DNA of 64,000 nucleotides from an uncultured Candidatus Binatia bacterium (lineage in GTDB: Bacteria > Desulfobacterota > Binatia > DP-6). The position numbers and the translations under genes are program-made. Location of the stretch: positions 104,744-168,743 of the forward strand of contig CAZUDO010000056.1 in the NCBI GenBank assembly GCA_964618895.1, written 5' to 3'. Under the pieces are notes generated by a model, which was given only the letters and a program-made list of their open reading frames with translations, made no database searches and was not told where the DNA came from. Positions 1 through 64,000 of the stretch are shown here, in pieces (positions within the stretch are counted from its first letter, which is position 1; each line of letters begins with the position of its first letter).

Positions 1-281
1 CCAGGATCTGCAGGCACTGCACGATCGGGAGGCCGGCGTCGATCATGGTGGCGAACTGGCGTGTGAAGATGACCACATCGCGCGGCTTGATCGGGTTGCC
101 GATGGTGGGGATCGCGATCTCGTAGTCGAGCCCCTTGCCCTTTTCCTTGATGCGGTCGGCCTGCGGCTGGACGCGCTGGCTGCGCAGGCGGATGATCACC
201 GCCTCGCGGCTGGTGGCCTCCATCTCGCCCTTGAGCGTTTCGCCCTTCGGCGAGACGCCTTGCCACTTGTAGACGGCCATG
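1..281 (-). CDS. pilC: Type IV pilus inner-membrane platform protein PilC, N-terminal part (gene continues past window start)
   Basis: Reverse-complement translation of bases 1-281 reads MAVYKWQGVSPKGETLKGEMEATSREAVIIRLRSQRVQPQ...FTRQFATMIDAGLPIVQCLQIL, a typical PilC/GspF N-terminus; it lies 9 bp downstream of pilT on the same strand. Confidence 0.85.
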
Positions 282-290
282 CGTCCCTCC

Positions 291-1373
291 TCAGCCGACT
301 TTGCCGAGCTTCGACAGCCCGAGCATCTGGCGGACTTCGTCGAGTTCCGTGGCGTGCCCGATGGCCTCCTCGGGCGTGATCAGGTTGCGTTGCACGAGGT
401 TGACGAGCGCCTGACTCATCGTTTGCATGCCGAACTTCGTTTGTCCGACCTGCATCTGCGAGTAGACTTGGTGGATCTTCTCCTCGCGGATGAGGTTGCG
501 GATGGCGGGATTCGGGATCATCACCTCGCACGCGAGGGCGCGGCCGCGGCCATCGCGGCGCGGGATGAGCTGCTGCGAGACCACCCCCTGCAGCACCAGC
601 GAGAGCTGGGCGCGAACCTGCGATTGCTGGTGAGGCGGAAACACGTCGATCACGCGGTTGATGGTCTGCACCGCCGAGTTGGTATGCAGGGTGGAGAAGG
701 CCAGGTGGCCGGTCTCGGCGACGACCAGCGCCGACTCGATGGTCTCGAGGTCGCGCATTTCGCCGATGAGCACGATGTCGGGATCTTGCCGCAGCACGTG
801 CTTGAGGGCTTGCGAGAAGCTGGTCGTATCGGCGAAGACTTCGCGCTGGTTGACCACGCAGCCCTTGTGCTCGTGGACGAACTCGATCGGGTCTTCGACG
901 GTCACGATGTGCTCGTGACGTTCGCGGTTGACCTTGTCGACCATCGCGGCAAGAGTGGTGCTCTTGCCGCTGCCGGTGGGGCCTGTCACCAGCACCAGCC
1001 CGCGCGGGAGATCGCACAGCTCTGCCACCGACGGCGGCACCCCCAGCTGGCTCAGCTGCGGCGTCTGGTGTGGGATCATGCGGAAGGCACCGCCGACGCT
1101 GCCTTTTTGCAGGTAGAGGTTGCCGCGGAAGCGACTGGCCCCCTTGATGCCGAAGGAGAAGTCGAGCTCGCTGGCCTCCTCGAACTTCTTCTTCTGGGCC
1201 TCGGTCAGGAGGCTGTAGGTGAGGTTCTTGGTGTCGGTGGCGCTGAGCGGCGGATGGGCCAAGGCCACGAGCTCGCCGTGGAGCCGGATCATGGGCGGGC
1301 TCGCGGTGGTCAGGTGCAGGTCCGACGCCCCGCGCTCGAGCATCTCGCGCAGGAAGGCTTCGATGGACGGCAT
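291..1373 (-). CDS. pilT: Twitching-motility ATPase PilT
   Basis: MPSIEAFLREMLERGASDLHL..., Walker A GPTGSGKSTT, and the PilT-specific AIRNLIRE motif; the start is taken at the internal ATG (MPSIEAF) rather than the ORF-track extension. Confidence 0.9.
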   Translation of the reverse strand: MPSIEAFLREMLERGASDLHLTTASPPMIRLHGELVALAHPPLSATDTKNLTYSLLTEAQKKKFEEASELDFSFGIKGASRFRGNLYLQKGSVGGAFRMIPHQTPQLSQLGVPPSVAELCDLPRGLVLVTGPTGSGKSTTLAAMVDKVNRERHEHIVTVEDPIEFVHEHKGCVVNQREVFADTTSFSQALKHVLRQDPDIVLIGEMRDLETIESALVVAETGHLAFSTLHTNSAVQTINRVIDVFPPHQQSQVRAQLSLVLQGVVSQQLIPRRDGRGRALACEVMIPNPAIRNLIREEKIHQVYSQMQVGQTKFGMQTMSQALVNLVQRNLITPEEAIGHATELDEVRQMLGLSKLGKVG

Positions 1374-1496
1374 GGCGCAGGGGAGAGCAGGGGGCGTGCC
1401 AGGGTGTCCGCGCCGGCCCGCCGGCACCTCCGGCCCTCTGCGCCGTCAGCTTTGCGTCACGCCACCCCTTCGAGCAACACGATTGGAACAGATCCG

Positions 1497-1797
1497 TACA
1501 ACCCGACCCAAGACTTCGTCTCGGGTCGGGGCTCAAGATTGCCTGCCGGTGGAGAAGGCGAAGGCCGTGCCGCGGCCGGCGAAGCCGGCGCGGCAAACTT
1601 GGGATAGGACGGACAGAACGTCGGCGCCGCCGCCGACGACGTGTCTCCCGGTCTTCCCGGCCGGAGCGGATCCGCGGCGGCTACTGGTCCGCTCCGCTTT
1701 GCCGCGCCGGCTTTTGCCGGCCGCGGCACGGCCTTCGCCTTCTCCGCCGGCAGGCAATCTTGGGCCCCGACCCGAGACGAAGTCTTGGGTCGATCTC
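1497..1797. repeat. About 300-bp near-perfect palindromic (MITE-like) element with roughly 92-bp inverted-repeat arms, filling the pilT-pilB intergenic region
   Basis: Arm 1 (about 1505-1596) gacccaagacttcgtctcgggtcggggctcaagattgcctgccggtggagaaggcgaaggccgtgccgcggccggcgaagccggcgcggcaa is the reverse complement of arm 2 (about 1698-1790) with about 3 mismatches. The central roughly 100 bp contains an internal palindrome cgtcggcgccgccgccgacg. The element ends ...gtcttgggtcgatctc immediately before the pilB stop codon. Confidence 0.65.
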
Positions 1798-3479
<1,682 letters not shown>

Positions 3480-3483
<4 letters not shown>

Positions 3484-4445
3484 GGCAACGGAGGGCGGGG
3501 GCCCTGAAAAGTAGCGGCTGGGGTGAGCCCAGTCAACGGGAGGCCGGCGGCGCGCAGCGCCTGCGCCATGGCCGTCCGGGGCGCACGCCGGCCGGTCCAG
3601 GCCTCGAAGGCGAACGCCCCTTGGTGCAGGAGCATCGCGCTGCCGTCGAGCGTTCCGTAGCCGGCCCGCGCGGCGGCGGCCAGGAAGGGAGTCTGCCGCG
3701 GACCGTATACCAGGTCGACGAAGAGACATCCGCGCGGGGCGGCTGTGTACCGGATCGCCAGTTGTGCGCCAGCGAGGCCGAGCGGCGTAGTGTTCACGAC
3801 CACGGCGGCGTCCCGCAGGGCGTCCCCGCGGACCAGGGTGGCAAGCCCCACCGGCGCGACCTGCCGGACCCCAAGGCGGACGAGCCGGTCGGCGAGGGCG
3901 ACGGCGCGGGCGGGGGTTCGGTTGGCGATGACCAGGCGGAGGATCCCGCCACGTTGAAGCGCTACGGCGACGGCGCGCGCCGAGCCGCCGGCGCCGACGA
4001 CGACCGCGGTGCCCCCGCGCAGGTGCGTGCGACCGCGGATGGCGGCCAGAAAGCCCCGTCCGTCCGTATTGTCTCCCAGCATGCTGCCGTCGCGCCGGAA
4101 GACCACCGTGTTGACGGCGCCGATCCGCGCTGCCTCCGGCGTCAGGGTGTCGACCAGGGGCAGGGCGGCCTCCTTCAGGGGCACGGTGAGGTTGAGGCCC
4201 CCCATGGCGAGCGTCCGGGCCTCGGCGAGGGCAGCCGGTAGGGCAGAAACCGGAACGCGATAGCGCAGGTAGAGGTGTGGCAGCCTGGCGGCCGCAAAGG
4301 CGGCGTTGTGCATGGCGGGCGAGCACGAGTGCTCCACCGGGTCACCGAGGACCCCGAACAGTCGTGCCTGCTCACTGCGGACCACGTGTCGTCCCTTCCT
4401 GCGCGTAGGGGTCTCCAGTCGGCGCACCCCGCCGTCGCTCATCAT
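3480..4445 (-). CDS. aroE: Shikimate dehydrogenase
   Basis: LFGVLGDPVEHSCSPAMHNAAF, NLTVPLKE, GDNTDG and GAGGSARAV motifs; the stop overlaps the pilB start (ATGA). The true start may lie about 25 codons downstream of the annotated ATG. Confidence 0.8.
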
Positions 4446-4492
4446 CGGCCGGCAGGCGTCGGATCTTTAGCCCCGCCCGGGGGGCGAATGCG

Positions 4493-7267
<2,775 letters not shown>

Positions 7268-7305
7268 AGCGTCCTCCTCCCTCAGGTTGCGAGAAAAGCT
7301 GGACC

Positions 7306-8082
7306 CTAGCGGACGCGGCCTGGGGAATCAACGCGCGCTCGCGTGAGGAACGCGCGTGTCCGCAGCGGCGCGGAGGCGACGGCGCCGACGAGGCACTCGG
7401 TGACACTGGCAGCCTCCACGAGAGTGGACGGGGCCACGGCCGTGGCCCCGGCTTCCGCAAGCGGCCCGGAGACCAGACGCGCGAGTTCGCGCACGGTCGC
7501 GGCGGCGATCGGGCGCACGGATTCCTGCGGTGGAACGCATCGTCGACAGACGAGCCCGCTGCGTGTGAGCACGAGGTAGGCGGGGACAGTCCCAAGGTTC
7601 GCCCCGCATCCCCGGCAACGGTCGATCGTTGGCGCATATCCGGTCGCCGTCAGCAGGTGCAGCTCGAACGCCCGCAGCACGGGATCGAGCGAGGTGTCTC
7701 GGTCGAGCAGGGCCAGTGCGTCGTCGAGGAGCCGGAAAATCTCGCCACCGGACTCCCGGCCGAGGACCAAGCGGTCCACGAGCTCGAGAACGTAGCTGCC
7801 AGCCGCGAACCGATCCAAATCGCGCGTGAACCCGCGCAACACCGCCAGCAGCTCGCAGCGCACGAGGAAGGCGAGATCCGAGGAGGCGTGTGGACGGAAC
7901 ACCGCCCGTACCCGCACGAAGGGTTCCAGCGTTCCGGCGAAGCGCCTCCTCGAGTTCTTGGCGCCCTTCGCGATCCCGGTCACCTTGCCCTGCTGCTCGG
8001 TCAGCAGGGTGACGATCAGGTCGGACTCTCCGTAGGCCCGGGTCCTCAGGACGAAGGCCGGGCTGGTGATCTCGGTGTGCAC
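7306..8082 (-). CDS. recO: DNA repair protein RecO
   Basis: N-terminal OB-fold motif [47 protein letters not shown] and a C-terminal zinc-binding CRGCGANLG...CRRC. Confidence 0.85.
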
Positions 8083-8140
8083 GCGGCCTCGCTCAGGGGG
8101 GTACCACCCGTTTCTTTGACGTACAACCTTGACAAACGTG

Positions 8141-8176
8141 GTTTGGGTTCCTAGCTACTCGCGGCCTGCCGGACGA
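8141..8176 (+). promoter_or_regulatory. Candidate promoter for the grpE-dnaK-dnaJ operon (-35 TTGACA, 17-bp spacer, -10 TAGCTA)
   Basis: ccttgacaaacgtggtttgggttcctagctact lies about 30 bp upstream of the grpE GTG/ATG. There is no convincing CIRCE inverted repeat and no clear sigma-32 -10 box. Confidence 0.3.
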
Positions 8177-8201
8177 TGTCTGTGGGCACGGGACGATTTC
8201 G

Positions 8202-8789
8202 ATGGTGGATAGCGGGGATAGCACCAAAGAGCCGGGGCAGGCCGGGGGGCAGTCCTCTCCTCCCGACGACCCGGGGGCTCGGGTGTGGGAACTCGAGAAG
8301 GAGCTGGAGGCCGTACGAGACGAGGCGCGTCAGAGCCAGGAGCGCTGGTTACGCGAGCGTGCCGATCTCGAGAACGTAAAGAAGCGTGCCGCCAAGGAGC
8401 GGGTCGACACGATCCGCTACGCCAACGAGACGGTACTCCGCGATCTCCTCTCCGTCGTCGACAACCTCGAACGGGCCGTCGACCATGCGCGCGGGGGGGG
8501 GAACGGGAAGCCGCTGATCGACGGGGTCGAGCTGGTGCTCAAGTCGCTCCTCGACGTGCTCGAGCGCCACGGGGTCACGCGCTTGCAGGCCAAGGGTGCC
8601 CGCTTCGACCCGGCCCACCACGAGGCCATGGCTCACGTCGAGACCGGCGAACACGAGCCCAACTCGGTCGTCGAGGAGCACCAGCCGGGGTACCGCCTGA
8701 ACGAGCGGCTCCTCCGGCCGGCCCTGGTCAGTGTCGCGAAGGCGCCGGGCGGCACCCCCAAAGTTGCCAAGGATGGCGACCGTGATTAA
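8202..8789 (+). CDS. grpE: Nucleotide exchange factor GrpE
   Basis: Coiled-coil N-terminus; RERADLENVKKRAAKERVD and RAVDHARG motifs; a C-terminal beta-domain; located immediately upstream of dnaK. Confidence 0.9.
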   Translation: MVDSGDSTKEPGQAGGQSSPPDDPGARVWELEKELEAVRDEARQSQERWLRERADLENVKKRAAKERVDTIRYANETVLRDLLSVVDNLERAVDHARGGGNGKPLIDGVELVLKSLLDVLERHGVTRLQAKGARFDPAHHEAMAHVETGEHEPNSVVEEHQPGYRLNERLLRPALVSVAKAPGGTPKVAKDGDRD

Positions 8790-8813
8790 CAGCCGCGAAG
8801 GAGAAACCCCGGA

Positions 8814-10730
8814 ATGGCTAAAGTAATTGGAATCGACTTGGGCACGACCAACTCGTGTGTCTCAGTCATGGAGGCGGGCGATCCGGTCGTGATCACGAAC
8901 GCGGAGGGGAGTCGTATCACGCCGTCGGCGGTCGCCTTCACCGACAGCGGCGAACGCCTGGTGGGGCAGATCGCTCGGCGGCAGGCGATCACCAACCCCG
9001 AGAACACGATCTTTGCCATCAAGCGCCTGATCGGCCGCCGGTTCGACGATGTAGAGGTCCAGCGTGCGATGAAGAACCTCCCCTACAAGATCGTCCGGGC
9101 GGACAACGGCGACGCGTGGGTGGAGATCAAGGGCAAGAAGTACAGCCCCGCCGAGATCTCGGCGTTCATCCTGCAGAAGATGCGTCAGACCGCCGAGGAC
9201 CACCTCGGGGAGAAGATCACCGAAGCGGTGGTCACGGTCCCGGCGTACTTCAACGACAGCCAGCGCAATGCCACCAAAGACGCCGGCAAGATCGCCGGTC
9301 TCAACGTCCTGCGCATCATCAACGAGCCGACCGCCGCGTCGCTGGCGTACGGTCTCGACAAGAAGAAGGACGAGAAGATCGCCGTCTTCGATCTGGGCGG
9401 CGGCACGTTCGACATCTCCATCCTCGAGATCGGCGACGGCGTGTTCGAGGTGAAGGCCACCAACGGCGACACGTTCCTCGGCGGCGAGGACTTCGACCAG
9501 CATGTGATCGATTACCTGGCCGACGAGTTCAAGAAAGACCAGGGCATCGACCTGCGCAAGGATCGCATGGCGCTCCAGCGCCTCAAGGAGGCCGCCGAGA
9601 AGGCCAAATGTGAGCTCTCCAGCGCAATGGAGACCGATATCAACCTGCCCTTCGTCACCGCGGATCAGGCCGGGCCCAAGCACCTCAACATGAAGCTGAC
9701 CCGCTCGAAGCTCGAGGCGCTGTGCGCCGACCTGCTCGATCGTCTCGAGACCCCGTGTGTGACGGCCCTCAAGGACGCCGGCCTGTCGACCAAGGACATC
9801 GACGAGGTCGTCCTTGTCGGGGGCATGACGCGCATGCCGGCCGTCCAGGCGCGCGTGAAGAAGCTCTTCAACAAGGAACCCCACCGCGGAGTCAATCCCG
9901 ACGAGGTCGTGGCCATCGGGGCCTCCATTCAGGGCGCGGTCCTGAAGGGGGAAGTGAAAGACGTCCTGTTGCTCGATGTGACCCCGCTGTCGCTCGGCAT
10001 CGAAACCCTCGGTGGCGTGTTCACCAAGCTGATCGAGAAGAACACCACCATTCCCACGCGCAAGGGCCAGGTGTTCTCGACCGCGGCCGACAACCAGTCG
10101 GCGGTCACCATCCGCGTGTTCCAGGGTGAACGTGAAATGGCGGCGGATAACAAGCTCCTCGGGCAGTTCGATCTCGTGGGGATTCCTCCGGCGCCGCGGG
10201 GGATGCCCCAGGTCGAAGTCACGTTCGATATCGACGCGAATGGCATCGTCCACGTTGGGGCCAAGGACCTGGGCACCGGCAAGGAGCAGTCGATCCAGAT
10301 CACCGCCTCCAGCGGCCTCTCCAAAGACGAAGTGGACCGGATGGTGGGAGAAGCCGCCTCGCACGCCGACGATGACAAGAAACGGCGTGAAGTGGCCGAC
10401 GCGCGGAACCATCTCGACGGGCTCGTCTACCAGACCGAGAAGACGCTGGCCGAGCACGGCGGATCGCTCGATGCCGCTGCCAAGGGAGCCGTCGAGAACG
10501 CGCTGGCGGATGCGAAGAAGGCGCTCGAGTCGTCGGACGCGGCGCAGATGCGGAGCGCCACCGATACGCTGTCGCGTGCGTCCCACAAGCTCGCCGAGGC
10601 GATGTACGCCAAAGCGTCCAAGGGGCAGGCGAGCGCCGAGCCGTCCTCCGGCGATCGGGCTGGCAGCGATGGCGAGGGCAAGGGCAAAGACGATGTCGTC
10701 GAGGCGGAGTTCGAGGAAGTGAAAGACTGA
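8814..10730 (+). CDS. dnaK: Molecular chaperone DnaK (Hsp70)
   Basis: [49 protein letters not shown] and the C-terminal EEVKD tail. Confidence 0.97.
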
Positions 10731-10783
10731 GCGGCAACGGAGCGTCGGTTCGTTGCGCGCGCATGACGCACGGAGTAGAGGAG

Positions 10784-10814
10784 CCCTCACCCGCATGGCA
10801 GGTGGGGGCTTTTT
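10784..10814 (+). terminator. Hairpin plus U-tract between dnaK and dnaJ; it also sequesters the dnaJ Shine-Dalgarno sequence (attenuator or RNA-thermometer candidate)
   Basis: CCCTCACC-cgcatggca-GGTGGGGG (8-bp stem with one G-U wobble) is followed by cTTTTT. The GGTGGGGG arm is the only plausible RBS for the dnaJ ATG at 10821. Confidence 0.45.
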
Positions 10815-10820
10815 CGTCCC

Positions 10821-11933
10821 ATGAAGCGCGACTACTATCAGGTGCTCGAAGTGGCGCGGGGCGCTACCGATGATGAGATCAAGAAAGCTTATCGTCAGCT
10901 CGCGATCAAGTGGCATCCCGACAAGAACCCCGACAATCGACACGAAGCCGAGGAGCGCTTCAAGGAGCTGAGCGAGGCGTATCAGGTTCTATCGGATTCC
11001 GAGCGGCGCGCGATGTACGATCGCTTTGGGCACGCCGCGTTCGAGCAGGGCGGCCCCGGTGCCGGGTTCGACTTCACGGCCGGGTTCGAAGATATCATCG
11101 GCGATCTCTTCGGCGACTTCTTCGGGACGGGGCGAACGCGGGGTGGGCGACCGCGCGCGCGGCGCGGGCAAGACCTGCGCTACGAGCTCGAGGTCACTTT
11201 CGAAGAGGCGGCCTTCGGATGCGAGAAAACGCTCACCATCCCGCAGCTTGCGCCCTGCCACACGTGTGAGGGGCGTGGGGCCAAGCCGGGCACGGCGCCG
11301 CGCACCTGTCCGCAGTGCCGTGGCTCCGGCCAGGTCCGATTCCAACAGGGGTTCTTCTCGATCGCCAAGACGTGCGGACACTGCAACGGTCAGGGGACGA
11401 TCATCGCCAACCCCTGTCCCACCTGTGGGGGTTCCGGGGCGGAACGTCGGGATCACCAACTGAACCTCAAGATCCCACCTGGCGTGGACACGGGCTCGCG
11501 GCTCAAGCTCCGAGGCGAGGGTGAGGCGGGAACGGGTGGAGGGCCCGGAGGCGACCTCTACGTCGTCCTTCAGGTGCGCGAGCATCCGTTGTTCACGCGC
11601 GATGGCACCGACATCGTGTGCGAGGTCCCGGTCAGGTTCGTGGCTGCCGCGCTGGGGACGGAGATCGATGTGCCCACGCTCGACGGTCCCGCCAAGGTCA
11701 AGGTTCCGGCGGGTACGCAGTCCGGGCAGATATTCAAGCTGAAGGGCCGCGGGGTTCCGGAGCTCAGCGGATATGGCCGGGGGGATGAGCTGGTGCGGAT
11801 CGTGGTCGAGACCCCGCGCAAGCTCTCGGCCCGCCAGCGCGAGCTGTTGGAAGAGTTCGCCCGTATCTCCGGTGAAGAGGTGCACCCCCTCTCGAAGAGC
11901 TTTCTCGAGAAGGTGAAGTCGATGTTGGGTTAG
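10821..11933 (+). CDS. dnaJ: Molecular chaperone DnaJ (Hsp40)
   Basis: J-domain with HPDKNP; a G/F-rich region; four CxxCxGxG zinc-finger repeats ([32 protein letters not shown]). Confidence 0.95.
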
Positions 11934-11934
11934 C

Positions 11935-12885
11935 GTGCGGCGCCTCCGCGACCTCGGGGAGCATGCCTGGCTACGGCGGCTCATCCGGCGCCTGGGGGCG
12001 CTTCCACGAGATCGCGTTCTGGTCGGTCCCGGGGACGATGCGGCGGTGCTGCGGTGTGGTCGAGGCCCCGTCCTGATCACCACGGATACGCTGGTCGAGG
12101 ACGTGCATTTCCGACGCAGGTGGCTGACGCCGGCGGCGCTCGGCGAGCGGCTGTTCGGCGCCAACGCGAGCGACGTGGCGGCCATGGGGGGCGTACCGAC
12201 GTTCGCGGTGCTGGCGGTCGAGGCTCCCCGGTCCACCAGCGTCGCGGATCTGGATGCTCTCGTGCTGGGGTTCGCTCGCGCCGCACGCCGCGCCGGCGCG
12301 CACCTGGTCGGGGGCAACGTGACATCGGGCCGCCGGCTCGCCGTCACCGCCACGCTGCTCGGGGAGGCCCGCGGCCAGATTGTCCGGCGGAGCGGGGCTC
12401 GGGCGGGTGACGTGGTCGTCGTCACCGGAACCTTGGGTGGCGCGGGATTCGCGGTGCGGCGGTTGCGGGCCGGCCGTCCCGCACGTCTGGCGCCGCCGCC
12501 TCTCCGCCTGCGCGCGGCGCAGGTGCTTGCCCGCGTCGCCCATGCGATGATCGACGTGAGTGACGGTGTGGTCCAGGACCTCGGCCATCTCTGCCGGGCG
12601 AGCGGTGTGGCCGCCGAACTGGACCTACCGCGTCTCCCGGTGGCACTGCGGTGTCGGCGTGCGCTCGGCAGCCGCGCGGCTCGCTTCGCGGCAACCGCCG
12701 GAGAGGACTACGAGCTCCTGGCGGCGGTTCCCCCGTCGGCGTTGCGATACCTGGCGCGTCAGCGGATGGGCTGTCGCGTAACTCCCATCGGCCGCGTCGT
12801 GGTGGGGCGGCCGGAGGTCCGCCTCCTCGATCGCGCCGGTCGGCGCGTGCGGGTCGGCCGAGCCGGGTACGACCACTTCCGATGA
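11935..12885 (+). CDS. thiL: Thiamine-monophosphate kinase
   Basis: GDDAAVL, DTLVEDVHF, GANASDVAAMGG and DVSDG motifs of the AIR-synthase-related ThiL family; GTG start 1 bp after the dnaJ stop. Confidence 0.8.
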   Translation: MRRLRDLGEHAWLRRLIRRLGALPRDRVLVGPGDDAAVLRCGRGPVLITTDTLVEDVHFRRRWLTPAALGERLFGANASDVAAMGGVPTFAVLAVEAPRSTSVADLDALVLGFARAARRAGAHLVGGNVTSGRRLAVTATLLGEARGQIVRRSGARAGDVVVVTGTLGGAGFAVRRLRAGRPARLAPPPLRLRAAQVLARVAHAMIDVSDGVVQDLGHLCRASGVAAELDLPRLPVALRCRRALGSRAARFAATAGEDYELLAAVPPSALRYLARQRMGCRVTPIGRVVVGRPEVRLLDRAGRRVRVGRAGYDHFR

Positions 12886-12898
12886 AAGCCGCGCGCCC

Positions 12899-13367
12899 AT
12901 GCGCGTGACGCTCGTCGCGGCCGTGGTCGCCGCGCTGGTTCCGCTCGGCATGCGCGCCGCCGAGGTGTTCCGCGAGCTGCGCCGGCGCAAGGTTCACCTC
13001 GCGATGGTGGTCGACGAGTACGGGGGGGGCGGTCGGTTTGGTGACCGTCGAGGACGTCGTCGAGGAGATTGTCGGCGAGATCGAGGACGAATATGATGCC
13101 CCACGCGACCTCTACCGACGTCTCGCCCCGGGCCTCTTCGCGGTGAGCGCCCGGGCCCCGGTGGCCGAGGTGAATGAACGATTCGGCTGGAATCTCCCGC
13201 ACGGCGAGTACGAGACCATCGGCGGACTCGTACTCGAACGCCTCGGCCACGTCCCCAAGCCCGGGGACGGCGTCCGGGCTGGCCGCGTGGAGATCGTGGT
13301 CAGCCGTGCCAGTGCCCGCGCGGTGCAGGAAGTCCGCGTCCAGGAACGTCGCATGAACAGGCGCTGA
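12899..13367 (+). pseudogene. C-terminal remnant of a CBS-pair/CorC_HlyC (TlyC/CorC family) gene, frameshifted at a poly-G tract
   Basis: Frame 2 gives ...RKVHLAMVVDEYGG, and frame 0 then continues ...VTVEDVVEEIVGEIEDEYD plus the CorC_HlyC domain (LVLERLGHVPKPGDGV...). The frames switch at an 8-G run (13022-13029). There is no DUF21 or first CBS region upstream, because thiL ends 14 bp before. Confidence 0.55.
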
Positions 13368-13369
13368 CG

Positions 13370-14134
13370 ATGGATCGCCGACAGCTCGCCGACCTTCTCG
13401 CCGCCGTGCGTAGCGGCGCCTGCTCGATCGACGATGCCCTGGCCCGCCTGCGCGACCTGCCGTTCGAGGACATCGACTTTGCCAAGATCGATCACCATCG
13501 CGCGCTGCGCAACGGTTTTCCCGAAGCCGTGCTCGGTGAAGGCAAGAGCCCCGAGCAGGTGATCGCGATCGCCCGCCGCATGGCGGCGGGCGACGTGGCG
13601 GTGCTCGTCACCCGGCTCGGCCCCGAGGTGGGAGCGCAGCTCGTCGCGGCCGTGCCGGGCTTCGCCTATCATGCGATTCCCCGACTCGCGGTGCGCCCGG
13701 GGCCGGCACGGGAGCCGGTCGGATCCGGGACGGTCCTGGTCGTCTCGGCGGGCACGGCCGACCTCCCCGTGGCCGAGGAAGCCGCCCTCGCCGCCGAGTT
13801 CATGGGCAACCGTGTCGGTCGGCTGTTCGACGTGGGCGTGGCGGGCATTCACCGCTTGCTCGAGCGGCGGGAACTCCTGTGGGAAGCGGCCGTGCTGATC
13901 GTCGTGGCGGGGATGGAGGGGGCGCTCCCGAGCGTCATCGGCGGACTCGTCGATCGCCCCGTCATCGCCGTGCCGACCAGCGTCGGGTACGGGACCAGCA
14001 TGGGCGGACTGGCCGCCCTTCTTGGCATGCTCAACACGTGTGCGGCGGGCGTGGTGGTCGTCAACATCGACAATGGCTTCGGCGCGGCCGCAGCGGCCAC
14101 GCGGATCACACAGGCGGGGAGGGCTGACCTATGA
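13370..14134 (+). CDS. larB: Nickel-pincer cofactor biosynthesis protein LarB (PurE-like pyridinium-3,5-biscarboxylic acid mononucleotide synthase)
   Basis: KIDHHRALRNGFPEAVLGEGK, GNRVGRLFDVGVAGIHRL and VVAGMEGALPSVIGGLVDRPVIAVPTSVGYGT match LarB signature regions closely. Confidence 0.85.
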   Translation: MDRRQLADLLAAVRSGACSIDDALARLRDLPFEDIDFAKIDHHRALRNGFPEAVLGEGKSPEQVIAIARRMAAGDVAVLVTRLGPEVGAQLVAAVPGFAYHAIPRLAVRPGPAREPVGSGTVLVVSAGTADLPVAEEAALAAEFMGNRVGRLFDVGVAGIHRLLERRELLWEAAVLIVVAGMEGALPSVIGGLVDRPVIAVPTSVGYGTSMGGLAALLGMLNTCAAGVVVVNIDNGFGAAAAATRITQAGRADL

Positions 14135-14673
14135 GACGTTTCTTCGCGCTGGCCGCCATCGGCCAGGATCGTCCGGGGATCGTGGCCGATCTGGCCGAGC
14201 TGATCTACGACGCCGACTGCAATCTCGAGGACTCGAGCATGACCCTGCTCGGCCCCGAGTTCGCAGTCCTGCTGCTCCTCTCCGGCGCGGGGGCCGATCT
14301 CGAGCGCCGCCTCGCGACCGGCTGCAAACGCCTCGAGTGGGAGAGTCGGCTGACGATCTTCTTCCGCCCGCTGGAGGGCGAGCCGCGCCTGGCGTCGTCG
14401 GCAAGCGACGTGCGCACCCTCGAGTGTACGGTGACGGGTCTCGACAAGGCCGGTATCGTCGCGCGCGTGGCGCGGACGCTCGCCGATCGCGGGGCGAACA
14501 TCACGGCCCTCACCACGCAGGCCCGTCCCGCGGCAGAGTCGGGCGCGCCGATGTTCACCATGCGAGTGCGGATGGCCGTGCCCGCGTCGGTTGCGGTCGA
14601 TGCGCTCGGGGCCGATCTCGACCGGCTGGCGCGGGATCTCGGGGTGGACTTGACCCTCGGCGACGGCGCCTAA
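14131..14673 (+). CDS. Tandem ACT-domain protein (GcvR/COG2716-like regulator)
   Basis: MRRFFALAAIGQDRPGIVADLAELIYDADCNLEDSSMTLLGPEFAVLLLLSG is typical of glycine-cleavage repressor-like ACT pairs; a second ACT domain follows (GLDKAGIVARVARTLADRGANI); overlaps the larB stop. Confidence 0.7.
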   Translation: MRRFFALAAIGQDRPGIVADLAELIYDADCNLEDSSMTLLGPEFAVLLLLSGAGADLERRLATGCKRLEWESRLTIFFRPLEGEPRLASSASDVRTLECTVTGLDKAGIVARVARTLADRGANITALTTQARPAAESGAPMFTMRVRMAVPASVAVDALGADLDRLARDLGVDLTLGDGA

Positions 14674-15458
14674 CGGCCGAGCTGCTCGTCGGCCCAGCGC
14701 AGACCCGACGGCGTCTCGAGGCCGGCGGGCTCGAAGAGCGTCGAGGGGGCGTCGGGCGCCGTGCGCCAGGTGAGCGCGATGCGCGTGCTCCTGCTGGGAT
14801 CGAATCGTTCCACGATCACCGTCGCGGGTCGCCAGCCACCGCCGAGGTTGGTGAGGTCACCATCGCGGCGGATCTTGGCGAGGTGCCCGATCGAGTCCGC
14901 GTAGTACTGTGTCTTCACGATCGCGTGCCGCTCGCGGTCGATGGTGTGGACCACCAGCACGTAGGGGCTCCGGCCCGTGGGTGCGCTTGTGATCACGACT
15001 CCCGTCGGACCGTCGTCACTGATCTGCGGTAAGGCCAGCGAGGCCGGCGTGAACACGGCGAGATCGCGCAGGAGGACGCCCGTGTCGCCGAGTGCTGCGT
15101 CGGGTGACGCCGCCACGGCATGACCATCCTTTGCGATGTGAATGCCGTCGGGCCGCACCAAGGCGCGCTGGCCGTCCCGCGCTTCCACGTACACGACGTC
15201 TCCGCGACCCAGCAGGACGCCCCGCTGTGTCGTGCAGGCCGGGGTGCATTCGATCCGGAGATCGGCCTGCAAGGGCACACCGTACCGTGCACCCGCCGCC
15301 ACGGTGTCCAGGATCTGGGCGAGGGATTCGGCGCCGAATGCCTGCAGTGCCCCGCCGAGCAACACGCCGAGCCCCACGGGCCACCAGAAGCGGTGCGGCT
15401 TGTGTAGGGCGGTGATCGCTGGCAGGGGAGTCGGGGGCCGCGGCAGCATGGGGTGCAT
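14670..15458 (-). CDS. Hypothetical secreted/periplasmic protein (possible LolA-like fold)
   Basis: A 262-aa ORF with an N-terminal hydrophobic signal-like segment (WWPVGLGVLLGGALQAFGA); no strong family motif recognised. Confidence 0.55.
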   Translation of the reverse strand: MHPMLPRPPTPLPAITALHKPHRFWWPVGLGVLLGGALQAFGAESLAQILDTVAAGARYGVPLQADLRIECTPACTTQRGVLLGRGDVVYVEARDGQRALVRPDGIHIAKDGHAVAASPDAALGDTGVLLRDLAVFTPASLALPQISDDGPTGVVITSAPTGRSPYVLVVHTIDRERHAIVKTQYYADSIGHLAKIRRDGDLTNLGGGWRPATVIVERFDPSRSTRIALTWRTAPDAPSTLFEPAGLETPSGLRWADEQLGR

Positions 15459-15526
15459 CTTCGCCGAGCCTCTCGAGCTGTCAAGTCTCGAGCTGTCAAG
15501 TAAGGACTGACGAGGACTGGGTCACC

Positions 15527-16324
15527 GTGCGACGAGTCACGACACAGGCGGTGCTGGTGGTTTTGGTGCTGGGGCTGGCGGCATGGATCGCCTATCCCGT
15601 CCTGCGTGCACGTGTCCTCGCCCTGGAGGAGACCTCGGCTGCGCGCGGCCTACGCCTCGCCCACGAGCTGGGATGTTTCAGCTGTCACGGGCCGGGCGGT
15701 ACCGGCGGAACGCCCAACCCCGGGAGCGAGGAGGGCAGCGTGCCGGCGTTCACCGAACGCACGCAGATGATGTACGTGAAGACGACCGATGACCTGCGCG
15801 GCTACATCCTGGATGGGGCCCCGCAACGCAAGCGCGACGACCCGGACTATCGGGCTCGGATGGGTGCCGCCGCCGTGCAGATGCCTGCCTACCGCGGATA
15901 CATCACGGACGCCCAGGTCGACGACCTGGTCGCGTACCTGCGTGCGGCGTCCGATCAAGTCCTTCCGGAACAGACGCTGGCGGCGAAGGGCGCCGAGCTG
16001 GCGATGGCGAACGGGTGCCTCGCGTGCCATGGACCGCTCGGGGCGGGGGGAGTGGCGAACCCCGGATCGTTCAAGGGCTACGTCCCCGCGTTCTGGGGCG
16101 CCGATTTCGACGACCTCGTGCGCGACGACGAGGAGTTGCGCCAGTGGATCGTGGCCGGCAAGATCCCGCGCATCGCCGAGCATCCCATCGGCCGCTACTT
16201 CTTCGAGCGTCAGGTCATCACGATGCCGGCCTACGAACGCTTTCTCGCCCCGACCGATGTCGATGCCTTGGTCGCGTACGTCCGCTGGATCCGCGCCGGT
16301 GCCTGGCGCCCGTTGCTTCACTAG
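15527..16324 (+). CDS. Dihaem c-type cytochrome
   Basis: N-terminal transmembrane/signal segment and two CxxCH haem-binding motifs (CFSCHG and CLACHG), each followed by a GxxNPGSxxG-type segment. Confidence 0.85.
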   Translation: MRRVTTQAVLVVLVLGLAAWIAYPVLRARVLALEETSAARGLRLAHELGCFSCHGPGGTGGTPNPGSEEGSVPAFTERTQMMYVKTTDDLRGYILDGAPQRKRDDPDYRARMGAAAVQMPAYRGYITDAQVDDLVAYLRAASDQVLPEQTLAAKGAELAMANGCLACHGPLGAGGVANPGSFKGYVPAFWGADFDDLVRDDEELRQWIVAGKIPRIAEHPIGRYFFERQVITMPAYERFLAPTDVDALVAYVRWIRAGAWRPLLH

Positions 16325-16369
16325 CTAGGAGGCGCCGGCACGCCGGCGATCACGTGCCCCACAGGGCCG

Positions 16370-17181
16370 TCAGCTCGGCGGCGCTCCGTTCACGATCCAC
16401 GTCAGGATCGTGAACAGCTCCGCGTCGGGCAGCGGCAGCTGGCCCGTCGGCATCCGCGTCGGGCTGCTGGCAGGCAGGCCTTGACCGAGAATCTTCCGTG
16501 CCAGGTAGCTCCGCTTGATGCTGCCTGCCTGTACGAGGGGGAACTTGCCGACCTCGGTCGAGGGTACGTTGACGAGGCTGGCATGTGCAGTGCCGGTCTG
16601 CAGCGAGAGGCCCTGACTGCGGGTGATCGCGTCGTGGCATCCCGCCGTAGCGCACTTGGCTGTGAAGATGGCCTGCACGGCCGCGAAAGGCGGCGGGGTG
16701 GAACCGGGCTGACACGTGAGCCGGAGCTTGTCCTTGTCGGGCTTTGCCCCTGCGCGCACCGTCACGGTGAGCTTCGCGACGCCCGGCTTGATGCCTGCCA
16801 GCGCGACGCGGAGTGGAACCGAGAGTCCGGCCGTGGTGCAGCCGGCTCCCCCGGCGATGGTCCCGAGCGTGGCGGCAAGCGCCTGGCCAACCGGGCTGCT
16901 CGCGGGCTTCACCGATACCGTGAGTTGGCCCGGCGCGCAGGGAGCGACATTCGCGACGGCTTGCAGTCCGAACGTGCACGTTCCGTTGGCCTGGCCGTCG
17001 AGATCGCAGGCGTCACCGTCGACGCAGGTCGTGATCAGGCCGGGGATGCCGGCCCATTCGACGATGCAGTCGGTCGCGGCAGGCCCGCCGCCAGGAAGCG
17101 TCGGTGCGGGGCAGAGGGTCGACCCGGCGCGTACGGGGTCGGTGGCGAGGACGAGCGCGAGGACAGCGAATGGTACGATCA
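16370..17181 (-). CDS. Secreted Cys-rich protein with a C-terminal planctomycete-type cytochrome-c-like (PSCyt1-like) domain
   Basis: Signal peptide MIVPFAVLALVLATDPVRAG; C-terminal FTAKCATAGCHD...GLSLQ...GG...SYLARKI...MP...LPLPDAELFTILTWIVNGA resembles PSCyt1; start taken at the internal ATG. Confidence 0.6.
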
Positions 17182-17383
17182 TGGGCGCAGGATTCCGGAG
17201 CATTCGTTCGGAGTCAACGTACGCGCATCGGCCCGTGCGCTCGCTGCGTGGCATGCGGGCACACCGCGCCGCCCGGATCGTGGCGATCATGCGCTCGGGT
17301 ACGACGTCGCGTCCGGAAGCGCGGCGACCGAGGAGCGTGTTTTTGGAGCGGGTGGGAGCCGCCTGACGGCCTCCCGCGGCGGG

Positions 17384-17602
17384 TCACGCCTTGCTGACGT
17401 TCGCGGCCTGGAGGCCCTTTGGGCCCTGTGTTACCTCGAAGGCGACGCGCTGGCCTTCATCGAGCGTACGAAAGCCACTGCCGCTAATCGCGGAGTAGTG
17501 TACGAAGACGTCCTCACCCTCGTCGGTGGTGATGAAACCGTATCCCTTCTGGCTGTTGAACCACTTCACTTTGCCCTGAGCCACGGTCTTTCCTCCATTC
17601 AA
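17384..17602 (-). CDS. cspA: Cold-shock protein (CspA family)
   Basis: [30 protein letters not shown], with the RNP1/RNP2 motifs, 72 aa. Confidence 0.95.
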
Positions 17603-17782
17603 AAACTGCTCACGGCGCCGGACACTTGAGGAAAAGACGATGCTGCCTTCGCCTCAACAACCAGCGAGCGGCCCGGTCGATAGCATAGCGGCAAGTCGCG
17701 ACGCAACAATGAAGTGAGGTGCGATACGCCGTGGCGACGGTGCCTTGCAAAGGTGCCGCCCGTTCCCTAAGAGGAACCCGCG

Positions 17783-18775
17783 ATGGCAGCGCTGGCCGAA
17801 CACGCGCCGGTGGCAGTCACGCCGCGCCGGCGGCGCCGGCGGCCCGTCCCGGCGCGTACGCCGTCTCCGGTGCGCGAGTGGCTGGAGTACGTCGCCCTGC
17901 GTGCGTTCATGGGGGCGCTCGGCGCGATGCCCCTTGCGATCGCCGTGCGGGTGGGAGCGCTGCTGGGTGCGCTCGGCTACCTGATCGACGTGCCCCATCG
18001 GCGTGTCGGGATGCGCAATCTCGCGCTCGCGTTCCCGGAGAAGCCGCTCGCCGAGCGCCGGCGGATTTTGCGGCGATCGTTCCAGAACCTCGGGCGCATG
18101 GCCGTCGAACTCGCCCACCTTCCTCGCCTGTCGGCTCCGGAACTCGAGCGTATGGTCCGGTTCGAGGACGAGCAGTGGTGGCGCGAGGCGATCGCCTGGG
18201 AACGGCCGACGGGGGTGCTCATACTGAGCGGACACTTCGGCAACTGGGAGCTTCTCGTGTTCGCGCACGGGATGCGGGGTCACCCCGTGCACCTCGTCCA
18301 CCGCGCGATCGCCAATCGTCGGATCGACCGGTGGCTGCAGGAGCTCCGCGCGCGTGCCGGTACACACATGATCCGCAAGAGTGCCGCCGCCGGCGCCGTC
18401 CTGCATGCCCTTCACGCGCGCGGGCTGCTCGTGCTCCCGATCGATCAGAACTCCACGCGTCGGCTCGGGGTCTTCGTCGATTTCTTCGGCGAGCCCGCCA
18501 GCACGAACTCCGGCATGGCGCGCATCGCGTTGCGTGCCGACGCGCCGATCGTGCCGGTCTTCATCGTGCGCGAGGGAGGCAGCGCACGCCATCGCGTGCA
18601 CGTGCTGCCGATCATGGAGGTGGAGCGGACCGGCGACTCCATGGCGGATATCCGTGGCAACACCCAGCGCTTTACCGCCGTCTTCGAAGACATGGTCCGG
18701 CGCTATCCCGACCACTGGCTGTGGATGCACAAGCGCTGGAAGACCCGCCCGGCGGGGGCGCCGCGCCTCTACTAA
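17783..18775 (+). CDS. Lipid A biosynthesis (Kdo2-lipid IVA) acyltransferase, LpxL/HtrB family
   Basis: HFGNWE catalytic motif, PIDQN, a membrane-anchoring N-terminal segment, about 330 aa. Confidence 0.8.
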   Translation: MAALAEHAPVAVTPRRRRRRPVPARTPSPVREWLEYVALRAFMGALGAMPLAIAVRVGALLGALGYLIDVPHRRVGMRNLALAFPEKPLAERRRILRRSFQNLGRMAVELAHLPRLSAPELERMVRFEDEQWWREAIAWERPTGVLILSGHFGNWELLVFAHGMRGHPVHLVHRAIANRRIDRWLQELRARAGTHMIRKSAAAGAVLHALHARGLLVLPIDQNSTRRLGVFVDFFGEPASTNSGMARIALRADAPIVPVFIVREGGSARHRVHVLPIMEVERTGDSMADIRGNTQRFTAVFEDMVRRYPDHWLWMHKRWKTRPAGAPRLY

Positions 18776-18782
18776 TAAACCC

Positions 18783-19112
18783 GTGCCCACCGTCCGGAAG
18801 ACCCCACGACGTGCCCGACCCGTCGGCAGCACGTCCCCCAGCCCGGCGACGCTTCGGCGCCGCCTGGCCCGGACACTGGCCGAGCAGGCGGCCGAGCGGA
18901 CGGCGCATGCCCGGCGCGTGGCTGCCCTCCGGCGCGCGCAGGACCGCAGAATCGCCGCGCTGGTGCAGGACATTGCCAGCCTGCGCCACCACGAAGCCCG
19001 GGTCGAGGCGCTGACCCGTCTGGTGGCCGAGCGTGATGCGGCCCTGGGCGTCCAGGCGACCCGTATCGCCGAGCTCGAGACCCTCTTGCAACACCCCACC
19101 CCTCTGCGCTGA
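18783..19112 (+). CDS. Small Arg/Ala-rich coiled-coil hypothetical protein
   Basis: GTG-start ORF in frame, 109 aa, heptad-like AALRRAQDRRIAALVQDIASLRHHEARVEALTRLVAERDAAL; it ends 25 bp before the response-regulator gene; coding status uncertain. Confidence 0.3.
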   Translation: MPTVRKTPRRARPVGSTSPSPATLRRRLARTLAEQAAERTAHARRVAALRRAQDRRIAALVQDIASLRHHEARVEALTRLVAERDAALGVQATRIAELETLLQHPTPLR

Positions 19113-19137
19113 GATCGGTCCTGAGGGGGGTTCCCCG

Positions 19138-19788
19138 ATGCCGAAGCTTCGTGTCCTGCTGGTGGACGACCACACCGTGGTCCGTCAGGGACTGCGGCGC
19201 ATCCTCGAAACCGATGACGACATCGAGATCGTCGGTGAGGCGGGGAACGGGCGGAGCGGTGTCGAGCTCGTGCTGCGCCTCCATCCGAACGTCGTGTTGA
19301 TGGACATCGCGTTGCCGGAGCTGAACGGAATCGAGGCGACGCGCCAGATCATGAAGCGAGGCGATGGGGCGCGCGTCGTGATCCTCACCATGCACGCGGA
19401 TGACGTGTTCGTGCGCCAGAGCCTCAAGGCGGGGGCGCGTGGCTACCTGCTCAAGGACTCCGAAGACCTCGACCTGCTGCGGGCCGTGAAGGCGGTTGGA
19501 CGGGGGGGCTCGTACTTCAGCCCGGTCATCTCGAAGGTTTTGCTCGAGGGATACCTGGGCGAGGCGGGCGCACGGGAGATCGAGGACAACCTCGCGCTGC
19601 TGACGGATCGGGAGCGGGAGGTGCTCCAGCTCATCGCCGAAGGCAAGACGAACAAGGAGATCGCGAGCCTTCTCGGGGTAAGCATCAACACCGAGGAAAC
19701 CCATCGCAAGCACATCATGGAGAAGCTCGACCTGCACAACACGGCCGAGATCGTGCGTTTCGCGGTCCGGAAGAAGGTCGTCCTGTAG
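19138..19788 (+). CDS. NarL/FixJ (LuxR-family) response regulator, orphan
   Basis: Receiver domain LRVLLVDDH...LMDIALPELNGIEA; C-terminal HTH LTDREREVLQLIAEGKTNKEIA; GGGG RBS upstream; no adjacent histidine kinase. Confidence 0.9.
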   Translation: MPKLRVLLVDDHTVVRQGLRRILETDDDIEIVGEAGNGRSGVELVLRLHPNVVLMDIALPELNGIEATRQIMKRGDGARVVILTMHADDVFVRQSLKAGARGYLLKDSEDLDLLRAVKAVGRGGSYFSPVISKVLLEGYLGEAGAREIEDNLALLTDREREVLQLIAEGKTNKEIASLLGVSINTEETHRKHIMEKLDLHNTAEIVRFAVRKKVVL

Positions 19789-19941
19789 GGCGCGAGTTGG
19801 CGCCGGCGCTTGACAGCTCGCAGCGCCGCGGGGGATAGCCGATCGCTTGAAGACGACGCGCGACGAGGCCCCGGAACGACCGGGATCGGCCCCCGCACGC
19901 ACCGCTGCGGCCGAGGCGGTGGCCCGGGAAACGGAGCACGC

Positions 19942-20943
19942 GTGCGCGCGTTGATCACCGCGTCGTTCGACGAGCAGGCCAAAGTGCGCCTCGGCCGGCA
20001 CATGGAGGTCGTGCACGAGGACTGGAAAATCCGTCACGCGATCTACTTCGACGGGACGGAGTTCGCTGCCCGCATCCGCGACGTGGGGGCGGATGTGCTC
20101 ATCGTCGAGGCCGACCTGGTGCATGCGGAGGTGCTCGAGGCCTGCCCGCTCCGCCTGATCGGGTGCTGTCGCGGCGAGCCGGTGAACATCGACCTCGAGC
20201 TCGCGACCCAGAAGGGCATCCCGGTCTTTCACGCCCCCGGACGCAACGCCGACGCCGTCGCCGACCTGACGCTCGCCTTCATGTTGATGCTTCTCCGGCA
20301 CCTCGGGGCCATCGCCGACACCTTCCGCGGCGGCGGCCCGCGCGTGGAGAGTGCGGGGGACTACCTCAAGATGTACACCCGCTTCACCGGCGCCGAGCTG
20401 GGGGGACGTACGGTCGGGCTCGTGGGCTTGGGTGCCGTGGGACGTGAGGTCGCCGCACGGCTGCGGCCGTTCAAGACGCGCGTCATCGCGTACGATCCCT
20501 ACGTCACGACACCGCCGCCGGACGTGACGCTGTGCAGCCTCGAGGAGCTGCTCCGCACCGCAGACCTCGTGTCCCTGCACGCACCGGTTACCCCCGAGAC
20601 GGAGGGGCTGCTGTCGGCAGAGCGTCTGGCGCTGATGAAGCCGGGCGCCTACTTCGTGAACACGGCACGTGCCGCTCTGACGGACGAGGACGCGTTGCAT
20701 GCCATGCTGGCTGCTGGCCGGCTCGCCGGGGCGGCGCTCGACGTGCTGACGGACGAGCCCCTGCGCCCCGGCAATCGGTTTCTCACCCTACCGAACGTGA
20801 TCGTCACCCCGCACGTCGGGGGCGCGACGGCGGACGTCGTGCGGCACCAGAGCAACATCGTCGTCGACGCGATCGAGCGCCACCTGCGCGGGGAGCGCCC
20901 CCCGCACGTAGCCAACCCGGCCGTGTTCGACCACCGCTCCTGA
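19942..20943 (+). CDS. D-isomer-specific 2-hydroxyacid dehydrogenase (NAD-binding)
   Basis: GLVGLGAVGREVA Rossmann motif; catalytic region including PHVGGAT; GTG start with GGAAACGGAG RBS preferred over the upstream ATG. Confidence 0.85.
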   Translation: MRALITASFDEQAKVRLGRHMEVVHEDWKIRHAIYFDGTEFAARIRDVGADVLIVEADLVHAEVLEACPLRLIGCCRGEPVNIDLELATQKGIPVFHAPGRNADAVADLTLAFMLMLLRHLGAIADTFRGGGPRVESAGDYLKMYTRFTGAELGGRTVGLVGLGAVGREVAARLRPFKTRVIAYDPYVTTPPPDVTLCSLEELLRTADLVSLHAPVTPETEGLLSAERLALMKPGAYFVNTARAALTDEDALHAMLAAGRLAGAALDVLTDEPLRPGNRFLTLPNVIVTPHVGGATADVVRHQSNIVVDAIERHLRGERPPHVANPAVFDHRS

Positions 20944-20950
20944 CGGACTC

Positions 20951-22459
20951 GTGGATACGTTTCTCACGCTCGATGCGGGTACGGGTTCGGGGCGCTGCAT
21001 CGCCTTTGATGCGCGTGGCCGCGTGCTCGCCTCGGCACAGGAGGCCTTCGCGTACCATTCGTTCGTCGATCCGGTGATGCCGTTTCTGCGCGGATTCGAC
21101 CTCGACGTGGCGCAGTTCCGCGGCGCCCTCGCCCGCTGTGCACGGGCGGTCGTCGGCGCGCTGCCGGCGGACGCGCAGCTCCGCGGCATCATCGCCACCA
21201 GCCAGCGGGAAGGATGTGTGTTCCTCGACCGAGCGGGCGACGTGCTCTACGCCGGACCAAACCTCGATGCGCGCAGCGTCGCCGAGGGCATGGAGGTCGA
21301 GCAGATCATCGCTCCCGCCCGCCTGCATGCGGTGACCGGCCACGCGCCCCCGTACATCTTCCCCGTCGCCCGCTATCTCTGGTTCCGCAAGCATCGGGAC
21401 GCCGGCCAGATCGCGCGCCTCCTCATGCTGAACGACTGGATCACGTATCTGCTCTCCGGGGTGCAGGTGGCGGAACATTCCAACGCCAGTGAGTCGATGC
21501 TGTACGATGTGTCGACACGCGCGTGGTCGACCGAGATCCTCGCCGCGCTCGACATCCCGGCCGACATCCTGGCACCTCTCCGCATGGCGGGTACGCTCGT
21601 GGGCACCGTCACGGACGAGGCGGCCGCGCTGACGGGTATCCCCGCGGGGACGGCCGTGTTCGCGGGCGGTGCCGACACGCAGAGTGCGCTGCTTGGATCG
21701 GGTGTCCACGAGCCCGCACAGGCGGGGGCGGTTCTGGGGACGACGAGCCCGGTGCAGATGGTGACCGAGCGACCCCTCCTGGATCCCGCCGCCAACCTGT
21801 GGACGAGCCCGCACGTGGTGCCGGATCGTTGGGTGCTCGAGAGCAACGCAGGCGACACCGGGGGCGCGTATCGCTGGCTCCTCGAGCTCGCGTTCGGTGC
21901 GAGTGATGCGGCGGGCCATGCCGCCGCGGAGCAGGCGATGGCGAGCGTCGCGGTGACCGAACGGCAGGTCATCTGCCACTTGGGGCCGGTGATCTTCAGC
22001 CTCCGCGACATGAGCCCGTTCAAGCCCGCGGGCATGTTGTTCCGGTTCCCGTTTCTGCACAGCGATCGTCCGGCCCGCGGAGACCTCCTGCGCGCCTACC
22101 TGGAGAGCGTGGCGTTCGCCATCCGCGGCAATTGCGAGCAGGTGACCGCGATCATGGGCCGCCCCCTCACCGCGCTGGCCGTGAGCGGAGGCATGACCCA
22201 GAGCCCGACGCTGGTCACCCTGCTCGCCAATACGCTCGGCGTGCCGCTGGCGGTGGCGACCGTGCCCGAAAGCGCGAGCCTGGGCTCGGCCATCCTCGCG
22301 GCCGTCGGTGCCGGCGTGCATGCGAGCATTCCCGAGGCGGTGGCCGCCATGACCGACGCGCGGCCCGTCGACCCCGATCCGGCGGCGCAGCGCGAGTGCG
22401 ATGCGCGCTACCGGAAGTGGCGGGAGGTGTACGACCTCCTGCAAACATGGACGCTCTGA
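20951..22459 (+). CDS. FGGY-family carbohydrate kinase (LsrK/xylulokinase-like)
   Basis: N-terminal LTLDAGTGSGRCIAFD (the FGGY_N motif also seen in autoinducer-2 kinases); C-terminal SGGMTQS segment; 502 aa. Confidence 0.85.
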   Translation: MDTFLTLDAGTGSGRCIAFDARGRVLASAQEAFAYHSFVDPVMPFLRGFDLDVAQFRGALARCARAVVGALPADAQLRGIIATSQREGCVFLDRAGDVLYAGPNLDARSVAEGMEVEQIIAPARLHAVTGHAPPYIFPVARYLWFRKHRDAGQIARLLMLNDWITYLLSGVQVAEHSNASESMLYDVSTRAWSTEILAALDIPADILAPLRMAGTLVGTVTDEAAALTGIPAGTAVFAGGADTQSALLGSGVHEPAQAGAVLGTTSPVQMVTERPLLDPAANLWTSPHVVPDRWVLESNAGDTGGAYRWLLELAFGASDAAGHAAAEQAMASVAVTERQVICHLGPVIFSLRDMSPFKPAGMLFRFPFLHSDRPARGDLLRAYLESVAFAIRGNCEQVTAIMGRPLTALAVSGGMTQSPTLVTLLANTLGVPLAVATVPESASLGSAILAAVGAGVHASIPEAVAAMTDARPVDPDPAAQRECDARYRKWREVYDLLQTWTL

Positions 22460-22481
22460 CCGTGGCAGTGCGGAGACGGCC

Positions 22482-23141
22482 GTGAGCGTCATCCGAGGGG
22501 TCCTCTTCGACCTCGATGGGGTACTCGCCGACACCGAGCGGCTGCATTGGCTCGCCTATGGACGGGTGCTCGCGGAGTTCGGAGTCGAGGTGGGGCTGGC
22601 GGAGTACGGCGCCCAGTGGACCTCGACCGGACGTGGACCGGAATACGCGTGCCGGACCTATGCGTTGCCCCTCACGCCCGACGAGTTGCGCGCCCGCAAG
22701 GCGCCCGTCTACCTGGCCCTGCTGCACGAGGGAGTGACGGCGTGCCGCGGTGCCCGGGCGGCGGTCGAGCGCCTGCGCCCGTCGCGTCGGGTGGCGGTGG
22801 CGACCAACGCGGCGCGCGGCGAGGTCGGGCTGGCGCTCGGCCAGCTCGGTCTCGCCGACGCGTTCCACGCGGTGATTGCGCGCGAGGACTACGGGCGGGC
22901 CAAGCCGGCGCCCGACGCCTACCTGACCGCCGCGGCGGCTGTCGGCCTGACGCCGGCCGAGTGCATCGTGGTCGAGGACTCCGGCCGCGGCGTGCAGGCC
23001 GCGGTGGCCGCGGGCATGCGGGTGATCGCCGTGCCGGGGGAGCTCACGCGCGACAACGATTTCAGTGCGTGCGTGTGCCGGCTGCCGGATCTCGACGCCC
23101 TCACCGCCGCGCTCCTGGAGTCGCTCGAGCAGGCGGGATGA
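22482..23141 (+). CDS. HAD-superfamily hydrolase (beta-phosphoglucomutase/phosphatase-like)
   Basis: VLFDLDGVLADTE (DxDxT motif I), the conserved K in RAKPAPD, and VVEDSGRGVQAAVAAGM (motif IV); GTG start; the stop overlaps the next gene's ATG. Confidence 0.8.
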   Translation: MSVIRGVLFDLDGVLADTERLHWLAYGRVLAEFGVEVGLAEYGAQWTSTGRGPEYACRTYALPLTPDELRARKAPVYLALLHEGVTACRGARAAVERLRPSRRVAVATNAARGEVGLALGQLGLADAFHAVIAREDYGRAKPAPDAYLTAAAAVGLTPAECIVVEDSGRGVQAAVAAGMRVIAVPGELTRDNDFSACVCRLPDLDALTAALLESLEQAG

Positions 23142-24067
23142 TCGAGGTCCAGAACCTCACCAAGGTGTTCGGGGCGGTCGCAGCCGTGCGCGGCATCTCG
23201 TTCCGCGTAGCGCCGGGCACGATCGTCGGCTTCCTGGGGCCGAACGGTGCCGGGAAGACGACCACCATGCGCATCCTCGCCGGGGTGTTTCCTCCCACCA
23301 GCGGCGCGGTGACGATCGCCGGCCACGATCCGCTGCGGGAGCCGCTCGCGTGCCGGCGGGCGGTGGGGTACTTCCCGGAGTACGCACCCTTCTATCCCGA
23401 TCTGCGCGTCGACGAATATCTCCACTTCGTCGCCCGCATGAAGCGCATCCCGGGCGTGGAACAGCGGGCCGCGGTTCAAAGGGCGCTCGTCCGGTGTGGT
23501 CTCGACGCCGTCCAGCGGCGGCGCGTCGGAACGCTGTCGAAGGGGTATCGGCAGCGTGTCGGGCTCGCTCAGGCCCTGTGCGGCGACCCGCCCGTCCTCG
23601 TGCTCGACGAGCCAACCATCGGCCTCGACCCCGGCCAGGTTGCCGACATCCGGGAGTTGGTGCGCGGACTCCGCGGCAACCGGACGGTCTTCTTCTCGAG
23701 TCACATCCTCTCCGAGGTGGAAGCGCTGTGCGAGCGTGTGATCGTCGTGGCCCGCGGTCGCGTGGTGGGAGAGGGCACCCCGAGCGAGCTGGGTGCCCGG
23801 CTCGCGCCACGGCGGCGGATCGTCCTGCGGGCCGCTGGCCCCCCGGCCGATGTGCAGGAGGCGCTGCGGCGCTTGCCCGGGGTGGAGCGAGTGGCGGAGG
23901 AGGGCGGCGGGTTCGTCGTCGAGGGGACCGGCGCGAGTGATCTCGCACGGCTCGTCGGGGAGGCGATGCACCGGTGCGGGTGGCCGGTGATCGAGCTCCG
24001 TCATGAGACGCTCGATCTGGAGGATATCTTCCTCCAGCTGGTGAGCGCGGAGGCCCGTGCGACATGA
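23138..24067 (+). CDS. ABC transporter ATP-binding protein (gliding-type GldA-like ABC-2 subfamily)
   Basis: MIEVQNLTKVFG..., Walker A GPNGAGKTTT, signature LSKGYRQRV, Walker B LVLDEPT; ATGA overlap with the upstream gene. Confidence 0.9.
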   Translation: MIEVQNLTKVFGAVAAVRGISFRVAPGTIVGFLGPNGAGKTTTMRILAGVFPPTSGAVTIAGHDPLREPLACRRAVGYFPEYAPFYPDLRVDEYLHFVARMKRIPGVEQRAAVQRALVRCGLDAVQRRRVGTLSKGYRQRVGLAQALCGDPPVLVLDEPTIGLDPGQVADIRELVRGLRGNRTVFFSSHILSEVEALCERVIVVARGRVVGEGTPSELGARLAPRRRIVLRAAGPPADVQEALRRLPGVERVAEEGGGFVVEGTGASDLARLVGEAMHRCGWPVIELRHETLDLEDIFLQLVSAEARAT

Positions 24068-24807
24068 GCGTCGTGATGGCGGTGGTCCGGAAGGAGCTGA
24101 TCCTCTACTTCACGTCCTTCGTGTTCTACGGCCTGGCGGGTGTATTCCTCGTGCTCTCGGGGTACTACTTCTACACCAACCTCGAGTTCTTCGTGCTGAT
24201 GGGCGGCATGGATCTGGCTCGCGGCCTGTGGCAGTACGAGTTCATCGACATGCAGCAGCGGCTGTTGGTGTTGGTGCCGCTACTCACCATGCGCCTGTTC
24301 GCCGAAGAGCGGAAGCTCGGGACCCTGGAATTGCTGTGGACGTACCCGGTGCGCGACGGGGAGATCATCGTCGGCAAGTTCCTCGCGTGTGTCATGGTGG
24401 TGACGCTGCTGATCGCGGCGACGGCCCTCTACCCGCTCACGCTGACCCTGGTCACCCCCGTCGATGCGGGCCCTCTCGTCGCAGGCTACCTCGGTCTCGT
24501 ACTGCTCGCGGCCGCCTTCGTCGCGTGTGGACTGTTCCTCTCCGCGGTCACCGACAGCCAGCTGATCGCGGGCGCGGCGACCTACGGGGTGCTGCTCGTG
24601 CTCTGGGCACTCACCTGGAACGAGGCCGCCCTGGGCGCGTCCACGCTGCGGGCGCTGGCGCCGTTGTCGCTCTTCGATCGGTTCCACCCCTTCGCCAGCG
24701 GGGCCGTCGACACCAAGAACGTGGTCTACTTCCTCCTGTTCATGGTGACGTTCCTGTCGTTGGCGTTCTTCGCGCTCGATGCCCGCCGCTGGCGCGGACT
24801 GCGCTGA
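24064..24807 (+). CDS. ABC-2 family permease (GldF-like)
   Basis: Six predicted transmembrane segments; LGTLELLWTYPVRDGEIIVGKFLA; overlaps both neighbouring genes. Confidence 0.8.
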   Translation: MSVVMAVVRKELILYFTSFVFYGLAGVFLVLSGYYFYTNLEFFVLMGGMDLARGLWQYEFIDMQQRLLVLVPLLTMRLFAEERKLGTLELLWTYPVRDGEIIVGKFLACVMVVTLLIAATALYPLTLTLVTPVDAGPLVAGYLGLVLLAAAFVACGLFLSAVTDSQLIAGAATYGVLLVLWALTWNEAALGASTLRALAPLSLFDRFHPFASGAVDTKNVVYFLLFMVTFLSLAFFALDARRWRGLR

Positions 24808-26189
24808 TGACGGTCGTGCGTACGGCCCGTACCTGGGGGCGTCTCGGCTGCCACGTGGTCCTGTTGCTCCTCGGAATCGGCCTGCTGCAGGTCGTCGCCG
24901 ACCGCACGAACCGGCGCCTCGATCTGACGCCCAGGCGGACGCTGTCGCTGTCGCCGGTCACGCACAACGTGCTGGAGGAAGTGGACCTGCCCTGCAGCCT
25001 CACGGTCTTCTTCCGGCGCGGGACGCGTGAGCGCTATGCCGAGCTGCTGGCGCGCCTGCAGGAGGCGAATCGGCACGTGACGGTCGAGCTGCTCGATCTC
25101 GACCGGTACCCGGAACGCGGCCGCAGCCTGGGGGTGACCCAGTACGGGCGGGTGGCCATCACGTGCGCGGGGCACCGCGTGGTGGTGGCGGCGCTTCCCG
25201 AGGCGGCGCTCGCGGGTGGGCTCCTGCGTGCCGTGCGGGGGGAATCGCGCCAGGTTCTGTTCACCACCGGCCATGGCGAGCGGACGCCGGGGAACCAGCC
25301 GGAGAACTACGGGCGGCTGGTGAGTGCCTTGGGGGCGGAGAACTATGCCGCGGAGGGCCTGGCACTTCTCGACGGCACGATCCCCGCGGGGACGGAGCTG
25401 GTGGTCGTCGCCGGGCCGACGCGGGACTTCCTGACGCCCGAGCTCGACGCGCTAGCGAGCTACCTCAAGGCAGGTGGTGGGGTCCTCCTGCTGCTCGATC
25501 CCGGACCGTTGTCCAATCTGGCGCGCTTTCTGGCGAGCCTGGGCATCCGTCTCGCCGACGACCTGCTGGTCGACCGCGAGAAGCGGGTCCTCGGGACCGA
25601 TGGTCTGGCGACCGTGGTCGAGCTGTTCAAGCGCGGCAACCCGGTGTCCGACCCGGACGCCAATCCGCACGCGACCGGCGCAGTGTTGCCGTCGGCGCGC
25701 ACCGTGGACGTGGCGGGCGAGGTCGCCAGTGTCCGCGCCGAGAGCATCGCGCGCACCGCGCCGACGGCGTGGGCGATGGCGGACGTCGCGCGCGCGCAGC
25801 GGGGCGAGGACCCGTCCGAGGCGGTGGGTGACCAACGGGGCTCCGCGTCGATCATGGTCCTGGCGGAGATCGGAGGTAGCGTGGACGCCAGCGGGCGACC
25901 ACCCGGGCGGTTGGTCGTGGTGGGCGACGCCGACTTCGCCAGCGACGCCTATCTCGATCTGCTCGGCAATCGCGATCTAGTGCTGAACGCGGTGGCGTGG
26001 CTCGCAGGCGAACCGGTGCTCGCCGCAACGCGGCCGGCCGAGGTCGTGGAGGTGATGCGGCCGCTGTCACCCGTCATTCTGACGACGCGTCAGGCCCGCG
26101 CGATCTTCGTGACCACCGTCGTGGCGCAACCCGCTCTCGTGCTACTCTTCGGCACGGTGGTGGTCGGGCTCCGGCGGCGGTGGGGATAG
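24807..26189 (+). CDS. GldG-like ABC-transporter auxiliary component
   Basis: N-terminal transmembrane segment, a large periplasmic domain (LFTTGHGER, VVVGDADFASDAYL), and a C-terminal transmembrane anchor; gene order matches gldA/F/G. Confidence 0.75.
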   Translation: MTVVRTARTWGRLGCHVVLLLLGIGLLQVVADRTNRRLDLTPRRTLSLSPVTHNVLEEVDLPCSLTVFFRRGTRERYAELLARLQEANRHVTVELLDLDRYPERGRSLGVTQYGRVAITCAGHRVVVAALPEAALAGGLLRAVRGESRQVLFTTGHGERTPGNQPENYGRLVSALGAENYAAEGLALLDGTIPAGTELVVVAGPTRDFLTPELDALASYLKAGGGVLLLLDPGPLSNLARFLASLGIRLADDLLVDREKRVLGTDGLATVVELFKRGNPVSDPDANPHATGAVLPSARTVDVAGEVASVRAESIARTAPTAWAMADVARAQRGEDPSEAVGDQRGSASIMVLAEIGGSVDASGRPPGRLVVVGDADFASDAYLDLLGNRDLVLNAVAWLAGEPVLAATRPAEVVEVMRPLSPVILTTRQARAIFVTTVVAQPALVLLFGTVVVGLRRRWG

Positions 26190-26203
26190 CCCTGCGGACG
26201 AAG

Positions 26204-26710
26204 GTGTTGGCCCTCCTGGTGCTGACCGGGGTGGCACTGCTCTCGGTGGTGCGTTCGCCGGCCCCCCGAACGGGGCGCGATGCGGTTCGCGGCCAGCGTG
26301 TCTTCCGCACGGCGTCCGCGCAGTTGGTACGCGAGATCGACGTGGTGCTGGGGGATCGCCACCTCGTGGCGCGTCCGCACGCCGACGCCTGGACGGTCGA
26401 CGGCCGGCCGGTGGACACTGGCACGGCCGGGGCGCTGGCGGAGCTGCTGGACCATCTGGTGGCCCTGCGCGCACTCGACGTATTTCGTCCGCGCGATGCG
26501 GCGAGCTACGGCTTCGACCGTCCGCGTGCGACGATCACGCTCCATACGACGCGCCGGATCCGCAGGCTTCTCCTCGGCGACCTCAACGCCGCCGGCAGCG
26601 CGCTCTACGCCCGGCGCGAGGGGGACCCGCGCGTGCTCCAGGTGGGCGTGTTGCTGCTGTCGCAGCTCGAGCACGTGTTCTATCGCCTGGAAACGGGCGC
26701 GCGTCCGTGA
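26204..26710 (+). CDS. Hypothetical membrane-anchored protein (DUF4340-like position after gldG)
   Basis: GTG/TTG start directly after the gldG stop; N-terminal transmembrane segment LALLVLTGVALLSV; about 168 aa; no catalytic motifs. Confidence 0.4.
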   Translation: MLALLVLTGVALLSVVRSPAPRTGRDAVRGQRVFRTASAQLVREIDVVLGDRHLVARPHADAWTVDGRPVDTGTAGALAELLDHLVALRALDVFRPRDAASYGFDRPRATITLHTTRRIRRLLLGDLNAAGSALYARREGDPRVLQVGVLLLSQLEHVFYRLETGARP

Positions 26711-26717
26711 CCGGCGA

Positions 26718-26987
26718 TCACGACCCCGAGATGGGGTAATCCGGCTCGCCGACGCACCGTGCACAGCGGCACAGGTCGCGCACCTCGTCGATCAGCAGCA
26801 CCGTCTCGTGGGCGTCGCCCCAGTGGAAGAAGAGGCTCCGCTCGCCCAGCACGTCGACGCGCACGAGGTGCTCGGCCTCGGCCGGGAGCGGGGCATCCGG
26901 GGGGCGCGCCGTGCAGGCGTCGCAGGGGCACGCCGCGCGCAGATTGCGATAGGGCAGGATGCTGTCGTGGCGGTCGCCCCACGCCAC
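26718..26987 (-). CDS. DUF971-family small protein
   Basis: Two half-repeats, WGDRHDSILPYRNLRAACPCDAC and HWGDAHETVLLIDEVRDLCRCARC, matching the W-DGH...LR..CPCA.C signature. The frame stays open for about 30 more codons upstream (...IERLSEVGRYALGVAWGD), so a non-ATG start further 5' is likely. Confidence 0.5.
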   Translation of the reverse strand: MAWGDRHDSILPYRNLRAACPCDACTARPPDAPLPAEAEHLVRVDVLGERSLFFHWGDAHETVLLIDEVRDLCRCARCVGEPDYPISGS

Positions 26988-27069
26988 GCCGAGGGCGTAG
27001 CGCCCGACCTCGCTCAGCCGCTCGATGTGCGTCGCCTCTGGCGATCGGGGACGGGCCAGTGGCGATCTC

Positions 27070-27855
27070 CTATCCGAGCATGATCATGCCGCCGTCGACG
27101 ACCAGCGTCTGACCCGTCATGAGGTCGGAGTCGGCGGATGCGAGGAACACGGCCGTGCCGGTGAGATCCTCGGGTTGCAGGGGCTTGCGAAGGGCGCTGA
27201 ACATCACGAGCGAACTGGCCAGCTCTTCGGGCACGATCTTCCGCGTGGCTTCCGTCATCGTCACACCGGGGGCGATCGCGTTCACGTTGATGCCCCAGGG
27301 CCCGAGGGCTCCGGCCATGTACTTGGTGAGCCCGGCGATGCCGATTTTGGCGACACTGTAGTGGAACGGCGGCATCGGCTTGTCCGCATCCTCGGTGTCG
27401 ACCAGGCCGACGTTGCCCAGGTACGCGGCCGTCGACGACTGGTGGATGATCTTGCCCGCGCGCTGGCGCTTCATGTGGCGCTCCACGGCGCGGCTCATGA
27501 GCCAGGCCCCGGTGAGGTTCACCGACAGCACACGGTTGAAGTAGGCGAGCGACGTCTGCTCGCGGTCGAGGTCGTAGTAGATGGCGGCGTTGTTCACCAG
27601 GATGTCGATGCGCCCGAAGCGGTCGATTGCCCGGGCGGCGAGCGCCTGTGTGCTCGCCTCGTCGGCCACGTCGACGGGCGCCGCCAGTGCGTCGGGGCCG
27701 AGCGCGCGACATTCCCCCGCCACGGCTTCGGCCTCGGGGTGGCGGATATCGGCCACGACCACGCGCGCCCCCTCGCGGGCGAAGCGCAGGGCGTAGGCTC
27801 GTCCGATCCCCTGAGCCGCGCCGGTAATGATCGCCACCCGGTCGTGCAGACGCAC
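27070..27855 (-). CDS. SDR-family oxidoreductase
   Basis: TGAAQGIGRA Rossmann motif, NNAAI, and the catalytic YSVAK tetrad region. Confidence 0.9.
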   Translation of the reverse strand: MRLHDRVAIITGAAQGIGRAYALRFAREGARVVVADIRHPEAEAVAGECRALGPDALAAPVDVADEASTQALAARAIDRFGRIDILVNNAAIYYDLDREQTSLAYFNRVLSVNLTGAWLMSRAVERHMKRQRAGKIIHQSSTAAYLGNVGLVDTEDADKPMPPFHYSVAKIGIAGLTKYMAGALGPWGINVNAIAPGVTMTEATRKIVPEELASSLVMFSALRKPLQPEDLTGTAVFLASADSDLMTGQTLVVDGGMIMLG

Positions 27856-27899
27856 GCGCCGCGGCTATCACCGGCGCGCGCGGCGTGTCAACGTCGGGG

Positions 27900-28127
27900 T
27901 TACTCTTCCTCGCGTGTGGCTTCTCGCTCGAGCGCGTCTTCGAGCGCCTCGATCGAGATCGTCTGCAGGCGGCGGAGCGGTGCCGGGATGCTCGCCACCG
28001 GCCAGTCGGTGGGGATCTCCCCGCCGTGCCAGTGCACGCGCGGCCGCGGCGGCAGGCCGTCGACGTACGCCGGATCGATGGACGGATCGAGTGGCTCGAG
28101 ACGGTGGTGCGAGCAGTTCGACACCAT
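27900..28127 (-). CDS. Small hypothetical protein with acidic C-terminus
   Basis: A 75-aa ORF MVSNCSHHRLEPLDPSIDPAYVDGLPPRPRVHWHGGEIPTDW...EALEDALEREATREEE; the internal ATG is preferred over the Arg-rich ORF-track extension. Confidence 0.35.
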   Translation of the reverse strand: MVSNCSHHRLEPLDPSIDPAYVDGLPPRPRVHWHGGEIPTDWPVASIPAPLRRLQTISIEALEDALEREATREEE

Positions 28128-28279
28128 CAGAAGACCCTCCTCGTCGGACGGCAAGATGGTAGCTCCGACCAGAGGGATGCACAAGGAAATTCTGCGCTCG
28201 CCGGTTTGCGGGGCGCGCGAGCGCACCTGGGATGGCGCCCGGCGGCGGGATGGACAATATATCGAACGCTCGTTAGTTA

Positions 28280-28993
28280 ATGGCCGCCATGGTGCAACGG
28301 GTACGGACGGGACGCAAGCGCGTGCTGGCACGGGCCGTGCCCCGCACGCCCCGGGCGGAGGACGCGCCGCGCTCGCCCGGGCGGCCGGTCGGTGCCGATG
28401 GCGACCGCACGCGCGAGCGCATTCTCGAGAAGGCGATCGAGACGTTCGCCGACTTCGGCTTCGCCGGCGCATCGGTGCGCGACATCGCGCGCAAGGCGCG
28501 CATCCGGGTGTCGTCCCTGTACCACTACTTCCCCTCCAAGGCCGCCCTCTACCTCGCCGTTGAGGAGCGCATCGCGCAGCAGATCCGCGAGATCGCACTG
28601 TCGTCGGTCACGAAAGAGGCCGACCTGCGCGCGATGGTGCGCGACTCGGTCGGGCGCCTGTTCGATTTCTACCTCGAACGTCCGGCGTACGTGCGCCTCG
28701 GCTACCGCTTCCATCTGGACGGCGAACGGCGACCGGGCGGGTCGGAGCGCATCTTCGAGCGCTGGGTCGGCTTCATGGAAGCGCTCATGAAGCCGGCCGA
28801 AACGCAGGGCATCCTGAAACCGATCGACCCACCGCTCCTGATGGCTTCGGTCGAGGGGCTGCTCGCCTCGCACCTGACCAACGACGCCCTCTACCGCACC
28901 TTCTACGGCACCAGCCTCGACGACCCCGCCACCGCGGCGCGCGTGCGCGAGCACGTGATCCAGATGGTGCTGCGGGCGGTCGGCCTCGACTGA
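28280..28993 (+). CDS. TetR-family transcriptional regulator
   Basis: HTH FGFAGASVRDIARKARIRVSSLYHYFPSKAALY, about 237 aa; paralogous to the TetR at 45030. Confidence 0.85.
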   Translation: MAAMVQRVRTGRKRVLARAVPRTPRAEDAPRSPGRPVGADGDRTRERILEKAIETFADFGFAGASVRDIARKARIRVSSLYHYFPSKAALYLAVEERIAQQIREIALSSVTKEADLRAMVRDSVGRLFDFYLERPAYVRLGYRFHLDGERRPGGSERIFERWVGFMEALMKPAETQGILKPIDPPLLMASVEGLLASHLTNDALYRTFYGTSLDDPATAARVREHVIQMVLRAVGLD

Positions 28994-29149
28994 GTCGTGC
29001 GTGCGCTCTGAATCTATCGAACGGTCGATCGAAGTTCATCCCCCGCCGCGCGCGTCCGTGCCGGCGCTCGATGCGGGTGTTCCGCTTGACTCCCCGGGGC
29101 CGCTCGGCCATGCAGATGCCCGGCTCGCTGCGCTCAGGACGAATCACTG

Positions 29150-29602
29150 ATGCCGTCGAAAGACATGATTGGCCGGGTGCTGTCGACCGGCAGTGCCACC
29201 GTCACCGCCGAGAGCATCGCCGCGTTCGCGCGGGCGCTCGGTGATCCCGACCCGCTCTATCTCGACCCGCAGGCCGCACGCCGGGGGTTGTTCGGGTCCA
29301 TCGTCGCGCCGCCGACGTACCCGATCGCCTTCATGGTGCAGGCGATGGCGGGCGGGATGGACACCTTCCTCGAGCTTGGCCTCGACTTCATGACGCTCGT
29401 GCACGGCGAGCAGGAGTTCGAATACCGGCGCCCGATCCGTGCTGGCGAGACGTTGACGCTCACCGGCCGCATCGCCGACGTCTACGACAAGACGGGCGGC
29501 AGCGGCACGCTGGACTTCGTCGTGCTCGAGACCGAGGCGCGCGATCCGGAGGGCGAGGTGGTGTTCTTCTCGCGCAATACGCTCATCTCCCGGAGGACAT
29601 GA
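29150..29602 (+). CDS. MaoC-like hydratase, N-terminal-type hotdog subunit (ChsH1/HadA-like)
   Basis: A 150-aa hotdog fold (FARALGDPDPLYLDPQAAR...VHGEQEFEY) lacking the catalytic D/H motif, as in non-catalytic partner subunits; the stop overlaps the next gene's start. Confidence 0.8.
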   Translation: MPSKDMIGRVLSTGSATVTAESIAAFARALGDPDPLYLDPQAARRGLFGSIVAPPTYPIAFMVQAMAGGMDTFLELGLDFMTLVHGEQEFEYRRPIRAGETLTLTGRIADVYDKTGGSGTLDFVVLETEARDPEGEVVFFSRNTLISRRT

Positions 29603-30027
29603 TGCCCGCGCTCGATGCCAAGACGGTTGCGGTCGGCCAGGAGCTTCCGCCGCTGCAGAAGGGGCCGATCACCCGCGACGACCTGAAGGCCTACGCCGCG
29701 GCGTCGGGGGATCCCAATCCGATCCACATCGACGAGGAGTTCGCCAAGAACGCCGGCTACGCCGGCGTGTTCGCCCACGGCATGCTGTCGATGGGCTACC
29801 TGGGACAGTTCCTCGTCCAGGCCGCCAGCCTCGCGGGCGTGCGCCGCTTCCGCACCCGCTTCGCCAAGCTCACCTGGCCGGGCGACGTGATCACCTGTCG
29901 CGGGGCGGTCACGGCGATCCGGGACGAGGGCAGCGTGCGTCTCGTCGAGTGCGACATCTGGACCGAGAACCAGGACGGCGAGAAGAAGCTCACCGGGAGC
30001 GCGGTGCTCGCCCTGCCGCGCGGGTAG
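29599..30027 (+). CDS. MaoC-family (R)-specific enoyl-CoA hydratase, catalytic subunit
   Basis: SGDPNPIHIDEEFAKNAGYAGVFAHGML, the canonical MaoC dehydratase active-site motif; 142 aa. Confidence 0.85.
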   Translation: MMPALDAKTVAVGQELPPLQKGPITRDDLKAYAAASGDPNPIHIDEEFAKNAGYAGVFAHGMLSMGYLGQFLVQAASLAGVRRFRTRFAKLTWPGDVITCRGAVTAIRDEGSVRLVECDIWTENQDGEKKLTGSAVLALPRG

Positions 30028-30035
30028 TCGACCGC

Positions 30036-31196
30036 ATGGGTGACGCCACGCGGCTACGCGACCGCTACGCGATCGCGGGGATCGGCCTGTCGCGCTTCGG
30101 GAAGCTCCCCGGGACGAGCGCCATGGGCTTCACGCTCGAGGCCGCCAAGAACGCGATCGACGACTGCGGCATCTCGCGCGATGCGATCGACGGCGTGCTC
30201 GCGCTCATGCCGGCCGTCATGGGTGAGCAGCACGGGTGGGCGTCCCGGGTGGCGGCGTTCCTCGGCATCACGCCGTCCTACTGCGCCACCATGGACATGG
30301 GCGGCGCGACCGCCATCGGCATGATCCAGACCGCCGCGATGGCGATCGAGGCCGGCTTCTGCTCCGCGGTCCTGTGCGCGTTCGCGTGCCAGAACAACCC
30401 GCAAGGCGTGATCCCCATGCTCTTCGGGTCGCCGTACGCCATCCCGTACGGCGACGTGGGTGCGATCACCTTCATGGGGCACGTTGCCCGACGGCAGATG
30501 CACGAGTACGGGCTGACCAGCCGGCACTACGGCCATGTCGCGGTCACCTGGCGGGCGCACGCGGCCACCAATCCGCTCGCCCAGAAGCGCGAGCCGATCA
30601 CGCTGGACGACCACCAGAACTCCAAGATCATCAACGATCCCCTGCGGCTCCTCGACTGCTGCCTGGTCACCGACGGCGGCGGCGCGGTGATCGTGACCAG
30701 CGCCGGGCGGGCCCGCGACCTGCGCCAGCGGCCGGCCCTGATCGCGGGGCTCGGCCAGATTCATTCGTCGGAGATCATTCGTCCGTACGATACCGGGCGC
30801 GGCGGGGGACGCGAGGCTGCCGAGGCGGCGTACCGGATGGCGGGCTGCGCCGCCGGCGACATCGATGTGGTACAGCTCTACGACGGCTTCACGCCGCTGG
30901 TGGTGCACGAGCTGGTGGCGTACGGGTTCGCCACCTGGGACGACGTCGGGAGCCTGCTGGAGAGCGGGGCGTTACGGCACGGGGGGCGGCTGCCGAGCAA
31001 CACCGCCGGCGGCCTGCTCTCGGAAGGCCACCTCTCCGGGTTCGGTCACGTCGCGGAGGCCGTGCGCCAGGTGCGCGGCACGTCGCGTTGCCAGGTCCCG
31101 GGCGTGGCGCTGTCCATGGTCACCGGCTACGGAGGCGCTCCACACGAGTCGCCGCCGACGGTGGCGTACACGGTGGCGATCCTGCGGGGAGGGTGA
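30036..31196 (+). CDS. SCP-x/Ltp2-type thiolase-like protein (non-canonical thiolase/aldolase)
   Basis: A 386-aa thiolase fold (YAIAGIGLSRFGKLPG..., C-terminal TAGGLLSEGHLSGFGHVAEAVRQVRG) without the classic Cys-His-Cys thiolase triad context, as in Ltp2-type lipid-transfer proteins. Confidence 0.8.
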   Translation: MGDATRLRDRYAIAGIGLSRFGKLPGTSAMGFTLEAAKNAIDDCGISRDAIDGVLALMPAVMGEQHGWASRVAAFLGITPSYCATMDMGGATAIGMIQTAAMAIEAGFCSAVLCAFACQNNPQGVIPMLFGSPYAIPYGDVGAITFMGHVARRQMHEYGLTSRHYGHVAVTWRAHAATNPLAQKREPITLDDHQNSKIINDPLRLLDCCLVTDGGGAVIVTSAGRARDLRQRPALIAGLGQIHSSEIIRPYDTGRGGGREAAEAAYRMAGCAAGDIDVVQLYDGFTPLVVHELVAYGFATWDDVGSLLESGALRHGGRLPSNTAGGLLSEGHLSGFGHVAEAVRQVRGTSRCQVPGVALSMVTGYGGAPHESPPTVAYTVAILRGG

Positions 31197-31198
31197 GG

Positions 31199-32047
31199 AT
31201 GATGGTGACGACACGCGACCTCGACGTCGACGGCATCCGGCTGCACGTGGCGGAGGCAGGGGAAGGCCCGGCACTGGTGCTCCTCCACGGCCTGTCGGCC
31301 ACGCACGCCAACTGGGAGCACACCATTCCGGCGTTCGCCGACCGCTGGCGCGTGATCGCGCCGGACCTGCCCGGGCACGGCCGGTCGGCCAAGCCGGATG
31401 CGCCGTACAGCATCGACTTCTATGCCGGCGTGATCCGGAGCCTCGGGCGCGCCCTCGGCGTGCACGAGGCGGTGGTGGTCGGGAACTCGCTCGGGGGGCA
31501 GATCGCGATCGAGCTGGCGCTGTCCTACCCGACGTGGACGCGCGCCCTGGTGCTCGCCGCGCCGGCGGGAAGCTTCGGGCCGCTGCGTGTCCTCGGCCCG
31601 GTGCTGGGGGTGGTCACGCCGCCGGCGGTGCTCCGCTTCAGTCTGCCGCGGACGCTCGAACGCTGCTTCTACGACCACGCGCATCCGGCGCTCGACATGC
31701 GCCGGCGTATTCTGGCCGAACGGCTCGCCGCGGCGGACTTCCCCGACTTCGCCCGCGCGGTGTCGCGGTCGATCACAGGCGCGCTGCGCGGGAGCGGTCA
31801 GCCCCTGGAGCGTCTGACGCAGCCGACGCTCCTGGTCTGGGGTCGCGACGATCGCACGCTGCCGCTCTGGAACAGCCGATGGTTCCTCCGCGCCGTTCCG
31901 CACGCCCGCTTCGTGGCGCTGGAGCGCTGCGGGCACCTGCCGATGCTCGAACACGCGAGTCACTTCAATCGCCTGATGGCGGAGTTCCTGTGCGCCGTGG
32001 CGGCGGCCCCCCTGCCGGGGGCACGGCGCGCCAGCGGGGACACCTGA
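31199..32047 (+). CDS. Alpha/beta-fold hydrolase
   Basis: Nucleophile elbow GNSLGG, the HGxP-type motif LLHGLSATHANW, and C-terminal catalytic His in ERCGHLPMLE. Confidence 0.85.
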   Translation: MMVTTRDLDVDGIRLHVAEAGEGPALVLLHGLSATHANWEHTIPAFADRWRVIAPDLPGHGRSAKPDAPYSIDFYAGVIRSLGRALGVHEAVVVGNSLGGQIAIELALSYPTWTRALVLAAPAGSFGPLRVLGPVLGVVTPPAVLRFSLPRTLERCFYDHAHPALDMRRRILAERLAAADFPDFARAVSRSITGALRGSGQPLERLTQPTLLVWGRDDRTLPLWNSRWFLRAVPHARFVALERCGHLPMLEHASHFNRLMAEFLCAVAAAPLPGARRASGDT

Positions 32048-32457
32048 TGTTCGTCATCGAGAAGCCGATGCCCGCCGTCACCGAGGACGGCGCGCCGTAC
32101 TGGGAGGGCTGCCGCCAGGGCGTGCTGCGCGCGCAGCGCTGCACGGCGTGCCGGCACGTACGCTGGCCGCCGAGCGTGCTGTGCCCGAAGTGTCTGGCCG
32201 ACGGCACCGAGTGGATCGCGCTGTCGGGCCGCGGGGCCATCTATTCGTTCATCGTCGTACACCGGCCGCAACATCCGGCGTTCTTCGCCGACGCGCCCTA
32301 CAACGTCGCCATCGTCGAGCTGGCCGAGGGCATCCGGCTGCACGCCAGCATCGTCGACTGTCCGAACGAGGCCCTCCAGGTCGGGATGCCGGTCGAGGTC
32401 GTCTTCGACAAGGTGAACGACGAGGTGACGCTGCCTCGCTTCCGGCCCCGGCGGTAG
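32047..32457 (+). CDS. DUF35 protein (Zn-ribbon plus OB-fold; thiolase/aldolase partner subunit)
   Basis: CTACRHVRWPPSVLCPKCL rubredoxin-like C4 ribbon followed by an OB-fold (GRGAIYSFIVVH...); 136 aa; its ATG overlaps the hydrolase stop. Confidence 0.8.
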   Translation: MFVIEKPMPAVTEDGAPYWEGCRQGVLRAQRCTACRHVRWPPSVLCPKCLADGTEWIALSGRGAIYSFIVVHRPQHPAFFADAPYNVAIVELAEGIRLHASIVDCPNEALQVGMPVEVVFDKVNDEVTLPRFRPRR

Positions 32458-32474
32458 AAAGCGCACGTCGGCCC

Positions 32475-34775
32475 GTGTCGCGCCGCCCGGTCCTCGCCAT
32501 CTTCACCCTCTCGGGGGCGGCGGGGCTCGTCTATCAGGTGATCTGGGCGCGCCAGCTCGGCCTCGTCTTCGGCAACACCACCGCGTCGGTCACCATCGTC
32601 CTGGCGGCCTTCATGGCAGGGCTCGCGCTCGGGGCCGAGTGGGCGGGACGGGTGCTCGTCCGGCGGGCGAACCCGCTCCGGGTGTACGCCGTCCTCGAGG
32701 CGGCCATCGGCCTGTACGCCCTGGCCTTCGGCCCGCTGGTGAGCGGCCTCGAGACGCTCTACCCGCATCTCCTGAGCGACACCGCCTCGCCCGTCGTGCT
32801 GACGCTGGTGCGCTCCGTGGTCGCCTTCGGACTCGTGCTCCTGCCGACCACCTGCATGGGCGCCACCCTGCCGCTGACGACCGAGTATCTGCACCGGCTC
32901 GCGCTTGCCCATACCGACTGGAACGCCGGACGACTCTACGCCGCCAACACCCTCGGGTCGGCGCTCGGGTCGGTGGCCAGCGGGTTCGTGCTGATCGAGC
33001 TGGTGGGGATCGCCAACACGACGCGGATTGCTGCCGGCTTCAACGTGGTCGTGGGACTGCTCGGCTGGTGGCTCGCGCGCGGCCTCGCGCCGGCGAGCAC
33101 CCCGGCGACGCCCGCCGCCCCGGCGGCCGGCCAGCGGACTCTGCTCCTCCTGTTCGCGATCACAGGGGCGCTCGCGCTCGCCGGGGAGGTGCTGTGGACG
33201 CGCGCACTCACGCTGCTGCTCGGGAGCTCGACGTACGCCTTCAGCGGCATCCTGGTCGTGTACCTGGTCGGCATCGCATTCGGGAGCTGGGTTGCGGCCG
33301 GGATGGTTCGCCGGCTCGCCGCGCCCGAGCGATTCATCCCGCTCGCGATCCTGGGGGCCGGTGCGTGGCATGCCTTCGCCGTGACGCTGTTCGCCCCCCT
33401 GCACGCCCTGGTGCTCGGCCTGCTGGCGGCGACGCTGCAACCGATGTCGCCGGCCCAGTTCTACGCCCGTGCCGTTGCCACCCTGGTCGCCGTGCTCGGG
33501 GTGATGGTGCCGCCGGCGGCGCTGAGCGGGGCGCTGTTCCCGCTCGTCACCCGACTGCTCGAGGGCGACGCGGGCGATCGCGGCGCGCCCATCGCGCGCG
33601 CCTACACCTGGAACACGGTGGGCGCGATCGTCGGCTCGCTGGTCGGGGGCTTCGCCATCGCGCCGTTCTTCGTGCACTTCCATGCCATCGACGTGCTCGC
33701 GCTCTGCTTCCTCGGGGCCGCGCTCTGCGCCCTCGGGGTGATCGGCTGGCGAGCCTTCCCGATCGTGACCGGCGTGACGGTCGTGGGGGCGCTGGCGGTG
33801 ACGGCCCTCTCGGTGCAGCGGCTGCAGCGCCCGGACGCGTTCGTCACCCTCTACCGCCAGCGGCGACCCGCCTACGAGGTGCGCAGCCACGAGCCGGGCC
33901 TGCAGGGCATCACGACGGTGGCGTGGGACCGGGGCAAGCCCGAGCAGTCCGCCCAGCTGCTGGTGAACGGCGTCGGCATGACGGTGAAGGCGTTCGCCAC
34001 CAAGGCAATGGCGCACCTCCCCATCATCGCCCACGGCGCGGCCGAGGACGTGCTCGTGATCTGCTTCGGGATGGGGACGACGTTCCGCTCGGCGCTCACC
34101 CACGGCGGGCGTGTCGACGTGGTGGAGCTCACCCCCGGGGTATTCGGCGCCTTCGATGCGTTCTACGCCGATGCGGCCGAGGTCCGCCAGAACCCGCGCG
34201 GCCGCATGATCGTGAACGACGGGCGCAATTTCCTGCTCCTCACCGACAAACGCTACGACGTGATCACGCTCGATCCTCCGCCGCCCATCGATGCCGCCGG
34301 CGTGAGTACCCTGTATACGCGCGAGTTCCTGGAGCTCATGCGCGCCCACCTCGAGCCGGGGGGCATCGTCGCGCACTGGCTGCCGCCGCTCGGGCGGGGC
34401 GGGGGGCTGTCGGACATCGGCGTGCTCGACATGCTGGCGGCAACGTTCCTGGACGTGTTCCCGCATGTCCGGGTGCTGGTGAGTCAGCCGTTCATGAACC
34501 GATCGGGGTTCCATCTCCTCGGGTCGGACGCGCCGATCGCGCTCGATCCCGAGCGCTTGACGCGTGCCCTCGAGAATCCCGCCGTCAAGCGCGACATGAT
34601 GGAGTTCGGATGGGACCCGCTGGTGCCCGAGCGCTTCTTCTTCGAGGTCAACCTCCACCGTGACCTGGCGGCCAAGAAGACCCTGCTCACGGACGATCGC
34701 CCGCTCCTCGAGTTCAACCTGATCCGCAACCTGCGTCTGGGGCTCGCGCCCGCCATGATCCGCGTCGCGCCGTGA
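32475..34775 (+). CDS. Fused polytopic membrane (MFS-like) / spermidine-synthase-like aminopropyltransferase protein
   Basis: N-terminal half with about 12 transmembrane segments; C-terminal PABS-like domain (VLVICFGMGTTF...VVELTPGV...VNDGRNFL...YDVITLDPPPP); GTG start chosen; about 766 aa. Confidence 0.75.
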   Translation: MSRRPVLAIFTLSGAAGLVYQVIWARQLGLVFGNTTASVTIVLAAFMAGLALGAEWAGRVLVRRANPLRVYAVLEAAIGLYALAFGPLVSGLETLYPHLLSDTASPVVLTLVRSVVAFGLVLLPTTCMGATLPLTTEYLHRLALAHTDWNAGRLYAANTLGSALGSVASGFVLIELVGIANTTRIAAGFNVVVGLLGWWLARGLAPASTPATPAAPAAGQRTLLLLFAITGALALAGEVLWTRALTLLLGSSTYAFSGILVVYLVGIAFGSWVAAGMVRRLAAPERFIPLAILGAGAWHAFAVTLFAPLHALVLGLLAATLQPMSPAQFYARAVATLVAVLGVMVPPAALSGALFPLVTRLLEGDAGDRGAPIARAYTWNTVGAIVGSLVGGFAIAPFFVHFHAIDVLALCFLGAALCALGVIGWRAFPIVTGVTVVGALAVTALSVQRLQRPDAFVTLYRQRRPAYEVRSHEPGLQGITTVAWDRGKPEQSAQLLVNGVGMTVKAFATKAMAHLPIIAHGAAEDVLVICFGMGTTFRSALTHGGRVDVVELTPGVFGAFDAFYADAAEVRQNPRGRMIVNDGRNFLLLTDKRYDVITLDPPPPIDAAGVSTLYTREFLELMRAHLEPGGIVAHWLPPLGRGGGLSDIGVLDMLAATFLDVFPHVRVLVSQPFMNRSGFHLLGSDAPIALDPERLTRALENPAVKRDMMEFGWDPLVPERFFFEVNLHRDLAAKKTLLTDDRPLLEFNLIRNLRLGLAPAMIRVAP

Positions 34776-34822
34776 CCGCCGGACCCTTGTCACTGCCCGA
34801 CCTTTCGGTGTAGCCACCCGCC

Positions 34823-36622
34823 GTGCAGAGCGCCTCGCGATCGAAGCGCGTCCGGCGGGCCACGCGCCTGGACCCCATCGTCACCGAGATCATTCTCGGC
34901 GCGTTCGAGACCATCTGCTACGAGATGGCGACGCACGTGAGCCTCACGGCCACGACGCCCATCCTGAACCAGTCGAACGAGCGCAACGCCACCATCCTGG
35001 ACGGCACCGGGCGGCTGGCTGCGCTGTCGGTCGGCATTCCGCAGTTCATGCTGTCGTCGACCCTGCCGGTGCGGTTCGCGGTCGACTTCTTCGGGCCGGA
35101 CGGCCTCTTCGACGGCGACGTGTTGCTCGCCAACGACCCGTACCACGGCGGCGGGCACCTGCCGGACTACAACGTGTTCGCGCCCGTCTTCCACGACGGC
35201 GCGTGCGTCCTCATCGCGTCCATCCAGTGCCACCACGCCGACACGGGGGGCGGCGCACCGGGGGGCTACAATGTGAACGCCCTCGACATCTGGGCCGAGG
35301 GCGTGCGCTTCCCCGCGGTCAAGATCTACGAGCGGGGCGTGCTGCGACGCGACGTCGAGTACATGATCGCGGCCAACAACCGTACCCCCACGTTCCTGGG
35401 CGATCTGCGCGCGCAGGTGGGGGCGGCCCAGCTGGGCGTGCAGCGCCTGACAGACATCCTGGCGCGCTTCGGGACCGACACCGTCGCTGGGGCCGTGCAG
35501 AGCATCATCGCCTACGCCAAGCGCCGCTTCCGCGACGAGGTGGCGCGCTGGCCGGATGGCGTCTACGAATCCGACACCTACGTCGACCACGACCCGCACG
35601 GCACGCCGGACATCCACGTCCACTGCAAAGTGACGGTGCGGGGGAGCGCGCTCACGCTCGACTTCACCGGCTCCGACGACCGCCCCGACATCCAGGCGTA
35701 CTCCACCTTCGGCAACACGCGCGGCTACGTGGTGGCGCAGCTGGCCTGCATGATGGACCCGAGCATCCCGAAAAACGAGGGCTTCTTCGACTCGATCGAC
35801 TTGATCGTGCCGAAGGGCTGCTGCCTCAACCCGCCCGACGGCCGCTCGGTGGCGGCGGGCACGCATCATCCCGGCACCGAGGTCGGCGAGGCGGTCGCCA
35901 AGGCGCTCGAACGGGTGGTGCCCGAGCGCAGCTGCCCGCAGGTCTACAAGATGGGCATGCCGACGGTCATCTTCGGTACCAACCCGCGCACCGGGAAGCT
36001 GTTCATCGACCACTCGGTCGACACCTTCGCGGCCTACTGCGGGGCGGTGAAGGGCCAGGACGGGTGGGGTGGCATGAACGTCTCGTTCGGCAACCTGATC
36101 CGCGCCACCGCCGAGATCAACGAGTCGATCTTTCCGGTCCGGCACCTGGCACGCGACTACGAGACCGACAGCGGCGGCGCCGGCGCCAACCGCGGCAACT
36201 GCGGCAGCCTCTACCGCAAGCAGATGCTGGTGCGGTCGACCATCTACACCTACGTGGTCGGCAAGCGGTACCCCATGCCAGGGATCGCCGGCGGTCACCC
36301 CGGCTCCGCCAACCGCCTCCTCGTCCGCGCCGGCGGCGCGCACGCCTTCGAGGTCGGCGATAAGGCCCAATACATCGAGCACGCCGCCGGCGAGTCCTAC
36401 GAGTACCACTACGGCGGCGGCGGCGGCTGGGGCGACCCCCTTGCCCGTCCCCCCGCGCGCGTCCTCGACGACGTCCTCGACGAGTACATCTCCATCGAAT
36501 CCGCCCGCCGCGACTACGGCGTCGTCCTGACCGGTACCCTCGAAGACCTCACCCTCGCCCTCGACGAACCAGCCACCACCCGCCTCCGCGCCGAGATGCA
36601 GGCCCACCGGGAGCGCGCGTGA
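34823..36622 (+). CDS. hyuB: Hydantoinase B / 5-oxoprolinase B / acetone-carboxylase alpha-like subunit
   Basis: DPIVTEIILGAFETICYEMATHV N-terminus and conserved HyuB blocks (NDPYHGGGHLPD, GDKAQYIEHAAGESYEYHYGGGGGWGDP); 599 aa. Confidence 0.85.
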   Translation: MQSASRSKRVRRATRLDPIVTEIILGAFETICYEMATHVSLTATTPILNQSNERNATILDGTGRLAALSVGIPQFMLSSTLPVRFAVDFFGPDGLFDGDVLLANDPYHGGGHLPDYNVFAPVFHDGACVLIASIQCHHADTGGGAPGGYNVNALDIWAEGVRFPAVKIYERGVLRRDVEYMIAANNRTPTFLGDLRAQVGAAQLGVQRLTDILARFGTDTVAGAVQSIIAYAKRRFRDEVARWPDGVYESDTYVDHDPHGTPDIHVHCKVTVRGSALTLDFTGSDDRPDIQAYSTFGNTRGYVVAQLACMMDPSIPKNEGFFDSIDLIVPKGCCLNPPDGRSVAAGTHHPGTEVGEAVAKALERVVPERSCPQVYKMGMPTVIFGTNPRTGKLFIDHSVDTFAAYCGAVKGQDGWGGMNVSFGNLIRATAEINESIFPVRHLARDYETDSGGAGANRGNCGSLYRKQMLVRSTIYTYVVGKRYPMPGIAGGHPGSANRLLVRAGGAHAFEVGDKAQYIEHAAGESYEYHYGGGGGWGDPLARPPARVLDDVLDEYISIESARRDYGVVLTGTLEDLTLALDEPATTRLRAEMQAHRERA

Positions 36623-36638
36623 TCCGTGCCGCTGCATG

Positions 36639-36765
36639 GCGGTCGGAGGGCGAGGGGCCGGGGTCGGAGCGCCTTGACGAGGCGAGCACGCGTGCTCACC
36701 CTGAGCGGCCCGTTCGGCTCGCCGAGGAGCGAAGCGGAGACCCCGGCCCCTCGCCCTCCGACCGC
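36639..36765. repeat. 28-bp perfect inverted repeat forming a long hairpin (about 71-nt loop with a nested palindrome)
   Basis: ggcggtcggagggcgaggggccggggtc (36639-36666) is the exact reverse complement of gaccccggcccctcgccctccgaccgcc (36738-36765). The loop contains gagcacgcgtgctc (7+7 palindrome) and a ttgacg motif. It lies between the hyuB stop and the yjbQ start. Confidence 0.65.
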
Positions 36766-36796
36766 CGACACGACGCGGGGCACGTGTAGGCGACCC

Positions 36797-37207
36797 ATGC
36801 GCGCCCACACCGAGTATCTGTGGTTCACGACCGGTGCCCGCCGCGAGCTGGTGAACATCACGGAGCGCCTCACCGCCATCGTCGAGAAGGCCCGCGTCGC
36901 CGAGGGCCTGTGCCTGGTGTCCGCCATGCACATCACGGCCGCGATCTGGGTGAACGACGAGGAGCCCGGCCTGAAGCAAGATCTCCTGGCGTGGCTCGAG
37001 CGCCTCGCTCCCGCCGGCGACTACCAGCACCACCAGACGGGCGAGGACAACGCCGACGCGCATCTGAAGCGCACGCTCATCCACCATCAGGTGATCCTGC
37101 CGGTGACGAAGGGCGCGCTCGACCTCGGGCCCTGGGAGCAGGTCTTCTATGCCGAGTTCGACGGGCAGCGGAAGAAACGCGTGGTCGTCAAAATCCTGGG
37201 GGAGTGA
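36797..37207 (+). CDS. yjbQ: YjbQ/UPF0047-family protein (secondary thiamine-phosphate synthase-like)
   Basis: 136 aa; [34 protein letters not shown]...[20 protein letters not shown] matches UPF0047; ATG 36797 preferred over an in-frame low-complexity extension that runs through the hairpin. Confidence 0.8.
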
Positions 37208-37211
37208 ACGC

Positions 37212-39278
37212 GTGCGCACGGGCTATCGCATCGGTATCGACGTCGGGGGTACGTTCACGGACCTGGTACTGGTCGCCCCGGACGGCCGCCTGGTCATCGA
37301 CAAGCACCTGACCACGCCTGCCGACCAGTCTGCCGGCGTGCTCGGCGGCATCGGGCAGCTCGCCGCGCGCGAGGGGAAGACGCCGGACGCCCTCCTCGCC
37401 GCCACCACGCTCATCGTGCACGGCACCACCACCGCCGACAACACGATGATCGAGATGTCGGGGGCCACCACCGGGCTGATCACGTCCGACGGCCATCGCG
37501 ACGAGATCGAGATCCGCCGCGGCTTCAAGGAGAACATCTGGGACCCGGCGCAGCCGCCCCCGCCGGCGATCTGTCCGCGCCGCCGCCGCTACGGGGTGCC
37601 GGAGCGGCTCGACTTCGAGGGCAACGTCATTACCCCGCTCGACGAGGAGGCCGTCCGTCGCGCGTGCCGGCGGATGAAGCTGCAGGGCGTCGATTCGCTC
37701 GCGATCGTGTTCCTGTTCTCGTTCGTGGACTCGGCCCACGAGCGGCGCGCGCGAGAGATCGCTCGCGAAGAGCTGCCGGGGGTGATGCTGTCGCTGTCCC
37801 ACGAGGTGATGCCGTCGGCACCGGAGTTCGAGCGTACGTCGACCACGTTGGTGAACGCGTACGTGGGACCCAGGATCGAGCGCTATCTCGCGTGCCTCGA
37901 CGAGCGGCTGCGCGGCGCGGGGTTCCGGGGCGAGCTGCTCATCATGCAATCGAACGGCGGCGTCATGCCGGGCGGCTACGTGGCGCAGAAGGCGGTGGCG
38001 GTGATGGGTTCGGGCCCAGCCGGTGGGGTGATGGGGGCGACGGCGGTCGCCGGCGCGGTCAAGATCACCGACTTCATCTCCGTCGACATGGGCGGGACCA
38101 GCTACGACGTGTGCCTGGTGCGCGGCGGGACCCCGGAGGTGAAGACGGGCTGGAACTGGCACCATCGCTACCTGATCGGGCTGCCGATGGTCGAGGTGCA
38201 GTCGGTGGGTGCCGGCGGCGGCTCGATCGCGCGCGTGGAGTCGGGAGCGCTCAAGGTGGGGCCGCAGAGCGCGGGCGCGCAACCCGGGCCGGTGTGTTAC
38301 GGGCGCGGCGGTGTGGAGCCGACGGTCACCGATGCCAACGTGACCCTCGGCTATCTCAATCCCGCCAGCTTCTGCGGCGGCACGATGCAGCTCGACATCG
38401 AGGGCGCGCACGCGGCCATCGCGACCCGGGTGGCGAAGCCGCTCGGACTGTCCGTGATCGAGGCGGCCGAGGGCATCTTCCGGTTGGTGAACGCCAACAT
38501 GGCGAACGCCGTCCGGCGCATCTCCGCCGGGCGCGGCATCGACCCGCGCCCGCTCACGCTGGTCGTCTTCGGCGGCAACGGGCCGGTGCACGCCGGCATG
38601 CAGGCCGCCGAGCTCGGCATCCGCCGCATCCTCGTCCCCAAGCTGTCGCCGGCGTTCTCGGCGCTCGGCCTCCTGCTCACCGACCACGTTGTCGACGAGA
38701 TGCGCTCGTACATCAGCCCGGTCTCCCAGATCGACCTGAGGCGCGTGAATGCCCTCCTGGCCGACATGGAGACGGCGGCCACGGCGGCGCTCGGGAGCGG
38801 GAACGGCAAGCGCCGGGTGCGCCTCGAGCGCATGGCCGCCCTCTGCTACCCGGGCCAGACCTTCGACATGCCGGTGCCGCTCCCGGCGCGCGGCGGGCCG
38901 GTGACCGCGCGCGGGCTGGCCGACACCGTCGAGCGTTTCCACCGCCTGCATGAAGAACTGCACACGTATGCCAGCCGCGACCAGGAGCCGATCCTGCGCG
39001 GCCTGCGTCTGAAGGCCGTGGCGGTGGAAGTGAAACCCGCGTTGCCACGCATCGCCCGCAAGGGTCGGGGGAATGCCCGCGTCGGAGCCCGCAAGGCCTA
39101 TTTCAACGGCCGGGTCGTTGCCACGCCCGTGTACGATGGGCCGCAGCTCACACCGGGCCGGACCATCCTCGGCCCCGCCATCGTCGAGGAGCCGTTCACG
39201 AGCATCGTGGTGTACCCGGGGCAGCGTGCCAGCGTCGACCCGTTCGGCAACTACGCGATCACCGTCGGGCGCGGGTAG
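37212..39278 (+). CDS. hyuA: Hydantoinase A / oxoprolinase A / acetone-carboxylase beta-like subunit
   Basis: IGIDVGGTFTDLVL N-terminal ASKHA motif; HGTTTADN; SVDMGGTSYDV second ATPase motif; GTG start 4 bp after the yjbQ stop; 688 aa. Confidence 0.85.
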   Translation: MRTGYRIGIDVGGTFTDLVLVAPDGRLVIDKHLTTPADQSAGVLGGIGQLAAREGKTPDALLAATTLIVHGTTTADNTMIEMSGATTGLITSDGHRDEIEIRRGFKENIWDPAQPPPPAICPRRRRYGVPERLDFEGNVITPLDEEAVRRACRRMKLQGVDSLAIVFLFSFVDSAHERRAREIAREELPGVMLSLSHEVMPSAPEFERTSTTLVNAYVGPRIERYLACLDERLRGAGFRGELLIMQSNGGVMPGGYVAQKAVAVMGSGPAGGVMGATAVAGAVKITDFISVDMGGTSYDVCLVRGGTPEVKTGWNWHHRYLIGLPMVEVQSVGAGGGSIARVESGALKVGPQSAGAQPGPVCYGRGGVEPTVTDANVTLGYLNPASFCGGTMQLDIEGAHAAIATRVAKPLGLSVIEAAEGIFRLVNANMANAVRRISAGRGIDPRPLTLVVFGGNGPVHAGMQAAELGIRRILVPKLSPAFSALGLLLTDHVVDEMRSYISPVSQIDLRRVNALLADMETAATAALGSGNGKRRVRLERMAALCYPGQTFDMPVPLPARGGPVTARGLADTVERFHRLHEELHTYASRDQEPILRGLRLKAVAVEVKPALPRIARKGRGNARVGARKAYFNGRVVATPVYDGPQLTPGRTILGPAIVEEPFTSIVVYPGQRASVDPFGNYAITVGRG

Positions 39279-39291
39279 CCCGCCCGCGTTC

Positions 39292-40101
39292 TCACTTCCC
39301 CGTCCACACCGGCCGCCGTTTCTCGACGAACGCCCGTTGCGCCTCGCGCGCGTCGTCGGTGCGGCGGAGGGGGCGGCCGAGCTCTTCCTGGCGGCGGTAG
39401 GCGTCGGGGAGCGGCAGCGGGAGCAGCTCGCGGACGCCGCGGCGGGTCTCGCGCACGGCGAGCGGGGCGTTGGCGGCGATGGCGTCGGCGGCGGCCAGCG
39501 CGGTGGCGAGGAGACGGTCCGGCGGGACGACGGCGTTCACCAGCCCGATCTCGAGCGCCCGCTGGGCGTCGATCGGGCGCGCTGTGAGGAGCAGGTCGTG
39601 GGCGTGCACCCAGCCGATCTGGCGCGGCAGGAGGACGGTCGCATTGCCGGTCGGGTAGAGGCCGAGGGCAACCTCTTCGAATGCGAAGGTGGCATGCGGG
39701 ACGGCGTAGCGGATCTCGGCGGCCAGCAGGAGGTCGAAGCCGGCTGCGCGTGCGTGGCCGTTGACGGCGCACACCAGCGGCGTGTTCAGGTCGAAGCCAG
39801 CGAGGAGTGCGGTGGCGACGCTGCGCAGCCCGGCGAACGTCTCCTCGTCGACACGCTCGCCGCGGGCGAAGCGCTGCGAGGCGGGAATAGTACTCTTCAT
39901 GTCCATCCCGCCGCAGAACACCCGCGCCCCCGCGCCGGTGAGGACGGCGCAGCGGATGTCATCGTCGGCGGCGATGCGCCGCCAGGCGTCGGCGAGCGCG
40001 CACAGGGTGGGGGGATCCAGCGCGTTCGCCTGCGCGGGCCGGTCGATCGTGACCACCGCGACGTGGGGGTGGTCGCCCGGAAGCTCGAGCCGTGCCGCCA
40101 T
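39292..40101 (-). CDS. Enoyl-CoA hydratase/isomerase (crotonase) family protein
   Basis: ALDPPTLCALADAWRRIAADDDIRCAVLTGAGARVFCGGMDM and ...FEEVALGLYPTGNATVLLPRQIG, the oxyanion-hole helices. Confidence 0.85.
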   Translation of the reverse strand: MAARLELPGDHPHVAVVTIDRPAQANALDPPTLCALADAWRRIAADDDIRCAVLTGAGARVFCGGMDMKSTIPASQRFARGERVDEETFAGLRSVATALLAGFDLNTPLVCAVNGHARAAGFDLLLAAEIRYAVPHATFAFEEVALGLYPTGNATVLLPRQIGWVHAHDLLLTARPIDAQRALEIGLVNAVVPPDRLLATALAAADAIAANAPLAVRETRRGVRELLPLPLPDAYRRQEELGRPLRRTDDAREAQRAFVEKRRPVWTGK

Positions 40102-40196
40102 GGCCGCGACGAGGAAAGCATGCGCGCGCGGCCGCGGTCAACGTGTTGGTCCGGGCCTTGACAGCCCGGACACCGGGGGCGCAGTGTCGCCCCACC

Positions 40197-40694
40197 ATGA
40201 GCAAGCCGAGCGACGACAGCGTCACGACGTTCGAGAGCCTCGGCGACACGCTCCGCGCGGCGCGCAAGCTCGCCACCGACCTCGCCGACGAGCCGCTGTT
40301 CGCGCGCTTAGTGAAGGTGTTCCAGGCCATGCCGGCGGAGGATCGCGCCACCGTGATCGACGCCATGGAGCGGGACGTGTACGCGCGCCTGCTCAGCCGC
40401 GCGACCGAGAAGGTCACCGGGCAGGCGGCGCGTCCCAATCCCCATGCCCGGCTCTACGTGCGCTCCCACGGCCCGGAGATGCGGCGCGAGGACCTGGAGC
40501 AGACGGAAATGACGCAGGCCACGCTGCGTGCCATCCGCGTGATGCCGTTCCTGATGATCCCGGAGATCTACGCCGAGTGGCAGCGCGCGACGCATGACGC
40601 CGTGGCACGTACCACGCCCGAGGAGCGCGCCCTGGTGCAGAAACTCGTCGAGGACGTGCTGGGGATGCTGGCGGAGGCGTCGACCCCGGCGTAG
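40197..40694 (+). CDS. Hypothetical protein
   Basis: A 165-aa ORF (MSKPSDDSVTTFESLGDTLRAARKLATDL...) with no recognisable domain; the ATG follows the upstream divergent region. Confidence 0.5.
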   Translation: MSKPSDDSVTTFESLGDTLRAARKLATDLADEPLFARLVKVFQAMPAEDRATVIDAMERDVYARLLSRATEKVTGQAARPNPHARLYVRSHGPEMRREDLEQTEMTQATLRAIRVMPFLMIPEIYAEWQRATHDAVARTTPEERALVQKLVEDVLGMLAEASTPA

Positions 40695-40699
40695 CTAGG

Positions 40700-40826
40700 A
40701 GAGCGACCCGAGACTCCGTCTCGGGTCGTGTACGGACGGCGAGCATGCGGCCCGGTCGACAGGCCAAACGGCGTGCCGCGGCCGGCATTCGCCTGATCCC
40801 CCGGCAAGGAGTCTTGGGTCGATCTC
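40700..40826. repeat. Second, truncated copy of the pilT-pilB palindromic repeat family
   Basis: Shares gacccgagac-tccg-tctcgggtcg (perfect 10-bp hairpin), cgtgccgcggccggc, and the terminal gagtcttgggtcgatctc with the element at 1497-1797; again ends immediately before a minus-strand stop codon (cta at 40827-40829). Confidence 0.55.
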
Positions 40827-41555
40827 CTAACCCCAGGCCGGCGTCAGCGCGCCGTCGGGCGTCCGCCAGTAGGGCGCCCACACGAGTGCCAGGAGCGATA
40901 CGGTGACGCCGCTCTTCTTCGGTCGCAGGGTGATCGTCGCGAGGGCTTCCGCCAGCGGGTCGTGCCGGGCGGCGAGCGCGTCGCTGGCGAATCGCGCTCG
41001 GTCTGCAGGCGACCGATGAACCACGTGCCCGCGTTGGCGAGCCCCTTGTAGTCGAGGTCGACGGGATTCTGCGTGGCGAGCACGACGCCGAGCCCGAATG
41101 CGCGCGCCTGCTTCAATAACAGGAGCAGTGGGCCCTTGGCCGGCGGGTTCGCGACCGGTGGCATGAAGCCGACCACCTCGTCCATCACCAGGAGCGCGCG
41201 CAGGCTGGTGGTGCCGGCCTGCGTGCGCATCCAGGCGAGCACCTGCCCGAGCAGCAACGACACGAAGAACATCCGCTCACCGTCGCCCAGGTGCGCGATC
41301 GACAGGATGGCGACGCGGGGCTTTCCCTGCGGCGTGTAGAGCAGCGCCTGCGGGTCGAGGGGTGTACCCTCGAGCCACACTCCGAACCCGGGCGCGGCGA
41401 GCAGATTGTTGAGCGCCATCGCCAGGGCGAAGCGGTCCTTGGCGGGGAAGAACGACTCCAGCTCGAGCACCCCGATCCGCGTGACGGGCGGCGACTGGAT
41501 ATCCTGGATCAGCGCGCCCGAGGTAGAAGACACCCAGCTTCTCGAAATCGTCCAT
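40827..41555 (-). pseudogene. Degraded HerA/DUF87-like (FEKLG-type) ATPase gene: N-terminal 14 aa joined to the C-terminal region, with internal deletion and two frameshifts
   Basis: Frame a: [14 protein letters not shown] (typical N-terminus of about 500-900-aa DUF87 ATPases). Frame b: ...[71 protein letters not shown] (Walker-B/C-terminal block). Frame c: ...[21 protein letters not shown] stop. No Walker A is present, and the total is only about 730 bp. Confidence 0.5.
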
Positions 41556-41638
41556 GGGAGGCTCCCGTCGCGGAGGCGTAGTCTGCCCCGCGCCGCCCGG
41601 CAGCGTCCAGGGGCGACGGTTGCGCTCGGCGCTCGGAG

Positions 41639-42895
41639 GTGAGCATTGCCCCGCCTCGCCTCACATCGATGACCGCCTCGCCTCCGCACGCCACCGCCAG
41701 TCGCGCAGCCGTCGTCTTCATCTTCTTCACCGCGGTGCTCGACATGCTCGCGCTCGGGATGATCGTGCCCGTACTGCCGAAGCTCGTGGTCACCCTCGAG
41801 GGCGGGGATACGGCGCATGCGGCGCGTATCTTCGGGCTGTTCGGCACGGCCTGGGCCCTCATGCAGTTCTTCTTCTCGCCCGTGCTGGGCGCTCTCTCGG
41901 ACCGGTTCGGGCGGCGCCCGGTGATCCTGCTCTCGAACCTGGGCCTCGGCGTCGACTACGTCTTCATGGCCCTGGCGCCCACGCTGCGCTGGCTGTTCGT
42001 GGGGCGCGTAATCTCGGGCATCACCGCCGCCAGCACCGCGACCGCCGGGGCGTACATCGCCGACGTGACCCCGCCCGAACGCCGCGCGGCCGGCTTCGGC
42101 ATGCTGGGCGCCGCCTTCGGGATCGGCTTCGTGATCGGGCCGGCTGTGGGTGGCTTCCTCGGCACCATCGATCCGCGCCTGCCGTTCTGGGTCGCGGGCG
42201 GGCTGAGCCTGCTGAACGCGCTCTACGGCCTGATCGTGCTGCCCGAGTCGCTCCCGCCGGCGCGACGGGCGCCGTTCTCGTGGCGACGTGCGAACCCGAT
42301 CGGGGCGCTTGGCCTGCTGCGCTCGAACCGTAAGCTGCTCGGCCTCGCGATGGTCAACTTCCTGCGCAATCTGGCGCACGTCGTCCTGCCGAGCACGTCG
42401 GTGTTGTACGTGAGCCACCGGTACGGCTGGGACGGACGCATGGTGGGGCTCAACCTGGCGGCCATCGGCGTGTGCTCGCTGGTCGTCCAGGGCGGTTTCG
42501 TGCAGCCGGTGGTGACGCGCTTCGGCGAGCGCGGCACGTTGGTCGTCGGCATGCTCTGCGGCGTAGCAGGCTTCGCGGTCTCCGGCCTGGCCACCACCGG
42601 CGCGCTCTTCTGGGGCAGCGTGCCGCTGCTGGCGTTGTGGGGGCTATCGGGTCCGCCGCTCCAGGGCCTGATGACCCGTCGCGTCGGTCCCTCCGAGCAG
42701 GGCCAGCTCCAGGGCGCCAACAGCAGCCTGCAGGGCATCGCCCAGCTGATCGGCCCCGGCATCTTCACGGTGGCCTTCGCCAACGGTATCGACCCCCACC
42801 ACAGCTGGGACGTCCCCGGCGCAGCCTTCCTGCTCGGCGCCCTCCTGCTGGTGGTGGCGACAACGGCCGCGTGGCGCGTGACGCAAGCGCGCTAG
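41639..42895 (+). CDS. MFS transporter (DHA1 / TetA-like efflux family)
   Basis: 12 transmembrane segments; motif A-like [14 protein letters not shown]; the start may be the internal ATG at 41669 (MTASPP...). Confidence 0.85.
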
Positions 42896-42979
42896 CGCCG
42901 CCACTACACCTACGCGGGCTCCACGGTCGTCCTCGAGAGGCGGTGGAGGTGCCTGCCCCCGCGTGCTACCGGCTGGTGC

Positions 42980-43774
42980 ATGGACCTGGCGGCCTTGTGC
43001 GAGCTCTCGGACCTCAACATGGCGGAGGCGTTCCGCGAGCTGACGCGACGCGCCGGCGGGACCGTCCTCGACGAGGACGGCCTGCTCATGTTTGCCGGCC
43101 CGCACCCGCTGCCGGTGCTCGTCAACGGCGTCTTCCGGACGAGCGCCCGGGTGGAGGCGGCCGAGGTGCTGGCACGCGCCGACCGGTTCTTCGGCGCGCG
43201 CGGGCGGGGCTATACGGTCATCGTGCGCGCGCATGCTGATACCGACCTGCAGGCGGCCGCGGAGGCGGCCGACCTGGCGTCGTTCGGGGCGACCCCGGCG
43301 ATGGTGCTCGACCATCGCCTGCCCCCGGCCGATCCGCCGGCCGGCGTCGAGCTCCGGCGCGTCACCACGCCCGCCGACGTGGACGGCTTTGCGCGCGTCA
43401 ACGCCGAGGCGTACGCGACCTACGGCATGCCGCCCGACTGCGCCCTGGCACAGCTCACCCACGCGCCGGTCCTGGCGGCGCCGCACATCGCCGCCTTTGT
43501 CGCCTGCGTCGACGGCGCCGCCGTGGCGGCGGCGATGACCATCGTCACGCACGGCGTCGCCGGCATCTACTGGGTGGGAACGGTGCCTGCGGCGCGGGGC
43601 CGGGGACTGGCCGAGGTGTGCACGCGCGCGGCCGGCAACGCCGGCTTCGATCTCGGGGCGCGCATGGCCGCTCTGCAGGCGTCGCCCATGGGCGAGCCCG
43701 TGTATCGCCGCATGGGGTATGTCGAGGTGACGCGCTATCCCCAGCTGGTGCGGTTCGCGCCGGCTGCTGCCTGA
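42980..43774 (+). CDS. GNAT-family N-acetyltransferase
   Basis: C-terminal acetyl-CoA-binding segment VGTVPAARGRGLAEVCTRAAGNAGFDLG...VYRRMGY typical of GNAT motifs A/B. Confidence 0.75.
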   Translation: MDLAALCELSDLNMAEAFRELTRRAGGTVLDEDGLLMFAGPHPLPVLVNGVFRTSARVEAAEVLARADRFFGARGRGYTVIVRAHADTDLQAAAEAADLASFGATPAMVLDHRLPPADPPAGVELRRVTTPADVDGFARVNAEAYATYGMPPDCALAQLTHAPVLAAPHIAAFVACVDGAAVAAAMTIVTHGVAGIYWVGTVPAARGRGLAEVCTRAAGNAGFDLGARMAALQASPMGEPVYRRMGYVEVTRYPQLVRFAPAAA

Positions 43775-43787
43775 CGCCAGCCTGGCG

Positions 43788-44078
43788 TCAGTTCCAGCTG
43801 CCGGCCGACGCGTAGGTGAGGACGGCACTACACTGCGGGCACTTGATACGCTCCGCCAGGCCGTCGAGGAGCTTGAGCAGCCCGTTGCAGTGGGTGCAGC
43901 GGCGGTCGCGCCGATCGACCCGCTTGTCGGACAGGTCGATGACCGAGATCTCCTTGCATGCCTCGCACAGGGCGAGGCCGCCCCAGTAGCTCGCGCGGCC
44001 GGCCTTGCCCCAGCCGACCTGCAGCTTACCGCTCACAAAGGCGCAAGTCGGACAGCGGTATTCGACGACGGATCCCAT
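43788..44078 (-). CDS. Small double zinc-ribbon protein (4x CxxC)
   Basis: 96 aa with CPTC, CEAC, CTHC and CPQC arranged as two ribbon pairs; no other domain. Confidence 0.55.
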   Translation of the reverse strand: MGSVVEYRCPTCAFVSGKLQVGWGKAGRASYWGGLALCEACKEISVIDLSDKRVDRRDRRCTHCNGLLKLLDGLAERIKCPQCSAVLTYASAGSWN

Positions 44079-44185
44079 GGTGTATGCGTGAACGCCAACT
44101 GAATCGCTCAGTGGCGCACCGCTGTCAACCCTTCACGGCGGCCTCTGGCGCGCCGCGGGGCGGGTCTGGTACATCGGGCAGGGCC

Positions 44186-44965
44186 ATGGATTCGGCGGCG
44201 ACGGTCGATCTCGGGTCGCAGCATCTGCACGGCACGCGGGCCGATGGTGTCCTGCGCGTCGTCATCGACCGGCCCGCGCGCAAGAACGCGCTCACGATCG
44301 AGATGTACCACGGCCTCAAGAAGGCCGCGGTGCTCGCCGGACGCGACGCGACGGTCGACGTGCTGGTGGTCACGGCGGTCGGCGATACGTTCTGTGTCGG
44401 CGGCGAGATGGGGGGCAAGCACGAAGGCGGTGCTCCGATCGACCGCGAGACCGACGGCATCGACCTGCTGCCGTTCGTCCAGTTCGAACGCTGCCCCAAG
44501 ATCGTCGTGCTCGGCATCAACGGCATGTGCCAGGGCGGGGGCCTCAACCTGACGCTCATGTCCGACATCGCGATCGCCTCCGAGCGTGCCGTGTTCCGCG
44601 CCCCCGAGCTGCTGCGCGGCGTGGCCGACTGCTTCCTCGGCGCGCGGCTGGCCAGCCGCGTGGGGATCGCGCGCGCCAAATATCTGCTGTTCACTGCCCA
44701 GCAGCTGACGGCGGCCGAGGCGCTCGCCATGGGTCTCGTGGCCCGCGTCGTTCCGCACGACGGCCTCGAGGCCGCCGTCACCGAGACCATCGGCTGGATC
44801 CGGCAGACCGGCCCCGCGGCCCGGACCGCGCTCAAGCGCGACCTCAATCGGCACCTGCCGCCCATCGACGTGCCCATGTTCGTCGACTCGCTGGCGTCGG
44901 ACGAGGTGCGCGAGGGGTTCGCGGCCTTCGTCGAGAAGCGCCCGCCGGGCTGGGTGCGCAAATGA
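44186..44965 (+). CDS. Enoyl-CoA hydratase/isomerase (crotonase) family protein
   Basis: VIDRPARKNALTIEMYHGL...VGDTFCVGGEMGG...LGINGMCQGGGLNLTLMSDIAIASERAVF, the canonical crotonase fold motifs; start at the internal ATG with a better context. Confidence 0.85.
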   Translation: MDSAATVDLGSQHLHGTRADGVLRVVIDRPARKNALTIEMYHGLKKAAVLAGRDATVDVLVVTAVGDTFCVGGEMGGKHEGGAPIDRETDGIDLLPFVQFERCPKIVVLGINGMCQGGGLNLTLMSDIAIASERAVFRAPELLRGVADCFLGARLASRVGIARAKYLLFTAQQLTAAEALAMGLVARVVPHDGLEAAVTETIGWIRQTGPAARTALKRDLNRHLPPIDVPMFVDSLASDEVREGFAAFVEKRPPGWVRK

Positions 44966-44992
44966 CGCATGGCCGCCGCCCGCGCCCCGCCT

Positions 44993-45020
44993 CTTGACGA
45001 AACGAACGTTCGTTCGTTAG
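44993..45020 (+). promoter_or_regulatory. Candidate -35 box plus 14-bp perfect palindromic operator upstream of the TetR gene at 45030
   Basis: cttgacga followed by AACGAACGTTCGTT (45001-45014, perfect palindrome) 10 bp before the GTG/ATG of the TetR gene; a typical TetR autoregulatory arrangement. Confidence 0.5.
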
Positions 45021-45029
45021 AGACGGAGT

Positions 45030-45752
45030 GTGCCGGTCGTCGCCGCCAGCCGACGGCCGCGCGAGGCGAGCGCCACGGCGCCACCCACGCGCGAGCTGAT
45101 CCTCGACACCGCCGAGCGGTTGTTCTCCGCCCGTGGCGTGGACGGGGTGGCGGTGCGCGACCTCGCCCGCGAGATGGGCATCACGGCGTCGAGCCTCTAC
45201 AACCATTTCCCCGGCAAGCAGGCGCTGTACGATGCCGTGCTCGAGCGCGGCCTCGGGCCGATCGTGAGCGTGGTGGCGGAAGCCTGGCACCCCGGGGTGG
45301 TGCGCCCGGAGCAGGTGCAGGCGACGCTCGACCGGCTGACCGAGCACCTGGCGCGTCATCCGCACCTGGCGCGCCTGCTGCAGCGGGCCCTGCTCGAAGA
45401 CGCGGGTGCCGTGCAGACGCTCCTCGACCGGTGGCTCAGCTCGCTCTATCGCGAGGGCATCGCCGTCGTGCGCCGGATGGCGCGCGACGCCGGCTGGGAG
45501 GAGGAGCAGGTGCCGCATCTGGGCATCGCCCTCTTCGGGATGATCTTCGCCTACTTCACCAACCCCGCCGCGCTCCGGCGGCTCACCGGCTGGCGCGACG
45601 AGCCCCTGTCGGCGCACGGCCTGCAGGTGCAGCAACGTTTCCTGGCCGAAGCAGTGCTGCGCCTGCTCGGTCCACGACCGCAGGGCGCGGCGGCCCGCGC
45701 CAAACCCCCCACGCCAACCGGCGCACGACGACGGAGGTCCCCCCATGGCTGA
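45030..45752 (+). CDS. TetR-family transcriptional regulator
   Basis: HTH RGVDGVAVRDLAREMGITASSLYNHFPGKQALY; paralogous to the TetR at 28280; 3' end overlaps the next gene. Confidence 0.85.
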   Translation: MPVVAASRRPREASATAPPTRELILDTAERLFSARGVDGVAVRDLAREMGITASSLYNHFPGKQALYDAVLERGLGPIVSVVAEAWHPGVVRPEQVQATLDRLTEHLARHPHLARLLQRALLEDAGAVQTLLDRWLSSLYREGIAVVRRMARDAGWEEEQVPHLGIALFGMIFAYFTNPAALRRLTGWRDEPLSAHGLQVQQRFLAEAVLRLLGPRPQGAAARAKPPTPTGARRRRSPHG

Positions 45753-46863
45753 ACACGGCACAATCACCGACGAGGGTATCGAGAAGCTGAAGACCCGCAT
45801 CGGGAAGGGCTTCGAGGGGCGCCGCCCGTGGCGCACGGAGGTGACGCGCGACGCCATCTATCACCTGGCGTTCGCGATCGGCGACCTGAACCCGCTCTTC
45901 CTCGACGAGGACTACGCCAAGCGGACGCGCTGGGGCACGCTCATCGCCCCGCACATCATGATCCAGAGCATGGACACCCTGCGCGCCGTTGGCCACAGCG
46001 GGTTGCCCGAAGGGCTGCCCGGCGTGCACTCCATCTGGACGGGCTCGCGCTACGAGTGGAAGCGCCCGCTCAAACTGGGCGACCGCATCTCGGCCAAGTC
46101 GTGCCTGAAGGCGATCGCCGAGAAGCAGAGCACCTTCGGCGGGGGCCGGTCGCTCTACCAGACCTACGAGGCGGTGTACCACGATCAGCACGGCGAGTAC
46201 GTCGGCGTGCGCAACGACACCTGGATCCGCATCGAACGGGCGGCCACGCGCGAGAAGAAGAAGTACGGCGACATCCAGCTGGCACAGTGGAAGCCCGAGG
46301 ACATCGCCCGCTTCCAGGAGGACTACCGCCGCCAGACGCGCGTCGCCGAGCGCTGGTGGGACGACGTGCAGGTGGGCGACACGATGGGCTCCCCCATCAT
46401 CAAGGGACCGCTCACGCCCACGGCCGAGATCGCCTTCGAGTCGTTCTTCGGCGTCTATCTGGTCGGCAACATCGTCGCCATGCGCTTGTACGAGAAGCAC
46501 CCCGCGCTCATGATCCCGAACGAGCAGGGCGTACCGGAGCCGCCGCAGCGGGTGCACTGGGACAACGCCTTCACGCAGCGCCTGCTCGGGCTCCCCGGCG
46601 CCTACGACCTCGGGCCGGAACGCTGTGCCTGGCTCATCCAGGGCGCGACCGACTGGATGGGCGACAACGGCCACCTGGCGACCATCGAGGCGCGCTACCA
46701 CAAGTTCAACTACATGGGCGACGTGACCTGGATCCGTGGCAAGGTCGCCGACAAGTTCGAGCGCGACGGCACGGCCATGGTGCGCTGCGCGATCGAGACC
46801 GTGAACCACCGCGACGAGGTATCGGCGTCGGCGACGGTCGAGATCGAGCTGCCGCGGCGCTAG
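45745..46863 (+). CDS. Double-hotdog MaoC-like acyl dehydratase (fused N- and C-terminal hotdog domains)
   Basis: A 372-aa protein with two hotdog halves (IYHLAFAIGDLNPLFLDEDYAK... and ...GNIVAMRLYEKHPALMIPNEQGVPE...); resembles fused HadAB/ChsH-type hydratases. Confidence 0.8.
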   Translation: MAEHGTITDEGIEKLKTRIGKGFEGRRPWRTEVTRDAIYHLAFAIGDLNPLFLDEDYAKRTRWGTLIAPHIMIQSMDTLRAVGHSGLPEGLPGVHSIWTGSRYEWKRPLKLGDRISAKSCLKAIAEKQSTFGGGRSLYQTYEAVYHDQHGEYVGVRNDTWIRIERAATREKKKYGDIQLAQWKPEDIARFQEDYRRQTRVAERWWDDVQVGDTMGSPIIKGPLTPTAEIAFESFFGVYLVGNIVAMRLYEKHPALMIPNEQGVPEPPQRVHWDNAFTQRLLGLPGAYDLGPERCAWLIQGATDWMGDNGHLATIEARYHKFNYMGDVTWIRGKVADKFERDGTAMVRCAIETVNHRDEVSASATVEIELPRR

Positions 46864-46922
46864 TCCCGCCGCGCGGGGCGGCCCTCAAGTCCGTCCCGGG
46901 CGGCGCCGATAGATCGTGACGG

Positions 46923-47687
46923 ATGGCCGTCACCCGCACGATCCTCACCATCACGGTGGTGTTGCTGGCCCTGGTGATCGCCGCCGGGGCGGTCGGGCTC
47001 GGCTTCCCGCCGGGGGCCGGCATCCTGCTGGTGACGATCGTCGCCGTGCCGGTGCTGGGGCAGTTCGCGCTTGCCGGTCTCACGCGGCCGGCCGAGCCGG
47101 CGCCCGCACTCGATGCGACGGTCGCGCGCCTGCGCCTCCTGCGCGTCAAGGCGGAGACGTACCTGGACGAGGGGATCGCGGAGGCGGAGCGCCTGGTGAA
47201 GCTCGAGGCCCGGGATGCGCAGGTGGCCGACGAACTGGCCCGCCTGTACGCGCGGGCGGGCCGGACGGAGGATGCCCGGCGCGCCGCCGGGGTGGCCATC
47301 GAGCGCGCGCTCACCGCTGGCCAGGCGGCGGTGGCGGCCGACATCGTGCGGCGCTTCGGCGACCGGCCGGACGCGCTGGCGCTGCGGCCGGCGCTCCTGG
47401 AGAAGCTCGGCTGGGCGCTGGTGCAGGGCGGCGACTTCGATGCCGCCACGTGGGCGTTCGATGCGCTGGCGCGGGTGGGGGAAGCGACGCCCGCCGATCC
47501 GGAGCGGGTCCACAAGGGCCTGGTCGGGGTGGCCGACGCGGCCGCGGCGGCGGGACACACGGGGCGGGCGCTGGCGATCTACCGCGCCTTCCTCGAGCGC
47601 CATCCGTCGGCGAGCCTCGCGAGCTACGTGCGCAACGCGGTCGCCCGGCTCGAGCGGGCGCCGCGGTCGGGCCGGAGAGCCGAGTGA
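46923..47687 (+). CDS. Membrane-anchored helical-repeat (TPR-like) hypothetical protein
   Basis: Two N-terminal transmembrane segments followed by an Ala/Arg-rich helical-repeat region; no catalytic motif. Confidence 0.45.
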   Translation: MAVTRTILTITVVLLALVIAAGAVGLGFPPGAGILLVTIVAVPVLGQFALAGLTRPAEPAPALDATVARLRLLRVKAETYLDEGIAEAERLVKLEARDAQVADELARLYARAGRTEDARRAAGVAIERALTAGQAAVAADIVRRFGDRPDALALRPALLEKLGWALVQGGDFDAATWAFDALARVGEATPADPERVHKGLVGVADAAAAAGHTGRALAIYRAFLERHPSASLASYVRNAVARLERAPRSGRRAE

Positions 47688-48154
47688 GCCGCCGTCCGTT
47701 CGTGTGGATGCTGATCGTCACCGGCGGCGCGCTGGTGGCGGCGGGGGCGATGCGGTCACGCTTCACGCCACGCCCGACGTCCGGCGATCCGGTGGCCACC
47801 ATCCGGCTGCTCAAGGTACGCCACGGGCACCTACCCTGGCACTACGTGCAGGTGGACGAGCTCGGACCGCGCTGCCAGGGCGGCGTGCCGCGCGCCTGTG
47901 TCGAGCTCGCGCGCGCCTTCGCCACCATGCAGCGCGACTACGAGGGCTTCGACCTGCCGTCGTGCGTCGACCACGCGCTCTACGAGCGGGCCTGCGACGG
48001 GGGAGACGACCAGGGCTGCGTCGAACTCGCCAATGACTTGTGGCATGGGCGCTGCGCCCCATCGGACCGGGCCGCGGCCCGCACGCTCCTGCGCGACCAG
48101 TGCCTGCGCCGCTCGCACGACGCGTGCGCGGCGATGGACAGCCTGCAGGGCTGA
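47684..48154 (+). CDS. Cys-rich membrane-anchored hypothetical protein (possible Sel1-like repeats)
   Basis: GTG start overlapping the previous stop; N-terminal transmembrane segment; repeated CVELA...C...C blocks (CQGGVPRACVELARAF..., CDGGDDQGCVELANDLW...). Confidence 0.4.
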   Translation: MSRRPFVWMLIVTGGALVAAGAMRSRFTPRPTSGDPVATIRLLKVRHGHLPWHYVQVDELGPRCQGGVPRACVELARAFATMQRDYEGFDLPSCVDHALYERACDGGDDQGCVELANDLWHGRCAPSDRAAARTLLRDQCLRRSHDACAAMDSLQG

Positions 48155-48203
48155 CCCACGCCCTCTTGGCGAGCGGCGGCCAACAGTGCCAAAGTCCGCC
48201 GCC

Positions 48204-49124
48204 ATGGATACGCTCCGTGAGATCGCCCGCACGGTCTCCAACTGGGGTCGCTGGGGGGCGGAGGACGAGCGCGGTACGGTGAACTTCATTACACCGGAGG
48301 TGGTACGCCGAGCGGCCGCGTGCGTGAAACGCGGGGCGGTGTTCAGCCTGGGCCTGTCCTTCGGCGCCGAGGGCCCACAGATCGGTCAGGGTGGGCGCAT
48401 CAATCCCGTCCACCTGATGACCGCGACCGAGGGACGCCTGGGCGCGGATCCCGACGGCCCGCGTTATTCCGACGACGTGATCGTCATGCCCCTCCAGTGC
48501 GCCACGCAGTGGGACAGTCTGGCGCACGTCCACTACGGCGGGCAGCTCTACAACGGCTTTCCGGCGGCGACGCTCACCCCCGCCGGGGCCGGCCGGAACG
48601 GCATCGACAAGCTCGGCCCGGGTGTCGTGTCGCGCGGCGTCCTGCTCGACGTGGCCCGTGCGCTCGGTGTCGAGCGGGTCGGCCCGGGGCAGGCGATCAC
48701 GCCCGCCGACCTCGAGGCCGCCGAACGCGCGCAGGGGGTGCGCGTCGGGACCGGTGACGTACTGCTCGTTCGCACCGGGCACCTGCGCGTCTTCTCGGTG
48801 GACGGCGACCGCGTCGGCTACATGCGCCAGATGCCCGGGCTCGGGATCGCGTGCGTCCCGTGGCTCCACGCGCGCGAGGTGGCGGCGGTCGCCAGCGACA
48901 CCAGCGCCGTCGAGGTGATCCCGTTCGAGGACCCGGCCGTGCTGCTGCCCGTGCATCAGCTTTGCATCCGCGACATGGGGCTCACCCTGGGCGAGATGTT
49001 CGACCTGGAGGCGCTGGCGGCGGATTGCGTCCGCGACGGGGTGTGGGAGTTCCTCTTCAGCGCGCCGCCGCTCAAGGTGACCGGCGCGGTGGGGTCGCCG
49101 CTGAACCCGCTGGCCGTGAAGTAG
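48204..49124 (+). CDS. Putative cyclase-family protein (kynurenine formamidase-like metal hydrolase)
   Basis: Conserved cyclase-family blocks (TVNFITPE...FSLGLSFGAEGPQ...HVHYGGQLYNG...GVLLDVARA...VRTGH); 306 aa. Confidence 0.8.
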   Translation: MDTLREIARTVSNWGRWGAEDERGTVNFITPEVVRRAAACVKRGAVFSLGLSFGAEGPQIGQGGRINPVHLMTATEGRLGADPDGPRYSDDVIVMPLQCATQWDSLAHVHYGGQLYNGFPAATLTPAGAGRNGIDKLGPGVVSRGVLLDVARALGVERVGPGQAITPADLEAAERAQGVRVGTGDVLLVRTGHLRVFSVDGDRVGYMRQMPGLGIACVPWLHAREVAAVASDTSAVEVIPFEDPAVLLPVHQLCIRDMGLTLGEMFDLEALAADCVRDGVWEFLFSAPPLKVTGAVGSPLNPLAVK

Positions 49125-49281
49125 GTTTGCCCGTCACCGCCCGGCTCGAGGGCCGGAAATCTGCGGGATGACGAAAGATTTCCATTGACTACGTGTGCGG
49201 CAGTCATGGTAACCATCCCGGGTGGCCCGGCGGGTTGTACCTGGCAGGTGCGACCTGCGGGCGATGGACAGGGAGATACCC

Positions 49282-52200
49282 ATGGGCGATCGGCGTCTTA
49301 CTGCCACGGGGCATCCTCGACGGGGGTGGGGAAGGTCCCTCGTGCATCTCGCGGTGCTCGTGGCCGTGGGGGTGTCTGTTCGGCCCGCGACCGGAACGCC
49401 CGCGCCGCAGATACTGAGCGACATCCACCCCACCGGCACCTCGACATCCACCCGGCTGGTCGGGGTCGGCAGCACGTACTTCTTCCAGGCCGACGACGGC
49501 GTCAACGCCCGCGAGCTCTGGAAAACGGATGGCACCGGCGCCGGCACGACCCTGGTCGCCGACATCTGGCCCGGGGGAGGGGCGCCGGGTTCGCAACCGG
49601 CGAACGTCGTCAACCTCGGCGGCACGGCGGTGTTCGCGGCCGACGATGGCACCAACGGCCGCGAGCTGTGGACCAGCAACGGGACCGCCGGCGGCACCGC
49701 CTTGCTGGTCGACATCCGCCCCGGCGCGAGCGGGTCGTCGCCCAACTTCCTGGTCACCATCGGCAGCCTGGTGTTCTTCTCGGCCGACGACGGTAGCAAC
49801 GGCCGCGAGCTGTGGACGAGCGACGGGACCGCCGGTGGCACTGCGTTGCTGGCCGACATCCGCCCGGGCGCGGCCGCGTCGTCGCCGTCGAACCTGGTTG
49901 CCGTCGGCACCCGACTCTTCTTCACCGCCGACGACGGCACCAACGGCGTCGAGCTGTGGACGAGCGACGGCACGGGGCTCGGCACGGTCCTGGTGAAGGA
50001 CATCGTCGCGGGCGCGAGCGGGTCGTCGCCGTCCAATCTGGTGGCGGTCGGCGGGCAGCTCTACTTCGCGGCCTCCGACTCTACCAACGGCAACGAGCTC
50101 TGGACCAGCGACGGCACGACGGTCGGCACCGTGCTGGTGAAGAACATTCGCGCCGGGTCCTCCAGCTCGGCGCCGTCGAGCCTGGTCGACTTCGGTGGCA
50201 CGCTCGTCTTCTCTGCCGACGACGGCGTGGTCGGGCGCGAATTGTGGAAGAGCAACGGGACGGCGGCTGGGACCGTGCTCGTGAAGGACATCTTCACCGG
50301 CGCGTCCGCGTCCTCGCCGGCGAACCCGACGGCGATCGGCACGACGCTGTTCTTCTCCGCCAGCACGGGCAGCGGCACCGAGCTGTGGACGAGCGACGGC
50401 ACGGCGGGCGGGACGGTGCTGGTGAAGGACATCGCCCCGGGCAGTCCCAGCTCGTCCCCGGCGCAGCTCGCCGCGGTCGGCTCCATCCTCTACTTCCGCG
50501 CCACCGACGGTACCAACGGCGCCGAGCTGTGGCAGAGCGACGGCACGGCCGCCGGAACGGTCATGGTCGCGAACATCGCCCCCGGGGCGGCCTCGTCGAC
50601 GCCCACCAACCTCTCCGTCGGGGCCGGCACGCTGTTCTTCGCTGCCGACGACGGCGTACGGGCCAACGAGCCGTGGGTGCTGCTCGCGTCGTGCGGTAAT
50701 GGTGCGCTCAACCCCGGCGAGGCCTGCGACGACGGCAACGCCGTCGACACGGACGCCTGCAGCAACGACTGTACGCTCACCGGCTGCGGCAACGGCGTGG
50801 TCGCGGGTGCGGAGGAGTGCGACGACGGCAACCAGGCGGCGGGCGATTGCTGCGCCCCGACGTGCACGTTCGAGAGCAGCGGCAGTGCCTGCGCCTCCGA
50901 CCTCGACGCCTGCACGGACGACGAGTGCGACGGCGCCGGCGCGTGCACGCATCCGCCGGCCGCGGCCGGTACGCCGTGCGGGGATCCGGGCGTCTCGCCG
51001 TGTGACGCGGCCGACAGCTGCGACGGCGCCGGGACGTGCGACCAGAACCTGGTGGCGGCGGGCACCCCGTGCCCCGACGACGGTCTGGCCTGCCGCCTGG
51101 ATCAGTGCGACGGCGCCGGCGCCTGCGACCATCCGCTGGCCGGTGCGGGGACCGGGTGCCGCCCGGTCGCGGGGGCGTGCGACGTTGCCGAGAGTTGCGA
51201 CGGTCTGGACGAGAACTGTCCGGCGGACGGTTTCGCGGCCGACACGGTGGTCTGCCGTCCCGCGGCCGGGCCGTGCGACGTGGACGAGCTGTGCACGGGG
51301 GCGAGCGCTGCGTGCCCCGCCGACGTGAAGAGCACCGCCCTCTGTCGCCCGAGTGCGGGCGACTGCGACGTCGACGAGTCCTGCGACGGCGTGAGCGACG
51401 CGTGTCCCGCGGACGGGTTCCAGTCGGGCACCGTCGTGTGCCGGCCGGCGGTCGGCCCGTGCGATGCCGCCGATACGTGTACCGGGACGAGCGCGTCGTG
51501 CCCCGCCGATGGCAAGAGCACGGCGGTCTGCCGTCCCGCCGCCGGCCCCTGCGATCTGATCGAGAGCTGCGACGGCGTGAGCGACGCCTGCCCGACCGAC
51601 GCGAAGAGCACCGGCATGTGCCGTCCCGTGGCGGGCGCGTGCGATGTGGCGGAGACCTGTGACGGCGGCAGCGACGACTGTCCGGTGGACACGTTCGAGG
51701 CCGCGGGTACGGAGTGTCGTCCAGCCCTCGGCATCTGCGATCTGCCCGAGTTCTGCTCCGGCACCGAGGCCCCGTGTCCCACCGACGTGACCGTGGCCGA
51801 TGGTACCCCGTGCGACGATGCCAGTGTCTGCACCCAGAGCGACGCCTGCCTGGCCGGCGCGTGCGTGGGCACGTCCCTCGATTGCGACGACGGGAACCCG
51901 TGCACGCAGGATACGTGCGACCAGGGGAACGGCTGCGAGAACGAGACCGCCCCCGCCACCGGCTGCCGGGGTGCGCTCACGTCGAAGCTGATTTTCAAAC
52001 GCAACCCGATCGACCACACCAAGGACCTGCTCAAATGGGTATGGGCCAAGGGCCAGGCCACGACCCTCGCGGAGCTGGGGACGCCGATCACCACCACCGA
52101 CTACGACCTGTGCGTCTACGACGGCACCAATCAGGTGCTCGCCCGCGTACACGTGCCGGGGGGGTCGAGCGCGTGGGCGGCGTTGGGGAACGCCGGCTTC

Positions 52201-52455
52201 CGCTACAAGGACGTGACGACCGCCAGCGACGGCGCCCGCAACCTGGTGGTGAAGAGCGGGCTCACCAACAAGGCCAAAGTGGCGTTCACGGGCAAGGGCA
52301 CGAATCTGCCCGATCCGCCCGCGGGCGCGCTCACCCTGCCGATCACGACACAGGTCACGAACGGGACCGTGTGCTTCGAGGGCACGTACGCCCCGGCGCA
52401 CGTGATCCTGAACGACGCCACCCGGTTCTCGGCCAAGGTCGTCCCGGCGCCGTAG
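49282..52455 (+). CDS. Large secreted ELWxxDG-repeat (beta-propeller) protein with a C-terminal array of Myxococcales cysteine-rich repeats and a distal beta-rich domain
   Basis: Signal peptide; eight 48-aa repeats of the form ELWTSDGTAGGTxLVxDIxPGxxxSSPxxLxxVGxxLFFxAxDGxNG; then CGNGxxxPGExCDDGN and DxCDGxGxCxH repeats (the pattern described for Myxococcales Cys-rich repeats); start at ATG 49282 with a GGGAGA RBS (alternative 49264). Confidence 0.8.
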   Translation: MGDRRLTATGHPRRGWGRSLVHLAVLVAVGVSVRPATGTPAPQILSDIHPTGTSTSTRLVGVGSTYFFQADDGVNARELWKTDGTGAGTTLVADIWPGGGAPGSQPANVVNLGGTAVFAADDGTNGRELWTSNGTAGGTALLVDIRPGASGSSPNFLVTIGSLVFFSADDGSNGRELWTSDGTAGGTALLADIRPGAAASSPSNLVAVGTRLFFTADDGTNGVELWTSDGTGLGTVLVKDIVAGASGSSPSNLVAVGGQLYFAASDSTNGNELWTSDGTTVGTVLVKNIRAGSSSSAPSSLVDFGGTLVFSADDGVVGRELWKSNGTAAGTVLVKDIFTGASASSPANPTAIGTTLFFSASTGSGTELWTSDGTAGGTVLVKDIAPGSPSSSPAQLAAVGSILYFRATDGTNGAELWQSDGTAAGTVMVANIAPGAASSTPTNLSVGAGTLFFAADDGVRANEPWVLLASCGNGALNPGEACDDGNAVDTDACSNDCTLTGCGNGVVAGAEECDDGNQAAGDCCAPTCTFESSGSACASDLDACTDDECDGAGACTHPPAAAGTPCGDPGVSPCDAADSCDGAGTCDQNLVAAGTPCPDDGLACRLDQCDGAGACDHPLAGAGTGCRPVAGACDVAESCDGLDENCPADGFAADTVVCRPAAGPCDVDELCTGASAACPADVKSTALCRPSAGDCDVDESCDGVSDACPADGFQSGTVVCRPAVGPCDAADTCTGTSASCPADGKSTAVCRPAAGPCDLIESCDGVSDACPTDAKSTGMCRPVAGACDVAETCDGGSDDCPVDTFEAAGTECRPALGICDLPEFCSGTEAPCPTDVTVADGTPCDDASVCTQSDACLAGACVGTSLDCDDGNPCTQDTCDQGNGCENETAPATGCRGALTSKLIFKRNPIDHTKDLLKWVWAKGQATTLAELGTPITTTDYDLCVYDGTNQVLARVHVPGGSSAWAALGNAGFRYKDVTTASDGARNLVVKSGLTNKAKVAFTGKGTNLPDPPAGALTLPITTQVTNGTVCFEGTYAPAHVILNDATRFSAKVVPAP
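49513..50680. repeat. Intragenic array of about eight diverged 144-bp (48-aa) ELWxxDG repeats
   Basis: The periodicity is visible in the translation (ELWKTDGT..., ELWTSNGT..., ELWTSDGT... x6); the DNA copies are diverged (protein-level repeats). Confidence 0.7.
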
Positions 52456-52515
52456 CGTGTTGTTCGTATGACGGGGCACGGTCGGGCGCGCGCCCAGGGC
52501 GGGCTCCAGGGGGGG

Positions 52516-55161
52516 ATGGCCATGGGTGCAGTACGCGTCCTCGGTGTCGCGGTGGTGCTGGCCGCCGGGTTCGTGGCGCGGCCTGTCCGCGCGGCCGTGC
52601 TCGCCGAGTCGATCAGCGTCTCGGGCGACAGCATCGCCCGCGGCTACGACGCCAACACCAGCGCGTGCAACTACGGCGACAACGTCTCCCGCAACTGGGC
52701 CACCGGCGACACCCACGGCGGCAGCTTCTGCGCGGCGGGCGGCGAGGGCACCTTCAGCCACGCCGAGCGCCTCGAATGCGCCAAGGGCGGCAACGTCACC
52801 ATCTTCAACGACGCGGCCAGCGGCGCCGACATGCTGAGCGACTTCTACAACCAGGCGGTCAACATCAAGCTGAACCTCTCGTCGTCACTGGCGCCGCGCT
52901 ACGTGCCGGTGTTCATGGGCCACAACGACATCTGCACCAACACCGAGACCAGAACCGGCAACGCCTGCGGCGGCGACGACGACCCGAACAACTACTGCCG
53001 CACCGCCCCGGCGGCCTTCGAGCGCGAGTTCCGCCGTGGCATGGACCAGCTGATCCAGATCCCAAGCGTCCGCATCGGCGTATCGGCGGTGGTGCGCGTC
53101 TCCGAGCTGTGCAACTTTACCGGCAAGAGCGGCTGTGGGATCACGCTCGGCCTGCCGTGCAGCTCGGTGTGGGGTCTGGTCGACATCTGCGCCTCGCTCA
53201 CCAAGGACTGCTCGAACCAGCGGCGCATCGACGCGTATCTGACGGCGCTGGCGTACAACCAGATCCTGGAGGTGGTGACGGCCGAGTATGCTGCCATCTC
53301 CACGGGCGGGATGTCGCTCACCGGCGCGGTCAAGGCGCCCGACGTGGCCATCCGCTACAGCGAAGGCGCGTTCTTCTTCAAGTTCGCGAGCGCCGACGTG
53401 TCGTGTTGCGACTGCTTCCATCCCTCCGACCTGGGGCAATCGAAGATGGCGCAGTTCGGCTGGGACGGTCTGCAGTGCAGCGGCACCACGCCCTGCTGCG
53501 GGACCAGCGGCGATCCGCTCACGGACGCGATGTGCTCGCTGGTCGACACGGCGACGTTCTACCCGTCGGGCTTCTGGCCCGGCGGCATGCCGTGCGGCAA
53601 CGGCATTCTGGATCCCATGGAGCAGTGCGACGACGGCAACGCCCTCGACGGCGACTGCTGCTCGTCGTCGTGTACCTTCGATCCGGGCGGCACCCCGTGC
53701 GCGAGCGACGGCAACGTGTGCACGGACGACGTGTGCAACCCGACCGGCGGCTGCACCCATCCCGCCAATGCCGCGCCGTGTGGCGACGGGTTCTTCTGCA
53801 CCGTCAACGACACGTGCAGCGGCGGATCGTGCGCCGGCACGGCGCGCGACTGCTCCAGCGCCGGCAATCAGTGCAACGTCGGCGTCTGCGACGAAGCGCA
53901 GGACCAGTGCGTCGCGCAGCCAGTGTCGAACGGGACCGGCTGCATCGACGGCGACGCGTGTACGCAGACCGACACCTGCCAGAACGGGACGTGTACGGGC
54001 GCGAACCCCGTGGTGTGTACGGCCCAGGACCAGTGCCACGACGCCGGCACGTGCAATCCGCTGACAGGCGTGTGCTCGAACCCGGCCAAGGCGAACGGGA
54101 CCGCGTGTGCCGACGGCGACGCGTGTACGCAGACCGACACCTGCCAGGGCGGGACGTGTACGGGCGCGAACCCCGTGGTGTGTACGGCCCAGGACCAGTG
54201 TCACGACGCCGGCACGTGCAATCCCCTGACCGGTGGGTGCTCCAACCCGGCCAAGGCGAACGGGACGGCGTGCACGGACGGTGACGCGTGCACGCAGACC
54301 GACACCTGCCAGGCCGGGACCTGTACGGGCACGAACCCCGTCGTGTGCACCGCCCAGAACCAGTGTCACGACGCCGGCACGTGCAATCCGGGGACGGGCG
54401 TGTGCTCCAATCCGGCCAAGCCGGACGGCAGTGCCTGTAGCGACGGCAACGCGTGCACGGCCGCCGACCAGTGTGTCGCCGGCGTGTGCCAGGGCGGGGC
54501 GCCGCCGTGCGGCGACGGGATCGTGCAGGCCAGCTGCGGCGAGCAGTGCGACGACGGCGCTGCCAACGGCACGAACCAGTGCTGTTCGGCCACCTGCCAA
54601 CGGGTCGACGGCGACGGCGACGGCCTCTGCAACCGCGACGACCCGTGCACCGGCCTGGCCGGGCTGATCAAGCAGCGCATCACCATCACGCGTCTCGATA
54701 CGCCGCCCGGCGACGACCGCTTGAGCATCAAGGGCGACGGCATCCTGCCGTTCCCCTTCGCGCCGGCGCTCAACCCGATCGCGAACGGCGCCCGCCTGCT
54801 GGTCGAGCGTACAGGGGGCACCCTCGTCGATGTGACCCTGCCGGGCCTGGCGTGGACCGGCACCGTCGGCTGGCGCGTCAACGCCGCTGGCAACACGTTC
54901 ACGTGGACCGACAAGACGACCACGCCGCCGGGCGGTATCACGCGCTTCAAGGTCAAGCAGGTGGCGGCCACGCCGGGGCTGGTGCAGGTACGGGCCAAGG
55001 GGCTCGGGTCGTACAGCGTCACCGTCGGCGACCTGCCGCTCCGATTCACGGCCGTGCTCGACCCGCCGACCGCCGAGACGGGGCAGTGCGGCGAGGCGAC
55101 GTTCCCGGGGCCCCTGCCCCCGAGCTGTGTGCTGGTGGCGGCGAAGCTGACCTGTAAGTAG
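52516..55161 (+). CDS. Secreted SGNH/GDSL-type hydrolase fused to Myxococcales cysteine-rich repeats and a C-terminal beta domain
   Basis: Signal peptide; block I GDSIARGYD (catalytic Ser); block III GHNDIC; block V DCFHPSDLG (Asp/His); then CGNGILDPMEQCDDGN plus three tandem CTQTDTCQxGTCTGANPVVCTAQDQCHDAGTCNP repeats. Confidence 0.8.
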   Translation: MAMGAVRVLGVAVVLAAGFVARPVRAAVLAESISVSGDSIARGYDANTSACNYGDNVSRNWATGDTHGGSFCAAGGEGTFSHAERLECAKGGNVTIFNDAASGADMLSDFYNQAVNIKLNLSSSLAPRYVPVFMGHNDICTNTETRTGNACGGDDDPNNYCRTAPAAFEREFRRGMDQLIQIPSVRIGVSAVVRVSELCNFTGKSGCGITLGLPCSSVWGLVDICASLTKDCSNQRRIDAYLTALAYNQILEVVTAEYAAISTGGMSLTGAVKAPDVAIRYSEGAFFFKFASADVSCCDCFHPSDLGQSKMAQFGWDGLQCSGTTPCCGTSGDPLTDAMCSLVDTATFYPSGFWPGGMPCGNGILDPMEQCDDGNALDGDCCSSSCTFDPGGTPCASDGNVCTDDVCNPTGGCTHPANAAPCGDGFFCTVNDTCSGGSCAGTARDCSSAGNQCNVGVCDEAQDQCVAQPVSNGTGCIDGDACTQTDTCQNGTCTGANPVVCTAQDQCHDAGTCNPLTGVCSNPAKANGTACADGDACTQTDTCQGGTCTGANPVVCTAQDQCHDAGTCNPLTGGCSNPAKANGTACTDGDACTQTDTCQAGTCTGTNPVVCTAQNQCHDAGTCNPGTGVCSNPAKPDGSACSDGNACTAADQCVAGVCQGGAPPCGDGIVQASCGEQCDDGAANGTNQCCSATCQRVDGDGDGLCNRDDPCTGLAGLIKQRITITRLDTPPGDDRLSIKGDGILPFPFAPALNPIANGARLLVERTGGTLVDVTLPGLAWTGTVGWRVNAAGNTFTWTDKTTTPPGGITRFKVKQVAATPGLVQVRAKGLGSYSVTVGDLPLRFTAVLDPPTAETGQCGEATFPGPLPPSCVLVAAKLTCK
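53947..54441. repeat. Three near-identical tandem 165-bp (55-aa) coding repeats
   Basis: gacggcgacgcgtgtacgcagaccgacacctgccag...ggcgaacgggac(c/g)gcgtg(t/c)(gcc/acg) recurs at 53947, 54112 and 54277 with more than 90% identity (DGDACTQTDTCQxGTCTGANPVVCTAQDQCHDAGTCNPLTGxCSNPAKANGTAC). Confidence 0.85.
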
Positions 55162-55163
55162 GG

Positions 55164-55811
55164 CTACGAAACGGCCTGGCGCGCGCCGGTGGCGACGAAG
55201 CTGCGTGCCACCTGCGCCCGCAGGCGGCGCACCAGCTCATCGCGTTCCGCTCGCATACCGCCTGCGACCCAGTCCGCCAGCAGCACCTGGTCCATCACGC
55301 TGAACATGCGCGCCAGGTACTCGGGGTCCTCGTCGACGAACTCGCCGGCAGCGATGCCGCGCCGGAAGATGCCCGCCTGCAGCGCATGGATCTCCTGCCA
55401 GAGGCGGATCTGCGCGTCCGTGCCCGCCGTCGGTCCGAGCGCCCACGACGACCCCGAGCGCAGGTGCAGGCGGAGGAAGCCCTGGTGGGCCAGGAAGTAG
55501 TCGATGTAGGTCTCGAGCAGGGCGTCGAGCACCTCGCGCGCCGTGCCGGGGCGCGCCGTCACCGCGTGCACCAGACCGAGCAGCTCCTGCCCGCGCTCCT
55601 CCAGGATGGCTCCGAAGAGCTCCGTCTTGCCCGCGAAGATGCCGTAGATGGTTCCCATCGACAGGCCGGCAAGTGCGGAGATATCCTGGACTTTTGCCGT
55701 CTCGAAGCCGTGCTCCGCGAACACCCGCTCGGCGGCGTCCAGGATGTGGCTGCGGTACACGCTCTCGCGGGCGCGCCGGGCCTCGTCGCGCGGCGTCTTC
55801 CGTCGCTGCAC
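55164..55811 (-). CDS. TetR-family transcriptional regulator (divergent from the catabolic operon)
   Basis: HTH FETAKVQDISALAGLSMGTIYGIFAGKTELF; 215 aa. Confidence 0.85.
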   Translation of the reverse strand: MQRRKTPRDEARRARESVYRSHILDAAERVFAEHGFETAKVQDISALAGLSMGTIYGIFAGKTELFGAILEERGQELLGLVHAVTARPGTAREVLDALLETYIDYFLAHQGFLRLHLRSGSSWALGPTAGTDAQIRLWQEIHALQAGIFRRGIAAGEFVDEDPEYLARMFSVMDQVLLADWVAGGMRAERDELVRRLRAQVARSFVATGARQAVS

Positions 55812-55904
55812 GCGTGAAAACTACCATTCGAAAAACGGCTTGACAAGTCGAATTTACGAATGGTAATTCGCTGACCCGAATCCGAGTCGAGAAGGGAGCC
55901 CTCC
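55812..55904. promoter_or_regulatory. Divergent promoter/operator region between the TetR gene and the LLM monooxygenase operon
   Basis: cttgacaagtcgaatttacgaatggtaattcg contains a -35 TTGACA, a plausible -10 TGGTAAT, and the inverted repeats cgaatt-N10-aattcg and accattcg...cgaatggt; GAGAAGGGAG RBS before the ATG at 55905. Confidence 0.35.
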
Positions 55905-57029
55905 ATGGAGTTCGGCATTTTCTCGCAGATGCACTGCCCGCCCTGGGACGACGAACATTCCCGGTACCTGCGCGAGCTCGAGGTGTCGCTGGCGGTCGAG
56001 GCGGCGGGCTTCAAGTACGACTGGTCGCCGGAACACCACTTCCTGCAGCACTACTCGCATCAGCCGGCGCCGGAGGTGTTCCTCTCCTGGGTGGCGGCAC
56101 GCACCAAGCGCATCCACGTCGGTACCGCGATCACCAACATCACGGCGGCCGTCAACCACCCCGCCCGCGTCGCCGAGCGCATCGCCACCATGGACCACCT
56201 GTCCGAGGGGCGGGTCGAGTTCGGCACCGGCCGCGGCTCGTCGTCGGCCGAATGGGGCGGCTTCGCCATCCCGAACGCTGCCGAGACCAAGCCCATGTGG
56301 CGGGAGTCGCTGGAGCAGATCCCGCGCATGTGGCGGGACGAGCCGTACGCGTTCGAAGGCAAGTACTTCCGCATGCCGGAGCGGAACGTGTTGCCGAAGC
56401 CGTACTCCAAACCCCATCCGCCGATGTGGGTCGCGTGCTCGAGCCCGAACACCTTCGCCGAGGCCGGCGAGCTGGGGCTCGGCTCACTGTGCTTCACGTT
56501 CGGCACGCCGTCCGAGATCGCCGAGCACGTCCGCAACTACAAAGAGGGCATCAAGCGCTGCAAGACGCCGGTGGGTGGGTTCATCAACGACAACATCGCC
56601 GTCACCACCAACATGTTCTGCCTGCCCGATGGCGACAAGGCGCGCCACCTCTATGCCGGGGCCAAGGTGGAGAAGTTCACCGAGTACTTCTTCAGTTGGC
56701 TCGATTCGATCCCGCGTCCGAAGGGCATGCCGAAGGACGGCCCCATCACGGGCCTGCCGCAGACCACAGCCGAGGAGCTGAAGGCCGGGCTGGCCGGCGG
56801 TGGTCGCCAGATCGGGGCGCCCGAGGAGATCATCGAGGTCATCAAGATGTACGAGGCGATCGGCGTCGACCAGCTCATCTACGCACCCTTGACGCTGACG
56901 CTCGACCAGAAGTACGTCCTGGACTCGATCGAGACCTTCGGGAAGCACGTGTTGCCGCACTTCGACAAGGACCCCGTCCACTCGACGACGCGGCAGCGGC
57001 TGGCGGCGCTGAAGGCGCGGGCGGCCTGA
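55905..57029 (+). CDS. LLM-class (luciferase-like) flavin-dependent monooxygenase/oxidoreductase
   Basis: MEFGIFSQMHCPP...EHHFLQHYS...AITNITAAVNHPARVAERIATMDHLSEGRVEFGTGRG, the TIM-barrel LLM signature; 374 aa. Confidence 0.9.
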   Translation: MEFGIFSQMHCPPWDDEHSRYLRELEVSLAVEAAGFKYDWSPEHHFLQHYSHQPAPEVFLSWVAARTKRIHVGTAITNITAAVNHPARVAERIATMDHLSEGRVEFGTGRGSSSAEWGGFAIPNAAETKPMWRESLEQIPRMWRDEPYAFEGKYFRMPERNVLPKPYSKPHPPMWVACSSPNTFAEAGELGLGSLCFTFGTPSEIAEHVRNYKEGIKRCKTPVGGFINDNIAVTTNMFCLPDGDKARHLYAGAKVEKFTEYFFSWLDSIPRPKGMPKDGPITGLPQTTAEELKAGLAGGGRQIGAPEEIIEVIKMYEAIGVDQLIYAPLTLTLDQKYVLDSIETFGKHVLPHFDKDPVHSTTRQRLAALKARAA

Positions 57030-57047
57030 GCGGCGGACACGAAGCAG

Positions 57048-58505
57048 ATGGGCGTGCCGGTCATCGACAGGATCCTCGTCGGCGGAGAATGGGTTCCCGC
57101 CGGCGCCGGGACCTATCCGGTGATCGACCCGGCCACCGAGGAGCCGGCCGGACACGCGCCGCACGCCTCGGTCGCCCAGGTCAGCGCTGCTGCCCGCGCG
57201 GCGCGCGACGCCTTCGAGCGCGGGCCGTGGCGCACGATGCCCGCGGCCGAGCGCGCCGGCTGTCTGCGCGACGCGACCGAGCGCTTCAAACGCCACATGC
57301 ACGAGCTGGTCGACCTCACCATCGCGGAGACCGGGGCGGTGCGGGCGGTGGCGGAGAGCCAGCAGGTGGGGGCGGTGGCGCTCCGACTCGCCAAGGCGGC
57401 CGACCTGGCGGGCGAGGCGACCGACGAGGCGTTGTCGCCCCGCGAGCTGCCCGGCGGGCGCGGGCTCGCTACCGGCATCGTCGTCCGCGAGCCCATCGGC
57501 GTAGTGGCCTGCGTCACGCCCGCCAACTTCCCCATGACCAACTGCGCCGGCAAGCTCGGTCCGGCGCTGGCGTGCGGCAATACGGTGGTGGTGAAGCCGG
57601 CGCCCGTCGACCCACTCGGCGTGGCCGAGCTCTGCCGCCTGGTCGCGCCCGCGTTCCCGCCCGGCGTGGTCAACTTCGTGTGCGGGCCCGGCCCCGACAT
57701 CGGCGAGGCGCTCACGCTGTCGCCCGACGTGGACATGATCTCCTTCACCGGCAGCTCGGGCGTGGGCGCGCGCATCCAGGAACAGGCCGGGCCGCGCATG
57801 AAGCGCACCCTGATGGAGCTGGGCGGCAAGTCGGCCAGCATCGTGTTCGCCGACGCGGATCCCGCCCGGGCGCTGCAGGGCGCGATGCAGGTGTGGACCT
57901 TTCACTCGGGGCAGATCTGCATCGCCGGCACGCGGCTCCTGATCGAAGCGTCGATCTACGATGCCTTCACGGCCCGCATGGTCGAGGCGGCCGCGAAGCT
58001 CACGATCGGCGACCCGCGCGCGCCGGGGGTGATCGTCGGCCCGCTGGTCTCGGCGGCGCAGCGCGAGCGTGTCGAGCGCTTCATCGCGCGCGGCAGGGCC
58101 GAGGGCGCCACGGTCGCCTGCGGCGGGCGCCGCCCGCCGCACCTGCCGCGCGGCTACTACATGGAGCCGACGCTCTTCACCCACGCGCAGAACGACATGG
58201 AGGTCGCGCGCGAGGAGATCTTCGGTCCCGTCATCACCGCCATACCCTTCCGCGATGAGGCCGAGGCGATCGCGCTCGCCAACGACTCCGACTATGGCCT
58301 CTACGGCTACGTATGGACCGGCGACACGGCGCGCGGCGTGCGGGTAGCGCGCGCGCTCCGCACGGGGACGGTGCAGATCAACGGCAGCCCGCTCAACCCC
58401 GATGCCCCCTTCGGTGGCTACAAGCGCTCCGGCGTCGGCCGCGACGGCGGCCGCTGGGCGCTCGGGACGTACAGCGAGCTCAAATACATCGGGTGGACGG
58501 CATGA
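57048..58505 (+). CDS. NAD(P)-dependent aldehyde dehydrogenase
   Basis: Catalytic Cys region FHSGQICIAGTRLL, the glutamate motif MELGGKSA, and PFGGYKRSGVGRD; 485 aa. Confidence 0.9.
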   Translation: MGVPVIDRILVGGEWVPAGAGTYPVIDPATEEPAGHAPHASVAQVSAAARAARDAFERGPWRTMPAAERAGCLRDATERFKRHMHELVDLTIAETGAVRAVAESQQVGAVALRLAKAADLAGEATDEALSPRELPGGRGLATGIVVREPIGVVACVTPANFPMTNCAGKLGPALACGNTVVVKPAPVDPLGVAELCRLVAPAFPPGVVNFVCGPGPDIGEALTLSPDVDMISFTGSSGVGARIQEQAGPRMKRTLMELGGKSASIVFADADPARALQGAMQVWTFHSGQICIAGTRLLIEASIYDAFTARMVEAAAKLTIGDPRAPGVIVGPLVSAAQRERVERFIARGRAEGATVACGGRRPPHLPRGYYMEPTLFTHAQNDMEVAREEIFGPVITAIPFRDEAEAIALANDSDYGLYGYVWTGDTARGVRVARALRTGTVQINGSPLNPDAPFGGYKRSGVGRDGGRWALGTYSELKYIGWTA

Positions 58506-58548
58506 GCGGCCGCGGCACGCCCATCGGATGGATCGGACGGACGGCGTA

Positions 58549-60255
58549 ATGGCATTCGACACCATCATCAAGGGCGGCACGGTCGTGGACGGCTCGGGGC
58601 TTCCGCGGCGGCTCGCCGACGTGGGCATCCGCGGCGGCATGATCACGGACGTGGGCCGGCTCTCGGGCGGCACGCGTACGATCGACGCCGACGGGCTGGT
58701 GGTGATGCCCGGCATCGTCGACGCGCACACCCACTACGACCCGCAGCTTACCTTCGACCCGTTCGGCAGCTCGTCGTGCTTCCACGGCGTCACCTCGGTG
58801 GTGGGCGGCAACTGCGGCTATTCGATCGCGCCCTGCGCTCCGAAAGACCGCGACTGGATCACGGCCTTCTTCGCCAAGGTCGAGGGCATGACGCCGAGCG
58901 TGCTGAAGGCGGGCCTGCCGTGGGACTGGGAGACCTTCCCCCAGCTCCTCGACGTGCTCGACACCCGCCTCGGCATCAACGCCGCCGCCTACGTCGGCCA
59001 CTCCGCCATCCGGCGCTGGGTGATGGGGGACGCGGCCTCGGAGCGCGCGGCCACGCCCGCCGAGATCACGCAGATGGCCGCCCTGGTGCGCGAGGCGATG
59101 CGCCACGGCGCCGCCGGCTTCTCGTCGTCGCAGTCGCCGACGCACGTCGACCAGTTCAACCGGCCGGTGCCGTCGCGCAAGGCCACCTTCGAGGAGATCA
59201 AGGCGCTCGCCACGGCGGCGGGCGAGGGCGGGGCGGGCTCGATTGCGTTCCTGGCGTCGACGGCGGTGCAGGGTTACGACGCCGGCGACCGCGAGCGGCT
59301 CGTCGAGCTGGCGCACGTCTCCGGGCTGCCGGTGGTCGTGCAGGGCATGGGCTACCGTCCCGGCGCCAAGGACAAGTGGGACGACCAGGTGCGCTTCCTC
59401 TCCGATGCGCGCAGCCAGGGGGCGGCTATCTACTCGATGCTGCGGACGCAGCCGTTCATGCGGCCGTTCAACTGGCGGCGCGGCACGTCGCTGTTCGACG
59501 GCGTGTTCCACTGGCGCGACCTGGCGGCTCTGCCCCCGGCGGAGCGCCTGGCGCGCTTCAAGAACTCCAACGGCCGGGAAGAGCTGCGCCGGGGGCTCGA
59601 CCATCCCAACACCGACAGCGCCAAGGGCTCGACCCTGCCGCCGCCGGCCATGACGGCGCTGTTCGTCGACAAGTCGAAAACGGATCCGGGCGCGGTCGGA
59701 AAGCACCTCGCTCAGCTCGCCAAGGAGCGCGGCGTCCATCCCGCCGACGTGTTCTGCGAGATCACCGCCGGCGACGACCTCGATACGCAGTGGGTCTACA
59801 ACAGCGAGAGCCCGGCCTGGATCGAGGCCAATCTCGAGGCCCAGAAGAACCTGCACATGATCGTCGGCACCGGCGACGGCGGCGCACACGCCGATCGCGA
59901 CGACGGCGCCGAGTGGTCGACGTACTTCCTCCGCACCTGGTGCCTCGACCGCCAGGCCTACACGCTGGAGGACGCCGTCCGCCGCATCACCCAGCTGCCG
60001 GCCGTCATCTGTGGCATCGAGCGCCGCGGCATGATCGCGCGCGGCTACCACGCGGACCTGATGCTCTTCGATCCCAAGCGTCTGGCGCTCGGCAAGAAAC
60101 AGCTGGTGCACGACATGCCGGGCGGCGAGGAGCGCTGGCAGGTGCTGCCGGAGGGGGTCGAGCGCGTGCTCGTGAACGGCGAGGTAATCGTCGAGCGGGG
60201 CAAGCTCACCGGCGCGCGACCCGGGCGCGTCCTCCGCATCGGAAACGCCACCTGA
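58549..60255 (+). CDS. N-acyl-D-amino-acid deacylase (D-aminoacylase) family amidohydrolase
   Basis: MAFDTIIKGGTVVDGSG...GIVDAHTHYD metal-binding HxH; FHGVTSVVGGNCG; C-terminal GYHADLMLFDP; 568 aa. Confidence 0.8.
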   Translation: MAFDTIIKGGTVVDGSGLPRRLADVGIRGGMITDVGRLSGGTRTIDADGLVVMPGIVDAHTHYDPQLTFDPFGSSSCFHGVTSVVGGNCGYSIAPCAPKDRDWITAFFAKVEGMTPSVLKAGLPWDWETFPQLLDVLDTRLGINAAAYVGHSAIRRWVMGDAASERAATPAEITQMAALVREAMRHGAAGFSSSQSPTHVDQFNRPVPSRKATFEEIKALATAAGEGGAGSIAFLASTAVQGYDAGDRERLVELAHVSGLPVVVQGMGYRPGAKDKWDDQVRFLSDARSQGAAIYSMLRTQPFMRPFNWRRGTSLFDGVFHWRDLAALPPAERLARFKNSNGREELRRGLDHPNTDSAKGSTLPPPAMTALFVDKSKTDPGAVGKHLAQLAKERGVHPADVFCEITAGDDLDTQWVYNSESPAWIEANLEAQKNLHMIVGTGDGGAHADRDDGAEWSTYFLRTWCLDRQAYTLEDAVRRITQLPAVICGIERRGMIARGYHADLMLFDPKRLALGKKQLVHDMPGGEERWQVLPEGVERVLVNGEVIVERGKLTGARPGRVLRIGNAT

Positions 60256-61334
60256 TGCGGGCCGCCGTCTACCACGGGGGTGGGAAGCCGGTCTCCATCG
60301 AGGAGATCGGCGTGCGCGACCCCGGCCCGGGCGAGGTGCGGGTCGCCATCAAGGCGGCGGGTCTCTGCCACTCCGACCTGAGCGTCATCGACGGCACCAT
60401 CCCGTATCCGGTGCCGGTGGTGCTCGGGCACGAGGGGGCCGGCATGGTGGACGCGATCGGGAGCGGCGTCACCGGCGTGAAGGAAGGCGACGCCGTCGTC
60501 CTCTCGACGCTGGCCCACTGCGGCCGCTGTCGCGCCTGCGAGGTGGGGCGGCCGACCGAATGCCGGAACGCCCCCAATCCCAAGGAGACGCTGCCCTTCA
60601 CCGTGGGCGGGAAGCCGGCGTACCAGTTCGCCAACACATCGGCCTTCACCGAGCGCACGGTGGTGCGCGAGCAGAGCGCCATCCCGATCGACCCGCGCGT
60701 TCCCTTCGACTGCGCTGCGCTCATCGGCTGCGGCATCATGACCGGCTTCGGCGCGGTCGTGAACCGGGCGAAGGTGGAGACGGGGGCCACCATGGCCGTC
60801 TTCGGCCTCGGCGGCATCGGCCTCAGCTGCGTGCAGGGCGGGGTGCTGGTGGGCGCGGCGCAGATCATCGCCGTCGATGTGGTGAGTGAGAAGCTCGACC
60901 TGGCCCGCCGCCTGGGCGCCACGCACACGCTCGACGCCACGCGCGACGACCCGGTGGCGGCCATCCGGGACCTCACCCGCGGCGGCGCCGACTACACCTT
61001 CGAGGCGGTCGGCAGCCTGCCCGTCATCAAGCAGGCGCTCGACGCCCTCGGCCCGGGCGGCACGCTCACCATCGTCGGCGTGCCCAAGTTGGGCTCGAGC
61101 CTCGACGTGGTGGTCCACACGCTCTACCAGAACAAGGCGATCCTCGGCTGCCGCTACGGCGCCGCCCGGCCGCGGCGCGACTTTCCGCTGCTCGCCGACC
61201 TGTATCTCGGCGGCCGGCTCAAGATCGACGAGCTCATCACCCGGCACTACGCGCTCGACGACTTCGAACGGGCGCTGACCGACCTGCGCAGCGGGCACCT
61301 CGCCCGCGGCGTGTTCCGCTTCGACGCGGCCTAG
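60255..61334 (+). CDS. Zinc-dependent alcohol dehydrogenase (MDR family)
   Basis: GLCHSDL...GHEGAG catalytic-Zn motif; structural-Zn cysteines CGRCRACEVGRPTEC; Rossmann GLGGIGLS; ATGA overlap with the upstream gene. Confidence 0.9.
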   Translation: MRAAVYHGGGKPVSIEEIGVRDPGPGEVRVAIKAAGLCHSDLSVIDGTIPYPVPVVLGHEGAGMVDAIGSGVTGVKEGDAVVLSTLAHCGRCRACEVGRPTECRNAPNPKETLPFTVGGKPAYQFANTSAFTERTVVREQSAIPIDPRVPFDCAALIGCGIMTGFGAVVNRAKVETGATMAVFGLGGIGLSCVQGGVLVGAAQIIAVDVVSEKLDLARRLGATHTLDATRDDPVAAIRDLTRGGADYTFEAVGSLPVIKQALDALGPGGTLTIVGVPKLGSSLDVVVHTLYQNKAILGCRYGAARPRRDFPLLADLYLGGRLKIDELITRHYALDDFERALTDLRSGHLARGVFRFDAA

Positions 61335-61348
61335 ACGGAGGGAGTCCC

Positions 61349-62416
61349 ATGGGACGATTCGGCTATCACGTGATTGACGCCGACGGGCACGGCGGCGACC
61401 AGCCCAGCTGGCAGGACCGCTTGCCGGCGGAGTTCCAGCCGCACATGGCCACGCGTCGCGAGCGCATCAAGCAGCAGTTCGCGAACCTGCCCGGCGTCGG
61501 CATCAAGCAGACCAAGGGCACCGCCAAGCTGGACAGCCTCGAGCGCCCCGGCATGACGGACCCCAAGCCCCGGCTGGAAGACATGGACCTGGAAGGTATC
61601 GACCAGACCATCATGTTCCCCGGTGGCGCCGGCGAGGAGTGGGCCGGGCTCGATCGCGGCTTCGCGATCGCGCTCTGCCGAACGCTGAACGACGCGCGCG
61701 CCGAGTACACGCGCTACGCGCCGAAGCGTCTCATGTCGGTCGCCAAGCTTCCCATGATCGACCCCGCCGCCGCCGCCGCCGAGCTGCGCCGCGCCGTCAA
61801 GGAGCTCGGCATGGTCGGCATGGTGACCACCCAGCACGTGCGCGACAAGAACCTCGACGACCCGAGCTTCGACGTGGTCTGGCGCACGGCCGAGGACCTG
61901 GGCGTGGCGGTCTGTGTGCACGGCGGCGGCCAGGCGATCGACCAGGTGCCGATCGGCGTCGACCGCTGGACGACGCGCCTCGAGGTGCACGCCTTCACCC
62001 ATCCGGTCGGGCAGATGATGGCGGTGATGGCGTTCTCGGCGGGCGGCATCCTGCATCGCTTCCCGAAGCTCCGGGTCGCCTTCCTCGAGGCCACCACCGG
62101 CTGGCTGCCGTTCTGGCTGGAGCGCCTGGACGAGCACTGGGAGCTCACGCCCGAGCAGGCGCCGATCATCGACCGGAAGCCGAGCGAGTACATTTTGTCC
62201 GGCCGCTGCTTCATCGGCTGCGATCCCGACGAGAAGTACATGCCGCACGTCGTCGACGCGCTCGGCGAAGGGGTGGTGGTGTACGCCTCGGACTACTGCC
62301 ACTGGGACTGCCGCTTCCCGGACACGGTGAAGATCATCGCGGAGCGGACGGATCTGTCGCAGAGCGCCAAGCAGAAGCTCTTCGACGACAACCCGCGCCG
62401 GCTGTACGCGCTCTGA
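61349..62416 (+). CDS. Amidohydrolase-2 family (TIM-barrel metal-dependent hydrolase / decarboxylase-like)
   Basis: HVIDADGHGGD N-terminal metal motif; later VHGGG and DYCHWDC; 355 aa. Confidence 0.8.
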   Translation: MGRFGYHVIDADGHGGDQPSWQDRLPAEFQPHMATRRERIKQQFANLPGVGIKQTKGTAKLDSLERPGMTDPKPRLEDMDLEGIDQTIMFPGGAGEEWAGLDRGFAIALCRTLNDARAEYTRYAPKRLMSVAKLPMIDPAAAAAELRRAVKELGMVGMVTTQHVRDKNLDDPSFDVVWRTAEDLGVAVCVHGGGQAIDQVPIGVDRWTTRLEVHAFTHPVGQMMAVMAFSAGGILHRFPKLRVAFLEATTGWLPFWLERLDEHWELTPEQAPIIDRKPSEYILSGRCFIGCDPDEKYMPHVVDALGEGVVVYASDYCHWDCRFPDTVKIIAERTDLSQSAKQKLFDDNPRRLYAL

Positions 62417-62422
62417 GCCGTC

Positions 62423-63049
62423 GTGCCGGTTGACCTGCAGGGTTTTCTCGAGCCATCCCGCGCGGCGCTCCTCCTGATGGAATGTCAGGAGGGGATCATC
62501 GGTGCCGGCGGGCGCCTGGGGGCGCTCGCCGAGGCGGTCGCGCGGCACGGGACGGTCGCGCACATCGCGCGCGTGCTGGCGGCCGCGCGGCGCGCGCACG
62601 TCCCCGTCTTCTACTGTACGGTCGCGCGCCGGCCCGACGGCGGCGGCGCGGCGGTCAACTGTCTCCTGCTGGCGGCCACCAAACGCGGCACGCCGCTGCT
62701 GCCCGGCTCGCCGCAGCAGGCGGTGGTGGCGGCGCTGGCGCCCGCCGACGGCGACTACGTCGTCACGCGCTTCCACGGGTTGAGCCCGTTCCACGGCACC
62801 GAGCTGGACCAGTTGCTGCGCAACCTGGGCGTGCGCACGGTGGTGGCCGCCGGGGTGTCGGTCAACATCGGCATGCTCGGCCTCACGCTCGAGGCGGTGA
62901 ACGCTGGCTACCAGGTGGTGCTCCCGCGCGAGGCCACCACCGGTGTGCCGGACGCGTACGTCGACGCCGTCTTCGAGCACACGTTGAAACTGCTGGCGAC
63001 CGTCACTTCGGTGGACGAGGTGGTCGCGGCGTGGAGCGGGCATGGCTGA
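62423..63049 (+). CDS. Isochorismatase-family cysteine hydrolase
   Basis: ALLLMECQEGII, VVTRFHGLSPFHGTELDQLLRNLGVRTVVAAGVSVNIGMLGL with the catalytic-Cys-type region; 208 aa. Confidence 0.75.
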   Translation: MPVDLQGFLEPSRAALLLMECQEGIIGAGGRLGALAEAVARHGTVAHIARVLAAARRAHVPVFYCTVARRPDGGGAAVNCLLLAATKRGTPLLPGSPQQAVVAALAPADGDYVVTRFHGLSPFHGTELDQLLRNLGVRTVVAAGVSVNIGMLGLTLEAVNAGYQVVLPREATTGVPDAYVDAVFEHTLKLLATVTSVDEVVAAWSGHG

Positions 63050-63806
63050 GCGGTTCCCTGGCAAGGTGGTGTTCGTGACCGGCGCCGGCTCCGGCATCGG
63101 GCGCGCCACCGCGGCGCTGTTCGCGGCCGAAGGCGCGAAGGTGTTCGCCGTCGACGTGAACGGCGACGGTCTCATGCAGACCATCGACCAGCTCCGCCCG
63201 CTCGGGCGGACTATCGAGGGCGGCGTGTGCGACGTGGCCGACACGGCCTCGGTCGAAGCGGCGATCGGCAACACCGTGACCACGTTCGGCGGGCTCGACG
63301 TGCTGGTGAACGCCGCCGGCATCGGCGGCTTCGCCCGCTTCGAGGAGCTGGACGAGGCCACGTTCGAGCGCACGCTGCAGGTGAACCTGGGCGGCGTCTT
63401 CCGCACCACCAAGGCGGCGCTGCCGCACCTCCTGGCGCGCTGTCCGGGCGCCAACGTCGTGAACGTCGCCTCGACGGCGGGCATGCGCGGCACGGCGTAC
63501 GCGGCGCACTACAGCGCCTCCAAGGGCGGCGTGGCCCTGCTGTCGCGCTCGCTGGCGCTCGAGTTCGCGAGCCGCGACCTGCGCATCAACTGCGTCTGCC
63601 CGGGCGGCGTCAAGACGCCGTTCGGGCGTTTCTTCCTGCGCCGCGAGGACTTCGAGGCCCACCTGATCGACTACTCGGCGCCGCCGAAGATCGGGCACTT
63701 CGCGGATCCCGAAGACATTGCGGGCGTGATCGCGTTCCTCGCCTCGGACGCGGCCCGCATGGTGAACGGCGTCACGCTCCTGGCCGATGGCGGCACGCTC
63801 GCGTAG
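63042..63806 (+). CDS. SDR-family oxidoreductase
   Basis: TGAGSGIGRA, NAAGI, and the catalytic YSASK tetrad. Confidence 0.9.
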   Translation: MAERFPGKVVFVTGAGSGIGRATAALFAAEGAKVFAVDVNGDGLMQTIDQLRPLGRTIEGGVCDVADTASVEAAIGNTVTTFGGLDVLVNAAGIGGFARFEELDEATFERTLQVNLGGVFRTTKAALPHLLARCPGANVVNVASTAGMRGTAYAAHYSASKGGVALLSRSLALEFASRDLRINCVCPGGVKTPFGRFFLRREDFEAHLIDYSAPPKIGHFADPEDIAGVIAFLASDAARMVNGVTLLADGGTLA

Positions 63807-63814
63807 AAGGCCGC

Positions 63815-64000
63815 GGATGCTACTCGACGTGCTTGCCCGCCACGCCGCCGAATGCGGCGACCGGCCGTTCCTGGCGCATGTCGGGCGGCGCGTGACCTAC
63901 GCCGAGTTCGACCGGCTTTCGAACCGCGCCGCGCACGCGCTCCGTGCCCTGGGCGTTACGAAGGGCGACCGGGTGACGCTCGGTCTCGGCAACTCGGTCG
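63815..64000 (+). CDS. AMP-dependent synthetase/ligase (acyl-CoA synthetase), N-terminal fragment running out of the window
   Basis: MLLDVLARHAAECGDRPFLAHVGRRVTYAEFDRLSNRAAHALRALGVTKGDRV, the typical ANL-superfamily N-terminus. Confidence 0.6.

Follow-up and report, generated by a model that had tools for sequence, protein, structure and literature searches.

A 28-bp perfect inverted repeat between hyuB and yjbQ in a Binatia-type bacterium: a young insertion and possible mobile hairpin element

Results

A hairpin with perfect 28-nt arms

The gap between hyuB and yjbQ in the window (the whole 64-kb stretch of DNA that was analyzed, with a GC content of approximately 70%) holds a hairpin of 129 nt in total, found in a repeat search of the window and made up of two 28-nt arms and the 73 nt between them. 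We favor, with some reservation, the possibility that this is a young non-coding insertion, likely a non-autonomous MITE/REPIN-type hairpin, that remains polymorphic for presence and absence, is co-transcribed with its neighbors and uncouples hyuB from yjbQ-hyuA; we would give this reading slightly less than an even chance.

The left arm, GGCGGTCGGAGGGCGAGGGGCCGGGGTC, occupies 36638-36665 on the + strand, is free of any internal palindrome and is complementary at 28 of 28 positions (100%) to the right arm at 36739-36766 (+ strand coordinates). The first-pass annotation had judged this repeat to be far beyond chance, and we agree: the longest perfect inverted repeat within a 400-nt span was 12-17 nt in 100 first-order-Markov shuffles of the window, and the arm 28-mer occurs at two sites in the window, both of which are the arms of the element, where none is expected in shuffles. 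The coordinates first assigned to it (36639-36765, for a 127-bp element with a 71-nt loop) captured the repeat but fell one base short at each end, the true extent being 36638-36766, with 73 nt between the arms and 129 nt overall. Comparison within the window also confirmed that its sequence is unrelated to that of the pilT-pilB repeat, from which it had been set apart. As RNA, the hairpin is predicted to fold at -110 kcal/mol on the + strand and -108.7 kcal/mol on the - strand, with z approximately -9.

Gene context and coding status

The three genes concerned all lie on the + strand. The hairpin begins 15 nt past the stop codon of hyuB (34823-36622; Hydantoinase_B/oxoprolinase family, PF02538, E 2e-126; stop TGA at 36620-36622) and ends 30 nt ahead of the start of yjbQ (36797-37207; UPF0047, PF01894). 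These 30 nt (36767-36796, + strand) constitute the native spacer before yjbQ; they are 100% shared with an independent Logan contig (SRR15166932_105325, 3,030 nt; hereafter L001) and carry a weak AGG Shine-Dalgarno sequence at 36788-36790 that remains free of the hairpin when the fold is predicted. Four nt after yjbQ comes hyuA (37212-39278; Hydantoinase_A family, PF01968/PF05378/PF19278), for which the gene call was made on L001. The relatives of HyuB at 75-88% identity all come from metagenome-assembled genomes (MAGs) labelled Candidatus Binatia or 'Deltaproteobacteria bacterium', which makes the host an uncultured bacterium of Binatia type; its species is absent from the GTDB representatives that were searched. 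Upstream of hyuB, an open reading frame at 31977-34775 (up to 932 aa) has a recognizable domain only at its C-terminus, similar to spermine/spermidine synthases, and its N-terminal two thirds are without a Pfam match.

An in-frame extension of yjbQ runs upstream through the hairpin, and the suggestion that the region is nevertheless non-coding is borne out by two independent contigs, on which yjbQ starts at the ATG corresponding to 36797 and the upstream extension has not been kept. The YjbQ protein called on L001 is the identical 136 aa and that on a second contig, L055, is at least 90% identical, with the extension removed or replaced on both; the L001 call, an identical product from an independent contig, is our reason for taking the extension to be non-coding. 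In addition, the four open frames of the element, searched in concatenated form against 5.8 billion proteins, gave no match at E <= 10. Gene callers could mistakenly extend yjbQ through the element.

The interior of the element

The 73-nt spacer between the arms (36666-36738, + strand, as delimited by sequence reading and folds) is laid out symmetrically on direct reading, with 15 nt unpaired on each side, a 7-bp inner stem (GGCGAGC / GCTCGCC, 36681-36687 / 36717-36723, + strand) and a 29-nt apex. A 14-nt palindrome, GAGCACGCGTGCTC, lies at 36684-36697 (+ strand) and is counted with the apex. This palindrome had been singled out as a feature of the loop; it is indeed present, but it is not special, as the window contains 12 perfect 14-nt palindromes, which is the density expected by chance. 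Nor did the description of the loop as structured hold up, the spacer on its own folding no better than its shuffles (z -0.45 and -0.09).

The same can be said of two regulatory readings. The TTGACG that had been likened to a -35 element is present at 36674-36679, but it has no -10 partner and a consensus scan gave no sigma-70 promoter. The hairpin had likewise been considered as a terminator, a reading that found no support: a Rho-independent terminator is a GC-rich stem-loop with a U-tract directly after it, but neither strand has a U-tract or T-run after the stem and the consensus scan gave no terminator-like site. An integron attC or dif site was rejected as well, sequence reading having turned up no GTTRRRY core and no XerC/D half-sites. 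Over the whole window Rfam 15 gave no match at the gathering threshold, and below threshold returned only generic GC-rich miRNA-hairpin models (21-29 bits versus thresholds of 72-97). Two minor repeats were seen inside the element: a direct repeat, GGTCGGAG(G/C)GC, at 36641-36651 and 36662-36672 in its left half, the copies being 21 nt (two helical turns) apart, and GGAGCG at 36666 and 36726, which is a direct and not an inverted repeat within the two 15-nt mismatched stretches.

Filled and empty sites

L001 is 100% identical to the window over 35708-36626 and 36757-38871 (919 + 2115 nt) and is without 134 nt of it, the two blocks overlapping by TCCG (alignment and blastn). The absent segment, at 36623-36756 on the + strand (ambiguous in phase by 4 nt, that is, up to 36627-36760), begins directly after the hyuB stop codon, takes in an 11-nt left flank, the left arm in full and the whole spacer, and stops 18-22 nt into the right arm. 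The left junction copy of TCCG is at 36623-36626 (+ strand) and is separated from the left arm by the 11 nt TGCCGCTGCAT (36627-36637, + strand), which are part of what L001 lacks. The right junction copy is at 36757-36760 (+ strand), within the right arm, whose last 6-10 nt, (TCCG)ACCGCC at 36757-36766, are kept in L001. The presence/absence junction is offset from the ends of the inverted repeat: its sole repeat, TCCG, sits 12 nt beyond the left arm on one side and within the right arm on the other, and does not flank the arms. We found no target-site duplication either, the flanks CTGCAT and GACACG sharing no direct repeat. Folded as single-stranded DNA, the absent 134 nt form a hairpin with a 5' tail made of the 11 nt TGCCGCTGCAT and the first 10 nt of the left arm; by sequence reading, this tail contains GGCGGTCGGA, which is complementary to TCCGACCGCC left behind at the empty site.

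The hairpin was found in none of the related loci that were compared, and an nhmmer search for it across 825 kb of these loci was negative. In L055, the closest other relative (its YjbQ falls in the same 90% cluster), the spacer between hyuB and yjbQ is 20 nt; it is 42 nt in L015 and approximately 50 nt in L051, hyuB and yjbQ overlap (TGATG) in L028, and at least one extra gene is present at this position in L002-L006, L010, L012, L013, L018 and L050. The comparison of orthologous loci that the first-pass annotation had proposed thus places the hairpin in no relative and sets it against an identical contig that is missing 134 nt. It argues that the hairpin is a young, lineage-specific insertion into a short (approximately 40 nt) hyuB-yjbQ spacer, our reasoning being that: (i) presence in no relative implies a recent gain confined to this lineage and (ii) arms that are still perfect have not decayed, which fits a young age.

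The polymorphism between L001 and the window is of the kind seen with MITE insertions, although the empty site could be a secondary deletion. A spacer alignment of L001, L015, L051 and L055 favored neither insertion nor deletion, as these sequences offer too little length and are GC-rich; an 8-mer, GACCGCCG, is shared with L051, with an estimated chance probability of approximately 0.07. The hairpin is straddled by approximately 30 microhomologies of 4 nt or more, among which TCCG does not rank as the longest. Slippage promoted by the hairpin in vivo or polymerase jumping in the library PCR, at one of these microhomologies, could equally account for the absence in L001. Whether L001 is ancestral or deleted, the sequence comparison implies that the element had to be inserted in this lineage.

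We also considered whether the hairpin is a remnant of the extra gene that some relatives carry between hyuB and yjbQ and rejected this: there is no DNA similarity, the tblastx matches are low-complexity noise spread across one locus, and the region of that locus with the best tblastx match holds no comparable repeat. The hyuB-hyuA interval (36620-37212 in the window, compared with loci L002-L051) changes in gene content unusually often in Binatia and can be called a hot spot of such change; we saw hyuB-hyuA adjacent, hyuB-yjbQ-hyuA, hyuB-cupin-yjbQ, hyuB-RidA-like-yjbQ, hyuB-RidA-like-GNAT-hyuA and multi-kb insertions. In L026, L050 and L051 ('MFD...' MAGs) the hyuB matches are split into several frames, like the frameshift errors of long-read assemblies, and gene calls there are unreliable.

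Searches for further copies and for a transposase

No second copy of the element was found in the 64-kb window (exact 28-mer, blastn-short and nhmmer) or in the 825 kb of related Binatia loci, which were scanned with nhmmer (--max) and, for the arm, with a tolerance of up to 5 mismatches. An exact arm 22-mer had no match in GTDB representative genomes (596 Gb) and a single match in JGI metagenomes, which we attribute to chance because it is inside an open reading frame and has no partner arm. IMG/VR gave no match for the arm and none for a 25-mer of the spacer, and blastn against plasmid and phage collections returned nothing. The genome-wide search for the 28-mer, proposed earlier as a check and carried out here as an arm search of the window and public genome collections, thus produced no further genuine copy. 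The suggestion that the repeat might represent a second MITE family fares accordingly: the hairpin is still best read as a small inserted element, but a family finds no backing in the window, the related loci, GTDB, JGI or the viral, plasmid and phage sets. Judged by the refuting condition that the first-pass annotation had set, namely that the element be missing from all other loci and genomes, these sets leave the family reading half refuted. Finally, no transposase or RAYT domain (Pfam) was detected in approximately 58 GC3-selected open reading frames of the window.

Discussion

A candidate mobile hairpin element

The size of the element and its symmetric layout are usual for elements of the MITE/REPIN type, and its perfect 28/28 arms and lack of coding capacity fit this reading. 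A MITE is expected to have terminal inverted repeats, to be shorter than approximately 300 bp and to be non-coding, and the element described here is a non-coding 129 nt with arms matching at all 28 positions; similarly, it shares with REPINs two inverted ends, a spacer between them and a long extragenic hairpin. The host context is compatible with mobility in that the window carries another hairpin repeat family, a REP-like palindrome that is also present in a relative. Multi-copy status is the hallmark of a mobile family, and the single copy known from the sets searched counts against the mobile-element reading. As known now, the element would have to be described as a single, unconserved insertion and a minor one. 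Were it mobile, the uncultured phylum Binatota would join the groups with hairpin-type miniature elements (MITE/REPIN-like), and its filled/empty pair, with an asymmetric junction, would inform how hairpin elements integrate.

The closest precedent comes from the REPINs of Pseudomonas fluorescens SBW25, which are REP doublets mobilized by RAYT (PMC3116915; PMC3337134). Like the Binatia element, these are extragenic, approximately 100-130 nt long and built from two conserved inverted ends around a less conserved spacer of approximately 70 nt, so as to form a long hairpin. The similarity may extend to the way in which sequence is lost. In the REPIN excisions that Bertels & Rainey (2011, PMC3116915) described from P. 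fluorescens reads, everything from the left end onward is lost except for approximately the last 6 bp of the right end. The lost DNA folds into a hairpin whose 5' tail is the complement of this remnant; the explanation given by the authors was a single-strand intermediate of the IS200/IS605-like kind, with possible pairing of its tail to the target. The asymmetric difference between our two alleles likewise leaves approximately 6 bp of the right end in place, and the absent piece has a 5' tail complementary to that remnant. The residual ACCGCC or TCCGACCGCC together with the complementary tail matches the geometry of REPIN excision, although similar products arise from slippage or PCR jumping and the left break falls beyond the arm.

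We do not claim membership in the REPINs, and see here a resemblance in workings by analogy, because: (i) the arms are without the short palindrome of REP sequences (on their own they fold at shuffle level, with z values of -0.26 and -0.47, and the left arm is G-rich with no complementary run); (ii) the left break is 11-15 nt outside the left arm and not at its start; (iii) there is no RAYT in the window, where REPINs go with a single-copy RAYT gene that the repeats flank, and (iv) the tens to hundreds of copies typical of REPINs are not in evidence. The host also differs, being of a Binatia-type lineage and not a proteobacterium.

There is further precedent in the Correia/nemis MITEs of Neisseria (PMC2649163; review PMC10969869). 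These are elements of approximately 100-160 bp with 26-28-bp terminal inverted repeats that reside in intergenic positions inside transcription units, differ in presence or absence between near-identical genomes and yield a transcribed hairpin that is a potential substrate for RNase III, all of which resembles the present case. Correia elements differ in that their repeats are flanked by a TA target duplication, their copies number in the hundreds, and both IHF sites and promoter elements are present; in the Binatia element the arms are not flanked by the 4-nt repeat, a single copy is known and there is no promoter or AT-rich site. Binding to RNase III and cutting by it are also described for Correia elements (PMC2649163).

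On the reading of the element as mobile, it would move, or be lost, as an asymmetric unit consisting of the hairpin and a 5' single-stranded tail. A more specific version, which we regard as speculative and rather improbable, is that Binatia have a hairpin transposon family of their own, moving in the form of single-stranded hairpins, of which this element is the first to be observed; the 5' tail would pick the target by pairing over 6-10 nt (here TCCGACCGCC), and insertion would restore the 28-bp stem. We know of no demonstration that a target is chosen by tail pairing, which has been proposed for REPINs. If this version were true, the alleles of the window and L001 would be a natural before-and-after pair of the reaction.

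Predicted effect on the transcript

The genes hyuB, yjbQ and hyuA share one orientation and lie close together, and proteins of the HyuA/HyuB type normally work as partners, so that co-transcription is to be expected. Read-through from hyuB into yjbQ-hyuA would produce an RNA carrying the 28-bp perfect duplex, and the stem would remove the translational coupling found in relatives such as L028; in relatives the two genes are either coupled in translation or only a short distance apart, and here a 28-bp perfect stem parts them. If transcribed, the hairpin probably uncouples hyuB from yjbQ-hyuA. The stem would also serve as a 3'-exonuclease barrier and/or a substrate for RNase III, splitting the hyuB mRNA from that of yjbQ-hyuA. 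An RNA processing site is plausible: RNase III-type hairpins are expected to have at least approximately 20 bp of uninterrupted double-stranded RNA within a co-transcribed region, and the predicted stem of 28 bp would be long enough if the region is co-transcribed.

A well-known parallel is provided by the REP/BIME hairpins of E. coli, such as that between malE and malF, which stabilize the upstream mRNA by blocking 3'-5' exonucleases. As with the Binatia hairpin, these are stable stem-loops without a U-tract between cistrons of one operon, and an exonuclease block would be expected in both cases. REP stems are approximately 12-15 bp and highly repeated, however, whereas the present stem is 28 bp, perfect, single-copy and unconserved.

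Alternative explanations

A one-off event is a distinctly weaker possibility than a mobile element but one that deserves consideration. The 134 nt would in this case be filler from double-strand-break repair or from a template switch at the 4-nt TCCG microhomology, in which a long inverted repeat is present by accident, with no dedicated function. The single copy in every search, the 4-nt microhomology at the junction and the location of that junction away from the repeat ends are all what such an event would leave behind. There is also a hint of local template use in an 11-nt match, CCCTCGCCCTC, between the right arm (36748-36758) and the 3' end of hyuB (36552-36562). The complement of this 11-mer lies in the left arm at 36646-36656; its estimated chance probability is approximately 0.05 and it may be a coincidence. 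Against random filler, a perfect 28-bp repeat with a symmetric interior (15/15 nt and a 7-bp stem) would be unexpected, neither the window nor the related loci yielded a donor sequence, and the 10-nt complementarity between the inserted 5' part and the retained flank would need an extra coincidence.

It is also possible, if unlikely, that the hairpin is a fixed functional intercistronic RNA element, a stabilizer or processing site that tunes the ratio of hyuB to yjbQ-hyuA, and that the empty contig L001 is a deletion artefact of slippage or PCR jumping. Palindromes are unstable, being prone to hairpin-stimulated slipped-strand deletion between short direct repeats, and hairpins are hot spots for microhomology deletions. 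As in slippage of this kind, L001 is missing the greater part of the hairpin and has a 4-nt direct repeat at the break, and many alternative microhomologies straddle the hairpin; the direct repeats, however, are off the base of the stem, 12 nt beyond it on one side and 7-10 bp within the stem on the other, and slippage explains only the loss in L001 and not the origin of the element. A function in the RNA would be in keeping with the extreme stability of the hairpin, its position 15 nt past a stop codon in a co-oriented cluster and the fact that the ribosome-binding region of yjbQ is left free. Set against this, the hairpin is conserved in no relative, where the position holds 0-50 nt or another gene; perfect arms without compensatory variation offer no evidence of covariation; it belongs to no Rfam family; and so recent a gain would still require an insertion as its origin.

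The two remaining explanations are, in our estimation, very improbable. A protein-binding operator or a Rho-independent terminator (including the 'I-shaped' kind) would draw on the long dyad symmetry and the 21-nt spacing of the direct repeat GGTCGGAG(G/C)GC in the left half, yet there is no U-tract or terminator-like site, the flanking genes are co-oriented with hyuA/hyuB products that normally work together, the sequence is not conserved, and known operators do not look like 28-bp arms set around a 73-nt spacer. An assembly artefact of the window contig, with the hairpin absent from the organism, would account for the independent assembly of identical sequence without it and would not be out of place in what is apparently a metagenome-assembled genome, but it is disfavored because 84 nt of the sequence (11-nt flank plus 73-nt spacer) are unique, non-palindromic and without a source elsewhere in the window; moreover, palindromic assembler artefacts are usually found at contig ends, where they duplicate neighboring sequence, and the arms are shorter than usual assembler k-mers.

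Other repeats in the window

The window contains a second genuine repeat family, based on the REP-like palindrome CGACCCGAGAC-NNN-GTCTCGGGTCG. At 1504-1792 two of these palindromes, in inverted orientation, form the ends of a 289-nt hairpin (80-nt arms, 96% complementary) located between two genes for ATPases of the T2SSE/PilB-PilT type, an architecture that is REPIN-like. A shorter relative of approximately 125 nt, at 40700-40822, lies after a gene whose end is at 40694 and has GTGCCGCGGCCGGC and the terminal AGTCTTGGGTCGATCTC in common with it, and the same REP-like palindrome is found directly after hyuA in a related MAG (L050, 14758-14782). Repeats of a different kind occur at 49213-55161, where two very large open reading frames contain tandem Cys-rich repeats with periods of 144, 165 and 186 nt; these have disintegrin-like/DUF4215 matches and a GDSL lipase domain, and they are repeat-rich secreted proteins of a kind typical of myxobacteria-like lineages.

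Follow-up and report, generated by a model that had tools for sequence, protein, structure and literature searches.

A dead ATPase gene lies on the minus strand of the 64,000-nucleotide stretch of DNA analysed here (the window). It was very probably disabled by two internal deletions, with a palindromic repeat inserted, as a separate event, at its stop codon. Three pieces, running from position 41555 to 40827, are collinear with a single gene family. Since the 242 codons that are left are spread over three segments and two reading frames, the locus is a pseudogene, and what it represents is ordinary gene decay, not a new system. The coordinates of all features are collected in Table 1.

Pseudogenes and MITEs are both common, and the locus matters little alone. 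It does have a consequence for annotation, in that the locus, where the public record has a 229-aa ORF, should be marked as a pseudogene. In addition, a highly conserved and widely transferred HerA-like family can evidently be dispensed with in this lineage and lacks an operon partner, which speaks against assigning it by default to the two-gene HerA defence systems.

Table 1. Features of the ATPase pseudogene, the repeat and their surroundings (positions are those of the window).
Feature	Position	Strand	Details
Pseudogene segment 1	41514..41555	-	ATG 41555 and codons 1-14; frame -3; tblastn, 35-homologue alignment
Deletion junction 1	41513..41516	-	codon 14 to codon ~222, frame -3 to -1; tblastn, alignment, Logan contig L081
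Pseudogene segment 2	40991..41515	-	central block LIQDIQSPP...GRLQTERD, ~222-396 of homologues; frame -1
Deletion junction 2	40989..40993	-	D396 to F~757, frame -1 back to -3; tblastn, alignment, Logan contig L083
Pseudogene segment 3	40827..40991	-	native C-terminus and stop TAG 40829-40827; frame -3
229-aa ORF in the public record (P0001)	40844..41533	-	GTG 41533, through segment 2, then out-of-frame tail
134-bp MITE-like palindromic repeat	40696..40829	.	between two convergent stop codons; terminal inverted repeats 40696-40725 and 40800-40829
Related repeat, pilB-pilT spacer	1503..1797	.	two inverted ~95-nt units; same family
165-aa hypothetical gene	40197..40694	+	convergent; stop TAG 40692-40694, 1 nt before repeat; gene call on L083

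The ATPase remnant

When compared by tblastn with seven intact homologues, segment 1 is identical to L022 at 14 of 14 residues and to L002 at 13 of 14, and it occupies columns 1-14 in an alignment of 35 full-length homologues. At the first junction about 207 codons (~aa 15-221) are gone, and with them the Walker A motif, which reads GMTGSGKTG at residues 43-51 and is invariant in all 35 homologues. Segment 2, an uninterrupted stretch of 175 codons, matches homologues of 807-838 aa at 70-81% identity (E 1e-80 to 1e-87) and keeps Walker B (LLVMDE) together with the downstream core as far as GRLQTERD. About 360 further codons (~aa 397-755) are missing at the second junction. Segment 3 matches the C-termini of the homologues over their last ~50 residues (E 1e-7 to 1e-13; residues 756-807 in L008). 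The homologues also end one residue after a conserved ...PAW, that is, at the same stop position as the remnant.

Altogether, ~570 of ~810 codons (about 70%) are absent. The locus contains no single uninterrupted ORF of ~790-860 codons, and the ORF that begins at ATG 41555 ends at 41277 after 92 aa, most of them out of frame. A P-loop motif ([AG]xxxxGK[ST]) is not present in any frame of 40700-41700. Given that no frame keeps the nucleotide-binding loop, the remnant is unable to act as an ATPase.

Much of this had been recognised in a preliminary description of the DNA, made from the sequence alone. The hallmark N-terminus on the minus strand, the shifts of frame into a conserved block and then into the extreme C-terminus, the missing Walker A and the much greater length of intact members (several hundred aa longer) all hold. 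The block containing LVMDEVVGF had been taken as C-terminal, but it is central; only segment 3 corresponds to the extreme C-terminus. Likewise, an internal deletion is borne out, but not one deletion accompanied by independent frameshifts: the tblastn searches and the alignment to intact homologues, both suggested at the time, mapped two deletions, and each junction is itself the change of frame.

The ancestor would have been a full-length (~810 aa) stand-alone ATPase gene of the HerA/FtsK superfamily, convergent to the 165-aa gene and divergent from an MFS transporter gene. No intact gene was found at the same locus in close relatives, and it is for this reason that the ancestral state is one that we infer. 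Two illegitimate deletions, of ~0.62 kb and ~1.08 kb, are the presumed mechanism; the first would have taken the P-loop, the second what remained of the ATPase domain along with most of the C-terminal half, and both would have shifted the reading frame.

GC3 is 0.92 in segment 2 and 0.90-0.92 in the surviving pieces, which is host-like. The mean identity of segment 2 to the 35 intact homologues is 76%, that of the homologues among themselves 79%. Where 90% or more of the sequences agree in a column, segment 2 deviates 6 times and intact members 0-11 times. At otherwise invariant columns segment 2 has two substitutions, Y331V and S347A, when compared to a leave-one-out mean of 0.31 and a maximum of 3 for intact members. 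The host-like GC3 and a degree of conservation within the range of intact homologues suggest that the decay is fairly recent.

The intact family and its relationship to HerA

Intact members of the family are ~790-860 aa in length and occur in many phyla, archaea included. The family ('MxDFEKLGxFYLGR ... PAW', ~810 aa) is labelled 'ATP-binding protein' by NCBI, with no specific name; examples are found at 9335-11755 of L008 and 9335-11773 of L028. The remnant shares with it the N-terminal motif, the central block (77-81% identity) and the C-terminal LVALxWxPxW...PAW, in that order and in the right orientation, as well as the native start and stop positions; it differs in the lost codons, among them those for Walker A, and in the change of frame between segments. 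A search at E <= 1e-30 gave 789 clusters; in the 150 representatives listed from them, the central block normally lies at ~222-396 of proteins of ~780-860 aa, and no natural short form of ~240 aa is found among these representatives. One homologue search listed only proteins of <=305 aa, many with out-of-frame tails. These were read as the result of a length bias in the picking of candidates and of fragmented metagenome genes, and not as a natural short form.

Searches of Pfam with the three translated fragments gave no match to DUF87 (PF01935) or HerA_C (PF05872). Against Pfam and NCBIfam there were only sub-threshold matches, to Zot, UreE and the NCBIfam model HerA_antiphage (21.8 bits, with a cut-off of 800). 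Because the fragments have no usable match, the family assignment was taken from the intact homologues. These pass the Pfam thresholds marginally (DUF87 25.7 vs 23.2, HerA_C 26.2 vs 22), over residues 32-79 only, the region of Walker A. A profile of the family matches the HerA structures 8wiv and 7f6d (E 3e-6 to 7e-4). PADLOC HerA models match the intact homologues (E 1e-6 to 1e-10) and, within segment 2, the stretch of Walker B and core (E 4e-6 to 2e-5). By sequence comparison, the family is a distant ATPase of the HerA/FtsK superfamily, with HerA assigned at the superfamily level only. The earlier designation as HerA/DUF87-like is thus sound at that level, but it does not extend to Pfam matches of the fragments, and in the homologues it is marginal. 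The intact family is widespread, stand-alone and functionally uncharacterised.

The HerA ATPases (archaeal HerA-NurA, bacterial SIR2-HerA and HerA-DUF4297) belong to the same P-loop superfamily, but the likeness does not go beyond the ATPase core. In the family described here only ~35 residues precede Walker A, and there is a C-terminal extension of ~400 aa, in which no Pfam family was found in the two homologues scanned. A NurA, SIR2 or DUF4297 partner is not adjacent to it in any lineage-independent way. The best PADLOC match of the intact homologues is mad8 (PDLC04140; E 1.4e-13, 49 bits, over the ATPase core). The MADS defence operon comprises 8 genes (10.1101/2023.03.30.534895), whereas the family is a single gene with no other mad genes nearby and is more than twice as long as the mad8 profile (314 positions).

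Alternative accounts of the remnant

Two Logan contigs from run SRR9952630, reached via P0122, a neighbouring protein, and via the 165-aa protein, agree with the window at 100% identity over 39455-46589, including the repeat and both junctions (L081 spans the first, L083 the second), and an assembler artefact is therefore unlikely. Such an artefact would mean that the genome has an intact gene of ~2.4 kb and that both 'deletions' were made by the assembler. The source is evidently a metagenome-assembled contig (222,319 nt at NCBI, with the identical Logan contigs), and the family is conserved between organisms even in its DNA (80% nucleotide identity to L002), making shared k-mers and graph branches possible; the Logan contigs do break inside segment 2, at 41086-41105. 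However, what shared k-mers yield is chimeras or broken contigs; they do not produce two precise deletions inside a gene whose true start and stop are kept. Internal repeats able to cause a collapse were not seen, and the same sequence runs over both junctions in two different assemblies, so that we regard this explanation as very improbable. Population heterogeneity or low-coverage errors may be present, as both assemblies may share the same reads. The break in the Logan contigs could be a graph branch to a variant or to the copy of another organism.

The 229-aa ORF is a gene-caller by-product of the pseudogene. It is 100% identical to P0001, from the 222,319-nt NCBI contig, and the tail of P0001 is without homology. 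Conceivably, the ORF (GTG 41533 to 40844) might be expressed as a HerA core lacking Walker A, modulating or poisoning the hexamers of a full-length paralogue elsewhere. It is predicted by the gene caller, the native promoter region is intact, and the 175 uninterrupted codons of segment 2 are conserved as well as in intact homologues; yet the ORF has no P-loop, starts at an internal GTG without support, ends in ~50 residues of out-of-frame junk and includes the two substitutions at invariant positions. No comparable short form is among the 150 representatives listed from the 789 clusters (E <= 1e-30), and tblastn found no full-length paralogue in the 64-kb window. An expressed modulator is extremely improbable, and much less likely than the family of stop-codon MITEs discussed below.

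The preliminary description had also suggested that the locus might be what remains of a lost defence module; in a module of several genes, a HerA-type ATPase would have been accompanied by a nuclease or other effector. Between two ECH_1 crotonase genes are found, as it had listed, a 165-aa hypothetical protein, an MFS transporter, a GNAT acetyltransferase and a Zn-ribbon protein. That these form an accessory patch is weakly supported. Synteny with the nearest syntenic relative (L089) breaks right after the 165-aa gene, which in L089 is followed by a CoA-transferase, but GC and GC3 are host-like and the composition test gives no foreign-island signal. The 165-aa protein has no Pfam or PADLOC match and belongs to a small conserved family, of which 17 proteins and 70 metagenome loci were traced. 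On the contig of P0124, which at 63% identity is the closest of the 17, lies a convergent gene of 235 aa that is cut by the contig end.

Bacterial HerA is indeed known from two-gene antiphage systems, SIR2-HerA (PMC11472057) and HerA-DUF4297 (10.1101/2024.10.24.620088). A patchy distribution over phyla including archaea, with 70-80% identity in the core block, would fit an accessory, horizontally moving gene. The PADLOC matches of intact homologues, to HerA models and, at E 1.4e-13, to mad8, would favour a defence module, weak as they are. The surroundings do not bear this out. Among 80 intact loci, which come from many phyla, the gene has no neighbour in common; the largest clusters of neighbours comprise 10-12 of the 80 loci and reflect lineage-specific synteny, largely of the Nitrospira type. 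None of 74 other loci with the 165-aa gene family has the ATPase near it, no PADLOC model matched the neighbours in the window, and nothing like the 8-gene MADS operon (10.1101/2023.03.30.534895) is present at the locus. A remnant of a partner nuclease, which had been proposed as a check, was not found; 40101-44186 is wholly taken up by called genes, leaving no space for one and no unassigned DNA between the crotonase genes. With no common neighbour in the 80 loci and neither a defence-like neighbour nor a nuclease remnant in the window, the idea of a lost defence module is unsupported, and we consider it improbable.

The repeat at the stop codon

The 30-nt terminal inverted repeats of the 134-bp element are 83% complementary (terminal sequence GGAGAKCGACCC), and TA is found at both flanks (40696-97 and 40828-29). 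A perfect inner 11-bp hairpin is located at 40704-40728, and the predicted fold of the repeat has an energy of -81 kcal/mol (z -4.8 and -5.7). An ORF of 40 aa or more that is fully contained in 40696-40829 does not exist. In its small size, in the inverted repeats at its ends and in the lack of an ORF, the element has the features of a MITE. GGAGAKCGACCCRAGAC is a sequence motif of the repeat.

The window contains one complete copy and, between pilB and pilT, an inverted pair, the right tip of which (GGGTCGATCTC) directly abuts the pilB stop TGA (1800-1798). In relatives, one complete and one partial copy were found. The former (L146) ends TA-GGAG...CTCC-TA, with the TAG at its tip serving as the stop of a fatty-acid hydroxylase gene; the latter is on L117. 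The length of the element varies (134 vs 287 bp) and its ends are conserved. A search with nhmmer over 1.59 Mb of loci gave no further copies, and the only match to the terminal motif elsewhere in the window, at 27059, is at chance level and was rejected as a copy, being a stop codon with an SD-like GGAG after it. A blastn match at 9774-9843 lies inside dnaK and was likewise dismissed as chance. Rfam gave no match at the gathering threshold and one chance match at a permissive threshold. A scan for intrinsic terminators was negative, with no U-tract after the stem on either strand. No empty site for the repeat was found in the loci searched, and the window showed no transposase with matching ends.

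The TAG of the ATPase gene (CTA on the plus strand, 40827-40829) lies in the right terminal inverted repeat, as had been noticed earlier, and at the ancestral stop position. As the homologues end at the same place, the gene is not cut short by the repeat. The repeat does abut the gene, but to say that it supplies the stop codon is an overstatement: the position is native, and the pre-insertion sequence GGT TAG CTA would already have contained TAG. Assuming that the TA at the flanks represents a target-site duplication, the element contributes no more than the third base (G) of the stop.

Most likely, then, the element inserted into the TA of an existing stop and rebuilt that stop, and did not create a new one. 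The site before insertion (TAG-CTA) would have consisted of two abutting convergent stops. A non-autonomous element of 134 bp, presumably transposing in a TA-targeted manner, would have entered the TA of the gene's own TAG, and TAG would have been regenerated because the element begins with G, which would explain why the stop looks as if it were supplied by the repeat. Since no empty site was found, the TA could instead be part of the terminal repeat and not a target duplication.

When the window and L146 are considered together, three tips of the element fall exactly on gene stops (those of the ATPase pseudogene, the fatty-acid hydroxylase and pilB), while a fourth follows a stop at a distance of 1 nt. 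In the window, which has a GC content of 70%, TA is strongly depleted (662 observed vs 1437 expected). We tentatively suggest, as a possibility that falls short of being probable, an undescribed MITE family of Binatia-like soil bacteria with 70% GC, which inserts into the TA of stop codons and rebuilds the stop with its own first base, such that gene ends might be preferred, harmless landing sites in TA-starved genomes. The repeat might otherwise be a resident extragenic palindrome, similar to REP or ERIC sequences, that spreads in some way other than transposition, forms a stem-loop at mRNA ends and owes its position after stops to this function and not to an insertion preference. The very stable hairpin (-81 kcal/mol), the three tips that lie on the stops of real genes or 1 nt beyond them, the pilB copy without a TA flank and the lack in the window of a transposase with matching ends would all agree with such a palindrome. 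We nevertheless think it rather unlikely: 30-nt terminal inverted repeats with TA at both flanks in both complete elements are a classic MITE signature, the length varies while the ends are conserved, no U-tract lies behind the stem on either strand, and Rfam has no match.

TA-flanked MITEs include the Correia elements of Neisseria and MITEs derived from IS630/Tc1. In architecture, as these are generally described and leaving sequence aside, the element resembles them: it is short and non-coding, has imperfect terminal inverted repeats of ~30 nt, TA flanks and a hairpin formed by the whole element, and the copies seen in the window and in relatives vary in length and lie in spacers at gene ends. 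It differs in being found in an uncultured lineage with 70% GC, in the coincidence of its tip with stop codons and in the lack of an Rfam match. As a MITE, the repeat would be a small example, open to testing, of a mobile element that lands on stop codons where the genome is poor in TA. The copy at pilB is preceded by TGA, not TAG, before GAGATCGACCC, which the TA model leaves unexplained. The association of the repeat with stop codons is in itself a minor curiosity.

Decay of a HerA-like ATPase gene

The minus-strand locus at 41555-40827 represents ordinary gene decay beside a small mobile or palindromic repeat. A tblastn search of the whole window (GC content 70%) with seven intact homologue proteins as queries gave significant matches only in the remnant, where they are collinear. 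The three frames thus match a single ATPase family in order, confirming the HerA-like remnant of the preliminary description. In an alignment with 35 full-length homologues, the pieces map to residues 1-14, 222-396 and 756-807 of the 807-aa protein from L008, one of the loci with an intact gene. The ATG at 41555 opens a 14-residue N-terminal motif, after which its frame continues through unrelated sequence to a stop at 41277, after 92 codons. The central block lies in a second frame, and the C-terminal 54-residue piece returns to that of the ATG, terminating in TAG (plus-strand CTA, 40827-40829).

Since there are only two junctions, with zero additional sequence between the segments, the gene has suffered two internal deletions, each frame-shifting. 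The internal deletion proposed earlier therefore stands, except that there are two and that they themselves account for the frameshifts. At 41513-41516, deletion 1 has brought codon 14 next to codon ~222, with loss of ~207 codons including the motif GMTGSGKTG, which is invariant at homologue residues 43-51. Deletion 2, at about 40991, fuses D396 to F~757 and has cost ~360 codons. The Walker A motif is missing, as had been noticed: [AG]xxxxGK[ST] is absent from every frame of 40700-41700. From an original length of about 2.43 kb, 242 codons (726 nt) survive. The two sides of each junction could have shared 2-4 nt at most, and the deletions might have arisen by illegitimate recombination or replication slippage, which would fit such short sharing. 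The pseudogene assignment is thus supported and can be made more precise: the start and stop are native, the P-loop is lost, and both deletions shift the frame.

Features of the remnant locus and its surroundings (window positions, except for the intact example genes, which are given in their own loci)
Feature	Position	Strand, frame	Remarks
Crotonase (ECH_1)	39292-40101		Left border of patch
165-aa gene	40197-40694		Between crotonases, before repeat
Repeat	40696-40829		134 bp
Segment 3, last ~50 residues	40985-40833	-, frame -3	tblastn, E 1e-7 to 1e-13
Segment 2, residues ~222-396	41515-40991	-, frame -1	tblastn, 70-81% identity, E 1e-80 to 1e-87
Segment 1, residues 1-14	41555-41514	-, frame -3	tblastn, 14/14 identical to the homologue at L022
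Divergent spacer			113 nt, between pseudogene and MFS transporter
MFS transporter	41669-42895
GNAT acetyltransferase	42980-43774
Zn-ribbon protein	43788-44078
Crotonase (ECH_1)	44186-44965		Right border of patch
Intact gene, L028	9335-11773
Intact gene, L008	9335-11755

It is unlikely that the deletions were created by one particular assembler. The window sequence is matched by a 222,319-nt NCBI contig, and two Logan contigs of run SRR9952630, 100% identical to window 41086-46589 (L081) and 39455-41105 (L083), together cover both junctions and the repeat with the same sequence, although the two assemblies may derive from the same reads. The Logan contigs overlap by just 20 nt (41086-41105), and the break falls where the pseudogene is most conserved; we suspect a graph branch due to copies from other community members, and an alternative allele may also be the cause.

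Segment 2 has a mean identity of 76% to the 35 intact homologues, compared with 79% among the homologues themselves. Of the 106 columns with >=90% conservation, 6 are mismatched in segment 2 (intact members 0-11, mean 3.3), and two otherwise invariant positions are altered, Y331V, adjoining Walker B, and S347A; in a leave-one-out comparison, intact members show a mean of 0.31 such changes and a maximum of 3. The homologous frames have GC3 values of 0.92 and 0.90, against 0.87-0.93 in resident genes. These comparisons are read as pointing to a resident gene whose inactivation was probably fairly recent; any sign of relaxed constraint is faint at most.

The intact family and its neighbourhoods

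A scan with the central block, limited to one genome per species, found 587 relatives, of which the best 80 were fetched (L001-L080). In these the gene is a single uninterrupted ORF of about 790-860 codons once trimmed to the conserved start, with the N-terminus M-x-D-[FY]-E-K-L-G-x-F-Y-L-G-[RK] and the C-terminus ...LVALAWAPxW....PAW-x-stop. Conservation is striking, with a mean column identity of 69% over the full length. When 1.84 billion representative proteins were searched exhaustively, 789 clusters were obtained at E <= 1e-30; their full-length members carry the block at ~222-396 of ~780-860-aa proteins, and no natural ~240-aa short form appears among the 150 representatives listed. That the first homologue search listed nothing longer than 305 aa is attributed to length-based candidate selection and fragmented metagenome genes, and has no bearing on the family's real size.

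The earlier HerA/DUF87-like label holds at the superfamily level only. The remnant fragments match no Pfam model. Two intact homologues pass DUF87 (25.7 and 23.5 bits, cut-off 23.2) and one of them HerA_C (26.2, cut-off 22), with matches spanning only residues 32-79, around Walker A. In the two homologues scanned, the ~400-residue C-terminal extension has no Pfam match; this region includes a hydrophobic G-rich stretch and a coiled-coil-like part. NCBIfam gave only far-sub-threshold matches, to CedD, CedB, TraD and HerA. In PADLOC, mad8 ranks first (E 1.4e-13), ahead of several HerA models. Structures matched by the family profile are IcmO/DotL and, among HerA proteins, 8wiv (E 3e-6) and 7f6d. 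By these matches, the family is a remote branch of the HerA/FtsK superfamily without a name of its own. Members occur in Nitrospirota, Acidobacteriota, Planctomycetota, Chloroflexota, Methylomirabilota, Myxococcota and also archaea, with a core identity of 70-80%, a patchy spread that is compatible with an accessory, horizontally moving gene.

The suggestion that the locus is the scar of a lost defence module was not supported. The HerA systems described from bacteria consist of two-gene operons (PMC11472057; 10.1101/2024.10.24.620088) and MADS is an eight-gene operon (10.1101/2023.03.30.534895), whereas the present ATPase is stand-alone in the 80 intact loci. When their neighbours were clustered both as greedy ORFs and as all stop-free segments within 3.5 kb, the biggest families spanned only 10-12 of 80 loci, largely Nitrospira-type and thus local synteny. 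In the window, none of the four neighbours matched PADLOC, and the 165-aa gene occurs without the ATPase in 74 other loci. As the interval between the crotonases is completely filled, in the order 165-aa gene, repeat, pseudogene, spacer, MFS, GNAT and Zn-ribbon, there is neither a partner nor room for the remnant of one, such as a nuclease. The proposed accessory nature of the patch gains mild support from the closest syntenic relative, L089 (crotonase 86%, 165-aa protein 71% identical), where the gene after the 165-aa one encodes a family III CoA-transferase, but not from composition, which is not atypical.

The 165-aa family (window and L084-L157) is small and conserved, with an invariant NPxARLY.R motif and no Pfam domain. 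Most members come from soil metagenome contigs; in the closest relatives the gene adjoins an enoyl-CoA hydratase.

The repeat and adjoining stop codons

The 30-nt terminal arms of the repeat, TAGGAGAGCGACCCGAGACTCCGTCTCGGG and CCCGGCAAGGAGTCTTGGGTCGATCTCCTA, are 83% complementary, and the element contains an inner, perfect hairpin of 11 bp. Folding of the complete element gives -81 kcal/mol (z -4.8 and -5.7). In the pilB-pilT spacer, two inverted units (1503-1597 and 1697-1797) can be aligned with it over about 110 nt. Further copies were found among loci fetched for other reasons: a 287-bp element on a related soil-metagenome contig (L146, 2081-2367), with ends identical to those in the window, TAGGAGGTCGACCCAAGAC...GTCTTGGGTCAGGCTCCTA, and a partial copy at a contig end (L117). 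Both complete elements have the ends TA|GGAG...CTCC|TA. The L146 flanks read GCGC-TA...TA-GCGC, and therefore its pre-insertion site would be the palindrome GCGCTAGCGC.

The coincidence of repeat tips with stop codons is the only mildly unusual feature of the locus. The pseudogene stop is the TAG at the right tip, within the terminal motif as previously described, and the TAG of the 165-aa gene (40692-40694) ends 1 nt before the left tip. Removal of the element and one TA gives ...GCG TAG C TA ACC..., i.e. TAG|CTA, two convergent stops back to back, in which the minus-strand codon remains TAG. Because homologues end exactly at this position, the repeat occupies an already existing, native stop, and the idea that it supplies the stop goes too far. 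In L146 a fatty-acid hydroxylase gene (Pfam FA_hydroxylase, E 3e-28) terminates at the left-tip TAG. The dinucleotide TA is more than two-fold depleted in the window (662 observed, 1437 expected) and CTAG about 16-fold (11 observed, 176 expected). The left end of the repeat accounts for at least 2 of the 11 CTAG sites, within GTAGCTAGGAG.

We infer, as the preferred reading, TA-targeted insertion on stop codons: in a TA-poor genome, a TA-targeting non-autonomous element would land disproportionately on stops, where insertion might be tolerated because its first G restores TAG. The pilB stop, immediately before GAGATCGACCC, is TGA (1798-1800) and does not fit this model; no empty site was found in the loci examined, and the window shows no transposase whose ends match. 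The alternative is a REP/ERIC-like structural palindrome, but a defined RNA role lacks support since the repeat has no U-tract terminator and no Rfam family matches it.

The spacer between pilB and pilT (T2SSE ATPases) is filled by the two inverted ~95-nt units. The left unit lacks the GGAGA tip, and the right tip of the 1503-1797 copy, GGGTCGATCTC, abuts the pilB stop, TGA and not TAG. The pair looks like a rearranged or decayed composite.

Other features of the window

Two large secreted-type proteins built of cysteine-rich repeats are encoded at 49222-55161 (Pfam Disintegrin, E 4e-30), with DUF4215 sub-threshold in both (26.6 and 20.9 bits, cut-off 27); the second also matches GDSL lipase. 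The DNA encoding them is tandemly repeated, with periods of 144, 165 and 186 nt. The window probably derives from an uncultured, Binatia-like soil bacterium, since its DnaK (8814-10730) is 87% identical to Candidatus Binatia or Binatus proteins and 86% to those of 'Deltaproteobacteria bacterium', and its closest matches (90%) are on soil-type JGI metagenome contigs.

Follow-up and report, generated by a model that had tools for sequence, protein, structure and literature searches.

Amidohydrolase-related dinuclear oxygenases (AROs) are defined by a D-x-H and a D-x-P-H-x-[DE] motif, together with one His and one Glu (PMC13154177). In the aib cluster of Rhodococcus wratislaviensis, an ARO hydroxylase, an alcohol dehydrogenase and an aldehyde dehydrogenase take a C-H bond to a carboxylate (PMC7782822). 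A genome survey of the Binatota reported many ladA homologues alongside alcohol and aldehyde dehydrogenases, and proposed a role for luciferase-like monooxygenases (LLMs) in long-chain alkane or fatty-alcohol metabolism (PMC8262859). Here, we analyzed 64,000 nucleotides of DNA (the window) from an uncultured Candidatus Binatia bacterium, and find in it a real and conserved eight-gene breakdown operon of an ordinary kind. We give a probability of about 0.55 to reading it as an inducible, TetR-repressed oxidative catabolic operon of Candidatus Binatia, which combines an ARO with a Zn-dependent alcohol dehydrogenase (Zn-ADH) and an aldehyde dehydrogenase (ALDH), an LLM, one deacylation and CoA activation.

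Operon architecture and divergent promoter region

The gene for a TetR-family regulator (215 aa, GTG start; 55164..55811, minus strand) lies divergent to a plus-strand run encoding, in order, an LLM, an ALDH, an Amidohydro_3 metallohydrolase (AH3), a Zn-ADH, a PF04909 "amidohydrolase-2" protein (AH2), an isochorismatase-fold protein, a classical SDR and an acyl-CoA ligase. Gaps along this run are 18, 43, -1, 14, 6, -8 and 10 bp: the AH3 and Zn-ADH genes overlap by 1 nt and are translationally coupled, and the isochorismatase-like and SDR genes overlap by 8 nt. Terminator-like sites show no excess (2 seen vs 3.2 expected). Pfam matches confirmed the TetR gene, gene order and positions of a preliminary description of this DNA; its count of nine plus-strand genes is corrected to eight, or nine if the TetR gene is included. 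The ligase gene (63817..64000, plus strand) is cut by the window end, as had been noted with the suggestion to look beyond 64000. Contig L001 shares 9641 bp of identical sequence with the window and completes the gene at 9458-10957, as a 499-aa protein and the final operon gene; a convergent 119-aa gene follows, which places the operon end about 1.3 kb beyond the window. Genes for a ferredoxin, a flavin reductase or a transporter are absent from the operon. An NCBIfam equivalog cut-off was reached by none of its proteins, which agrees with the earlier view that the substrate cannot be named by sequence.

The regulator has a TetR_N domain (Pfam 1.9e-13, residues 23-69) and a weak TetR_C_24 match; its best NCBIfam equivalog, the SACE_7040 family, scored 60 bits, where the cut-off is 250. 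The 93-bp divergent promoter/operator region (55812..55904) contains a 16-nt inverted repeat, 88% complementary, whose arms (55819-55834 and 55853-55868) flank a TTGACA at 55840-55845, as well as the short palindrome CGAAT-GGTA-ATTCG at 55857-55870. The core TTGACAAnTC...CGAATnnTAnTTCG does not vary among 15 loci, the invariant columns of the 15 aligned orthologous spacers being TTGACAA.TC, CGAAT, TA.TTCG and an upstream TA.CA, and it also precedes the short-variant operons L002 and L007. The palindromic operator candidates proposed for this TetR-linked operon are thus borne out as a conserved inverted repeat. We infer that TetR binds this repeat, which would overlap a single promoter, and that it would keep the eight genes repressed until it is bound by a substrate or intermediate of the pathway.

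Sequence analysis of the encoded proteins

AH2 (355 aa; 61349..62416, plus strand; Pfam Amidohydro_2) is, judging by its predicted ligands, probably an iron/manganese ARO with a non-canonical D-x-C-H-x-D motif. The ligand candidates D12-G-H14, H191, E247 and D315-Y-C-H318-W-D320 are invariant in 31 orthologues. In phmmer alignments, SDYCHWD falls on SDYPHWD of 8sm7/8sm9, SDYPHLE of PtmU3 and TDYPHFD of AibH2, and E247 stands opposite the bridging Glu of AROs, at a position occupied by His in LigW. The nearest relatives (35-58% identity) are overwhelmingly canonical AROs, with D-x-x-H-x-[DE] present in 109 of the 118 nearest full-length representatives and Pro in 82 of those 109; AH2 itself has Cys for the hallmark Pro. 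The AF2 model (pLDDT 85.9) has SfbO (8sm6) as its best Foldseek match. The gamma residues are mixed (Gly at gamma1, probably Phe at gamma2, an aromatic Trp at gamma4), so that neither published metal class fits cleanly; no Rieske ferredoxin gene neighbors AH2, as is usual for the diiron H-ARO class. An amide hydrolase of the PF04909 type is not supported for AH2, as its ligand set is that of AROs and not of PF04909 hydrolases or decarboxylases.

For AH3 (568 aa; 58549..60255, plus strand; alternative start 58528; Pfam Amidohydro_3 2e-32), the D-aminoacylase type given in the preliminary description was confirmed by the fold. It matches 1m7j, a D-aminoacylase, at 1e-37 and, when a family profile is used, at 1e-68; its best Foldseek matches are the D-acylases 9gv8, 1m7j and 3gip and the de-N-acetylase PpOngB (TM 0.58-0.73); all its solved relatives are N-deacylases. 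H60, H62, C89, D443 and H447 do not vary across 86 homologues. The central 180 aa do not align to D-aminoacylase even with the family profile, no equivalents of His220 and His250 of the tight beta metal site could be identified, and the metal loops (residues 59-91 and 442-454) are the very parts where the AF2 model is weak. AH3 remains a plausible hydrolase, and the only well-supported one of the operon.

The isochorismatase-fold protein (208 aa, GTG start; 62423..63049, plus strand; Pfam Isochorismatase 2e-29) carries E20, R116 and G150 (in GVSVNIG) at the D, K and C positions of the catalytic triad when aligned with biuret hydrolase, 3kl2, YecD and CSHase, and the replacement is kept in all 15 of its 15 orthologues. 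E. coli YecD likewise has Gly at the nucleophile position. The protein is probably not a cysteine amidase, as the Cys nucleophile is missing and Glu and Arg replace Asp and Lys. Since AH2 has ARO ligands and the isochorismatase-like protein lacks the triad, the chemistry predicted from these sequences consists mainly of oxygenation and dehydrogenation, and no more than one step is clearly hydrolytic. The N-acyl/amide hydrolysis proposed earlier remains plausible for AH3 and is not supported for the other two proteins.

The LLM (374 aa; 55905..57029, plus strand) is a luciferase-like (group C) flavin-dependent monooxygenase by its full-length Bac_luciferase match (1.3e-49). Its best solved relatives are 7bip (5e-25), Enhygromyxa LuxA 8cbb (4e-23) and PuwE, and its orthologues, 80-87% identical, are named "LLM class flavin-dependent oxidoreductase" by NCBI. 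Catalytic motifs are intact in the remaining four enzymes. The NAD(P)-dependent ALDH (485 aa; 57048..58505, plus strand; Pfam Aldedh 3.6e-151) has ELGGK (257) and GQIC (288), and scored under all NCBIfam equivalog cut-offs. The Zn-ADH (359 aa; 60255..61334, plus strand; Pfam ADH_N and ADH_zinc_N) has CHSD, GHE, C-x2-C-x2-C-x7-C and GLGGIG, and is closest to the NCBIfam subfamilies of NDMA-dependent alcohol dehydrogenase and mycothiol formaldehyde dehydrogenase, both under cut-off. NAAG and YSASK are present in the SDR (254 aa; 63042..63806, plus strand; Pfam adh_short 1.6e-55), and TSGTTGTPKG, FFTGD, GGENV and PKTPTQRV in the ligase, of which the 61 aa inside the window match AMP-binding at 3.3e-12.

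Conservation and neighborhood in Binatia

The preliminary description held that orthologues scattered in related genomes would speak against an operon. They are clustered: about 16 Binatia genome loci have this gene order, at 57-87% identity, so its own test leaves the operon standing. The flanks of these loci are mostly unrelated among genomes, and the conserved arrangement together with the invariant spacer core is beyond chance. TetR orthologues (55-68% identity) keep their position in 15 loci. Among the operon genes, conservation is highest for AH3, AH2 and the LLM; the SDR gene is absent from L011, L016 and the P0010 contig, where the operon is otherwise complete, and is dispensable in some genomes. 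In 13 of 57 distant loci, an ARO gene lies about 0.4 kb or less from the AH3 paralogue (except in L081: <1.4 kb, with the Zn-ADH gene between). This pair is joined by an LLM gene in L040, L050 and L068 and by a Zn-ADH gene in L046, L081 and Sphingobium, the Zn-ADH paired with AH3 homologues in L046 and L081 (44-45%) and on the Sphingobium plasmid (49%).

A gene for a PF04199 "cyclase" (kynurenine-formamidase-like; 48204..49124, plus strand; Pfam Cyclase 2.9e-21) may possibly be linked with the operon. In L004, L005, L010, L011, L018, L008 and the P0010 contig, its orthologues (75-80% identity) are found 0.02-3.7 kb upstream of TetR; in the window, two large secreted-protein genes separate it from TetR.

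Proposed pathway and alternatives

In the pathway we favor, AH2 would be an ARO-type dinuclear (Fe2 or Mn/Fe), O2-dependent hydroxylase acting on an unactivated C-H, and the resulting alcohol would be taken to aldehyde and carboxylate by Zn-ADH and ALDH. The LLM may add a second, flavin-dependent oxygenation, with reduced flavin from a reductase encoded elsewhere. AH3 would perform the single hydrolytic step, most likely an N-deacylation, and pass its alcohol-bearing product to the translationally coupled Zn-ADH; the SDR would be an accessory dehydrogenase, and the ligase would thioesterify the acid product for beta-oxidation-type metabolism. Gene content, operon architecture, conservation across genomes, the operator footprint and the ligand patterns are observed directly; each catalytic role is predicted from them, and the order of these steps is conjecture. 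Our best guess for the substrate is an N-acylated aliphatic or alicyclic compound; the lactam-containing substrate suggested earlier found no specific support.

The preliminary description envisaged stepwise hydrolysis of an N-acylated or lactam compound, with AH3, AH2 and the isochorismatase-like protein all as amide hydrolases and the dehydrogenases and ligase processing the fragments. This draws on the Pfam family names, the AH3 fold, the semi-conserved "cyclase" neighbor and a superficial likeness of TetR, LLM and isochorismatase-like protein to the Rut pyrimidine-ring-opening operon, but we consider it unlikely given the AH2 ligands, the lost triad, scores far under the cut-offs for RutR (27 vs 368 bits) and RutB (39 vs 378 bits), and the absence of RutA among the best 25 of 31 LLM matches. 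It is similarly doubtful that AH2 is a non-redox, mononuclear PF04909 decarboxylase or hydratase of the LigW, ACMSD or LigJ type, which would leave the LLM as sole oxygenase. AROs are only slightly closer than LigW/ACMSD in sequence (6e-20 vs 7e-19) and in predicted fold (1e-18 vs 1e-16), the strict ARO motif is not matched, and the operon lacks a redox partner; because the folds are so nearly equidistant, it is the identity of the ligands that carries the ARO assignment. Those ligands argue against a decarboxylase: strand 1 has D-x-H rather than H-x-H, Glu stands in place of the LigW His, and the strand-8 Asp is followed by His and Asp, at positions that hold Phe/Tyr in decarboxylases. The 150 nearest representatives are also ARO-like.

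An oxidative alternative, by analogy with cyclohexanol (chn) and camphor catabolism, is a Baeyer-Villiger-type breakdown of an alicyclic alcohol or ketone, in which ring hydroxylation by the ARO would be followed by ketone formation (SDR), oxygen insertion (LLM as type II Baeyer-Villiger monooxygenase), lactone opening (AH3), dicarboxylate formation (Zn-ADH and ALDH) and ligation. The enzymes of the operon correspond one-to-one to the chn logic. Diketocamphane monooxygenases belong to the LLM family (the match is weak, 4uwm at 3e-6), homologues of AH3, Zn-ADH and ARO are accompanied on the Sphingobium island by a type I BVMO, an alpha/beta hydrolase, enoyl-CoA hydratases and a CoA ligase, and L068 reads AH3-ARO-LLM-abhydrolase-LLM. 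However, the solved AH3 relatives include no lactonases, some operons that are complete in all else have no SDR to form the ketone, and the LLM is closer to LuxA and a polyketide LLM than to known type II BVMOs, which makes this route improbable too. Less likely still is the long-chain alkane/fatty-alcohol pathway with a LadA-like hydroxylase that the Binatota survey and the presence of LLM, ADH, ALDH and ligase would suggest: no LadA occurs among solved LLM matches at E<=1e-5, the 374-aa LLM is LuxA-like, and AH3, ARO and isochorismatase-like protein would go unexplained although AH3, ARO and LLM are the most conserved.

Comparison with known systems

AH2 shares with AROs (PtmU3, AibH2, SfbO, DitZ, BarH-like; PMC10811679, PMC13154177) the PF04909 TIM-barrel fold and, aligned residue-for-residue, the N-terminal D-x-H, mid-barrel His, bridging Glu and C-terminal D-x-x-H-x-D loop; like most H-AROs it is without a Rieske ferredoxin neighbor. 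It differs in the Cys (Tyr or His in some orthologues) that replaces Pro in D-x-P-H-x-[DE]. AH3 resembles the D-aminoacylase subset (1m7j, 3gip, 9gv8; PpOngB 9kb1) in overall fold, N-terminal beta-sandwich, H-x-H, Cys (GNCG) and strand-8 Asp-x3-His, but is about 85 aa longer and only 20-26% identical. With the Rut operon (RutR of the TetR family, the LLM RutA and the isochorismatase-like amidohydrolase RutB), the locus has in common TetR, LLM and isochorismatase-fold genes in one operon; the RutB catalytic Cys is missing and RutC-G have no equivalents. The chnABCDE and camphor pathways can be mapped by class (hydroxylase, SDR, oxygen-inserting flavoenzyme, hydrolase, ADH, ALDH and CoA ligase), but a different protein family acts at each step; the likeness is one of analogy only.

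The ARO of the aib cluster (PMC7782822) is heterodimeric, and a Rieske ferredoxin, a reductase, a LysR regulator, a permease and PLP enzymes are present there and absent from the operon, whereas the LLM, AH3, isochorismatase-like protein and CoA ligase are found only in the operon, and the proteins of the two are not orthologous. Even so, ARO, Zn-ADH and ALDH would follow the three-step logic of AibH1H2, AibD1 and AibE in 2-aminoisobutyrate catabolism.

Organization and conservation of the operon

ORF listing and Pfam scans confirmed each gene named in the preliminary description. A TetR gene (55164–55811, minus strand) lies divergent from a plus-strand run encoding a luciferase-like monooxygenase (LLM, 55905–57029), an aldehyde dehydrogenase (ALDH, 57048–58505), an Amidohydro_3 protein (AH3, 58549–60255), a Zn-ADH (60255–61334), an Amidohydro_2 protein (AH2, 61349–62416), an isochorismatase-fold protein (62423–63049), an SDR (63042–63806) and an AMP-binding ligase, whose first 61 codons (from 63817) are within the window. 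The run is uninterrupted as described, although it comprises eight genes and reaches the nine originally counted only if TetR is included. Its intergenic gaps are 18, 43, −1, 14, 6, −8 and 10 bp, and terminator-like hairpins are not enriched within the operon (2 seen versus 3.2 expected). A public contig (L001) is identical to the window over 9641 bp and runs 2 kb further; because its complete 499-aa ligase meets a convergent 119-aa gene without a Pfam match, we place the end of the operon at the ligase. GC content is ~70%. Candidatus Binatia MAGs supply the nearest homologues of AH3, AH2 and LLM in every case, with older records carrying the tag “Deltaproteobacteria”.

Every window protein was mapped onto 80 fetched genome loci around AH3 homologues. 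The order TetR <-> LLM-ALDH-AH3-ZnADH-AH2-isochorismatase-SDR-ligase is kept in ~16 species-level Binatia genomes at 57–87% protein identity, with otherwise mostly unrelated flanks, so that the scattering of orthologues that would have spoken against a common operon is clearly not seen. The SDR is absent from the operon in two of the loci (L011, L016) and in the P0010 contig. Two further loci carry a short variant, TetR <-> AH3-ZnADH-SDR (L007, 1044–6619; L002, 1275–5529), with the same promoter/operator core and without LLM, ALDH, the AH2-type gene or the isochorismatase-like gene; in L007 it is followed by a MerB-like protein (alkylmercury lyase domain) and a 128-aa ORF. In two long-read MFD MAGs (L018, L021), several operon genes (LLM, AH2, Zn-ADH, AH3) appear broken into 2–3 tblastn pieces, either because the copies are pseudogenised or because nanopore assembly introduced homopolymer frameshifts. 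AH3, LLM and the AH2-like gene are 70–90% identical over hundreds of metagenome contigs, and the operon is among the most conserved accessory clusters of Binatia.

No conserved transporter, reductase or ferredoxin gene was found flanking the operon loci, where only a PF04199 gene recurs. This kynurenine-formamidase-like “cyclase” (306 aa; 48204–49124, plus strand) is ~6 kb from TetR in the window, and its orthologues (75–80%) are directly upstream of TetR in L004, L005, L010, L011, L018, L008 and the P0010 contig; it may functionally be part of the operon. Between cyclase and TetR are two large plus-strand genes for Cys-rich, apparently secreted proteins, convergent with TetR: one of 1077 aa with Disintegrin (3.9e-30) and DUF4215 domains (49222–52455), the other of 897 aa with a GDSL lipase domain and a myxobacterial Cys-rich acidic repeat (52468–55161). 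They look like an insertion and are unrelated to the catabolism; a disintegrin-domain protein is unusual in a bacterium. Further upstream, a second small lipid/CoA-type cluster (41639–46863) encodes an MFS transporter, a GNAT-like protein, an enoyl-CoA hydratase, another TetR and a FAS1-like (MaoC-type) dehydratase, and an additional enoyl-CoA hydratase gene is found at 39292–40101 (minus strand).

A conserved candidate promoter/operator region

The TetR protein has an N-terminal TetR HTH (TetR_N, 1.9e-13 in Pfam), and a spacer of 93 bp (55812–55904) separates its gene from LLM. The spacer contains TTGACA (55840–55845), a 16-nt inverted repeat (88% complementary) with arms on either side of it (55819–55834 and 55853–55868), and a short palindrome, CGAAT-GGTA-ATTCG (55857–55870); the candidate promoter/operator elements are CGAATGGTAATTCG and the TACCATTCG arms. 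Over 15 aligned orthologous spacers the mean column identity is 50% and the sequence around the core varies freely, while TTGACAA.TC, CGAAT, TA.TTCG and an upstream TA.CA are invariant in 15/15, including the two short-variant operons. The palindromic operator candidates of the earlier reading are thereby borne out at the level of conservation. We interpret the core as a phylogenetic footprint left by a promoter and a candidate operator that overlaps it, and infer that TetR binds there.

AH2 is probably a non-canonical ARO

AH2 matches Pfam PF04909 (amidohydrolase_2, 2.1e-31) and has a TIM-barrel fold. Its AF2 model (pLDDT 85.9) is closest in Foldseek to SfbO (8sm6, TM 0.78), and its best solved relatives are 8sm7, 8sm9, PtmU3 and AibH2, that is, amidohydrolase-related dinuclear oxygenases (AROs), with the decarboxylases LigW and ACMSD close behind. 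The fold search is thus non-discriminating, decarboxylases being almost as close as AROs, and therefore the ligand identities rather than the fold decide the assignment.

AROs use O2 and an Fe2 or Mn/Fe cofactor to hydroxylate C-H bonds (PMC10811679, PMC13154177). Their defining features are an N-terminal D-x-H, which lies on the first beta strand and provides two M1 ligands, a C-terminal D-x-P-H-x-[D/E] that begins 200 aa or more into the sequence, in which the Pro is described as not being a metal ligand, and another two M1 ligands; these ligand motifs are lacking in hydrolases and decarboxylases that share the fold (PMC13154177). In AH2, D12-G13-H14 (in VIDADGH) directly follows the predicted first strand (residues 9–10), and the DxDxH form is common to canonical ARO relatives. 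H191 (VCVHGGG) and E247 (FLEATTGW) pair in phmmer alignments with the mid-barrel His and bridging Glu of 8sm7, PtmU3 and AibH2; LigW has a His at the E247 position and a C-terminal loop ending in DYPYQ. The C-terminal loop of AH2, D315-Y-C317-H318-W-D320, keeps Asp, His and Asp and departs from the strict ARO motif by Pro to Cys at 317, with SDYCHWD aligned onto SDYPHWD, SDYPHLE and TDYPHFD of AROs. None of the N-terminal motif, H191, E247 and the loop Asp, His and Asp varies among 31 orthologues; the third loop position is C, Y or H among orthologues at the genome loci, where D, H and D are constant.

Scanned with HMMER against 1.84 billion cluster representatives, AH2 gave relatives at 35–58% identity (P0241–P0390). 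D-x-x-H-x-[DE] is present in 109/118 that are full-length, 108 of these 109 also having the N-terminal motif. At the third position 82 have Pro, and the other 27 (~25%) have W, C, S, A, F, I or L. Because its ligands are invariant and its nearest representatives share the ARO motifs, often with loss of the Pro, AH2 probably belongs inside the ARO superfamily as a non-canonical member. Its second-sphere residues (gamma1 Gly, gamma2 probably Phe, gamma4 Trp) are a strict fit to neither of the published metal classes. Diiron H-AROs tend to have no Rieske ferredoxin neighbour (PMC13154177), and in line with this trend AH2 has none either. A plasmid search with AH2 returned only distant cyanobacterial, Streptomyces and Burkholderia matches without useful context. 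The published census of ~17,000 AROs was filtered on D-x-P-H-x-[DE] (PMC13154177) and probably undercounts the superfamily, the AH2 clade being a concrete and widespread one that a Pro-requiring filter misses.

AH3 and the isochorismatase-fold protein

AH3 aligns with D-aminoacylase 1m7j at 1e-37 by sequence and 1e-68 with a family profile, and its top Foldseek matches are D-acylases and the de-N-acetylase PpOngB. We take the D-aminoacylase ligands to be the H-x-H pair His67/69, the bridging Cys96 and Asp366, with His220 and His250 at the beta site (1m7j numbering). H60, H62, C89 (GNCG) and D443 of AH3 match His67/69, Cys96 and Asp366 and are invariant in 86 homologues at 32–100% identity. AH3 resembles D-aminoacylase in its H-x-H, GNCG Cys and strand-8 Asp-x3-His, all constant in the 86 homologues, whereas it is ~85 aa longer. 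Alignment of its central 180 aa (profile positions 198–374) to 1m7j failed despite use of a 30-sequence profile, and therefore no counterparts of the beta-site histidines were located; the sole conserved central His is H199, found in at least 90% of homologues. The AF2 model has its lowest confidence at the metal loops. AH3 remains the one credible hydrolase of the operon and is most likely a deacylase, though not an orthodox D-aminoacylase.

The isochorismatase-fold protein, aligned with biuret hydrolase, CSHase, 3kl2 and YecD, has E20, R116 and G150 at the positions of the Asp-Lys-Cys triad found in RutB, biuret hydrolase, CSHase and nicotinamidase, and its GVSVNIG resembles GISTNIG of E. 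coli YecD. Judged by these residues the protein is not a cysteine amidase, because Glu, Arg and Gly replace the triad and are kept in 15 orthologues. Of the N-acyl/amide hydrolysis proposed earlier, the part that stands is the D-aminoacylase subset of AH3; AH2, with its ARO ligands, and the triad-less isochorismatase-fold protein do not support it. Annotation by family name would misread the operon as hydrolytic.

LLM and the remaining enzymes

ALDH, Zn-ADH, SDR and ligase have intact catalytic motifs. The LLM domain is complete in Pfam, and the best PDB matches of the 374-aa protein are 7bip and LuxA 8cbb. For the F420 question, F420-family models score highest yet far below cut-off, and NCBI calls the orthologues flavin-dependent. 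Neither the operon nor its immediate flanks encode a flavin reductase partner; reductase partners of group C flavin monooxygenases are frequently encoded elsewhere. Rut orthology was rejected (RutB 38.6 bits against a cut-off of 378, RutR 27.4 against 368), and RutA is not among the best 25 of 31 NCBIfam matches of LLM. None of ten proteins reached an NCBIfam equivalog cut-off, in agreement with the earlier view that the substrate cannot be named from sequence.

Recurring gene associations

A canonical ARO gene (DFPHxD) lies beside an AH3 paralogue (34–39% identity) in 13 of 57 distant loci by a tblastn-based count, an overly strict motif-regex count giving 1/50. The two genes lie within ~0.4 kb of each other, or within 1.4 kb with an intervening Zn-ADH, and the hosts are Binataceae, Reyranella-like and other MAGs. 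The pair is followed by an LLM in three loci (L040, L050, L068) and by a family III CoA-transferase in another (L073), and two have the order AH3-ZnADH-ARO (L046, L081). A cultured tomato-root isolate, Sphingobium sp. TomMM7A, carries a catabolic island on a megaplasmid (AP027312.1, ~972–998 kb and 1–9 kb; L082–L084) with AH3 (47%), a class-III-like Zn-ADH (49%) and a canonical ARO (DADNH...DYPHPE), all within 15 kb, as well as a BVMO, TauD, an alpha/beta hydrolase, enoyl-CoA hydratases, a CoA ligase, MFS transporters and a TonB receptor. The tomatine-catabolism paper on the Sphingobium “Tom” plasmid does not mention the AH3, ADH and ARO genes of the island. The functional neighbourhood of AH3, ARO, LLM and Zn-ADH is thus a recurring one, which argues that they act on related intermediates. 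The association could guide substrate discovery, and strain TomMM7A is a tractable host for finding the substrate of the AH3/ARO/ADH module.

Proposed pathway and alternatives

A TetR-derepressed oxidative pathway is the best-supported model for the operon. AH2, as an ARO, would hydroxylate a C-H bond, Zn-ADH and ALDH would oxidise the product to a carboxylate, and the LuxA-like LLM would carry out a second oxygenation; one deacylation by AH3, its gene translationally coupled to that of Zn-ADH, and CoA activation by the ligase would follow. The ARO reading thus shifts the predicted chemistry to O2-dependent C-H oxidation. More specifically, the Binatia AH2 proteins could be an unrecognised ARO subclass (Pro to Cys/Tyr/His) that forms, with AH3 and LLM, a recurrent three-enzyme module for an undescribed oxidative deacylation or C-H functionalisation pathway, a combined reading to which we give a probability of roughly one in four. 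The focal operon has all three genes, and family-level counterparts occur together in L040, L050 and L068; if the reading is true, the D-x-P-H-x-[DE] census is short by roughly a quarter in this neighbourhood.

Four rival explanations were weighed, of which the all-hydrolytic and LadA-type models fit the data worst. An all-hydrolytic route from an amide or lactam would have AH3 to draw on and is improbable given AH2 and the isochorismatase-fold protein. A LadA-type alkane route would assign the first oxidation to LLM; LadA is an LLM of ~440 aa with insertions, and with a 374-aa protein and LadA not among its PDB matches at E<=1e-5, this route is very hard to credit. That AH2 is a non-redox decarboxylase has the nearness of LigW and ACMSD in fold on its side and the Glu and Asp-His-Asp ligands against it, and we consider it unlikely. 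A Baeyer-Villiger alicyclic route is similarly doubtful.

The analysis goes beyond the preliminary description in the placement of AH2 as a probable non-canonical ARO, the triad loss of the isochorismatase-fold protein and the recurrent AH3-ARO-LLM-ZnADH association. Without a substrate the pay-off is modest; Binatia are soil-abundant and uncultured, and to our knowledge their metabolism is known from annotation only. We likewise know of no characterised pathway with the composition of this operon. It belongs to an ordinary type, the catabolic operon controlled by a repressor, and the ARO -> ADH -> ALDH sequence with which the proposed pathway would begin is exactly the one documented for the aib cluster (PMC7782822).
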